Below, piece after piece: positions 1 through 51,810 of a stretch of DNA of 51,810 bases. Source of the stretch: Macrostomum lignano (taxonomy: Eukaryota). Within the stretch, counting starts at the first letter, position 1, and each line of letters opens with the position of its first letter. Below the pieces are notes generated by a model that worked only from the letters and a program-made list of their open reading frames with translations, searched no databases and was not told the DNA's origin. The stretch lies in contig NIVC01003011.1 in NCBI GenBank assembly GCA_002269645.1, forward strand, positions 1-51,810, written 5' to 3'. The position numbers were made by a program, and so were the translations under genes.

Positions 1-290
1 TGGAGAGAGTCAGATTCTCAGGTAGTCAGGTTGAGAGAGTCAGATTCTCAGGTAGTCAGGTTGGGAGAGTCAGATTCTCAGGTAGTCAGGTTGGGAGAGT
101 CAGATTCTCAGGTAGTCAGGTTGGGAGAGTCAGATTCTCAGGTAGTCATCTTGAGGGAGTCAGATTCTCAGGTAGACATCCTGGGAGAGTCAGATTCTCA
201 GGTACATCCTGGGAGAGTCAGATTCTCAGGTAGACATCCTGGGAGAGTCAGATTCTCAGGTAGACATCCTGGAAAAGTGAGATTCTCTCT
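1..290. repeat. 30-bp (grading to 27-bp) minisatellite, unit ~GGAGAGTCAGATTCTCAGGTAGTCAGGTTG
   Basis: About 10 tandem copies, truncated by the window start. The core GATTCTCAG is shared with the array at 40745-41540. Confidence 0.95.
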
Positions 291-295
291 ACCAG

Positions 296-352
296 TATTT
301 CACCGCCAGTCATTGGACTGCGGATAAAATAGAATTCAAAGCCCTAACCTAA
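296..352 (+). CDS. Possible short terminal exon (YFTASHWTADKIEFKALT*) of a gene upstream of the window
   Basis: Pyrimidine-rich acceptor ctctctaccAG at 294-295 directly after the array, open to TAA at 350-352. No homology recognised. Confidence 0.2.
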   Translation, partial: YFTASHWTADKIEFKALT

Positions 353-747
353 ATTCTCATATTATCCATACGCTTATTTTTCCAGTGCGCTGGACCTACA
401 ATGTACATGTCTTTTTTAGAACTATAATAGTTTAACAACAATTAGATTGAATCAATTGTAAATTATTTGAAACAAGAGCGTATTAACAATTTGTTGACTC
501 CCAACCGATGTCATAACTAAATCGCAAACATCATGCCTTTCTTGTAATATGGTTCATTATATTTATGCTTGCATATCATAGCATACAATATATAGTTTGT
601 ATTGCAGAAATAAATAAAAACTTGTGTACGTTTTGAACAGACCAGCTTGTCTGAAGCAGTTGGCGGTGACATGCGTATCAAATTATTGTGAAGTTTTGCT
701 GTTTTTAAGATTTTACACAAGTAGCAGAACAGTGCACAAGTCGGTCA

Positions 748-1181
748 CACAGATACTAAAATAACTAGATGGGCCACTCAGCATATATACTTAGCAAAAT
801 AGCTTTGTACTTTCAGTTCAGTAGCAAAGACGAATGCGTAAGCTATTTTATAGGAATAAAGGCAGCTGAAATGACTTTGATAAGTAGGAAGTCCAAGCTT
901 GCAGGCGTAAACAACTTGCTAATTGGTTCAGCAATAATGTACATTGGCCAGTCCACTGAAATGTACATGGCAGCTTTAGGCTGGAAATCCGAGAACGGCA
1001 ATAAAAATTAGATTGGGGGGGGGGGCGGGGCGGGGCGGAAAGGCGCGGTTGGAGGTTTGAGCTAGGGGGTAAGAGCTTTGGCTTTAAAAATACATTAAAA
1101 TGCTTCCGTTTAACTTACTACTGAACTGAAAGTAGCTTACACGCAACTGTGCAGAGTGGCCCATCTATTCTAGTATCTGTG
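748..1181. mobile_element. hAT-type MITE (family E, TIR CACAGATACTA)
   Basis: TIRs CACAGATACTAAAATA / TATTCTAGTATCTGTG with a shared subterminal AGATGGGCCACTC, flanked by a perfect 8-bp TSD GTCGGTCA (740-747, 1182-1189). Confidence 0.9.
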
Positions 1182-1215
1182 GTCGGTCATGAGCATATTT
1201 TTACATCAGCTCTTG

Positions 1216-1731
1216 CTAGACTTTTCTCACTGGAATTGGTGGCAGCAGGTTTCGAGCTGCAGCCTTTCTTGCCGCCGCCCTTTCAGCTGCGTAGCTTAAT
1301 CCAACTTGTACAGACGGGTGAAAGGATACAGTCTTCTGTTGGTTGTTGTCGTTCTTGGCATTGCTTGGCTTAGCTCTTTGCTGCTGCTCCTGCTGTTTTC
1401 GCGTCCTTCTTGAAGAAGCTTCAAGTGCTAGGCTAGCCGCAGTCAGGGCTTGCTGTACTAGCATTCTTGGCGACGTGGTTGCTACAGGGATTTCGGCCGC
1501 CGCGTCAGACCAGTGCAGATTTTCGTAATATCCTGATTGCCGGGGTCTCATGGTTCGATTGTCTGGCCTATAAGTTGCTCCAGAATCGCAGAGAAACACT
1601 ATTCGACGATGATCGAACAATTGCTGCTGTTTCGTCTCTAAACTTGTTGTCCTCCGCTGCTGCGGTAGGCAGAAGCCTACGGTAGTGTTTAGCGAGTTTA
1701 ACTTAGTGTTGTTGTCTAATTCTTGCTGCAT
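1216..1731 (-). CDS. Single-exon 171-aa Q-rich, probably disordered protein with an RVxF-type PP1-docking motif
   Basis: True ATG with A at -3, non-repetitive GC-rich ORF, palindromic TTTATATAAA at 1963-1972 upstream, motif KTVSFHPSVQV..Y. No family recognised. Confidence 0.55.
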   Translation of the reverse strand: MQQELDNNTKLNSLNTTVGFCLPQQRRTTSLETKQQQLFDHRRIVFLCDSGATYRPDNRTMRPRQSGYYENLHWSDAAAEIPVATTSPRMLVQQALTAASLALEASSRRTRKQQEQQQRAKPSNAKNDNNQQKTVSFHPSVQVGLSYAAERAAARKAAARNLLPPIPVRKV

Positions 1732-2863
1732 TGTCGCTTGTGATCGTGTGTTTTGTTAAGACAGTCGCAGAACTGGCAATGACTTCACTTGAATACGCTG
1801 CTCCGAACGAATTGGTTATAACAGAGCCTACGGACTGCTGCTTTAATAATAATCTAGCTCGGAGGTTTCTTTATCTTTTAGACGCGAGTTGAATTCAACG
1901 ACGCTGAGCGAAAGTATTACAGTGTAATCAGCAAACAAAACTCTTGTTCCAAGTGTGCGGACTTTATATAAACCGACTATAGGCGACGAAAGCTCAACTC
2001 ACTCGCTAGGTGCCACTTCAGACAGACTTTTATACTCGTATATGGCACTACACTATATTTAACATGTCTCTCTAGTTCTACCTACACTACATGTAGCGTA
2101 TGGCTGCATAAAACTTATAAGACATTAAGCATTCGCTTTGCCAAGCTAAACTCAAGCCAACATTTACTGTCTTACAAAGCGATGAATGTTTAATTAAAAC
2201 TGGACAGACAGAGAGAGAATATGCAGCAGGCTTCTCCATGGGGTATCTTGAATTAATATTCCTTAGCGTGCACGCGAACGTGAAGCCGTAGTAGCTGATC
2301 AACCTTAGGAAGTTATAAAGGTTAAAATGCAGAGTGCCTAGACCATGTACAATGTACGTTGTTACTATATGTGTGTACGTTATCACTGACTTACTTCAGA
2401 TGATCTTTGAGTATATATGCCTGTTATATAGATTTTTTCCGGTCGAATAGCACAAAATCCAACTCCATTTCAACATACGAGTACATAGCCCTCGATCTCA
2501 AGTGCATAAAATTCAGGGGATCTAGCATCGAAAACCCGAACTATCGTAACTCCAAATACGGTGCTAAAACTTTTCCGGTGTTGTGATTTTTCGGGTCTAT
2601 GATGGCGACCCAACCGCTACTTAAAAGGCCAAACCAAGTGCGACAAAGCACCACTGCGCACACAACAATATAGATATGCTGTTGCCGAACCAGCAAGAAT
2701 ATCCGCTGCATGGGGACAGCAACGAGCGAGTCTGCTACTTAAAATGACTAACTAGATGTAGTTACTTGGGCTTTTTTTAAACTCTCAATTGCATGGCATT
2801 TCGCGGCTTATTTGGCTTGTTGCCGCTAAACTAGAATTGATTATGTCGCATTTGAGTTAGCTA

Positions 2864-4172
2864 CCCCCACCTTGTGACCCCTCGTAGTAATAAATAGTTT
2901 TGCTTCAGGGCGCCAGTCGATCCTGATTGTTATCTTCATAGATTGCAAGAAAGCATTAATTTCGACTCGGTCGTCAGGTCTGTGCTCCCAAATGTGCTCC
3001 GTGCGTACAGCGTGCCAGAGCAGCTGATTTCCGCCATCATGGCGATGTACCCTGATACGAAAGCTGCTGTTTCAACACCGGACGGCCTATCGGACTTCTT
3101 TGAGACATCCTCCAGAGTGCTTCAGGGAGATACGCTTGCGCCGTTTCTGTTCGTTCTGGTGCTTGACTCGGCGCTGCGGACCGCTCTTCCTACCAACGAC
3201 GATGGCTTTCTGTTGCGGCGACGCGAGGGTCGACGTCAACCGGAGAGGCGGCTCAGCGTGCTTGGCTACGACGACGATCTCGCCCCGTTGTCCTCAACTG
3301 TCAAGGGCGCCAAAGCGACAACTGGACAAGCTAGTTGCTGTTGCGGCGAGTCTCGGCCTGGTGGTCAACACGCAGAAGACCGTCGTGCTCTACGTGCCGG
3401 ACGACATCGAGGCTGCGATTTGGTGCCGAGGCGCTGATGAACAGGCGACAGAGCTTCCGCGTTGTCAGCAGTTCGTCTACCTCGACAATCTGGTTCCCGG
3501 TGTCCGCGAGGATTTGCGGCGTCGCCGCGGGCTTGCCTGGGCTGCCTTCCGCTCTGTGAGGGCAGTCCTGCAGTCCGAGGCCGTACCTGACCGCTAGAGG
3601 GCGGCGTTGTTCCAGGCGGTGGTCGAGACCGTCCTGCTGTACAACGCCGAGACCTGGACGCTGACGGAGTCGCTCGAGCAGCAAGTTGACGCGGCGCACG
3701 CTGGCCTGCTGCGCGCCGCCTTCAAGATCGGCTACGAGCGAGTGACCAACGCGGCTTTGTATCGCCGCACCAGCCTGGTCCGTCCAAGCGACCTGTTGCG
3801 CCGTCGGCGACTCCAGCTGGCAGGCCACATCATCCGAGCCGAGCCGTACTGCCCAGAGCCGCTGCAGGAGGTGCTGCTGCTAACGCTGCAGGCACCCTAC
3901 CGGCGGGGGCAGGCGCGCACTCGGCGTTTCGTCGACTGCCTGCTGGCTGACGCCGGCGCCCCGGATTCGGCCGGCGGCGTGGCGTTCGTTCGCGACCCGA
4001 CCTGGCCTTGAGGCGCGCCCTGTGATGCTAACTACGTATTCTGTTGTTGTTGTTCAGGGCGCCAAAATGAGTTCTAACAACACCGATTCTCAAAATAATG
4101 CACATCTATGAATTTAGTCATGTACATGTACATGTAGAATCATTGGCTTTGTCCCCCCCCCACCATAAAATC
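2864..4172 (-). mobile_element. MITE family A copy with a single seed unit, interrupted by an RTE insertion
   Basis: 2864-2915 and 4053-4172 are reverse-complement matches to the right and left arms of the element at 17498-18347. Only one CTCATTTTGGCGCC unit is present. Confidence 0.8.
2916..4052 (+). mobile_element. 5'-truncated, defective RTE-type non-LTR retrotransposon
   Basis: RT motifs IFIDCKKA.FDSV, VLQGDTLAPFLF, LGYDDDL and FVYL, then FQAVVETVLLYNAETWTL. Frameshifts and a TAG near 3596, a (GTT)n tail, and a 12-bp TSD TTCAGGGCGCCA (2904-2915, 4053-4064). Confidence 0.92.
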
Positions 4173-4220
4173 GAAATACACGGATACGAAACAATAGCTA
4201 CATGTATTGATCCGTATTGA

Positions 4221-4434
4221 CTCTGCATTGCTTCAGTTCAACTGGGTGCCGCATTAGCTGGGGTAATTGAGGGTGTGTGTGTGTGTGTGGCGACCCCCCC
4301 ACACAGTCCTTGGACTGAACAGCCGTACGCAGCCTTCAAATGCACCGCGCAATAGCTGCGGCTGAGCTGTCGGTTGCACATCTGCATGCTCATTAGAGTA
4401 GGAGCAATCAATAATTACTTTTATTGTTATTATT
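4221..4434 (+). mobile_element. 5'-truncated copy of the tRNA-derived SINE
   Basis: High similarity to 5251-5417 (CTCTGCATTGCTTCAGTTCA ... GCTGAGCTGTCGGTTG) with an AT-rich tail. Confidence 0.85.
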
Positions 4435-4632
4435 CACACAGTTACCGTTTGTTTATTTTTCAGTTTAAAACGTGTTTTAAAGACGACATTTGGCATTGTG
4501 TTTTTTATAATTACGTGTACATACATTATCCTAGACACTTCTGTTTAATGCATTGCATTAATGTACTACAAGTTATGTAAGACTAATAAAAAAGAGTTGT
4601 ATAAAAGGAAATTGGCTAATTTGGACCAAAGT

Positions 4633-10307
<5,675 letters not shown>

Positions 10308-10442
10308 CAATTGTTTTAATAACCTCTGAAGTCGCAACTTGTGTCAATGTTCAGCAGTAAAAAATGATTTTTAAAAATATCTAACACTAGTATTTTATAG
10401 CTTTGCCTGGGTTCTGAAGTATTGTACCCTTTTGTTCTATGG

Positions 10443-10856
10443 CAGGGGTCGGCAAACTTTCGTCTCAAGGGCCAGATAGAGAACCTGAAGCATGACTGCG
10501 GGCCTGAGGAGGGGAGAGAGAAAATGGAATAGAGAAGAGAGATAGGAGATAGGAGAAAGGAGAGAGGAGAGGAAAGGAGAGGATAGGAGAGAAGAAGAGA
10601 GAAGAGAGGGGAGGAGAGGATAGGAGATGAGAGGAGAGGAGAGAAGGAAGGAGAGGAGAGGAGAGGAGAGAGGAGAAAAATAAGTGTGAGGAGAAGGGAG
10701 AGGAGAGATTAGAGAAAAGAGAAGAGGTGATTAGAGAGAAGAGAGCTGAGAAGAGACACAAACCGTGAGCGGGCCGCATTGCTATTGTGAAGTTTCAAAG
10801 GAACCGATCGAGGGTCGGATAGAGAGGCTTCGCGGGCCGGAGTTGGCCGACCCCTG
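10443..10856 (+). mobile_element. hAT-type MITE family B with an internal AG-rich tract
   Basis: TIRs CAGGGGTCGGCAAACT / AGTTGGCCGACCCCTG. 8-bp flanks TTCTATGG / ATTTATGG (6/8 identical). Confidence 0.85.
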
Positions 10857-11043
10857 ATTTATGGTTTTCGGTAGTAAGACTTTCGGCAGCAACTCAACTG
10901 TTTGCCCGGCTGTTTTTTTATATTGTTTGCCGGGAAATTAGCGGAAGCATTTGGCTAGAGGAAAGAATCGAAAAGTGACAACCACGAACATTTGTTGCCA
11001 GAAAAGCAACAAAAAAGTAATTTTTTTCCTCCGATAATGATGT

Positions 11044-11481
11044 CTACCTGGCGATTGATGGACGTGGATTCCAGGTGCCGTTGAATTGCCGCACAAAAAC
11101 AGATGAGAGACATCGGCGCGTAGCATGTTCCATCCCTGCTTTCGAAGAGATGAATAAAAAATATTCAGATCGATTAGGAATCGATCCGTGGTACACGCTC
11201 AAACTCCTGGGAGAGCCCCTGCTTTTTGAGGAACTGGTGGAGCCTTTTCGTTGAGTCTCGGTTGATTTCGGCACACATTCATTCTCAACCCGGTCCAGAA
11301 TTTGCAGATCTGTGCTGGTTAGCTCAGGCAGCACTTGGATACTGGATGATGCATCCAAATTGTTCATCTACAAAGCTCTTGCTCCACTCTCGGGTGACAA
11401 AAGCCAACTCGTCCGTGGAGAGTCCGAATATTTCTCCGCCAGGAATGTTTTGGTAGCGACAGTCATAGCTTGTTTTTCCAT
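11044..11481 (-). pseudogene. Unidentified reading frame interrupted by an in-frame TAG (37 aa + stop + 107 aa)
   Basis: ATG at 11481 (MEKQAMTV...), TAG at 11370-11368 directly followed by an in-frame ATG at 11367. Protein-like text (SLSVYHGSIPNRSEYFLFISSKAG), no family recognised. Confidence 0.3.
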
Positions 11482-12119
11482 TGGTTATTTAAATGAAAGC
11501 TCAAACTCCACTAGAGAATCAATTTATGACAGTTAGGCCGTCACCTTCACTGTCCTTTCCAATTACCATAGACGATTGACTGATTAGCTTTACCGCTATT
11601 TCAAAGTGCCATAGACAGCAGAATTGACTAGAAATCCGGCAACAATCGTACGAGTATTTCACAAGGACCACTAGAAGAAGAAGGACGGGACACTTCGTTT
11701 CTTGGAAAATTTATTAAAGGCTGATTTTCACGGAAAAATGCACTAGCGAGATAGGAACTTTTTACATTTTTTTCACTTTAAAATGGTGATAGCTTCTTAT
11801 TAGAAGCAGATATAAAGCTCTTCTTTTGATATAACTTATAAAACATGTTGCTTCAAAGGATTTTATAAATATTCTTTCATGAGTTATTTTTATTTAGTTT
11901 AAAGTCGCTCATGAATTCTTTTACAACTTTCAATCCGAATAAATACTTAATCAGGTTTCAGTATATTCAGTTTGATTTGTTTAAAATGTTGAAAGTTCAG
12001 AACGCATTTGTGCCAAAAATACCTTCATTTAACAACTACTAATAGTAGACAGAACGTAGAACTTCAAATAGATGATTTATTAAAACGTAAATATACAGCT
12101 AAATATACAGGCACACGTA

Positions 12120-12555
<436 letters not shown>

Positions 12556-12657
12556 GAGTGACCAAAAAGTTGAGAAATTTCAAACAAATCATAAATTTGA
12601 TCTGCTACATTAACCAGTTATCGAGTTGCTTGAGTACGCATAATACGTCGAACTTCC

Positions 12658-15600
12658 CTACCACAGGCTGGTTAGCACTGAAGCTACCAAAATAAATTCA
12701 GCCAGAGCCAGCAGTGCCCAGCACCAAACCATACTACTTTCAGCACTAGGCTTTGTAGCCGTTAAATACTCGTCAGAGCTCCAGCGACCATTTAGCCATC
12801 CGTTGTTGATGAAGCGCGCAGCCTCCGGCCAGGCGTGTCGCCCTACCAGACGATACTGAGCGGGCAGGCAGGGCTGACACCAGCATCGGAGCGCCAGGCC
12901 CAGCGATCGGTGCTGCAGCAGCAGCGACAGCAGGCGCGGTCTGCAGCCAATTTCGTCGGCAAGCATGTCCATGACGTCGAGCCAGTGAGTCTGAAATTAA
13001 TGAGTTGCGCAAATATTTAACGGATGCTGCTCGGGTTCGATGACCACATTCATTTTGGGGCTTGTGCGCTCGAAAATGGGCTAGCAGGTGAGCTGTCGAG
13101 CAATTCACAGCCACGAGGCCCAACCCCCAAGGCACAAGGTGTACATGTCTAACGATTACAAGGTCAAAGGGCCGCTGTACACACCCTGTCTGAGCATCTG
13201 TATGAGTGCGTACCTGCGTACAGTATTGTATTGTATGTGCTCAGGGGTCAGCGCAATGGGAAGGAACTGTCTCAGCGGGCAATGTGTGTAGAATGGGACC
13301 CCTCAGAAGCGCACAGGCTCATCAACAGGAACGCAACAGTTGGTTGCAGTTTCACCTCCATAGCGTGTCTATCTGTCCGACGAAACTTGACCCGAATTCG
13401 ACGCTTTCTTTCGACGATTTCGGCGTCTCTTTTTTCAGTGCCAGGCAGGAGGTGGTGAAGGTCATCAACTTGACGTTCAGCGAACACCTTGGCGGCCCAT
13501 CTGGCTTGGGCTTCCAGTACCGGGAAGAATGCTCCAACCACCTGTGTTTTGGAGAGGCAGGTGTATTTACAGTCAATTGGTTGCGTACAGCATGTGGAAT
13601 CTTAAATACTTCGTAGCCAACTGTTTTGCACAACTAGATTGACCATTACCTGCAAGAGTCCAACTGCAGCGAACGTGTTGTACTCCCGATGGAAGGTGAA
13701 CTTGTATAGACCTGCCCAACCGTCTGGCTCGATTTCAAGCAGTTCCTTCGATACGAAAGGCAGAGTCGGTCGATAGCCGGTGGCGAAAATCACTGCGTCC
13801 ACCGAGGCGCTGCTGCCGTCAGCAAACTCAGCGCGACCGTCGGAAGTGAACCGTGTCAGGCCCGGCTTCACAGACACGAATCCGTCAGCTATGCGGTACT
13901 GCAGCTGGTCGTGAATTGTTGGATGCGTCGAGAGCACACTGCGGAGCGGTTGAGGGTCGAGCATGCAGACTCCGTGCTTCCATGCGTTATTTTTTGTCCT
14001 CCTGACTATAAGACTCTCAAGACGCTTGAAACTCTCCTGCCTCTTGTGACTCTCCTGCCTCTTGTGACTTTCCTGCCTCTTGTGACTCTCCTGCCTCTTG
14101 TGACTCTCCTGCCTCTTGTGACTCTCCTGCCTCTTGTGACTCTCCTGCCTCTTGTGACTCTCCTGCCTCTTGTGACTCTCCTGCCTCTTGTGACTCTCCT
14201 GCCTCTTGTGACTCTCCTGCCTCTTGTGACTCTCCTGCCTCTTGTGACTCTCTTGCCTCTTGTGACTCTCCTGACTCTTGTGACTCTCCTGCCTCTTGTG
14301 ACTCTCCTGACTCTTGTGACTCTCTTTACTCTTGTGACTGTTATGACTCTTGTGACTCTCTTTACTCTTGTGACTCTCCTGACTCTTGTGACTCTCCTGC
14401 CTCTTGTGACTCTCCTGCCTCTTGTGACTCTCTTTACTCTTGTGACTGTTATGACTCTTGTGACTCTCTTTACTCTTGTGACTCTCCTGACTCTTGTGAC
14501 TCTCCTGCCTCTTGTGACTCTCTTTACTCTTGTGACTCTCTTTACTCTTGTGACTCTCTTTACTCTTGTGACTCTCTTTACTCTTGTGACTCTCCTGCCT
14601 CTTGTGACTCTCCTGCCTCTTGTGACTCTCTATACTCTTGTGACTGTTATGACACTTGTGACTCTCCTGTCTCTCGTGACTCTTCTGTGACCCTTTTCAT
14701 TCTTGTAACTTGCCTGACTCCAATGACCCTAAACCATTTTTAGGCTAACTGATTCTTAAAACACTCTCAACTTTTATACTGTACTCGTATAGACTATTTT
14801 GACGTTTCTGAGTACCCTATCAACGCACCTATACTCAGGCCTAAGTCCCAGATGTTGATGGCAGTGCTTGAAGTTAGCAAACGCCCTGACGGCGCACTCC
14901 AGAGCCCAGTCGGGCAGCAGCAGCCTCCCTAGTCTAGTGGTAGCCAGCGCGTCCATCGGCCAACCGAACGGGCCGGTCTTGCCGACGATCCATGACCCGC
15001 CGCCTCGACAGCTGAGCATGACTGAACGGCAGTGCCAACTAAGTTCGCAGGCGATATCGGCGCCCGAGTTTCCTAAGCCGACAACCAGGACTCTCTTGTT
15101 GGCAAATCGCTGATAATCGACGTAGCTGCTTGAGTGACAGATGTCGCCAGTGAAATTGGCAATACCTGACGGCCTCGGACAGTTGGCCTGCCAGTGATGT
15201 CCGGTGCAGATCAATACGGCGCCGAATTTGCGTCGTACAGACAGCTGCTCCGTTCTACCGTCAGCTGTGACGTTGCTGCGATGTCAAAGCAGAAAGATAA
15301 ACGATATTAAAGCCTAGGACAGGGGTCGGTCAACTTTTCTTACTTCAAGGGCCTAGCGCATGACTGCGGGTCTGTTGGAGAGAATAGAGGGAATCGAGAG
15401 GATAAATAGGAGAAAGGAGAGGCCAAGGAATAAAGGAGAAAAAATGAGACGATAGGAGAGGAGAGAGGAGGGGAAGATGAAATAGAAGAGGAGAAAGGAG
15501 AGAGGAGAGGAGAGAAGAGAAGGAGAGGAGAGAGGAGAAGGAGAGAGGAGGGAAGGGAGAAGGGAGAGGAAAAGGGAGAGGAGAGGAGAGGAGAGGAGAG

Positions 15601-18588
15601 GAGAGAGGAGAGGAGAGGAGAGGAGAGGAGAGAGGAGAGGAGAAGAGAGGAGAGAGGAGAGGAGAGGAGAGGAGAGAGGAGAGGAGAGGAGAGGAGAGGA
15701 GAGAGGAGAAGGAGAGAGGAGGGAAAGGAGGAGAAGGGAGAGGAAAGGGGAGAGGAGAGGAGAGGAGAGGAGAGAGGAGAGGAGAGGAGAGGAGAGGAGA
15801 GGAGAGAGGAGAGGAGAGGAGAGGAGAGAGGAGAGGAGAGGAGAAGAGAGGAGAGAGGAGAGGAGAGGAGAGGAGAGAGGAGAGGAGAGGAGAGGAGAGG
15901 AGAGAGGAGAAGGAGAGAGGAGGGAAAGGAGGAGAAGGGAGAGGAAAGGGGAGAGGAGAGGAGAGGAGAGGAGAGAGGAGAGGAGAGGAGAGGAGAGGAG
16001 AGGAGAGGAAAGGAGCGGAGAGGAGAGGAGAGGAGAGGAGAGGGGGAGATGAAATAGAAGAGGAGAAAGGAGAGAGGAGAGGAGAGAGGAGAAGGAGAGA
16101 GGAGGGAAGGGAGGAGAAGGGAGAGGAAAGGGGAGAGGAGAGGAGAGGAGAGGAGAGGAGAGGAGAGGAGAGGAGAGGAGAGGAGAGGAGAGGAGAGGAG
16201 AGGAGAGGAGAGGAGAGGAGAGGAGAGGAAAGGAGCGGAGAGGAGAGGAGAGGAGAGGAGAGGAGAGGAGAGGAGAGGGGGAGATGAAATAGAAGAGGAG
16301 AAAGGAGAGAGGAGAGGAGAGAGGAGAAGGAGAGAGGAGGGAAGGGAGGAGAAGGGAGAGGAAAGGGGAGAGGAGAGGAGAGGAGAGGAGAGGAGAGGAG
16401 AGGAGAGGAGAGGAGAGGAGAGGAAAGGAGAGGAAAGGAGAGGAGAGGAGAGGAGAGGAGAGGAGAGGAGAGGTGAGGAGAGAGGAGAGGAGAGGAGAGG
16501 AGAGGAGAGGTGAGGAGATTAGATGAGAAGAGAGAGGTGAGAGAAGAGAACTGATAAGGGACATAAACCTTGAGCGGACGGATTGCTATTGTGAAGCTTC
16601 AATTAGGACCCGCGGGCAGCAGTTTGCTGACTGCTGGCCTAGCATGACGGCAATTTACTCTCGTAAAAAAGTCACGAGGTTCGATCGCTCTCGCGGGCAC
16701 ACGTTGTTCTGCAGTTTATGTTTCGGAAAGCCTCAGACAAGTCGCGCGTGCGATTCACGAAGGCTAACACGAAGGTTACAAAGGCTAACACCTAAAGACT
16801 TCAAGGTGTACACTGCCTGAAAATGAGGGAGAAAGCCCGGGCCCCCTGTACACCCTGTGGTAGCGTGCTCAGCAGTCAGCGGAATTGGTACAACTGCTTG
16901 TTACTTTGTTGGTTTGCCCTTGGTCTGCTCAAATCTGACACTTTGAGTTGCTAGTTGACTCACCGCTGATTAACCTCAACAATCCATCGCGTGTTGACAT
17001 CCGTTGGAAGTTCGGGTTGCACAGACAACACCTTGGCGCCGAAGATGATGCGGCTGGTCAGCTGGAACTGCTCAGCGTACAGGCGCAGGTACAGCAGCAC
17101 CCAGCGGTTGTGCATGAAGGTTGGCGCACCCGCTGGTACAGGGAAATCGCTGAAACACGACATCTGCTTGCTGCTGATCATGGTGCAGCTAGAGTAGACG
17201 GATGCGTTTGATGTCGGATTTTTCGTGTTCCAGATTCCGCCTGATATTAATATTGATGTATGATTTGATGAAGCGCATGAAACAATTACCATAAAAGCTA
17301 TTTACATTAAAAGTAAACATAAGATATCATGCCTGACTTAAAACACCACCTACACTTTTCAAACAAGGAATGCTTAAGGAGGCTGCATTGTATTAAGCAT
17401 GCTCTAAAGAGCACAGACTCTACATTCTCTAGATTTGTCTCTCCAGAATTCGCTAATGTGTTGAGCGGCCTTCTCCGAGGCCACGAATTCCCCGGGACAG
17501 GGGCGTCGCCATGGATTTTATCGTGGGTGGGACAAAGCCAAGAATTCCACATATACATGTACAGGACTAAATTCCTACATGTACATTATTGTAAGAATCA
17601 GTGTTGTCAGCGCTCATTTTGGCGCCGCAGGCACTCATTTTGTCGCCGCAGGCACTCATTTTAGCGCCGCAGGCACTCATTTTGTCACCGCAGGCACTCA
17701 TTTTGTCGCCGCAGGCACTCATTTTAGCGCCGCAGGCACTCATTTTGTCACCGCAGGCACTCATTTTGTCGCCGCAGGCACTCATTTTAGCGCCGCAGGC
17801 ACTCATTTTAGCGCCGCAGGCACTCATTTTAGCGCCGCAGGCACTCATTTTAGCGCCGCAGGCACTCATTTTGTCGCCGCAGGCACTCATTTTAGCGCCA
17901 CAGGCACTCATTTTGTCGCCGCAGGCACTCATTTTAGCGCCGCAGGCACTCATTTTGTCGCCGCAGGCACTCATTTTGTCGCCGCAGGCACTCATTTTAG
18001 CGCCACAGGCACTCATTTTGTCGCCGCAGGCACTCATTTTAGCGCCGCAGGCACTCATTTTGTCGCCGCAGGCACTCATTTTAGCGCCACAGGCACTCAT
18101 TTTAGCGCCGCAGGCACTCATTTTGTCGCCGCAGGCACTCATTTTAGCGCCGCAGGCACTCATTTTAGCGCCGCAGGCACTCATTTTAGCGCCGCAGGCA
18201 CTATATTTTGTCGCCCTGAAGCAAAATTATTGATTTCCATAACGGGTCACAAGGCGGGGTGGGGGGGGGTACAAAGGACAAAGGAGGGGACAAAGGGGAC
18301 AAAGGATTGGCATGTCCCACCCTGTCCCCCCGGTGGCGACGCCCCTGCCTCGGGGTTAGGGCCACAGACACTTAAGAGCAGCAGAAGCTACAGTCTATGG
18401 TCTCAACCCCGGTGTTTTGGGCTTTAGCCATGCAGCTGAAGTGAACCAGTGAACGCATGATGCAAACTGATCTTACCAATATCGTCGCTAAGCTCAAAGC
18501 AGACACAATCGAGGCCCTCTTCTAAGCAGCTTTTGATGCTCGCCAAGCCGCTGGGACCTGCTCCGATTATGCAGACACATTTGCTCAT
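12658..18588 (-). CDS. FMO: Flavin-containing monooxygenase, ~547 aa, 6 exons
   Basis: Exons 18588-18477, 17240-16964, 15275-14829, 13938-13650, 13541-13356 and 12990-12658, all GT-AG and phase-consistent (1,2,2,0,0), 1644 nt in total. FAD motif IGAGPSG, FMO motif [16 protein letters not shown] motif VVGLGNSG, then FATGY, EAQARW and a hydrophobic C-terminal anchor. Confidence 0.95.
14020..14690. repeat. 18-bp minisatellite (CTCTTGTGACTCTCCTGC), ~36 copies; FMO intron 3
   Basis: Direct inspection; variant units cluster toward the 3' end. Confidence 0.96.
15320..16636 (+). mobile_element. hAT-type MITE family B inflated by a ~1.15-kb (GAGAG)n-like tract; FMO intron 2
   Basis: Left TIR CAGGGGTCGGTCAACT, degenerate right TIR AGTTTGCTGACTGCTG, TSD GCCTAGGA / GCCTAGCA (7/8), same internal landmarks as 10443-10856. 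Confidence 0.85.
17498..18347 (+). mobile_element. hAT-type MITE family A containing ~28 copies of a 21-bp unit; FMO intron 1
   Basis: Perfect 14-bp TIRs CAGGGGCGTCGCCA (17498-17511) / TGGCGACGCCCCTG (18334-18347). Flanks CCCCGGGA / CCTCGGGG (6/8). Unit GCAGGCACTCATTTTAGCGCC. Confidence 0.9.
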
Positions 18589-19124
18589 GTTTGTAAAAAG
18601 ATATTTAAAGAACAGCTGGCTCTTTCGTCTCGTATAGCTAGCTCTATTTTTCCGCTTTAACCTTCACATATATACGTAATGGTATAAATAAATGTGAAGT
18701 CTTTCGCTTACAGAATTTCATTGTTGTTAGCTCGTATCTTACGTAATATCAGTAGATTACATAAGCTAAATGCAATATAGTTTACACCCAGCTGTGTTCT
18801 ACAGTGCACCCCGACTGGGCTCGTGCTATACTCCATTATTATCAAGTCGCATGGCGCCTTGAGTGACACTTCTTTGCTTAAGAACGTTTAGTTAAAATCA
18901 CAGAAATGAATATAATTACATTTGTATACGAGCGTACACAGGTGGACTTAGTGCGCGTTAATATACACACCGGCCAGAAAAGCTTATAGGTGTCCCTGAC
19001 AAATCAAAGCATGATTTCTTTCTTTCTTTTCAGGATCTTTCTCGACCAAAGGGTCTGTCAACTTAAGCTCATAAAGTGGAGCCCGAGTAACCTATGTACA
19101 CAAATGATACATCATTCTGCTCAC

Positions 19125-19365
19125 AACAAACAACAATAACAACAAAATACGCGACCCCGCAAGCAAAGTCAGTTATAAAGCAGGGCGCGTCAGATGGCGC
19201 GCCGCAGAGCCTGGAAGCGAACGAAGTCCGCTCCGTTGGCAGTGTCGGGCGCCCCAGCGTCGCACAGCAGGCAGTCCACGTATCGACAGGATCGGGCCTG
19301 ACCCCGCCTGAACGGGCCCTGCAAGGTGAACAGCAGGACGTCCTGGACGGGATAAGTAGAGACTC
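19125..19365 (-). mobile_element. 3' fragment of a second, diverged RTE element
   Basis: PVQDVLLFTLQGPFRRGQARSCRYVDCLL aligns with PLQEVLLLTLQAPYRRGQARTRRFVDCLL at ~3860-3950. Has a (GTT)-like tail. Confidence 0.85.
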
Positions 19366-20023
19366 CTTTAATTAATCTCTTGCTTGTTTTCCTATCCCAA
19401 GTCCAATTTTTGTCGCTTTGTTGCCAAATCCAACTTCCTGGTGTCACTGTGAACAGAATGACGTATCAATTGTGTACATATATTACTCGGGCTCCACTTT
19501 ATGAACTTAAGTTGACAGGCCATTTGTCTATGGAAAAACAATGCAGCGTTAATTTGCGCTCTCTAGAGATGCTCTATAGGGATAAAACGGCCTCTCCAGC
19601 TCATTCCTCAAGAATATCGAGTGATGTCGATCCAGTTGTCCATGAATCGATATATATCTATAGCTTGGCAACCGTGGCGCCGACTGCTGCCAGTAGTATC
19701 GAATGCATATCGACTACGGAATGCCTCTTGGCTCTACGTCTGACATTCTGACTTGTGACTTGAGTTGCTGTAGTGTTGGAACCAAAGCAGCTGGTTCGAT
19801 TCCTTTAGAAAGTCAGGACCGCTGTACAATCTGTGTGAGCGTGTGTGAGGGCGTTTCCGTTGTACAGTATCGGCATTACAGTGTCCACAGCTCACCTGTG
19901 AATATGTAGCTTATCGATATATGGTCAAAATTTTCCCAATAGAAAAAAATCTTAGTGGCAGTCATGGTGAATAGAAAAAGAAGAAAGAAACGGAAGGAAT
20001 TGTACTCTTGTTCTCTTTTAAAA

Positions 20024-20900
20024 CGCCATGTCACCATGGATTTTATGACGGGGGGACAAAGCCCTCAATTCAACATGTACATGACTAAATTCCTACCTGT
20101 CCATTATTTTGAGAATCTGTGTTGTCAGCGCTCATTTTAGCGCAGCAGGCACTCATTTTAGCGCCGCAGGCACTCGTTTTGGCGCCGCAGACACTCATTC
20201 TGGCGCCGTAGGCACTCACTTTGGCGCCGCACGCACTCATTTTAGCGCCACAGGCACTCATTTTAGCGCCACAGGCACCCACTTTTAGCGCCACAGGCAC
20301 TCATTTTAGCGCCACAGGCACTCATTTTAGCGCCGCAGGCACTCATTTTAGCGCTACAGGCACTCATTTTGGCACCGCAGGCACTCATTTTAGCGCCGCA
20401 GGCACTCATTTTAGCGCCACAGGTACTCATTTTAGCGCCGCAATCACTCATTTTAGCGCCGCAGGCACTCATTTTAGCGCCACAGGCACTCATTTTAGCG
20501 CCACAGGCACTCATTTTGGCGCCGCAGGCACTCATTTTAGCGCCACAGGCACTCATTCTAGCGCCGCAGGCACTCATTTTAGCGCCGCAGGCACTCATTT
20601 TAGCGCCGCAGGCACTCATTTTAGCGCCACAGGCACTCATTTTAGCGCCACAGGCACTCATTCTAGCGCCGCAGGCACTCATTTTAGCGCCACAGGCACT
20701 CATTTTAGCGCCGCAGGCACTCATTTTAGCGCCACAGGCACTCATTCTAGCGCCGCAGGCACTCATTTTAGCGCCGCAGGCACTCATTTTAGCGCCGCAG
20801 GCACTCATTTTAGCGCCGCAGGCACTCATTTTGGCGCCCTCAAGAAAAAAATTTTTGATTTCCACAACGCGTCGCAAGGTGGGGTGGTGGGACAAAGCAT
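20024..20900 (+). mobile_element. MITE family A copy with degraded termini and ~33 copies of the 21-bp unit
   Basis: CATGGATTTTAT..GGGACAAAGCC left arm and TTGATTTCC..AAC right arm match 17498-18347. Confidence 0.85.
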
Positions 20901-21626
20901 TGTCGTGTCCTGTCCATAGTTTTCACGAGCTACTGGAGGTTCCGCTCGCAACTATCTGACAGGGAAACGAGGGTTCTACTTAGCTTCAAAACTTCAACTT
21001 AATCTCGCATTGAAACGTACAACTTAAATCCTTGTTAATCAAAGGATCGTGCATTTCTCCAAACAAAGTTGCTTATTAGAATTGAAGCCTCCTGAATGTG
21101 AAAGCAGACGGGCCAGAGGCCACACTTAATCAGGTGACATGTTAGCTGCTAACGAAGCAGTTCACAAAGGGGAGGCTTTGAAACACGATCGACATTGGTT
21201 AACTAGCTAAGCAGACAAATTGCGCTGCCACCTCCCTTTGCTTGTTCCAATTCAGCGAGGCGCTACCTGTAACTGAAGTTGAAACTCAAGCTGCAGCAAA
21301 TTGCAGAAATGACTCAAGAGATGAAGCTTCTCCTCAATCACAACCAGTATAGCTACGGTGGTAGGGTTATCAATTCGAATTTTCTTTTTTCATCTTTTTT
21401 ACTTCTTGCATTCAAAACCTCTTAAGAATCCAAAATTAAAAGTCACACTTTTGTTATTCTGCAATCTGCATGTATATTAAAATTTGTATTTCTGTGTTTA
21501 AATTTCACTCTGGTTAATTTAGTCTACTTTCTATACATCGAATTTATTCACTCTAGTGCAATACTCTCGAGGTCACTCTAGTCTTGTACCTTAGGTCACT
21601 CTACTATAGTCACTCCACCTGGCTTA

Positions 21627-21880
21627 CTAGGGGAATTGCTGAGATGCCAAGGCTGAGAGGTCATAAGCTAAATGTAGCTTATTCACAAATGTTTATTACA
21701 TTCTTTGAACAATTTTACTCTGTGGACTCTATGGAACAATATGGTGATTTATTAAACTGAAAAAGGAATGCCTTCAAGAATATGTGCATACTTTCATTTT
21801 GAAGGATTCTCATAAAATAATTTTCATCTCTTATCTTTTTTGCTTATTGGGCGCGCGCCCTGAAGGGGGCACTAGATTGC
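21627..21880 (+). repeat. Dispersed element family D with a single 30-bp seed
   Basis: GGGGAATTGCTGAGATGCCAAGGCTGAGAGGT and downstream sequence match the 3' end of the 25630-26820 array and its flank to ~26910. Flanked by direct repeats TAGTCACTCCACCTGGCT. Confidence 0.65.
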
Positions 21881-22019
21881 TATAGTCACTCTAAATAGTC
21901 ACTCTAAATAGTCACTCCACCTGGCTGTTAACCGTAAATTCCACACTCAAAAAAATCAGAGTAGAATTCTTAGAAATGCGCTCGAGGCCGCTAGTAGTGT
22001 AGTATAGCTTTTTGCAGCC

Positions 22020-22620
22020 CACTTGGGCTTACGCGCATTGAATTTAATCCAAGATAGCTTTGCCAATGTAACGGAGCTTTTGTCTATGGTAGCAAGGCTG
22101 GCACAGCGGCATTTAATTTGGTCCAACAAGCATCAATTTGGTCCAACAAGCATCAATTTGGTCCAACAAGCATCAATTTGGTCCAACAAGCATCAATTTG
22201 GTCCAACAAGCATCAATTTGGTCCAACAAGCATCAATTTGGTCCAAAAAGCATCAATTTGGTCCAACAAGCATCAATTTGGTCCAAAAAGCATCAATTTG
22301 GTCCAAAAGCTCGTGAGCCATTCGGCAAATTCTTGCCTTCTCGCAACTGTCTGCAGGTTGTTGCGTACTGCTGGAATGTCAGCGTGTCTACCAACAGTTT
22401 TCAGTCGCTTTTCCAGAGCTCTGCTCAAAGTCGAAATCTGATAACCAACTGGAACTGTTCCTTCAACTTCTGCTGCATTTTCTGCACCGTCAACAAAGGG
22501 TTCGTCTCAACTGCATCGAGTAGCAGTGGGACCTGAGGCTCTCGAGCAACTTGCCTTGGCGATTGCCAGCCTTTCGCATACAATCTCTGCTGGCAGTGGC
22601 TTCAACGCGCTGATGGATGC
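22020..22620 (-). pseudogene. Degraded Tc1/IS630-like transposase fragment
   Basis: Frameshifted text NPLLTVQKMQQKLKEQFQLV / ISTLSRAL..., AVRNNLQTVARRQEFAEWL, then TIDKSSVTL, resembling a winged helix followed by the first-Asp region (xIDESGF). Confidence 0.5.
22115..22310. repeat. 20-bp minisatellite (GGTCCAACAAGCATCAATTT), ~9 copies, inside the transposase remnant
   Basis: Direct inspection. Confidence 0.95.
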
Positions 22621-23098
22621 TGCAAATCATCTTTTCTACTATATTCAGCAACCGTTTGTTCACCCCGAGCTCGATTTCATTCATTTGGTCGAATGGGAAC
22701 TTGGGAACTCGTGTACGAAAACTGGACTGGGATTTTTTGCGATTTGCGTTCTACACACTGCCTGACAGAGATGTCGAGAGAGTCAGGGCCGCTGTTACAC
22801 CCTGCTCAGACCGTTCAGGTGTCAGTGGAAATAAATCCTAACAAATCCAATGGTCAATAAATCATAAATCAATGTTAGATACAATCAGGTATATGATTAC
22901 TTAGTCTCAACTTATTCCGACTAATTCGATCATTAAATTGCAATATGTTTGTTTAGCCGTGAGACTGGGTGCAGACAGCTGATTGGCTGCAGTCCCAACT
23001 GGATTTGATGCTCATTTAAAAATAACTCAAATCCAATAAAATTCCCCAGGTGAAATATTTGCTTGTCTTCAACGAAACGAACTATCAGCGAAATTAAA

Positions 23099-23425
23099 AT
23101 GAGCAGCAGAATCACGGCGATAATCCTGCTTGCCGCCATCCTGACAGTAATTGGCCCAACGGACACCGTCGCCCGCTTCCCCCTAGGGAACTCCATAAAT
23201 ATCGGCAATTCTAATCAGTCTCAATCTGAACGCGTGTTAACTGTTATCGCATCAGTTTTTGGAGGATTGCTGCTCTGCATAATGGCTATCACTTTGCCGA
23301 TCTGCGTAGCAAGGATGTCGCACCGCTGCTGCTGTTGCTGCTGCTGCTTCAGCAGGCAAAGCGCACCTGCGTCTCAGCAGATCAGGCACAACCCTATGGT
23401 TCCAATGGCTGAGCTGGGCGTGTAG
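23099..23425 (+). CDS. Small single-pass Cys-rich membrane protein, paralog 1 (108 aa)
   Basis: ATG at 23099, hydrophobic leader, TM segment, CCCCCCC, C-terminus PMVPMAELGV. The paralog at 27148 shares start context and C-terminus. Confidence 0.75.
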   Translation: MSSRITAIILLAAILTVIGPTDTVARFPLGNSINIGNSNQSQSERVLTVIASVFGGLLLCIMAITLPICVARMSHRCCCCCCCFSRQSAPASQQIRHNPMVPMAELGV

Positions 23426-24899
23426 CTAAAAACAAACAGACTGCAGTCTCTGCGCGAGCGGCAGCGCCAACTAAACTTTTTATGTTTCTTTTAACAAATT
23501 GAGACTCGAGTTAAATTTAAAATACAATGAGCAAAATTGTTTGGAGTGGGCTTAAACTAGTGAACTCTGTCTTAACAATGCAATGACTTTCTGAGCTATT
23601 TAAGCGTATTAATGTGTCCATAATTTCTTTCATTGTGATCAGTACTAAAAGCGTTTATTTGATTGACTAGCACTAACATCTCATCGCGATTGATTTGAAG
23701 GATTGCCTGGATCAATGTTCGGTACTAAATAATGTGCCTTGATTGAGTCACCCTGTGGTTAATATAATGCCTTCCGAGTCACTATGGTAATTCGCACAGT
23801 ATTTAATATGAAAAAGATTCGATAATATTATAATTGGAATTAATCGAAAATTGTCAAATAATCAATTTGACAATAGTAAACTCCACTTACGCCAAAAAAG
23901 CTCGTATAATTGTCCGCTGATTTTTCGGTAAGGGGCTTGTCTATGGCCACACTCAAGTATCACTGGACCATTATCTGGAAAATGGGCTTGCTGTCAGGAC
24001 CATTATATAGATAATGGGCTTGTGGGCATATATAATGCAATAGTCCATAAGAAACGTACAGCAAAAGTGTCTTCAGGAAGGCAAACATATTTAATAGCTC
24101 ATATAAAAAAGCAAATAATCAAGATAATAGCAAATAACAGCTTGATTAATTAGCTTCAACCAAGTTTCATCGAACTTTTTACTACAATCACTTGAAAAAC
24201 ACCATAACCCTCTCACCGACAATCTTCACCTTGTCGACAGAACGTTTTTTCTCAGCAGGTGGTACGGTATCCTGGACCTGTCGATCCAAGAGGTTCAACG
24301 CGAACGTCAATCTGTTGAGAGCTGGAGGCAACCAGAGACAAAACAGTTCAAGGGATAGTGCCATCACTGAGGAGTCTCAGCCATAAGTCGAGCCTGGGAA
24401 CGAGATGCCTTTATATGTCGTCCAGATGTCGTTGTAAATCTTCAGCTGTCAGTATTATTATCAAGCAGTCTCGTAGGTGTGTCATCGTTATTGACTCTTG
24501 TCGCATCTTGAGGCTGGCTCCATATCCATAAATAATTGGTCGCACGAAAAATCGATTTCGTCAAGATCGACGTAGATTATATATGATTCAGTGGTAGATT
24601 ATGTAGTATGTTATGGCCATTATTTAACTCCGTAACATACTATATTATTGCATTGTATATATAGCATACTACGAGCTAGTAGCCAATTATAATCAGTTTA
24701 TCTTAGTTAAGCAATGACAATTTTTGTCATTGCTTAACTCTGCCTACAAGATCGGTCATTACTTAATGCTACTAAAATTAGGCACCAAGTCGATCATAGA
24801 CAAACTTGAAGGCCTTGGTGCAGTGCGCCATAGACAAAAATTTAGGCCTTGACGCGACTGAAAAGTGCCATTCCAGTATCTGTTACAAAAAGCGATAGA

Positions 24900-25360
24900 C
24901 TGGAAAGAAAATTTACAGCAACAAAATACCAATTTCACTTAGTCAACAACTTAGCAGTTTCTACCGATCGAGGAAGCAGATCTGGAAAAAGTCAAGGCGT
25001 ACTTTGATAGAACCACAGCCGAAACGCTTACAGGACGAGGTGGTATTCGCCATTCTCTATATTCTACGTGAGAGAGGACAAGAACACCTTAAACATTTGA
25101 AACAGCAGGGAGCATTGGTTGCTGGTACCGACTCCGACAGACAAGAGTACTGTGAACTACCACCACTACCAACAAAGAACCAATCGAGTGACCCAGACAA
25201 GTGCAAAGACGACAGAACGAAGCAGGCGCGCATCTACGGAGAGCATCGTCAACTGACTGCTCTGTATGAGAGGTCTTTACCTACATGGGTGAAAAACGGC
25301 TGCTTTTTTCCGAAGCCTCTTTTGAACGATTCAGAAGACAGGTTCCGTTTTTGTACGATT
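24900..25360 (+). pseudogene. Crypton-type tyrosine-recombinase (DUF3504-like) fragment
   Basis: PIEEADLEKVKAYFD, a frameshift near 25030, then LQDEVVFAIL..RERGQEHLKHL, D.QEY, TKN, RIY, LYERSLP and FFPKP match the Crypton/ZMYM recombinase pattern. The catalytic C-terminal part is not seen. Confidence 0.7.
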
Positions 25361-25629
25361 CAGGCACGCGGAGTTTTTTGTTTATTGTTTGTGTATGGTT
25401 TCAACTTCACTTGTTATGTAATAAATAATTTGAAAATAAATTGTCTATGGTCGAAATGTATTTTCAGCGTTAAGCAATAACAAAATGGTGCGTGTCATTA
25501 TAATACTCTTGCGTATATGTACAATGGTCATCGGCTTGCTTAACTCGCCTCGAGACCATTAAATGCGACCTCAGACTTTCTGACCACAGAATGCGCATTA
25601 TAAAGCTATTATCTTATACATAATCTACT

Positions 25630-26820
25630 GCTAAGATGTCAATTCTGCTGGGGGAAATTGCTGAGATGTCAAAGTTTATGGGGGTAAATAGCTGAGATGT
25701 CAAGGCTTACGGGAGGTGCTGGAATTTCAATTCTGACGAGGGAAATTGCTGAGATGTCAAGGCTTACAGGGGGAATTGCTCAGATGTCAAGGCTTACAGG
25801 GAAAATTGCTGAGATGTCAAGGCTTACAGGGGGAATTGCTGAGATGTCAAGGCTTACAGATGGAATTGCTGAGATGTCAAGGCTTACAGATGGAATTGCT
25901 GAGATGTCAAGGCTTACAGGGGGAATTGCTCAGATGTCAAGGCTTACAGGGAAAATTGCTGAGATGTCAAGGCTTACAGGGGGAATTGCTGAGATGTCAA
26001 CAAGGCTTACAGGGAGAGTTGCTGAGATGTCAAGGCTTACAGGGAGAGTTGCTGAGATGTCAAGGCTTACAGGGGGGGAATTGCTGAGATGTCAAGGCTT
26101 ACAGGGAGAGTTGCTGAGATGTCAAAGCTTACAGGGGGGGAATTGCTGAGATGTCAAGGCTTACAGGGAGAGTTGCTGAGATGTCAAAGCTTACAGGGGG
26201 GGGAATCGCTGAGATGTCAAGGCTTACAGGGAGAGTTGCTGAGATGTCAAAGCTTACAGGGGGGGGGAATTGCTGAGATGTCAAGGCTTACAGGGAGAGT
26301 TGCTGAGATGTCAAGGCTTACAGGGGGAATTGCTGAGATGTCAAGGCTTACAGATGGAATTGCTGAGATGTCAAGGCTTACAGATGGAATTGCTGAGATG
26401 TCAAGGCTTACAGGGGGAATTGCTCAGATGTCAAGGCTTACAGGGAAAATTGCTGAGATGTCAAGGCTTACAGGGGGAATTGCTGAGATGTCAACAAGGC
26501 TTACAGGGAGAGTTGCTGAGATGTCAAGGCTTACAGGGAGAGTTGCTGAGATGTCAAGGCTTACAGGGGGGGAATTGCTGAGATGTCAAGGCTTACAGGG
26601 AGAGTTGCTGAGATGTCAAAGCTTACAGGGGGGGGAATTGCTGAGATGTCAAGGCTTACAGGGAGAGTTGCTGAGATGTCAAAGCTTACAGGGGGGGGGG
26701 AATCGCTGAGATGTCAAGGCTTACAGGGAGAGTTGCTGAGATGTCAAAGCTTACAGGGGGGGGGAATTGCTGAGATGTCAAGGCTTACAGGGAGAGTTGC
26801 TGAGATGTCAAGGCTGTGAG
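25630..26820 (+). repeat. 30-bp minisatellite (GGAATTGCTGAGATGTCAAGGCTTACAGGG), ~38 copies, family D
   Basis: Period ~30 with a variable G-run. Higher-order duplication is visible (AACAAGG variant at ~25998 and ~26493). Confidence 0.96.
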
Positions 26821-27147
26821 GTAAGCATGCAGCTGCAGAAATAGTTTACTCAAAAAAATTTATTACTTTTTTGTTGGCTCCCTATTGGGAGGGGGCGCTG
26901 GTTACTAGTATGAGTTTATAGATATTGACGTAGGTATAGATATAGATATAGATCCTAACGATAGATATTGCTAATCAAACGGCAATAAAGCATCTCCATT
27001 CGGCTGGCAATGAGTACAGGTGCTCATGGTGCCTCCTGCTGATTGGCTGTGCGATCTACCATCAATTATGCTATAGAGCTGCGAAATTTCTCGAGGCCAA
27101 ATCTTCCAATTGTCACCAATAGAGCACAAATTACCAGCGAAATTGAA

Positions 27148-27483
27148 ATGAGCAACAGAATCCCAGAGATAAGAGCCGTAATCCTGCTGACCGCCATCCT
27201 GACGGTTGGCTCAGAAAAGACTTTCGTCAGTGTTCTGCCGCCGATTAAAATCGACACACCTCAGAGCGCCGAAGCGGAGCAGCGTTTTTATGTCAACATA
27301 TTAATTGCAGTTGCAATTATTCTTGGACTGCTTGGCTTCTACATTTTGGCTACCTACCTGCTAACCTGCTGCTGCTGCAGGCAAAGCAGCTCTGAGGCAA
27401 GGAGAAACCGACAGAACGGTGTGGTTATCAATAAAAACGATTGGACTGTTCCCATGGTTCCAATGGCTGAGCTGGGTGTGTGA
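27148..27483 (+). CDS. Small single-pass Cys-rich membrane protein, paralog 2 (111 aa)
   Basis: ATG at 27148, leader AVILLTAILTV similar to paralog 1 AIILLAAILTV, TM, CCCC, C-terminus VPMVPMAELGV. Confidence 0.75.
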   Translation: MSNRIPEIRAVILLTAILTVGSEKTFVSVLPPIKIDTPQSAEAEQRFYVNILIAVAIILGLLGFYILATYLLTCCCCRQSSSEARRNRQNGVVINKNDWTVPMVPMAELGV

Positions 27484-27810
27484 CGTGCGGCCAGCGTCAG
27501 CTTAGAGTTCGCTATATATTTTATCAATTCTTAGTGACTACGTGTTGAACTAAGGTTTTAAAAAGTAAATACACCGAGCACTGCTGCAACTACAGTACAG
27601 CTATAGATGCACTCTTAAACAAAGCATGATCCTGTCTGAGCTCCGTCGGAAATTTAGAGTATGAGTCAACCTTTTTTGTGCTTATTATAACTAGCTGGCG
27701 TTCAAATGAATGACATTACCCCGGTATATACACGTATGTTGTATTGTAGGATATGTACTTTTCATTAGCAAGTCAACAAGTTCAATAGTATTTATATGTA
27801 AATGTCTCTT

Positions 27811-27922
27811 TTTGGGGCTCCCCTGTCTCTTGATTGGCGCCCCTGTCTCTTAATTGGCGCCCGGCCTTGTCTCTGGATTGGCGCCCCAGCTACCCCATAT
27901 CTTTTAGGCCGGTGGATGCTAC
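27811..27922 (-). repeat. Family C element with only ~3 units of the 20-bp seed
   Basis: Reverse complement GTAGCATCCACCGGCCT...AAGAGACAGGGGCGCC matches the head and unit of 5861-7110. Confidence 0.8.
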
Positions 27923-28956
27923 TTCTACTACATGTAGGTGTCAAAATTTGAGCTCACGTGTCATTCGCTTACCAATCTTATTTAGTTTCTAGCACGGACT
28001 ACTTCAGTAGAAGGACGCGACACGGGCAAAGCGTGCAAATTTTATTGGAGGCTGAATATTCAATTTTATGTAGTCCGACTTCAGAAACACCGAAGTATAG
28101 TTTTTTCACAGGATGCACATTACTTGTCCTTGTTGATGTGAGATATGTAATGTATGATTAAAACGATGCAGAAACCTTAGAAATTAGTTTCAAGCGACGA
28201 GAACTAGCTTTTGTCTGGTGAGTTTCGAAGTGCGACAACTATATGGCATAAATATGGCTCTTCACTTTGATAGTTATAGCACCTACTTTAAACGATGCTT
28301 CAGTACACGCCGTTCATTGTAACCGTGCAGCAAACCTTTAATCTGGGCGTACGAAAAACCTATTGCAGACGTACAGGTATAAATACCACCGGTTCTGTGC
28401 CCATCGCATCGGATAAATAGAATCAAAAGACGAAATAAGACAAAAGATTTTGAGAATAAGAATCTTAAGTTTTAAGTTTATAAGTAAGTTAAGGCCTACA
28501 AATGTTACAATGATTAGGGCTTACAATTGTTAAAATAATCTAAAAATTAGAAAACTGGTGCCTAATTGTGTGCCACTAGTGTGCCTTATGCATTGTATAG
28601 TTATAAACTATATGGGTTGAAGAGTAAAGGTTTTGCTTGTTTCATTGTACTTCTGTACTATTACTCATCATTTGCCTAGCTAATTTACCTGTCCCCCTCC
28701 GCGCCTCACGCCACCTTTTCTCACCGCCTCCATATTGATTTGTTATAACGTACATTGCAAGTCATGCACACTTACAACCCCCCCCCCCGCTAAAGCCTGT
28801 GTCAACCCCGCCATATATTATATTGAGAATAAATATACCTAGCTCAAGAGTAGACTGCGCGGACCCTTTTGATTTTGTTCTTCTACGATTGTCAATTGCG
28901 AGGCGAGCCGCCAAGTGCTGTGTTCTCAGTTCTTAAGAATCTCTTGTTAACATTTT

Positions 28957-28974
28957 TGGTAGCAGAGCGTGGTT
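28957..28974 (+). promoter_or_regulatory. Primer-binding site complementary to initiator tRNA-Met
   Basis: TGGTAGCAGAGCGTGGTT, 4 nt after the 5' LTR, matches the reverse complement of the animal tRNAi-Met 3' end (...CUCUGCUACCA). Confidence 0.8.
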
Positions 28975-28981
28975 CAGGTAA

Positions 28982-31132
28982 ATGGCCAGCCACGAATCGA
29001 ATCAGCAGCAGACTGGCTGCTCAGAAGATGAAGAAGAAAAAGAGATCAGCACTGAGGAGCGGCTTCGCATCGAACAGTTTCGACGAGTGAAGGCAAGAAC
29101 GAAGTCTGCAGGAACTAGGAGTCGAAACCGTCTGGTACTGTTGCTACAGAGCGACACCGATCATGAAGCGATCCAGCAAGCGTGCGATGCAGCCACTGCA
29201 GCACACGAAGAGTGCGTGAAGCTGCTTGACGAATTCTATGATGAGCTCCTTCAGCAAGAAGCCACAGAAGAAGCTCGAGACAAACTTCTGGACGAGCTGG
29301 ATCAAGTGGAGCAGCAGTTTCAAGACACTGTGAAATGTGTCACTCAATTCATCACTGCTCATCAGACTGCCGTGACAGCTGCGCCTGCGGCGACTGCCGT
29401 GACAGCTGCGCCTGCGGCGACTGCCGCGACTGCCGCGACTGCGGCTACGGCCATGCCGGTTGTGAGTGCCAGTAGTATTGATGACTCTGTAAGTGAGGCG
29501 GGCCATTCTCAGACTAGCAGCGGTGAAGCCGAGTTAGCAAAGGATCTTTGGAAGATGCTTCGGCGTGTAGAGATCCCAAAGTTCGGCGGCGAAAAGCAGC
29601 AGTACGAATCTTGGAAAGCCGCCTTTACTGCTTGTATTGATAGAGCTCCTGCCACGCCGGAGTTCAAATTGCTTCAACTCCGTCAATATCTTCAAGGGCC
29701 GGCTTTGAAATTAGTCGAACATCTGGGTCACTCTGCCGCTGCTTACGAGGCTGCCAAAGACAGATTGGAACGCGAATTCGGGGGCAGCCGCCGACGTATC
29801 GCTCTGTATCTTGAAGAGCTCGATAACTTTCCACCCATCCGCTCCACCAATGCAAAAGAGCTTAAGCAATTCTCTAATCTGTTAGATGTCGCAGTTGTAA
29901 ATCTCGAAGAGTCTGGTAAGGTCTCAGAATTGACTGACGGGTTGTTGTACGCAAAGTTGCAGAAGAAGCTCCCTGAGCAGATGGTGGCGCGTTACCGGCG
30001 TTGGCTATTCGAAGGACATAGGCAAGAGAGCGTTAAGATGTTACGTGAGTGGGTGCTTATAGAAGCCGCTTTCCAGACAGAAGCCATGGAGATTGTGCAC
30101 GGTGTGACGAGTGAAGAGAAGGTTAAGAAGGAGACGCGGTCCAAAACGTTTCTTGCAGATCATCAACAAGCGTCTCCGTCAAAATCTTGTATGCTGTGTC
30201 AAGATCAACATGAGCTGTGGAAGTGTCCAACATTTAGACAGCTGTCAATTGAAAATCGGTGGAAGGCTGCGCAAGATTCGAAATCATGCTTTTACTGCTT
30301 AGCTCGCAGTCATGCTGCTCGGATATGCCGTCATGGACGCCGATGTGGAATCGGTGAATGCAACAAGTTTCACCACCGCTTGCTGCACTCTGACGAGGCT
30401 GCAAAAACTGAGTCGAAGAAGAATTCTCCGGCCGAAGGAGGCAAAAAGAAGGCTGAGTCGGGTCGCAAAGGAGCCGCCGTAACTATGATGGCAGGAAATG
30501 GAAGTGCAACGTCGCTGCGAACAGTTCCAGTAGTTCTCAAGGCAGGTGGCCGTGTAGTGAAGGTGAACGCACTGTTGGACGACGCGAGTACAAGGACGTA
30601 TGTGAATGCAGAAATTGCTGAAGCTCTGGGACTGGAGGGCAATGTGGAGCGAGTGAAAGTGAACGTTTTGAACGGACAGACAGAGACATTGTTGACAGCT
30701 CCGGTTACGATGACGCTCGAAAGTGTAGATGGAAGTCTGAGTCGTCCGATCACGGCATTCACGACAGACAGCGTCACCGGGAAGCTGAAGGCCACGGATT
30801 GGCAGACGACAGCAGTGGATTGGAAACATCTGGAGCGTATTCCATTTCCTCAGCTCCATGCGCCGCATCTCATAGACCTGTTGATAGGAGTGGATCATGC
30901 GGAGTTACATGTGTCCTACCGAGAAGTTCGCGGTGGCCCTGGGGAGCCACAGGCACGTTTGACTCCCCTTGGATGGACAGGTGTGGGTCCAGTAGAACAG
31001 ATTCAGCATCAGACAAACTTGGCCAGCACCTTTTTCTGTCACCAGCGAGGAGATGCTGTCACCAGTGCTGCGCAAGTTCTGGGAGGTCGAAGAAATCCGG
31101 CCAGCTCAAGATCAAAATTGGACAGCGGATGA
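28982..31132 (+). CDS. BEL/Pao Gag-protease ORF (716 aa)
   Basis: DUF1759-like EIPKFGG..YESWKAAF, three Cys/His knuckles (CMLCQDQHELWKC, CFYCLARSHAARIC, CGIGECNKFHHRLLH), aspartic protease ALLDDAS. Confidence 0.9.
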   Translation: MASHESNQQQTGCSEDEEEKEISTEERLRIEQFRRVKARTKSAGTRSRNRLVLLLQSDTDHEAIQQACDAATAAHEECVKLLDEFYDELLQQEATEEARDKLLDELDQVEQQFQDTVKCVTQFITAHQTAVTAAPAATAVTAAPAATAATAATAATAMPVVSASSIDDSVSEAGHSQTSSGEAELAKDLWKMLRRVEIPKFGGEKQQYESWKAAFTACIDRAPATPEFKLLQLRQYLQGPALKLVEHLGHSAAAYEAAKDRLEREFGGSRRRIALYLEELDNFPPIRSTNAKELKQFSNLLDVAVVNLEESGKVSELTDGLLYAKLQKKLPEQMVARYRRWLFEGHRQESVKMLREWVLIEAAFQTEAMEIVHGVTSEEKVKKETRSKTFLADHQQASPSKSCMLCQDQHELWKCPTFRQLSIENRWKAAQDSKSCFYCLARSHAARICRHGRRCGIGECNKFHHRLLHSDEAAKTESKKNSPAEGGKKKAESGRKGAAVTMMAGNGSATSLRTVPVVLKAGGRVVKVNALLDDASTRTYVNAEIAEALGLEGNVERVKVNVLNGQTETLLTAPVTMTLESVDGSLSRPITAFTTDSVTGKLKATDWQTTAVDWKHLERIPFPQLHAPHLIDLLIGVDHAELHVSYREVRGGPGEPQARLTPLGWTGVGPVEQIQHQTNLASTFFCHQRGDAVTSAAQVLGGRRNPASSRSKLDSG

Positions 31133-32399
31133 GCAAGCTGTAGTCGAGCAAGCCAAGTCTTCATTAAAGCTAACAAACGGCCGATACCAGATGGGAATTC
31201 CGTGGAAGCCAGAGGCGAAAGTTCGCTCGAATAACTATGAGATGGCGATCATACAGCTTTGTAACACGGAGACTCGGTTGAAGAAGGATCTGGAGGTGGC
31301 AAAGCAATACCAAGCATGCCTAGAGCGATATGGGCAACAAGGCTACATTCGGCACGTTGCAGTAGAGGGGTTCACAGCCAGGTGTTTTCTGCCGCATTTT
31401 TTGATTATTCGATTCGACAAGCTGACGACAAAGGTTCGAATCGTCTTCGATGCCTCGGCGGGCGGGAACGAAAAGTCGTTAAACTCTCTGGTCTTCCCAG
31501 GGCCGAAGCTTCAGCGAGAATTGTTTGACGTTCTGCTTCGCTTCAGGAGAGATGCAGTGGCTGTGGCTTGTGACATCTCCGAGATGTACCTCCAGATCGA
31601 AATGGCGCCGGAGGACAGGCCGACGCATAGCTTTATATGCCGTGAGATGGACTCTAGCAAGCCTGTTGAAATTTTTGAGACCAAACGCATCGTTTTCGGA
31701 AACTCGAGCTCGCCGTTTCTTGCTCAGTTCGTAGTTCGTGAGCATGCGGAACGCCTGAAAGAAGAGCTGCCATTAGCTGCAGACGCTGTTCTCAACTCCA
31801 CCTATATGGACGATTGTTTAGATTCGGTCGGGTCAGAGGCTGAGGCGATCCAGCTGTTTCAAGAGTTGAAGACTCGCTGGGAGCGTGCAGGCATGGAATT
31901 GTTGAGCAGAGTGCCACTAGAAGATCGAGTAGCCGAAGTAACATTGGAAGGGACACCGATGCCATCCATAAAGACGCTTGGTGTAGAATGGAGAAGCGAT
32001 CGGAACAAGTGCACCTTTAAAGTCGACCAGCCGTTTGCTGCGAACCGCATCAGAGAGACCAAGTCTGTCACAGATCCGGACCAGTGGAGGTGTGCCAATG
32101 CTTTGTCTCGAGGAACTTCAGCGAAGCAGCTGACGGAGGTTGACAGCTGGTGGCATGGACAAAGGGTGACTGGTCGGAGCACAGTCGTTAGCATGAATGA
32201 GGAACGATCGGCGGTCAGACGATTAGACCCGACCATGGCGACCAGGTTCTCGAGCTCAAAGCGGCGCATCTGCATGCAAGGCGAGACAGCTCGATTCGCG
32301 ACCATCTGCTGGCTGCCGCGGAGAGACGGGTGCGAGTTGCAAAAGTGCAGCTGGTTGGCAAGGCCTCCGCGAGGCCAACTGCGAGGCTGCGTCCGCTAA
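31053..32399 (+). pseudogene. BEL/Pao reverse transcriptase, frameshifted and deleted
   Basis: LRKFWEVEE, FLPHF, KVRIVFDAS, DISEMYLQI, FGNSSSPF and YMDD, then abrupt jumps to RNase H-terminal remnants. No integrase motifs. Confidence 0.9.
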
Positions 32400-33777
32400 T
32401 CACGAAGGGAGGCTTTAGAACTGACTAGTTGAGGTTTTGGCCGAACTTTCTTTTGTGGCTTTTGAGAGCTTTGCTTCCCTGCGCATTAAATCCAGTTTGG
32501 TTCGATCGCATTGTGTTTTTTCACTTCTGCTGTCTATTTTTGGGAGTTTTTGTGTTTGTTTTTTGTGTCTCTTTTTTTGTTTGTTTTCTTTTTTTGTGTT
32601 TTTTGTGTTTTTTTGTGTTTTTTGCTTGTTTGGCGTTTGTTGCGAAGAGGTTTTGCATACTCTGTTCGGTTAGCTTTCCCATTTTTCAGCGTTTATCCCC
32701 TTTGCTCATTTCATCGCACTGTACGCTACATTTCAGGTTCAATCCCGTTTGCTAATTCAGTTCGAATATTTATCGCATCCCCGTGATTCGTTTACTAACC
32801 TAATTATTTGATCCTATTTTCACTTTGTCATTTTGTCGAGCGTATTGCATCCTAGCGATTTAACTTTTTTCCTGAAAAGTACGCGGTACTATAATAATTG
32901 AATGTTTTAATTTTAAGATCTTTGTTCGAGGTGCTCTTTGTTTTGTTGGCATGTGCTCATGCCAAGAAGGGAGGTATGGATTGAAGAGTAAAGGTTTTGC
33001 TTGTTTCATTGTACTTCTGTACTGTTACTCATCATTTGCCTAGCTAATTTACCTGCCCCCCTCCGCGCCTCACGCCACCTTTTCTCACCGCCTCCATATT
33101 GATTTGTTATAACGTACATTGCAAGTCATGCACACTTACAACCCCCCCCCCCGCTAAAGCCTGTGTCAACCCCGCCATATATTATATTGAGAATAAATAT
33201 ACCTAGCTCAAGAGTAGACTGCGCGGACCCTTTTGATTTTGTTCTTCTACGATTGTCAATTGCGAGGCGAGCCGCCAAGTGCTGTGTTCTCAGTTCTTAA
33301 GAATCTCTTGTTAACACTATAAATCTTGTAACATTAGAGGTAGAATACCTCTTTACCTCGCTGGGCAAGCTAGAATATCTTAGTCTAACTCTAAGTCTAG
33401 CTAGAGTATAGTATTGTTGTTTATTAGGTATCCAATTTAATTAAAAATAAAGTTTCTAAAATATACTTCCTTGAACTCAAAACAATGCAATAATACATAC
33501 TATCCATGGGCATAGTCAATAGGCCCTAGATAAGATAAAAGTCGGAAGTCTTGCATAGTCAGCCAGGCGTTAAATCTTTAAAGCAACTGAGCTACTTGGT
33601 AGCAAGAATTTGCTTTTACACTTGACATGATTTAGCTTACAGTCAGTTTTTTCGGCAATCTAGTTTTACCGCGATAATTTTTTTAAAAACTTTAATTGCG
33701 AGTTAGTTACGCGGTCTACATGCATAATATGTAAAATAGCTAGGGCTTATATAAATATTATACAGTAAGCTAGGGCC

Positions 33778-33811
33778 CACAGATACTAAATACCTGTGTT
33801 TAGTATCTGTG
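33778..33811. mobile_element. 34-bp micro-MITE of hAT family E
   Basis: CACAGATACTAAA, 8-nt spacer, TTTAGTATCTGTG, flanked by a perfect 8-bp TSD CTAGGGCC (33770-33777, 33812-33819). Confidence 0.85.
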
Positions 33812-34099
33812 CTAGGGCCTAATCTACTCGCTTTAGGCAATTTTGTAAGTAGCTAGTTATGTTTGCCCTTCAAAGTCACTCTACATCCTACCGTCTAGAT
33901 AGACGCTATAGACTCGAGTATAGGCCCTAGAGCTTACAAATTTTGTCCGACTAGAAGGGATAATGTGCGCTCTACCCGCTCCGCTCTTAATGAGTGCATT
34001 TAATGCACTTTAAGAAAGCAGCAATTTAAAATTCTACTTTGGGCTGTTTTTCTTAAAACATTAAGTAGGCCTACTTTGGTCATTATCCTAACATCCGAA

Positions 34100-36800
34100 T
34101 AAAATTACACTTTCTCATTTTTATTTAAGTAACTTATAATTTGTTTTATTCCTCTTAACTTTATTGAAAACTGCTTTCCTTGTGATATAGGCCTATGTCA
34201 ACTTGTGCTTCTTTGAAATTTAGCTGTTTTGACTATTTGTGTAGGTTCTTTGCTTTTATTTTTATGGCTATAAAATAAATTTTGCTTATATTCTACTATC
34301 TATCAAAGCAGCTTAGTATCTTTAATGCTTGATTTCCTTTTTTGTACATTACAACTGATATAACTAATACTATAGCTCTCGTTGCAAAATGTTTATTTTT
34401 GGTAATGGGTAAATCAATTACAATCTGCAAGTAATTATGTCTAACCAAGCAATTGTATATAGGCCCTAGGCCTATTAGAAGAAGTTAAAAAAACAGTAAT
34501 AACTAGTAATAAGGCTTAAGGCTTTTACTAAAGTCAAGGAATTTTAATCTTTAAGACATAAAATTAGGGGTCACAAAATCCTAGATTCTGTCAATCCCAG
34601 GATCCCAGGATTAGGAAATGTCAAATCCTGGGATCCCGGGATTATCCCAAGATTAATATTTTTCTAGTACTATCCTTGTCGTAACATTGTTATAATGTTA
34701 TAACAACAATGTGAATTACTTTTTATCATGTGACTAATGTGAGAACATCTGCTATCTGCAAGTTGCAAGTAAAAATAAGCAAACACTATACTATGCAAAG
34801 CAAAATAAATGTTGCTTTTAGCAACATATATTTTTTTAGCAACAACAATACATATATTACATACTATGTAGTAGCATTAGCAGTATGCACAATACAAAAC
34901 AAATGCACATGACTTGTGGACATAGTTGTGGAGTCATTGGCCTGTGGCATGAGGCACACTCACAAAGTCACAAGTCACAAGGACTTACAGTCACAACATA
35001 ACTCACAACCTATTATCACCTGGGCATTCACGTTGTCACTTGTCAGTCTAGAGTCTGGACTCATGTGTCCTATGAGTTCAAACTTTAAAATCAAATCTCA
35101 ACATTAAATGATTTAAACAAGACTCAACTCAAACAAGATTAAAGACCTTACAAAGTGGGTAATGGAGAATTGACATGTATGTGTGATATTCCATATTTGA
35201 ACTAACTGCCATTTTATGATAAAATACTTGCAATTATATCAGATATTATAAAAACTTAGCATTAACATTCTAGGATTGAATCCCAACCCTGTGAATCCCA
35301 GGATCCCAGGATCCCAAATCCTGGAAAAAGCACTAATAAAGTGCTATAAAATAATAGTATTATATAATAGTTTGTAAAACAATTAAATTATATACAAGCT
35401 TGTGCAAAAAGGTAAATAAACTAAAATTGAAATAGAATATTTTATAGATAAGACAGAAAGCTAATTATAGAATATTTTCTGTTTTCTGATCTTACAGTTA
35501 ATATCAGTGGCTAAGTGGCATGGTTTTATTCAAAGTTAGGACTAGCAATGTCTATATATAAATAAATGACAAAGGTCTATGACTAGTATTTTTCATTGAG
35601 CCTAATCCATAGTTTGGATCCTATCTATATTAATGTATGCCAGGTTTAATGCTAGAAGAAATGATGAGACCTTGTTTATATGCTAGGTTTATACATTAAT
35701 GCAAAAAATTGTCATTTGATATAATGTATCAACTGTTTCATGTATACTAGGATATACCCTAATGTATGATAAAAAATACCCTTGTTATATGCCAGGAAAT
35801 CCCAATGTAGATGTCACGTTCCAAACTATAAGGCCTAATATAATTATTAATAAAAATATATTAATAGACAGACTTATTGAAAAAAATTGTAGTAAAAATA
35901 TGACATAAAAGTATCTTTAAAAGCTTGATATAACAAATTACAAAACAGAATTGAAGCAGGCTACTTTTCTTTAATAGAGTTGAAAAAGGTAGGAAAATAA
36001 CATTTTTTGAAAACTATATAGAATATAAATAAAAGCATAGTGCTTAGTAGGCTACATTAGAATTGTGCAAACTTATTTTTCAAAATCACAATAGACCTAG
36101 AAACTATGCATTGCATTTGCAAGCCTTGTGATAGCAAACCAATTATTAATTATATTTTCTTTTATTCCAGGCAACAATAAGTGACTAGTACTTATAGAAT
36201 CTAAGCAATAAAGGGACAAGGCTAAAATATCAGCTTTATAAAACTCAAATCTGCTTTGCTAGATCAATAGGATATTTCTCAGTGACTTTTATATTCAGAT
36301 CAAAAGATTGCAACTGATTTAGTAGGCCATTGGTAAAAGGCAATTACTGCTGAAGCTTGCATGTTGGCTTGCAATAAAATTTATACACATGTGTAATACC
36401 ATGCTTTTGTATCTTAGCCATGCAATCTCTGAAAAGTTGCTGAGATGCTCATCTAAGAAAATGGAAAAATAGAAAAGAAAATTAATCAAGTGCAAGAAAT
36501 TAATTTATTGTATTAATTTACAAAGAATATTCTACTAATTCTATTCTTACTAGCCAAGCGAGCTACACTACCCAATTCTACTAATTAAAAAATGGGCCTA
36601 AAGAGAAAATTAAAACTTTTAAGTAAAGTATTAAAAGATTTCAGTCTAAATGTTAACACTAGCAGAAGATAATATGAGTTATTGTAAAAAGGTAATACTA
36701 AATTATTGAAGCAAATGTGATAGAAAAGTGAACATTTTATTTGTAGTCCTATGTACTCACTTTCTTTAATTGCTATTAGTTAAGCAACCACTCTAGATCC
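34100..36800. other. AT-rich, strongly CpG-depleted island
   Basis: About 6 CpG in 34201-36800 by eye. ATCCCAGG/ATCCCGGG motif clusters at ~34595-34650 and ~35280-35325. Confidence 0.8.
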
Positions 36801-37490
36801 TCAGTTGCTAGGCCAGCCTCCCTGATCCTCAGTTGCTGGGCCAACATCCCAGATCCCCAGTGCTGAGCCAGCCTCCCAGATCCTCAGTTGCTGGGCCAGC
36901 GAGATCCTCAGTTGCTAGGCCAGCCTCCCTGATCCTCAGTTGCTGGGCCAGCATCCCAGATCCCCAGTTGCTAGGCCAGCCTCCCAGATCCTCAGCTGTT
37001 TGTTGGGCCAGCCTCCCAGATCCTCAGTTGCTGAGCCAGCCTCCCAGATCCTCAGTTGCTGGGCCAGCATCCCAGATCCCCAGTTGCTAGGCCAGCCTCC
37101 CAGATCCTCAGCTGTTTGTTGGGCCAGCCTCCCAGATCCTCAGTTGCTGAGCCAGCCTCCCAGATCCTCAGTTGCTGGGCCAGCATCCCAGATCCCCAGT
37201 TGCTGAGCCAGCCTCCCAGATCCTCAGTTGCTGGGCCAGCCTCCCAGATCCTCAGTTGCTGGGCCAGCCTCCCAGATCCTCAGTTGCTGAGCCAGCCTCC
37301 CAGATCCTCAGTTGCTGGGCCAGCCTCCCAGATCCTCAGTTGCTGAGCCAGCCTCCCAGATCCTCAGTTGCTGGGCCAGCATCCCAGATCCCCAGTTGCT
37401 GAGCCAGCCTCCCAGATCCTCAGCTGTTGGGCCAGCCTCTCAGATCCTCAGTTGCTGGTCCAGCCTCTCAGATCCTCAGTTGCTGTGCCA
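36795..37490. repeat. 28-bp minisatellite (CCCAGATCCTCAGTTGCTGGGCCAGCCT), ~24 copies
   Basis: Direct inspection; ends ~70 bp upstream of the MYEF2-like acceptor. Confidence 0.95.
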
Positions 37491-37570
37491 GCCTCCCTAA
37501 ATCCCCAATTCAAGGCGTCAATGCTGAACGCCCGCAGCAATCCTATTGCCTATCGCTAACGCCGCAGAGA

Positions 37571-40500
37571 ATGTCCCAGTCGCGTTCTCGTTCGCTGTCG
37601 CGGTCTCCGCGTTCGCCGCGCCTGCTTGAACGCCAGGAACTTCAACGTCGCGGCAGCTTCAGCCGCAGTCGTAGCCGCAGTCCACTAGGCGCTGGCGCTG
37701 CAGTCTTGTCAGCTCCAACGCGATCCAGGCGTCTGCAGTCCAAAAAGGTTGCCATGTTGAATTTGCCCTACAGCATTGAGGTGCTACGATTGAAGAGTAT
37801 TGTTAGAGAGCGATTGGGCTTCACCGGCTACCTCACTCTGTTAGAAGAACAGGGCAGATTCTCCGGCATCGGCTACATGGACTTTAGAACATATGAAGGC
37901 GCTGAGGAAGCCATTCAACGATTGAACGGCATGGACATTGATGGGCGTAGGATCAAGGTAGACTGCTTGTGTTTATCAGCAACATGCTGTGGGGACTAGT
38001 GTTCTTTGTAGCCCAGTTTGACTGTCTATAGTGCCAATCTGACTGTCTATAGTGCCAATCTGACTGTCTATAGTGCCAATCTGACTGTCTATAGTGCCAA
38101 TCTGACTGTCTATAGTGCCAATCTGACTGTCTATAGTGCCAATCTGACTGTCTATAGTGCCAATCTGACTGTCTATAGTGACAATTTGACTGTCTATAGT
38201 GACAAGCTGACTGTCTATAGTGCCAATCTGACTGTCTATAGTGCCAATCTGACTGTCTATAGTGACAATCTGACTGTCTATAGTGACAATCTGACTGTCT
38301 ATAGTGCCAATCTGACTGTCTATAGTGCCAATCTGACTGTCTATAGTGCCAATCTGACTGTCTATAGTGACAATCTGACTGTCTATAGTGCCAATCTGAC
38401 TGTCTATAGTGCCAATCTGACTGTCTATAGTGACAAGCTGACTGTCTATAGTGACAATCTGACTGTCTATAGTGACAATTTGACTGTCTATAGTGACAAG
38501 CTGACTGTCTATAGTGCCAATCTGACTGTCTATAGTGCCAATCTGACTGTCTATAGTGACAATCTGACTGTCTATAGTGCCAATCTAACTGTCTATAGTG
38601 CCAATCTGACTGTCTATAGTGACAATCTGACTGTCTATAGTGACAATCTGACTGTCTATAGTGACAAGCTGACTGTCTATAGTGACAATCTGACTGTCTA
38701 TAGTGCCAATCTGACTGTCTATAGTGCCAATCTGACTGTCTATAGTGCCAATCTGACTGTCTATAGTGCCAATCTGACTGTCTATAGTGCCAATCTGACT
38801 GTCTATAGTGACAATTTGACTGTCTAGTGACAATCTGACTGTCTATAGTGACAATCTGACTGTCTATAGTGACAATCTGACTGTCTACAGTGACAACTTT
38901 CTATTTTCTATTAGTAATAATGTATCTATACTACTAACTGAACAGGTACGCGAAGAGGTGCCTAGCGATCGGGGACGACTAGAAAGAATGGAACGCGAAT
39001 CCGCCGCAGGTATCGGACGGGGAGGCGGAGGCGGAGGTGGCGGCAGGGGCAGGGACGGTGGATCCGGCTACAATCGAAGAAGCCCAGAAAGAGCCGACAG
39101 AGGATCTGGTGGCGGCAGCGGCGGCAGTGCTCAAGCTCTGCTCAATCAGCTGGGCATTCGAGGACCAATTAGTAATAGCGTGTTTGTCAGCAATTTGGAT
39201 TCGAGGTAAATTTATTAATTAATATTGTTAGCTTGATTCTGTAATATACTGTTACTGCCATTTTGATCTATTGTTTCCTTCCATTCACTGAGAGTCACTC
39301 TTGATCCGCCCCTATCCTGAAAGTCACTCCTAAACCGCCCTTTTCCCTGGGAGTCACTCCTGATCCACCATCCTCACTGAGAATCACTCCTGATCCGCCA
39401 TCTTGACTGAGAGTCACTCCTGATCCGCCATCTTCACTGAGAATCACTCCTGATCTGCCATCTTACTGAGAGTCACTCCTGATCCGCCATCCTCACTGAG
39501 AGTCACCCCTGATCCGCCATCTTGACTGAGAGTCACTCCTGATCTGCCATCCTCACTGAGAGTCACTCCTGATCCGCCATCTTCACTGAGAGTCACTCCT
39601 GATCCGCCATCTTCAATAAGATAAGAATCACTCCTGATTCGCCATCTTCACTGAGAGTCACTCCTGATCCGCCCTTTTCCCTGAAAGTCACTCCTAAACC
39701 GCCCTTTTCCCTGGGAGTCACCCCTGATCCGCCCCTCTGAGAGTTACTTCTGATCCGCATCCTCACTGAGAGTCACTCCTGATCCGCCATCCTCACTGAG
39801 AGTCACTCCTGATCCGCCATCCTCACTGAGAGTCACTCCTGATCCGCCATCCTCACTGAGAGTCACTCCTGATCCGCCATCCTCACTGAGAGTCACTCCT
39901 GATCCGCCATCCTCACTGAGAGTCACTCCTGATCCGCCATCCTCACTGAGAGTCACTCCTGATCCGCCATCCTCACTGAGAGTCACTCCTGATCCGCCAT
40001 CCTCACTGAGAGTCACTCCTGATCCGCAATCTTCACTGAGAGTCACTCCTGATCTGCCATCTTCACTGAGAGTCACTCCTGATCCGCCATCTTCAATAAG
40101 ATAAGAATCACTCCTGATTCGCCATCCTCACTGAGAGTCACTCCTGATCTGCCATCCTCACTGAGAGTCACTTCTGATCCGCCATCCTCACTGAGAATCA
40201 CCCCTGATCCGCATCCTCACTGAGAATCACTCCTGATCCACCCCCTCATGCGAGAATCGCTGCTATATCTTTAGCTTGATCCTAAGGTAAGTGGGATCTT
40301 GATTCCTTTAGCTTATTTTTTAAAGTAAACCGCACTAATTCAAACCTGCAGCGTGAACTGGCAGAAGCTCAAGGACGTGTTCCGCTTAGCCGGGCGGGTA
40401 GTGAAGGCTGACATCATCGGCGATCCTCGCAGCTCATCGGGCAAGGTGGCCGGCCTCGTTCAATTCGAGACCCCATTAGAAGCCGCTCAAGCGATCAGCA

Positions 40501-42002
40501 TGCTAAACAATCAGATGCTTTACAATAGGCCCATGCGAGTTAGAATGGACCTGCCGGAGGGTGAACGGCCCGATGGTAAGCACCGTGGAGGCAGCAGCGG
40601 CCTGCCTGAAGGTCTTGGCGGCGTTGGAGCGGCACTGGATCAGGCCACGGCTCGGGAGCTGCAGGGCATGCTTGGCGGAGGTACGTAACTTCATTTTTCA
40701 TGTGCGATTTTAACTGTAGATATCAGATTTGTCAGGCTCAAGCTAGGGGGTCAGGAGTGGTTCTCAAGCTAAGGGTCAGGAGTGATTCTCAAGCTAAGGG
40801 TCAGGAGTGATTCTCAAGCTAAGGGTCAGGATTGATTCTCAGTCGGTTAGGAGTGATTCTCAAGCTAAGGGTCAGGAGTGATTCTCAAGCTAAGGGTCAG
40901 GAGTGATTCTCAAGCTAAGGATCAGGAGTGATTCTCAAGCTAAGGGTCAGGATTGATTCTCAAGCTAAGGGTCAGGAGTGATTCTCAAGCTAAGGGTCAG
41001 GATTGATTCTCAGTCGGTTAGGAGTGATTCTCAAGCTAAGGGTCAGGATTGATTCTCAGTCGGTTAGGAGTGATTCTCAAGCTAAGGGTTAGGAGTGATT
41101 CTCAAGCTAAGGGTCAGGATTGATTCTCAGTCGGTTAGGAGTGATTCTCAAGCTAAGGGTCAGGAGTGATTCTCAAGCTAAGGGTCAGGAGTGATTCTCA
41201 AGCTAAGGGTCAGGATTGATTCTCAAGCTAAGGGTCAGGAGTGATTCTCAAGCTAAGGGTCAGGAGTGAATCTCAAGCTAAGGGTCAGGAGTGATTCTCA
41301 AGCTAAGGGTCAGGAGTGATTCTCAAGCTAAGGGTCAGGAGTGATTCTCAAGCTAAGGGTCAGGATTGATTCTCAGTCGGTTAGGAGTGATTCTCAAGCT
41401 AAGGGTCAGGAGTGATTCTCAAACTGAGGGTCGGGAGTGATTCTCAAACTAAGGGTCAGAAGTGATTCTCAGGCGGTCGGGAGTGAATCTCAAGCTAAGG
41501 GTCAGGAGTGAATCTCAAGCTAAGGGTCAGGAGTGATTACCAGGTGCCGGATATAATGGTAGTCTTTTAGTGCAATGATGCTTTAAGTTCATAACAATAC
41601 CTAATATAGTATCGCAGTGAGTCATATAGTTTTGTGAAATCTGGATGGCATTAAATCGTTAATCAATCGATGCACTCGCTGTGCCGTCTGGTGACATCAG
41701 CAGATGGTCGTCATCGCAGAGGCGGAGGAGGCGGCGTAGGAGGAGGCGGCGGAGGCGGAGGCGGAAGCACGGACACAGTGTTTGTTAGCAATCTGCCTTA
41801 TAGCTACGATTGGAGCAGTCTTAAAAAGGCGTTCCGCGGCGTTGGCGGAGTTCGATTTGCCGATGTTGACATTGGGCCGGACAAGCGCAGTCTGGGCACC
41901 GGCCACGTGCAGTTCAGCAGCTCGTCGGATGCTCGCAGAGCCGTGTCGATGATGGACGGCGTTAAAATTGAAGGCCGATCTATTCGTGTAGCGCTGCGAT
42001 GA
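37571..42002 (+). CDS. MYEF2: MYEF2/hnRNP M-like three-RRM RNA-binding protein with an N-terminal RS domain, ~425 aa, 4 exons
   Basis: Exons 37571-37957, 38946-39205, 40352-40680 and 41701-42002, GT-AG and phase-consistent (0,2,1). The RRM2 region VFVSNL..VNWQKLKDVFRLAG..EAAQAISMLNNQMLYNRPMRVRMD..LPEGLGGVG matches MYEF2/hnRNP M. Confidence 0.9.
38018..38895. repeat. 21-bp minisatellite (TGACTGTCTATAGTGCCAATC), ~41 copies; MYEF2 intron 1
   Basis: Direct inspection. Confidence 0.97.
39290..40250 (+). repeat. 30-bp minisatellite (GAGAGTCACTCCTGATCCGCCATCCTCACT), ~31 copies; MYEF2 intron 2
   Basis: Direct inspection; homogeneous core at 39760-40020. Confidence 0.96.
40745..41540 (+). repeat. 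25-bp minisatellite (TCAGGAGTGATTCTCAAGCTAAGGG), ~32 copies; MYEF2 intron 3
   Basis: Direct inspection; the 15-nt core is the reverse complement of the intron 2 core. Confidence 0.96.
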
Positions 42003-44614
42003 TTGGATCGTTCGGTCGCGGTCTGAGTGGAAGGGTGGGGGCGATTTCGACTGTGGAGTATAACAATGATTCGGTTTTATTTTAAAAATGTTTTTGTTTC
42101 TCTGTCATTTATTATAACATGTTTTTGCATTCTAGTTGGTCTGTGTTGTGTTCAGTATGGATGGCAACTAAATTAATTGCAAGGTTGTCAAAAGACCTAA
42201 GCATGAAATCTAAAACTCGGCGTTTTGTTGGCACTTAATTATATTCGCTGGTGTAATTGGCCTTCCGTACAGTATAGGGCTATAATAATTTACAGTACAT
42301 CCTCTCTGCGAGACCTAGCGCAAGTCTAGCCCGTTCGGTTTTTTACGTTATATATATTAGTACTAGTGTATAAAACCCTATTAATAGTGTCGCTATGAAA
42401 CGGAACTTTTTATGTTTGGTTTTTATTCAATCCCCCTTGCACTGTCATGCATTAATAAGTTTTGTTAGTACTCTTACGTGCCCATTGTAGTTGACGTTTC
42501 TCCCATTTTTTATGTCATCTCTTTGTGTGTCATTTCTCTCTACGTCACTCTGCTGTATTGGTTTCTACGAAAGTGATCGGTCAGTCGCTCGATCGGTGTG
42601 ACGCGCCGTTGATATTTGGGTCTTGTATGCTGTTATCCGATGGTGTCGTATGGAGGTTTTTGCGCTTCGATAATGTTGGCTACGCCTTGGGCTCAGTTCG
42701 TTCGTTAAAACTGGTTTCGTATTATAACAAAAAAAACGTGAGCGTTCGGACTGCACTGCAAAACGCTATTACAACTTTTCTTTAATACATGGCGTGGCTG
42801 ATGCGTTTAACGTCCGTAAAATAAGCCGTTTAATGTGCTCGCTGTGTAAAAAAACCAGATGTTGATGATTTTGAACTCGTTGATCCATTGCTATTAGAAG
42901 AGAGGAAGAACTAACGCAACGTACTTTAGATTGTCGTATAACTGCAGCAGCAAATATGGAGGCTATGGCTGGTCTGTCATCATGTCCCGTGGAGAGGATG
43001 ATAACTGAGCCTAATGCAGACTTAAGGCGACTCAAGCAAGTTCAACAGCAGGCACAAAAAGCAGCCCAATAATAGTTTGCAGCTGTCGACACGATGCTTG
43101 TACAGGTTGGTTGGTAGTACAAATGACAAGATTCGAAGCTGGTTATGAAGCTGTAAAAGGATAAACTACCTGATGAGATGAGATGAGTCTCCAGGTGCGA
43201 AAGATTTAAATGGTATGGCGGCCGTATAGTGAAAAGTACCTCATGCAACATTGCAACTGGGGTCTTCGATGGTCTGCAAAACTGCGTTGATAAGAGTGTC
43301 CTTGGCTGTTTGTTTGCAAATTTAATAATCGAGAGAGCGCGTACGCATGAAGGTCTGGACACCTAAAAAGCTCAACAACTTCACCACCTACGTCTACATA
43401 TTGTATTCTTTTATTTGTAAGAGGTCGTTCTTTACGATTGGGGAGTTTACTGCGTTGGTAAATTTAGATGAGTTTGGCGAGCTTCCAGAGGCTGGTCATT
43501 GGTTTTCTAAGAATTGTAGACGAATTCGGTCTAAAAGACTTACAGTCAATTCATTGATCGTTTGTTTTATTTATTGATCAACAGCAGACTTCGAATTTCA
43601 GTGTTTCCATCTGTGTCGACAAGTTGGCTCGTTTGGCAGTAAGGCGACTCGCGGTTCGGCTTTGGTTGGGTCTGCTGTCTGGTGTGGCTGTCAACTCTTG
43701 TAGCACCAGCCTGGTGTTCTGTCGGTTTTCGGTCGAGCACGAGTATTCCTCGAAGGTTGTCGGATTATGATGCGTTTTCTTAAAATTCTACTTATTTCGA
43801 TGCTTCGTAAGTAGCATCATGCGGCTGCAGAATCTGCATTTATATTGCTCAAAAAATGGATCAATTTGGTGGCTAATAGCTTGTTACAAATTTTATCTAG
43901 ATGTGTTTAACTTCAGTAACTAATTTATCGCGTTTTTAAAAGATTTAATTTTAATGTCAAATCTTTCGTGTTAATCTTTCAACAGTTTATCGCATTCTTT
44001 CTTGTTCGAATTTCTGCATTTTTAAATAGTGACCGCTTTTTATAAAAAATGCTAGTTTTTATTAGTATCTAATTTATGAGTACATTGGCGTTAATTAATT
44101 TTTAATATTTAAATATTACTCGGCTATTCTTTTTATAGCTGTTAATTAAATTTTACCTGTGGAAATGGAAACCCGATTCCTGAACATTTTACATGGTTAT
44201 TAACTAAGTCTTCTAATGGACTCATTTAGAGGTTATATCTATTCGTAAAGGCGGCCACACTTCACAACTCAAGGCTCATGGGAGAGTTGCTGAGTTGCTG
44301 TGGCTCATGGGTTTGCTCAGATACTTTGAGTTAAAGGCTCATATGGTATCTGATATCTTAGGCCAGATAGCGCAGCAAATGCGTACACGATCAAAAGCTA
44401 CATGTAGTTTATTTGTTTTTTAGCACAAAAATACCAGATTAAATTTATTCAAAAAAATGTGCCGGTTAAAAATGACCAAAATTAAGTTGTGTTTGTGTCT
44501 GCTTGTTCTTGATCTGGGATTAAAAGTTTGGAAACTTTCCGGACACGCTTCAATCGTACTCAGATGTTCAATGTCCAATTGTCCATGTTGAGCGTAACTA
44601 AAGCTATAAGCCAT

Positions 44615-45103
44615 GAGGGCCCGCGGGCACATGCGGCTCTCTCATATCCCCTCTCCCTTTCTCTCTCCTCTCCTCTTCCCTCTCCTCATCTCTCCCTCCT
44701 CTCTCCTATCCTCTCATCTTGATCCCTTCTCCCCTCCCCTCTCACTCTCATCATCTCTCCTCTCCTCTCCACTCTCCCCTCCTTCCCTCTCCCCTCATCT
44801 CCTCTCTCCTCTTCTCTACCTTCTCCTCTCTCCCCTAATCTCCATTCTCGTCTCTCCCCTCCTCTCCCTTCTCTCTCCTATCCTCTCATCTCGATCCCTT
44901 CTCCCCTCTCCTCTCTCCCCTTCTCTCTCCCCTCCTCTCCCCTCTCTCCTCTCTCTCCCTTATCCTCGTCCTCTCCTCTCTCTCCCTTCCTCCCCTCTCC
45001 TCCTCTCCTGTCTCCGCTTTCATTCCCCCCTCCTCTCTCTTCTTTCTCTTGCCCGCAGTCATGCGCTATATTCTATATTTGGCCCTATGATCGCCGACCC
45101 CTG
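44615..45103 (-). mobile_element. hAT-type MITE family B, inverted, with a ~400-bp CT-rich tract
   Basis: Ends GCCGACCCCTG. The reverse complement shows GCATGACTGCGGG directly before the tract, as in the other copies. The other TIR is not evident. Confidence 0.8.
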
Positions 45104-45106
45104 TTA

Positions 45107-45511
45107 CGTTCTTTTTTCGTTCTAATTCGATAAAACTGCATTCGATTTCGGCAAACTGTCTTTCATTTTCGGCATCAGCTACGGCCGCACATCCAAACTG
45201 CATTCGAATTCGACAAACCGCGAGAACCGATTTCGGCAACTCGAGTTTCTATTTAGACAAACTGATATACAAACTCGGCAAACTGTATTAAAACTGCATT
45301 GGCGCTGTCGAAATTGAGCGCAGTTTGCCGAAATTGAAAATCAGTTTTTGGGTTTAGATGCGCTTTTATTTCCGTAGACAGTCTGTGGCACGAGGCGCTT
45401 GCTGCAGAAATTGAATGCAGTTTTGGATGTGCGGCCGTAGCTGATGCCGAAAATGAAAGACAGTTTGCCGAAATTCAATGCAGTTTTATCGAAATAGAAC
45501 GCAAAAAGGTG
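45107..45511. mobile_element. MITE with ~95-bp imperfect TIRs flanked by TA (Tc1/mariner-type)
   Basis: TTCGATAAAACTGCATT...CAGCTACGGCCGCACATCCAAA is inverted at 45415-45500. TA at 45105-45106 and 45512-45513. Confidence 0.8.
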
Positions 45512-46184
45512 TATAAGTTATAAGCTAAAGTGTAAATTTGAAAATTGTAACCATTCTAAGAGTGTAAAAGTTAAAAAGGTAGGCAGGTAGTTGGCATATT
45601 CGGTACAACTGCCGTTCGATTCTCCGGAAATCAAGAGCAACGATGTAGCCATTGTTTGCTAAAAATGAGAAGTCGTGTCAGCCTAGTACAAGAGAAGAAA
45701 TCGAAATTACACTGAGACTAGCAGATAGCTAGCTATTGTATTAACGGATTGGTTTATTCTCGCTTTCTCATTTACCCTTCAAGTCTCATTTCCTATCTGA
45801 GAGGATTCTCTTTCAACCGCGCATGACAGCTCTTGCGGATGTGTTCTAAAGCCAATGGCTATTGTGTGCGGTCTGGTGCATGCATGCATGCATGTGCCTC
45901 CCCTGTATGTTTTTTTCTATTTTAGCTGCACATGTAATTCAATCGTTTCTAGCTATACTCCTGTAGCTCTTTTAGGCTTTTTTCTCACGAAGTCTGAATT
46001 CATGCAGTCTTCATGATCTGATGGGCTTGTATGCAACGAAAGTCACGTTTTGTGGGAGTAGCTATATATATACATGTAGTAGAGAGCTTGCTAAGACACG
46101 CAGCTTTTGTCTACCAACCAAAAAGTTTTGTTTATGCTTTAAGCCGTAGCTGCAGTATACTCATACACTGTATAGCCATTACAA

Positions 46185-46615
46185 CTCCGAAAACTCGTAC
46201 GAAGTCCTTCAGAGACTCGTAAGAAACCCTTTGACGACTCGTACGAAGCCATCCGAAGACTCGTAAGAAACCATTTAAAGACTCGTAAGAAGCCCTCCAA
46301 AAACTTACGAAGCCCCGAGGACTCGTTAGAAACCTTCCAAAGACTCGTAAAGGAAACCCTCTGAAGACTCGACGAAACCCTCCAAAGACTCGTACGAAAC
46401 CCTCCAAAGACTCGACGAAACCCTCCAAAGACTCGTAAGAAACCCTTTGACGACTCGTAAGAAGCCCTCCGAAGACTCATACGAAGCCCTCCGAAGACTC
46501 GTAAGAAACCATTTAAAGACTCGTAAGAAGCCCTCTGAAGACTCGTACGAAGCCCTCCGAAGACTCGTAAGAAACCATCTGAAGACTCGTACAAAGCCCT
46601 CCAGGATTCTTACGA
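46185..46615. repeat. ~22-bp degenerate minisatellite (GACTCGTAAGAAACCCTCCGAA)
   Basis: Direct inspection; followed at 46630-46662 by a sequence like the family B right terminus. Confidence 0.9.
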
Positions 46616-47724
46616 ATCGGCTTTCCGAAAAAGCTTCGCGGGCCGGAGTTTACCGAGCCTTGGTGTAGGCGCTCTCTAGTAGTGTACATGTACTTACATA
46701 TTAACAGCGATCGTTCAAATTCCGCTTAACTTATCCCATGCTCGACTAACCGACAAGCTATAAACTATTGCTGTCAAAAATGGCCAAGAATCTGATTGTG
46801 AGGTCCGAAGTCTCCCAAAAAAGGATACTAAAGTGGCCAGGTGCGTGTACAAGCCAACACAAAGTTTATTTTTCAAAAAAATAATCTGTGAATATAAATA
46901 TTTTATCGCCTCAAGAAAACAGTATTATAATTAACGACGTGTCATTAAAAACCATAGAATTTTGAAACATAGATGGAGCAAAGATGGGGTTGATTACATT
47001 AACTAGCGAGAGCTCCAGCTAATAGCTATCTCTCTCATACACCCGGACCCGGGTGTGAAGGTAAAAAAGCTGTTATAGCTGTATTTCGGCTGCCTCAGCT
47101 GCTTCTGTGCACAGTTTGCTTCACACCTCTTCTTTTGCAACGAGGCTTATGGGATCGCGATTTTAGAAGAAAATTAAAGTAGAAAAGACCATCGAAAAAA
47201 ACGGTAATTGTCTTCCTTTGAACAAACTAAAGCTAGGGGGTCTTTGGGTTATGAAAATAGGTCATGTGATTATTAATTGAATTTTTCTGTCTAACAGTCA
47301 AATTGCTTTTGGAAAGCGGATGCAGAGTAGCGGAGTGATTTCCGGTATTGGCTGCAGACAGAATCAGAGCTGCAGGCGGGGTCTCAGACCGCGGTAAGTG
47401 CATTAGCTAGCTGGCCGCATTGCCGTATCCGCAGCTGATAGAATGCCTTTTAGCCATCTGCCATCTGCTCTCCTAAAATCTGTTGTGTGGTTGATTTCGT
47501 GTAGCTATGGGCCAAGGTCGATTCACTGACTATGTGCAATAATGCAGTTTGACTCTACTCATTTTTAGATCATAAAGGCATTACATAGGGATGGAGGCAA
47601 ACCCCTAAGTCACCAGAGTGCACACAGCTCGAACCTTGACTGACGATTCGAAAACCAGGGCCGCTGTGCATCCTGTGTGAGCGTGTGCACTGTATGAGTG
47701 CGTGCCTGCGAACACGATTGACGC

Positions 47725-48220
47725 AAGAGTCAGTCAGAGTCAAATCCAGAGTCAGCTAAGAGTCAATCAATACTCAGTCAGAGTCAATCGAGAGTCAGCT
47801 AAAGAGTCAATCAAGAGTCAGTCAGAGTCAAATCCAGAGTCAGCTAAGAGTCAATCAATACTCAGTCAGAGTTAATCGAGAGTCAGCTACGAGCGCGTAA
47901 GAGTCAATCAATACTCAGTCAGAGTCAATCGAGAGTCAGCTAAGAGTCAATCAATACTCAGTCAGAGTCAAATCCAGAGTCAGCTAAGAGTCAATCAATA
48001 CTCAGTCAGAGTTAATCGAGAGTCAGCTACGAGCGCGTAAGAGTCAATCAATACTCAGTCAGAGTCAATCGAGAGTCAGCTAAGAGTCAATCAATACTCA
48101 GTCAGAGTCAATCGAGAGTCAGTCAGGGTCAATCGAGAGTCAGTCAGAGTCAATCGAGAGTCAGTCAGAGTCAATCGAGAGCCAGTCAGAGTCAGTCGAG
48201 AGTCAGTCATTCAGAGTCAA
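47725..48220. repeat. GAGTCA-based tandem array with a ~43-bp higher-order unit
   Basis: AAGAGTCAATCAATACTCAGTCAGAGTCAATCGAGAGTCAGCT repeats, directly after a family F copy. Confidence 0.9.
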
Positions 48221-48750
48221 GCGATAGTATGAGAGCTCGTTCTCTGCCGCTATAATCTGAACAAACGGAAAGGGATAGGTGGGGTGAATCGAACAATAGC
48301 AGGGCCAGGAAGTAGGGAGATTTTTTGCATAGCTGCATGGACCTCATGCAAACGTATATGCATGTATTTGCCTAGCCTGAGGGGCCGCAAGCAAGCTGTG
48401 GAAGATGTCTCCGCGGACCTCCGTTCTCATTGGCCAGCCGATTTTGGTCCGATGCTAACCCAGATCTGCTAGATGACGGAGACTGGGGGTTGGGGGAGGA
48501 GAGGATGTGGTAGGATCTGCCAAGGGGAACAGTGGGATGCTGCATCTTATGTAGTAAAAGGAGGCGATGAAAAGAGATATCCCTTCCTATGTCCAAGTGT
48601 GCGCGCCACTCAGCTCTGTTCCAGAGAGTCAGTCAGACAGACAGATAGAAGAAAGAGGAGAGCTGTTGTGCAGTTTTCACTCCCACGCAAATTTTCAAAC
48701 TTCAAACCAGCGGCTCCAGTCGAAGTCCGATCGGCCTCAACTGAATATGA

Positions 48751-48962
48751 ATGCATCAGTCTAGCGGTGACGTCATCGAGGAGGCCTGGTCGCCCGCGGC
48801 GTCTGGCTGCGGCGTTGCCATGGAAACAGACGACGCCAGCCCTGAGATTGAAGTTCGAGCCGAGGAGGAAATACCATATCCAGGATTTTATCCCATTGTG
48901 CTGCGCTACCTGCATCAGCGGCACCCAGTGCGCGCCTGGTGCCTACGCGTCATCACTTGGCC
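48751..48962 (+). CDS. Cav3: First coding exon of a T-type voltage-gated calcium channel alpha-1 subunit
   Basis: EEEIPYPGFYPIVLRYLHQRHPVRAWCLRVITWP matches the Cav3 N-terminal pattern ([31 protein letters not shown]). Start is ATG 48751 or 48820. The rest of the gene was not found in the window. Confidence 0.85.
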
Positions 48963-48971
48963 ATATCCTTT
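48963..48971 (+). other. U12-type (AT-AC) 5' splice site ATATCCTTT
   Basis: Perfect minor-intron donor consensus exactly where Cav3 similarity stops (phase 2, inside the Pro codon). Confidence 0.85.
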
Positions 48972-50014
48972 TTCACTCGTGGTTTGTGCTCAACTTTCAT
49001 TTTGAGACGATACTCATTTAACTTCAACCTGCGATTTTTTTCGGGGGCGGTTTCACCACAGGACCTCAATATCAAACTCGATCCATACTGACCCGGTTCA
49101 AAAACTCGAAATCGACACGAGAGTTTGTCGACAGAGCTCACCAGTAGAAAAATAAGCAAACAAAACAAACTGCTCACCAGTTTCTTCAAGACTTACTCAT
49201 TCGAGAGCATCCCATATGGAGCTCATATCGTTAATTCAAATAAGCCGAACCGGCTCCCAGAAAGTCTCCATGCCATAATCCGTTTAACTATTTATTCAGT
49301 ACACAAAACCAAACCTTTTGCCAACTGCACTGCAGTGCAAACTCCAGTATATACTCTGCTAGGAAACCCGCCTCCCGCTTTTTCTAGAAGCCGCTTTCTA
49401 GTCTCGCTGCGTAAATACTGGATAAAGCAAAGTTCCAACTTCTACCTTCTGGCTAGGACCATGCAGTCTGTCCAACTTCCTGGATGCTTTAAACACACAC
49501 ACAGACCCACGGCTCAATTGCATCTTAATCTTATTCAATTCCCTGGCTCCCTGCGATTGAATGTACGTTGAAAACTGGCGAAGTCATTAATTCTCAGGTC
49601 ACAGGGGTTTTTGAAAGGCTGGCTGCGTAGAGAGAAGAAGAACGGTTGAACAGATCTGAGGCGTCTCACCTGATTTCCCGTTTTCTCTGCACAATTTCCA
49701 TGACATGCAGCTCAACTCAGTTAGAGAGGGAAATTGAGAGAAAAAAATCAGAGAGGGGGGTACGCTCGTACCTTAGCAGAGCAGTTTAGTAATGGGACAA
49801 GAACCCGCCATCAGCAGGGTTCTGACGCATCCTGGTATTTGTTGGGCCTCAGTTGAGAAGTTGTTTCTTTACAAGATTCCTTGCTTTAACAACAACAATG
49901 GATTGGCGCGATCTATTGTGTGCCACTGCCTCGGCGTGACAGCTCCGACTGCTGGCTGCTGACTGCGTCTGAACTGATAAACTTTTGACCTGACACTCTA
50001 TCTCAAAGTCTCCG

Positions 50015-51085
<1,071 letters not shown>

Positions 51086-51810
51086 CAGGCGCGAAAAAAA
51101 TATTACGATACTGTTAAGCTTGGTTTAGGCTACTGAGAGCGAAAGTTAAATCGGTTGTAAAGTTCGAATCGGGTTCGATCAGTTTTTGGTTAGCACCGTG
51201 AGACATTAAATTTAACGTCCTGCATGCGGGCAGAACGAGAACGAGTTTTATTACCTTATTTTTTTAGCCGGACTCTCGATCTAAGCAGAGTACCTCGTAG
51301 CAGGCAGGGCTGAAAAGTGAAATTGAGCAAAGCATACCAACGAGGGAACGGAAGGGTAATGCGGTGATTGAAGCGGAAATGCGAAGCATGAATTCACGAG
51401 CGAATATTATAGGCGAGAATTGAGGGGCTCCCCTTATTCTTTCTCTCCTCTGTCTGTCTGCCCGCCTCTTGCCTGCAGCCGGTTGTTCGTCTCCATTTCG
51501 CTTCCTTCATTTCTCTTCGGCCCACTTCCCACTTCCCCGGGCAATAAATATTCATCCTCTAGATAAGGGTAAGGCGGAGGCGGATGGTGGCAGAGGGGAG
51601 CCCGCAGACGTGCTCCACTGAGCAGTCTGGTAAGCACTCAACGCTTATGCGCCTCAGATTCCCATTGGTAATTCCCCCGACAATAATGATAATGAAAATA
51701 AAAGGACACCAGTTTCCTAACAACATTTCGTTCACCTGGAGTATAGTTATAGTTAGTTAACTGCCAGAGGCGCCACTTAAATTCGATTGAGTGTCCGGGA
51801 AGCGGACTGA

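Follow-up and report, generated by a model that had tools for sequence, protein, structure and literature searches.

Family A, a short inverted-repeat element carrying a 21-bp minisatellite in Macrostomum lignano

Tandem repeats inside transposable elements

MITEs with internal tandem repeats are well established: they occur in bivalves and insects, in Xenopus and in rice. The core repeats of the DTC84 and pearl type are about 160 bp long, and a connection of such elements with Helitron-like elements was made later. The tandem-repeat MITEs of bivalves and insects (DTC84 of Donax trunculus, pearl and related elements) are described as short non-coding elements with cassette arms, a central array of variable copy number, ordered or fixed variants at the array edges, and copies that are each unique (Satovic and Plohl 2013, PMC3879986). 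All of these features recur in the element described here, family A, as does the palindromic sequence where units join, which in family A is GGCGCC or GCGC. The repeat copies of DTC84/pearl number up to five, a microsatellite adjoins one end of the array and the target duplication is AA (PMC3879986), whereas family A has units of 21 bp in up to 34 copies, strictly terminal inverted repeats of 14 bp and a candidate 8-bp duplication. No microsatellite was found beside the arrays of its two long copies, A1 and A2, and A1 is flanked by CCCCGGGA and CCTCGGGG instead of AA. Family A works like the pearl/DTC84 group, of which it is not a member.

A further known MITE also has tandem repeats inside, spread by transposition and expanded to longer arrays; compared by description only, it differs from family A in host, unit length and sequence. 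Minisatellites born in transposable elements include those derived from Alu and B1 and those propagated by transposable elements in rice (PMC6947457, PMC9659126). As in family A, an element first acquires an internal duplication, slippage or unequal exchange then acts on it, and the array is spread by transposition; those carriers are mostly retroelements (PMC6947457, PMC9659126), whereas here the carrier, family A itself, is a class II element. In the Drosophila Tetris and the foldback- and Helitron-derived satellites, internal repeats of DNA transposons likewise build longer arrays, but those repeats lie in long inverted arms and gave true satellites (PMC4079207), while the arrays of family A are central and at most 0.7 kb long, with no satellite-scale array seen in the window. 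The birth of tandem repeats within transposable elements is a well-known route, and this work adds a new genome to it and leaves the general understanding unchanged.

Copies of family A and their class

The window is a stretch of 51,810 nucleotides of the M. lignano genome (contig NIVC01003011.1) that holds copies A1 to A4. A1, at positions 17498–18347 of the forward strand, is the sole complete element. It is 850 bp long, or about 261 bp when its array is collapsed to a single unit, and ends in the perfect terminal inverted repeats CAGGGGCGTCGCCA (14/14; 17498–17511 and 18334–18347). The collapsed sequence folds into a long hairpin (z = −4.09). A second small tandem expansion, of four copies of an ACAAAGG-type motif, lies in the right arm at 18270–18306 (forward strand), and the homologous place of A2 and A4 holds a single GGGACAAAGC.

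A2 (about 20030–20915, forward strand) has arms homologous to those of A1, A3 and A4, and eroded termini: its left end reads ..TGTCACCATGG against CGTCGCCATGG in A1, and the final ~20 bp of its right end are missing or diverged. Around the arrays of A1 and A2, the left-arm core is 83.5% identical and the right arm about 83% over 75 bp. The outer flanks of the two copies are unrelated, which indicates separate insertions, and an origin of the pair by segmental duplication was rejected on the same ground.

A3 (2861–4172, reverse strand) lacks both termini and comprises a left arm (4172–4079), a single unit (4078–4058) and a right-arm remnant (2914–2861). It is split by a 1138-bp fragment of a LINE retroelement (2915–4052), an ORF of which gives a weak RVT_1 match (E = 1.3e-4, below the Pfam cut-off). 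The perfect 11-bp duplication GGCGCCCTGAA (2904–2914 and 4053–4063) brackets this insert, so that before the insertion A3 had one unit followed directly by the right arm.

Of A4 (5015–5142, reverse strand) just the right half is present. It contains a single complete unit, of the array type, and its right terminus, CCGGTGGCGAAGCCACTG, is intact and matches A1 at 16 of 18 positions. A4 adjoins a SINE-like repeat; its interpretation as a whole copy split by that repeat was rejected, since no left arm lies beyond it. The only complete unit of A4 has the array-type head GCAGGCA, which marks A4 as part of a multi-unit copy rather than a seed of one unit. The arm tree of the family is star-like and does not separate subfamilies (pairwise identity 83.5–86%, 85 sites). 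The original prediction was of four copies of one MITE with 1, 1, about 28 and about 33 units. The homologous arms bear out the common family, and the long arrays (29 and 34 units in register) and the single unit of A3 were confirmed, but only A1 is complete: A2 is eroded, A3 split and truncated, and A4 a half copy whose unit is of the array type.

Several features agree with a MITE. The collapsed element is short and non-coding, its sole long ORFs being read-throughs of the array; terminal inverted repeats delimit A1, and A2 and A3 have no recognisable termini; and the family is dispersed, with four copies in unrelated flanks in the window and two arrays in M. lignano gene models. Elements of the hAT superfamily have short terminal inverted repeats beginning with YARNG and target-site duplications of 8 bp. 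Both ends of A1 begin with CAGGG..., in agreement with YARNG, a weak feature that is not exclusive to hAT. The candidate target-site duplications of A1, CCCCGGGA on the left (17490–17497) and CCTCGGGG on the right (18348–18355), match at six of eight positions; by a binomial estimate the chance probability is ~0.4%, for one copy only and at a near-palindromic site, across which the alignment of the inverted repeats can also be extended. Homology to A4 stops exactly at ...CTG, which places these 8 bp outside the element. From the CAG... terminus and the 6/8 duplication of this one copy, a hAT-type origin of family A is plausible, with the superfamily as a putative assignment. No transposase-like ORF or autonomous partner was seen on inspection of the window's ORF list as a whole, and tRNA and Rfam scans gave no matches.

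Unit layout and array turnover

TRF detected two 21-bp arrays with a common consensus, CTCATTTTAGCGCCGCAGGCA, at 17613–18202 (28.1 copies, 92% matches, score 970) and 20131–20838 (33.7 copies, 91%, score 1162); with head-to-tail units between 10 and 100 bp, both are minisatellites. The 16-mer CACTCATTTTRGCGCC occurs 63 times with up to two mismatches, against 0.08 expected. Counted in register, the A1 array (17606–18215, forward strand) has 29 units, falling into seven types: the first unit is seed-type, the next 27 are array-type (21 bp each) and the last, of 22 nt, is degenerate. The A2 array (20124–20838, forward strand), counted likewise, has 34 units of 15 types. A slippage-prone hairpin in the array was considered and rejected, since a stretch of five units folded no more stably than shuffled sequence (z = +0.70). 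CpG decay or methylation as a source of the variants is also unsupported (CpG observed/expected 0.92 outside the arrays).

The sole close database matches to the array translation were two M. lignano proteins, the UniRef entries P0050 and P0182, which were the only genuine matches in a representative protein search dominated by unrelated low-complexity repeats. Exact-pattern scans with a 29-mer and a 21-mer gave no match in metagenome contigs and bacterial/archaeal genome contigs. The protein copies do not reveal position 16 of the unit (A or G), since GCC and GCT are both Ala codons, and AGCGCC was dropped as a marker common with the protein-level arrays, since GGCGCC and AGCGCC both translate to GAK. 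As for other coding sequence in the window, the N-terminus of the Pao gag matches an M. lignano model at ~97% identity in its first ~127 residues and at 91% over 135, and the exon of a host gene, FMO, had two weak matches only.

The arrays of A1, A2 and P0050 open beside the left arm with a seed-type unit (GTCAGCG..., protein MSAD), those of A1 and A2 both starting with GTCAGCGCTCATTTT.... The units that follow are headed GCAGGCA (MSAC), a head separated from that of the first unit by three mutational steps or more. P0050 comprises at least 12 units, and its protein order (array-type, seed-type, left arm) is that of the A1/A2 layout. P0182 has units with heads derived from the array type (MSDC, MSAC), and as far as the protein shows its array starts like those of P0050, A1 and A2. 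The majority unit is identical in A1 (14 copies) and A2 (13 copies), a second unit type is common to both, and the odd 22-nt last unit of A1, CTATATTTT, is found again at the P0182 locus, read as KYS. The layout, majority unit and last unit common to loci imply that a multi-unit array existed before the copies dispersed. In these four DNA copies and two protein-level copies, the evidence points to array seeding as one event, before dispersal.

If instead every copy had carried a single 21-bp unit on insertion, and each site had later grown its long array independently, with the MITE as the nursery of the arrays, a one-unit copy such as A3, private variants and blocks in each array, and arrays younger than their arms would be explained. 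This is improbable, since the seed head followed by the distant GCAGGCA head recurs at four to five loci, the majority unit and the aberrant last unit are each common to two loci, and A4, once counted as a one-unit copy, carries an array-type unit. A deletion in register from the first unit to the last would likewise leave the seed-type one-unit layout of A3, which may be either the ancestral state or the remnant of a collapsed array.

The two arrays of the window also differ in their variants. GTCGCC or GTCACC is found in 12 of the 29 units of A1 and in none of A2, and ATTCT in four units of A2 and in none of A1. The ACAGG head is present in 13 of 34 units in A2 (12 of 21 nt and the one 22-nt unit) and in three of 29 in A1. 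The first contrast upholds GTCGCC as a diagnostic variant, as had been proposed; GCCACA, proposed as its counterpart, occurs three times in A1 as well and is not private to A2. These differences bear on the reading that the unit types common to A1 and A2 come from gene conversion or unequal exchange between neighbouring arrays and not from common descent. The arrays lie 1.7 kb apart on the same strand, and the mean unit identity between them (0.913) is near that within arrays (0.922–0.935), so exchange could account for part of their sharing. As a general account it has a low probability, because GTCGCC (12 units) has not crossed into A2 nor ATTCT into A1, and unlinked M. lignano loci have this unit layout as well.

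Each of the four arrays (A1, A2, P0050 and P0182) has private variants and block duplications. In A1 a three-unit block, GTCGCC-AGCGCC-GTCACC, is repeated ~2.7 times and a five-unit block of 105 bp is duplicated, and at the 3′ end of A2 blocks containing ATTCT are repeated. The 27 interior units of A1 have no singleton substitution against ~33 expected, and the 17 units of the A2 3′ half none against ~21, expectations that assume static arrays while the arms gained ~6% private divergence, and that are a weaker yardstick of age if part of this divergence arose in source elements before insertion. All of the variation in these two regions is recurrent and arranged in locus-specific blocks. All singletons of A2 fall in its 5′ half, where unit pairs are on average 0.888 identical; its 3′ half is uniform (0.950), and there the ACAGG and ATTCT variants recur. 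The most degenerate units of A2 and P0050 are those nearest the left arm, a gradient that suggests polar growth.

Growth or change of the arrays in place after insertion is well supported by these observations. The independent expansion after insertion that had been predicted is retained as growth in place, with its absence of singletons and its private blocks, but is not supported as seeding from a single unit, against which the layout common to loci speaks. Transposition of arrays at about their present length, static since then and different only by their source elements, is very unlikely. A1 keeps perfect terminal repeats with a 29-unit array, so that copies with long arrays could be mobile, and edge units are common to several loci; but A2, without termini and presumably immobile, has a young 3′ half, an age gradient runs along the arrays of A2 and P0050, and the four arrays have four different interiors. 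That unit numbers or parts of the arrays are artefacts of assembling a repeat-rich genome is also very improbable: the variant patterns are ordered and non-random, the junctions with both arms are clean, and arrays of the same unit occur in independent M. lignano gene models.

Then, we propose as the probable explanation, with some room for doubt, that family A is a non-autonomous cut-and-paste DNA transposon, a MITE with hAT-like ends, carrying a 21-bp minisatellite that was multi-unit before the element spread and underwent local turnover afterwards. The progenitor of the array-bearing copies would have had a fixed seed-type unit bordering the left arm, followed by array-type units and, at the right arm, by an edge unit, and transposition would have scattered this expansion-prone cassette. 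At each site the array interior may have been turned over by replication slippage and/or unequal exchange, the mechanisms that we infer, at one to five units per event. Such turnover would give each locus its own length (~1 to 34 units), variants and higher-order blocks, while the edge units would have stayed fixed and decayed.

Other arrays and the tandem-repeat load

The window has a GC content of 44.6%, and 27.5% of it is tandem repeat; simple and tandem repeats make up 15% of the M. lignano genome (PMC5730564). Among 19 of its arrays that were tested (16 minisatellites with periods of 12–30 bp and three with units of 4–5 bp), flanking inverted repeats exceeded the null at A1 and at none of the other 18, in a test whose low sensitivity is seen from its also missing A2. 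A general seeding of this genome's minisatellites by non-autonomous elements, as had been proposed from families A to D, is conjectural: family B is the only other array family of the window with a dispersed flank: its arrays at 5886–7109 (forward strand; 61 units of 20 bp, GGGGCGCCCACCAGGAGACA) and at 27803–27887 (reverse strand; four units) agree over ~65 bp of their left flanks and have related units, but do not share the right flank, and no terminal inverted repeat was found. The family B unit also contains GGCGCC.

Three steps are separable in family A: the array was seeded once, ahead of dispersal; transposition then spread it; and at each locus its fluid interior turned over while its edges stayed fixed. 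That MITE-borne cassettes like family A, and possibly B, are a main source of the unusually high tandem-repeat load of Macrostomum is a tentative and rather unlikely extension. If it were true, the minisatellite landscape would come largely from a few transposon families, seeded once and grown at thousands of sites. Were the process genome-wide, it would help to explain the tandem-repeat richness and the assembly difficulty of Macrostomum, and would help to flag gene models that wrongly translate minisatellite arrays, such as P0050 and P0182.

Family-A copies and their ends

The arrays of the 21-bp unit were delimited by TRF at 17613–18202 (28.1 copies, 92% matches) and 20131–20838 (33.7 copies, 91%), with an identical consensus, CTCATTTTAGCGCCGCAGGCA, and the core 16-mer of the unit occurs 63 times in the window against a chance expectation of 0.08. 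Both arrays are enclosed by homologous arms; the arrays and the element family are real. The original prediction counted four copies of a MITE; the family holds and copy A1 is complete, but A2 has lost its ends and A3 and A4 are fragments.

Copy A1 (17498–18347, plus strand) ends in 14-bp terminal inverted repeats, CAGGGGCGTCGCCA, that match perfectly; its flanks, CCCCGGGA and CCTCGGGG, are identical at 6/8 positions, forming a candidate 8-bp target duplication. With the array reduced to one unit, A1 measures ~261 bp, and this collapsed sequence forms a long hairpin on folding (z = −4.09). In its right arm, at 18270–18306, an ACAAAGG-type motif is found four times in tandem, against one copy in A2 and A4, and this local expansion is a second, incipient tandem duplication within the same MITE. 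Copy A2 (~20030–20915, plus strand) has arms homologous to family A and both termini eroded. A1 and A2 have unrelated flanks and are therefore separate insertions rather than one duplication.

The two copies counted as bearing one unit are both fragments. A3 (4172 down to 2861, minus strand) retains the left arm, one unit, GTTAGAACTCATTTTGGCGCC, and a partial right arm, separated from that unit by a retroelement fragment (2915–4052) with a weak RVT_1 match. This insert lies between the copies of an 11-bp duplication, GGCGCCCTGAA, that is perfect and shows that in the target a single unit truly ran straight into the right arm. A4 (5142 down to 5015, minus strand) is a right half only; its right terminus is intact and matches that of A1 at 16/18 positions. 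No left arm was found past the adjoining SINE-like repeat, and its sole complete unit has the GCAGGCA head of the array-type units.

The CAG... terminus and the candidate 8-bp duplication (6/8, in a single copy) are compatible with hAT, so that "hAT-like" is a reasonable label for family A, as judged from its ends, rather than an established membership. No autonomous partner with family-A termini was found.

The retroelement fragment in A3 and another at 19126–19345 belong to one family, with 71% identity across 129 bp, and each ends in a tail of the (GTT)n/(AAC)n type. They sit inside small inverted-repeat elements, the second occupying the centre of a foldback element with 79-bp arms (19047–19125 and 19448–19526, 90% identical). 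The SINE-like repeat is present in two copies, 4281–4423 and 5284–5417 (extent ~5150–5420), 84% identical over 143 bp, and each adjoins a family-A fragment. One of them presents, by eye, a tRNA-like head, a box-B-like motif, GGTTCGATTC, and an (ATT)n tail; no tRNA was called in this repeat by ARAGORN or Rfam.

Unit composition and the seeding of the arrays

Units were read in register starting at the left arm. The first unit is of the seed type (GTCAGCG head) in both arrays, GTCAGCGCTCATTTTGGCGCC in A1 and ...AGCGCA in A2, and every later unit has the GCAGGCA head, at least three mutational steps from GTCAGCG. The A1 array has 29 units of 7 types: the majority unit, GCAGGCACTCATTTTAGCGCC, accounts for 14, GTCGCC or GTCACC occurs in 12 and an ACAGG head in three, and the last unit, of 22 nt, contains CTATATTTT. 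The variants are ordered, with a 3-unit block repeated ~2.7 times and a 5-unit (105-bp) block duplicated. The A2 array has 34 units of 15 types, including 13 copies of the A1 majority unit, 13 units with the ACAGG head and four with ATTCT. Two unit types, the majority unit and a second one, are common to both arrays.

When the array translation was used as query against protein databases, the sole close matches were M. lignano proteins, with two gene models reading through family-A arrays. The first, P0050 (UniRef A0A1I8I309), opens with 12 or more units read in the minus-strand frame, has a private variant, MSAYGAK, corresponding to a GTAGG head, and carries degenerate units close to the left arm. 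It ends with an array-type unit, a seed-type unit and the left arm, in exactly the order of A1 and A2. The second, P0182 (UniRef A0A1I8IBS8), has ~10 units, among which MSDCGAE-MSACGTK-MSDCGAK forms a private 3-unit block, and begins with KYS, corresponding to CTATATTTT, the aberrant last unit of A1. The G/A difference at position 16 is silent in the protein copies, which leaves this marker known for A1 and A2 only. These entries contain MSACGAK-type heptads and are named "RUN domain-containing" and "TOG domain-containing"; their family-A stretches are probably annotation artefacts.

Independent seeding of the arrays, as originally proposed, is at odds with the seed-then-array layout shared by A1, A2 and P0050, with the array-type unit of A4, with the common majority unit of A1 and A2, and with the last unit shared by A1 and P0182. 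The simplest reading is that, by the time these copies dispersed, the element already carried an array of several units with fixed edges. The one-unit state of A3 is compatible with either direction of change: it may be ancestral or, just as well, the product of array collapse, since an in-register deletion from first to last unit yields an identical seed-type one-unit layout.

Window setting and other arrays

The window is eukaryotic DNA with genes and mobile elements, with a GC content of 44.6% outside arrays. Tandem repeats make up 27.5% of it (TRF), in line with the M. lignano genome, in which simple and tandem repeats amount to 15% and hamper assembly (PMC5730564). Flavin-monooxygenase-like exons are located at 13.6–17.3 kb (minus strand) and RRM-protein exons at 37.4–42.0 kb. 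A BEL/Pao LTR retrotransposon is delimited by a pair of 342-bp LTRs, 99.1% identical, spanning 28611–33316; it has a gag-protease ORF of 716 aa followed by a reverse-transcriptase ORF that looks disrupted. The first ~127 residues of the gag are ~97% identical to an M. lignano model (91% over 135 residues), which is annotated as UDP-N-acetylglucosamine diphosphorylase and is probably chimeric. This similarity, the M. lignano matches to the array translation, the repeat load and the base composition, which also fits that species, point to M. lignano or a very close relative as the source of the window.

Comparison of unit consensuses linked three pairs of arrays in the window: family A, family B (20-bp units) and an inverted pair. 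Family B comprises 61 units at 5886–7109 and four units on the opposite strand at 27803–27887, with ~65 bp common to one flank and the other flank unshared. Among 19 arrays tested, flanking inverted repeats exceeded the null in A1 alone, in a test of low sensitivity, since it misses A2, a known family member. The claim that MITEs are a general route to minisatellites is neither supported nor refuted.

The inverted pair, 39285–40239 (30-bp units) and 40737–41538 (25-bp units), shares a 13–14-nt core, TCACTCCTGA(T/C)CC, in opposite orientation; with the RRM-domain exon 40353–40688 between them, these are inverted related minisatellites in adjacent introns. The GGCGCC palindrome is present in the units of families A and B, and 44 of its 57 window occurrences are inside five tandem arrays (43 in these two families and one in 7658–7878), against 0.31 per kb outside arrays; as a common "core" it is a weak lead. 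In the 30-bp array 25651–26815, a 494-bp higher-order repeat occurs twice (25813–26815, 99% identical), a very recent block duplication. Two small paralogous ORFs, 23063–23425 and 27043–27483, both end in ...PMVPMAELGV and have a hydrophobic segment and a minisatellite upstream; partial flank homology (21621–21705 with 26782–26872) suggests an old local duplication. An imperfect palindrome of ~400 bp (45111–45508, 72.5% self-complementary) adjoins a low-complexity CT-rich tract at 44647–45048.

Turnover in place and proposed dispersal by the element

Left-arm cores are 83.5–86% identical in all three pairs, so that the relationship of the copies is star-like. Private arm divergence is ~6% each for A1 and A2 (85 aligned sites), a yardstick of age of which part may predate insertion. 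Static arrays would be expected to hold ~33 singleton substitutions in the A1 interior and ~21 in the A2 3′ half; none was observed in either, including all 27 interior units of A1, so that amplification or homogenisation in place is younger than the arm divergence. In A2, singletons occur only in the half on the left-arm side, with a mean pairwise identity of 0.888 among units there; the 3′ half is homogeneous (0.950) with repeated ATTCT-containing blocks. A2 has lost its termini and is presumably immobile, yet this half is young, which supports the same conclusion. The earlier observation is partly confirmed and its interpretation partly supported, for growth in place after insertion and not for independent seeding.

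That transposable elements, MITEs among them, carry tandem repeats which spread by transposition and expand locally is well documented. Known cases include DTC84 and pearl-type elements of bivalves (PMC3879986), Xstir in Xenopus and minisatellites borne by transposable elements in rice and mammals (reviewed in PMC6947457; PMC9659126), and Tetris in Drosophila (PMC4079207); a bacterial MITE with tandem repeats is also on record (PMC4596501). No paper linking Macrostomum to minisatellites or MITE-borne repeats was found in full-text literature searches. Family A resembles these systems in repeats carried in the element, spread and expanded locally. It has neither the adjoining microsatellite nor the AA duplication described for DTC84 (PMC3879986), and its inverted repeats are strictly terminal, which places it outside the pearl/DTC84 group.

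The best-supported account is that the MITE disperses an expansion-prone minisatellite. Transposition would scatter the cassette, and after insertion the array interior would turn over by 1–5 units per step, through slippage or unequal exchange; folding of the single-stranded array is unremarkable (z = +0.70), so that nothing points to a mechanism driven by hairpins. The array edges would stay outside this turnover, and edge units would therefore be conserved across loci and decay slowly.

Follow-up and report, generated by a model that had tools for sequence, protein, structure and literature searches.

Two short intronless genes, referred to here as A and B, lie in tandem 4 kb apart on contig NIVC01003011.1 of Macrostomum lignano, within the stretch of 51,810 nt that was analysed as a whole (the window), and judging from their sequence they look real, protein-coding and under selection. 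The two are paralogues in which the reading frame has been preserved, purifying selection has maintained the signal peptide, the Cys-RQS segment and the C-terminal tail, and an architecture of two hydrophobic helices has been retained, and they have no known relatives. The explanation that we favour, with confidence slightly above even, is that each gene encodes a single-pass type I membrane protein with a cleavable signal peptide that would be S-palmitoylated and would possess a disordered tail with a terminal short linear motif.

The coding sequence of gene A (23099-23425, + strand) specifies 108 aa and ends with TAG, and that of gene B (27148-27483, + strand) specifies 111 aa and ends with TGA; each is a single exon. 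A BLASTP comparison of the products (E=8e-13, 34% identity) bore out an earlier note on this DNA, which had described two intronless paralogues of these lengths. Four short blocks are kept in both copies: a CCAAT/NF-Y-like box, the end of the 5'UTR together with the start codon and signal peptide, the Cys run with the RQS tripeptide, and PMVPMAELGV with the stop codon. Motif, tblastn and blastn searches found no third copy of the unit in the window. A transposon origin of the unit was considered and rejected because terminal repeats and further copies are absent from the window.

The first block (22968..22989 in A and 27028..27049 in B, + strand) contains an inverted, NF-Y-like CCAAT box (GCTGATTGGCTG, which reads CAGCCAATCAGC on the other strand). 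Within the window GCTGATTGGCTG is confined to positions 22978 and 27038, located 121 and 110 nt upstream of the ATG of A and B, respectively. The second block comprises, in gene A (23077..23148, + strand), the end of the 5'UTR (ACGAACTATCAGCGAAATTAAA), the start codon at 23099 and the signal peptide's n- and h-regions, and in gene B (27126..27206, + strand) the corresponding ACAAATTACCAGCGAAATTGAA, the ATG at 27148 and the signal peptide. The motif CAGCGAAATT(A/G)AAATGAGCA has its sole occurrences at 23086 and 27135. Both the CCAAT box and this start motif had been reported as common to the two genes, and both were recovered as such.

It is possible, although we consider it the lesser chance, that the CAG/CGAAATT block is an SL trans-splice acceptor, in which case the genes would be SL-matured, possibly within an operon, and not driven only by a CCAAT/TATA-like promoter. 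In M. lignano SL trans-splicing affects 30% of genes, with YTNCAG as the acceptor motif (PMC8629364); ...TATCAG/CG and ...TACCAG/CG are kept 12 nt upstream of the ATG in both genes, and the single difference within the block leaves a stop codon, TAA in A and TGA in B, in frame with the terminal ATG of the SL. However, neither site is an exact YTNCAG, both having A at position 2, the genes enriched for trans-splicing are conserved rather than lineage-specific ones (PMC8629364), and the conserved NF-Y-type box approximately 100 nt upstream fits a promoter of their own.

Conservation between the two copies sets in 22 nt before the ATG and ends at the stop codon. Three internal anchor blocks are offset between A and B by +9, -24 and +9 nt, corresponding to inter-block length increments of +9, -33 and +33 nt, each a multiple of 3. 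Downstream of the genes, a homologous 3'UTR stretch was aligned (23455..23667 in A and 27484..27714 in B, + strand; 72% identity over aligned columns), in which many indels have lengths that are not multiples of 3; both 3'UTRs contain AATACA (at 23521 in A and 27568 in B), a candidate poly(A) signal variant. Because only two sequences, A and B, could be compared, every selection statistic is based on a few dozen codons: with Nei-Gojobori counts, pN was 0.10 and pS 0.35 in the conserved blocks, while in the tail 0 of 22.3 non-synonymous and 2 of 7.7 synonymous sites had changed (Fisher p ~0.06 for this placement), giving a tail pS of 0.26 against a divergence p of 0.28 in the alignable 3'UTR, and at the latter divergence two or fewer differences in 30 nt have P=0.004. 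The GC3 of both genes (0.55-0.63) resembles that of the window's FMO and RRM exons. Frame-preserving indels and a dN below dS, as expected of protein-coding sequence, were thus both found between the paralogues.

We consider it unlikely that the ORFs are untranslated and represent a duplicated non-coding or regulatory segment (an lncRNA or TE remnant) whose frames are open by chance and whose blocks are maintained at the nucleotide level. The lack of homologues in protein searches, the very repeat-rich genome and the trinucleotide nature of the Cys run would agree with such a segment, but each of the three length changes between blocks is divisible by 3, which does not hold for the indels of the adjacent UTR, and the same frame is open in A and B with a shared ATG and a stop codon at the same place. 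Moreover, synonymous change exceeds non-synonymous change, the hydrophobic profile and helix pattern are kept despite sequence divergence, and terminal repeats and other copies are missing from the window.

The product of gene A consists of a predicted signal peptide (aa 1-25), an ectodomain (aa 26-45), a transmembrane (TM) segment (aa 46-71; 23234-23311), a run of seven Cys (aa 77-83; 23327-23347), RQS (aa 86-88) and the tail PMVPMAELGV (aa 99-108; 23393-23422). In the product of gene B, the corresponding elements are a predicted signal peptide (aa 1-22), an ectodomain (aa 23-50), a TM segment (aa 51-73; 27298-27366), a run of four Cys (aa 74-77; 27367-27378), RQS (aa 78-80) and the same tail (aa 102-111; 27451-27480). 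The order of leader, short ectodomain, TM and juxtamembrane run of seven or four Cys that had been read from the DNA earlier is therefore present in both products. The signal peptides were called by eye and from hydropathy rather than by a trained predictor. Each protein gave two hydropathy peaks, an h-region of 12-15 residues with G/P and small residues after it and a TM segment of 23-26 residues. The ectodomains (20-28 aa) contain no Cys, and the cytoplasmic part is ~37 aa, with no tyrosine in either tail. AlphaFold modelled helices at residues 3-18 and 40-71 of the gene A product, with pLDDT <50 at 69-99 and 106-108.

A two-helix hairpin has been proposed as the topology of MAP17, and the genes could likewise encode proteins whose N-terminal segment stays uncleaved, both termini facing the cytosol and 20-28 aa looping into the lumen. 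The AlphaFold helix at 3-18 and the 19-residue hydropathy of 1.97 over residues 1-19 of A would suit this topology, which we nevertheless regard as improbable: the h-regions are only ~11-15 residues long, and G/P and small residues come next (TVA/R in A, VGS/E in B), the usual context of signal peptidase.

The Cys run is encoded by seven codons in A, all TGC except for TGT at the third, and by four TGC codons in B. Since this is a TGC trinucleotide run, the change from seven to four Cys is of the kind that replication slippage would produce, and the run could be a TGC microsatellite that is tolerated rather than selected. In A, the TM segment ends at A71 and RMSHR separates it from the run; in B, the run adjoins the end of the TM segment at T73 and is followed by R. 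In both proteins the run is predicted to be cytoplasmic, with 25-34 residues remaining C-terminal to it. The S-palmitoyl sites of TM proteins lie in clusters only a few residues away from the cytoplasmic face, and adjacent Cys and basic residues are favoured (PMC11923826). Judged against these features, both A and B resemble an S-palmitoylated type I protein, with clustered Cys near the cytoplasmic end of the TM segment and basic neighbours.

No alignment was obtained for the ectodomain-coding DNA of A and B (z=0.1), but 3'UTR pieces of 75 nt gave z=5.9, 4.6 and 2.3. The poorer alignability of the former hints at accelerated change in the ectodomain, and lends tentative support to the variable ectodomains postulated in the earlier note. 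The receptor role suggested along with them is doubtful, given an ectodomain of 20-28 aa for which AlphaFold modelled no fold. Because the tiny ectodomain appears to evolve faster than the neighbouring 3'UTR, diversifying selection may be proposed, and A and B would then be founders of a family, specific to Macrostomum or to flatworms, whose palmitoylated single-pass members all engage one conserved cytosolic partner through the invariant PMVPMAELGV; we judge this extended proposal to be distinctly unlikely. The genus Macrostomum is known for sexual conflict, and diversification of the ectodomain could reflect recognition of a partner, gamete or microbe.

At the C-terminus, the last 10 residues of A and B are identical (PMVPMAELGV); the identity claimed before stands, but it extends over 10 residues and not 9. 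At the nucleotide level, 29 of the 31 positions in the tail block are identical, and its 23-nt core was found at only two places in the window, against 0 expected from shuffles. Recent conversion of short tracts between the two tandem genes, in place of protein selection, is a very improbable source of the identical tail and other blocks: the tandem arrangement at 4 kb and the identity of 6 of the 8 degenerate third positions in the tail would favour it, but both tail differences are synonymous, the pS of the tail (0.26) and of the blocks (0.35) is about equal to or above the 3'UTR divergence (0.28), so that the blocks have the same age as the remainder of the duplicate, and four separate tracts of 12-60 nt ending exactly at the stop codon would be needed. 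Equal conservation of synonymous sites, which had been named beforehand as the mark of such conversion, was not observed; since the tail pS matches the 3'UTR divergence, recent gene conversion is not needed to explain the tail.

Both products end in L-G-V followed by the stop codon, which conforms to the Phi-x-Phi class II PDZ-ligand pattern, at the level of pattern only; a Phi-x-Phi C-terminus is a low-information pattern. The proposal of a class II PDZ ligand therefore holds as a pattern, and a valine at the C-terminus is known to signal ER export just as well. Such a valine is present on ~10% of human type I proteins, and a single one is able to act both as an ER-export signal and as a PDZ ligand (PMC11470877). 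The tail motif of A and B may thus function in PDZ binding (class II) or, through its C-terminal valine, in ER export. No mention of the tail peptide was found in a literature search.

Returning to the palmitoylated type I protein that we favour, the cleavable signal peptide would direct insertion into the ER, and cleavage would leave an unstructured, fast-evolving ectodomain of 20-28 aa, a single TM helix and ~37 aa on the cytoplasmic side. The Cys run, 0-5 residues past the TM helix and near basic residues, would be S-palmitoylated and would anchor the beginning of the tail at the inner leaflet. PMVPMAELGV-COOH would act as a short linear motif within the disordered tail, bound by one conserved cytosolic partner, perhaps a class II PDZ domain, perhaps the COPII/GRASP machinery, by which C-terminal valines are recognised for export from the ER. 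For both genes, expression and use of the promoter are what we infer, as are signal cleavage, palmitoylation and the partner itself.

The family had been described as unrecognised, and no known family was matched in searches of Pfam, PDB, protein and metagenome data. A search of Pfam-A (hmmscan, E<=10) yielded nothing beyond spurious matches to TM segments (PUNUT, Tweety and others), each below its cut-off; a word-index protein search with B as query found nothing, and no record of the exact products of A and B was found. An HMMER profile built from A and B found no homologue among 1.84 billion representative proteins; two profile matches, a repetitive ORF and a protocadherin, were rejected as compositional because they matched only through 'CCC-x-RQS'. 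The Cys cluster of NaPi-IIb (E=0.18), the sole PDB profile match, was likewise rejected. Among metagenome contigs, back-translated PMVPMAEL and ILL[AT]AILTV gave 147 pattern matches, of which 0 were confirmed. The databases searched cover the M. lignano proteome poorly; a search with an FMO exon of the window found nothing, which shows that the protein database lacks much of it, and for this reason absence there does not prove that A and B are unannotated in Macrostomum. On the sequence evidence, the pair is best explained as lineage-restricted genes. Within the window, searches for Rfam families, tRNA and SL-RNA found none, and a BEL/Pao gag was observed with 98% identity over 121 aa to a fragment inside an M. 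lignano UniRef entry.

If real, the pair would represent a family, lineage-restricted and unannotated, whose C-terminal motif is sharply delimited, in a flatworm that serves as a model with transgenesis and RNAi. It would offer a compact case of mosaic constraint within a protein of 110 aa, in which the signal, lipidation site and tail are kept while the ectodomain and linker vary freely. Beyond this, it belongs with the numerous small membrane proteins of orphan status that turn up in any animal genome. The pair has no bearing on a long-standing open question.

A Cys run near the membrane is shared with protocadherins and NaPi-IIb (SLC34A2), whose Cys clusters are juxtamembrane or C-terminal, and with cysteine-string protein; protocadherin and NaPi-IIb were the only weak database matches (E 2e-6 to 0.18 over ~40 residues, compositional, through 'CCC-x-RQS') and differ in architecture from A and B, and cysteine-string protein carries a J domain but lacks a TM segment. 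No Pfam match placed the products with CYSTM, Shisa or cysteine-string protein, and a Shisa-type Cys-rich ectodomain and a C-terminal CYSTM module are excluded by the Cys-free ectodomains and by the 25-34 residues that follow the cytoplasmic Cys run. The FXYD proteins (phospholemman and others), also small and of type I, have a signal peptide, short ectodomain, one TM segment and juxtamembrane, palmitoylatable Cys adjoining basic residues; unlike them, A and B lack the defining (P)FxYD motif of the ectodomain, which directly precedes the TM segment (none in A, RFYVN in B), and any Pfam match, so that neither product was assigned to this family.

The adaptors LAT, PAG/Cbp, NTAL and LIME have no signal peptide and possess long tails with many tyrosine motifs, and PAG also ends in a PDZ ligand. 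A and B resemble them in the very short ectodomain, single TM segment and juxtamembrane Cys, which are palmitoylated in those adaptors, but differ in the predicted signal peptide, the ~37-aa tail and the lack of sequence similarity. The adaptor role suggested earlier, if of the LAT/PAG type, is unsupported because the cytoplasmic tail of both products has no tyrosine.

As in the class II PDZ cargoes (syndecan EFYA, neurexin EYYV, ephrin-B YYKV), the extreme C-terminus may be a conserved docking element, and the -V-COOH end is shared with C-terminal-valine ER-export cargoes such as proTGF-alpha, CD8, Cx36 and claudin-1 (PMC11470877, PMC4907727). These cargoes are unrelated to A and B, whose 10 invariant residues exceed a minimal PDZ or valine signal, and the likeness is at the level of pattern. 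MAP17/PDZK1IP1 and SMIM24 are small membrane proteins with a PDZ-binding C-terminus; the tail of MAP17 is of class I (S/T-x-Phi), and it has no Cys run. Compared with MAP17, A and B differ in the Phi-x-Phi tail, the presence of the Cys run and the lack of sequence similarity, and no Pfam match at E<=10 linked them to the MAP17/PDZK1IP1-SMIM24 family. The two genes are nonetheless like MAP17 and SMIM24 in encoding proteins of ~110 aa with an N-terminal hydrophobic leader, one further TM segment and a short cytoplasmic tail. In MAP17 and SMIM24 the last tail residues are the functional docking site, and by analogy the end of A and B may serve in the same manner.

Two ORFs on the + strand, gene A (23099-23425, 108 aa) and gene B (27148-27483, 111 aa), encode products of identical layout: a predicted signal peptide (MSSRITAIILLAAILTVIGPTDTVA in A, MSNRIPEIRAVILLTAILTVGS in B), a short ectodomain (RFPLGNSINIGNSNQSQSER, EKTFVSVLPPIKIDTPQSAEAEQRFYVN), a transmembrane (TM) segment (VLTVIASVFGGLLLCIMAITLPICVA, ILIAVAIILGLLGFYILATYLLT), a stretch that carries the juxtamembrane Cys run and R-Q-S (RMSHRCCCCCCCFSRQSAPASQQIRHN, CCCCRQSSSEARRNRQNGVVINKNDWTV) and the tail PMVPMAELGV. 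The proteins are 34% identical (BLASTP, E=8e-13), and motif, tblastn and blastn searches found no third copy in the window. The pair described in the earlier note was confirmed and lies far beyond chance; its counts were right except that the identical tail comprises 10 residues, not 9. In each protein, a basic n-region precedes an N-terminal hydrophobic stretch of 11-15 residues, after which come G/P and small residues (T-V-A|R in A, V-G-S|E in B), and the second hydrophobic segment spans 23-26 residues (19-mer Kyte-Doolittle 2.6-2.7). An AlphaFold model, run with a two-sequence alignment only, placed helices at 3-18 and 40-71, with pLDDT <50 at 22-34, 69-99 and 106-108; the cytoplasmic part looks disordered in this model.

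DNA similarity between the copies was mapped by local alignment against shuffles and with a repeat finder. The sequence GCTGATTGGCTG occurs at two sites only, 121 nt (A) and 110 nt (B) upstream of the ATGs, and its reverse complement, CAGCCAATCAGC, is what we take to be an NF-Y-type CCAAT box. A similar block runs from -22 to ~+59 (5'UTR end, ATG and signal peptide), and the start block sequence CAGCGAAATTRAAATGAGCA was found at the A and B sites only. Further downstream, the TM-coding stretch is alignable (z=4.4), CTGCTGCTGCT...GCAGGCAAAGC, coding for the Cys run plus R-Q-S, is similar, the 31 nt coding for the tail are identical at 29 positions, and 3'UTR homology extends for ~230 nt (JC distance 0.35, with 72% of the aligned columns identical and 48 columns gapped). 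Similarity was undetectable by this alignment further upstream of the CCAAT block, so the duplicated unit measures ~0.75 kb. The duplication is old, judging from an estimated neutral divergence of roughly 0.35-0.5 substitutions per site.

Both ORFs are probably real protein-coding genes, as read from the pattern of change between them. The offsets of three internal anchor blocks between A and B are +9, -24 and +9 nt, and the successive inter-block length changes (+9, -33, +33 nt) are all divisible by three, whereas indels in the adjacent 3'UTR alignment measure 1, 2, 6, 7 nt and so on. Conservation sets in shortly 5' of the first in-frame ATG, which both genes share, and stops with the termination codon (TAG for gene A, TGA for gene B). 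Nei-Gojobori counts gave pN 0.10 and pS 0.35 for the signal, Cys-RQS and tail blocks together, 0.43 and 0.54 for the TM, and 0.54 and 0.74, near random, for the ectodomain. GC3 of the ORFs (0.63 and 0.55) is like that of other exons in the window, those of the FMO and RRM genes.

The tail alone shows 0 changes at 22.3 nonsynonymous sites and 2 at 7.7 synonymous sites (CCT/CCC, GGC/GGT); given the UTR divergence, at most two differences in 30 nt would occur with P=0.004. Recent gene conversion, which the earlier note had raised against its own reading, should leave identical synonymous sites in the tail, but both observed differences are synonymous, and the tail pS of 0.26 matches the 3'UTR p-distance of 0.28 and is near the 0.35 of the other blocks. 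These values suggest that the tail and the remaining duplicated DNA are of equal age and that the amino-acid sequence of the tail has been maintained; with ten codons, the way in which the two changes fall (Fisher p ~0.06) is suggestive rather than conclusive. As to function, the conserved residues would act as a short linear motif that sits on a disordered tail pinned to the membrane and binds a single conserved cytosolic partner. L-G-V-COOH does fit the class II PDZ-ligand pattern (Phi-x-Phi) noted previously, but such a pattern is weak evidence, and the PDZ adaptor reading becomes one of two comparable options, a PDZ ligand and an ER export signal being about equally probable. In Cx36, one C-terminus doubles as export signal and PDZ ligand (PMC11470877). 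Both minimal motifs are shorter than the ten invariant residues, so the interface is likely to be larger than either.

In TM proteins, S-palmitoylation sites cluster near the cytoplasmic face, no more than a few residues away, and adjacent Cys and basic residues are favourable (PMC11923826). The Cys run begins 5 (A) or 0 (B) residues past the TM, amid basic residues, a context of S-palmitoylation type that makes it a candidate lipidation site. Its codons form a TGC repeat, and the length of the run (7 Cys in A, 4 in B) therefore probably changes by slippage.

The ectodomain-coding 75-108 nt gave z=0.1 in the local alignment, against 5.9, 4.6 and 2.3 for three consecutive 75-nt pieces of 3'UTR; the ectodomain has therefore diverged beyond presumably neutral flanking DNA. 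The variable middle of the earlier note is borne out to that extent, and would fit diversifying selection or a fast turnover of in-frame indels, though a single pair and short segments provide only a lead. A larger family with diversifying ectodomains, if found, would make the pair more interesting.

Candidate expression signals comprise the CCAAT box (~100-120 nt upstream of the ATG), TTTAAAAATAA (23015-23025, gene A), AATACA and CAG|CG. AATACA, conserved 96 nt (A) and 85 nt (B) past the stops, is a possible variant poly(A) signal. The conserved CAG|CGAAATT could alternatively be a spliced-leader (SL) acceptor: in M. lignano, 30% of genes undergo trans-splicing at YTNCAG (PMC8629364), a motif to which TATCAG and TACCAG at the two genes come only near. 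The M. lignano SL terminates in ...TTGCATG; joined at CAG|CG (23086-23101 and 27135-27150), its ATG would start a uORF of three codons (M-R-N-stop), finishing 1 nt ahead of the main ATG, and the sole A/G difference in the start block leaves the stop of this uORF intact (TAA for A, TGA for B).

The window is animal DNA with FMO exons, a three-RRM gene and a BEL/Pao LTR element, and minisatellites occupy its introns and intergenic DNA, a load in keeping with the M. lignano genome, where tandem repeats make up 15% and LTR elements 21% (PMC5730564). The FMO gene (13602-17292, -) has exons in ORFs 13602-13964 and 14774-15214 (Pfam FMO-like) and a putative N-terminal exon, assigned by eye, at 16960-17292 (-); its introns hold an 18-bp array (14031-14687) and a GAGAG array (15446-16534). 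The three-RRM gene (37427-42002, +; ORFs 37427-37999, 40353-40688 and 41670-42002) has introns packed with 21-, 30- and 25-bp minisatellites. The LTRs of the BEL/Pao-type retrotransposon (28611-33274), at least 300 nt each (28611-28910, 32975-33274), are 99% identical, which indicates recent insertion; the element is short, with a gag (DUF1759) and aspartyl protease ORF (28982-31132) and an RT ORF (31053-32399), and no integrase or RNase H ORF was seen in it. A M. lignano UniRef entry, P0043 ('UDP-N-acetylglucosamine diphosphorylase'), matches this gag (versus 28982-31129) at 98% identity along 121 aa, also carries further pieces of the element, and is probably a chimeric gene model. By the gag match and the repeat load, the window comes from M. 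lignano or a species very close to it. Between genes A and B lies a 30-bp minisatellite, GGGGGAATTGCTGAGATGTCAAGGCTTACA (~38 copies, 25651-26815), which includes a 494-bp higher-order unit twice at 99% identity and gives rise to long spurious ORFs. A 21-bp minisatellite, CTCATTTTAGCGCCGCAGGCA, forms two arrays 2 kb apart (17613-18202, 20131-20838); a 20-bp array (5886-7109, 61 copies) has a short relative in opposite orientation ~320 nt downstream of gene B (27803-27887); and tetranucleotide arrays are very long ((ACTA), ~327 copies, 8404-9697; (AACT), 109 copies, 12120-12555). A perfect 16-nt palindrome (24705-24739) and an inverted-repeat pair (24722-24742/25465-25485) flank a 158-aa ORF without Pfam match (25004-25480), and 24705-25485 may be a small non-autonomous transposon. 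A 207-aa ORF (9714-10337, -) has a signal-like N-terminus, a basic C-terminal half and no Pfam match.

No family in Pfam and no PDB sequence matches A or B, and neither a word search of 5.8 billion clustered proteins nor metagenome contigs yielded a relative. Two HMMER matches among 1.84 billion representatives were rejected, both being compositional via 'CCC-x-RQS'. An FMO exon of the window has no identical protein in the database searched, so the databases lack the full proteome of the source organism; the absence of homologues is solid for other taxa and uninformative on annotation or further paralogues within Macrostomum. These sequences are best read as a new family, apparently restricted to one lineage, of small proteins that cross the membrane once and carry a lipidation-type Cys run and a C-terminal motif under selection. 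The earlier interpretation is thus supported in part, for the family and its motif, and is doubtful for a receptor, since an ectodomain of 20-28 aa has no room for a fold. Although A and B fail membership of each, their architectural theme is similar to that of MAP17, FXYD and palmitoylated adaptors.
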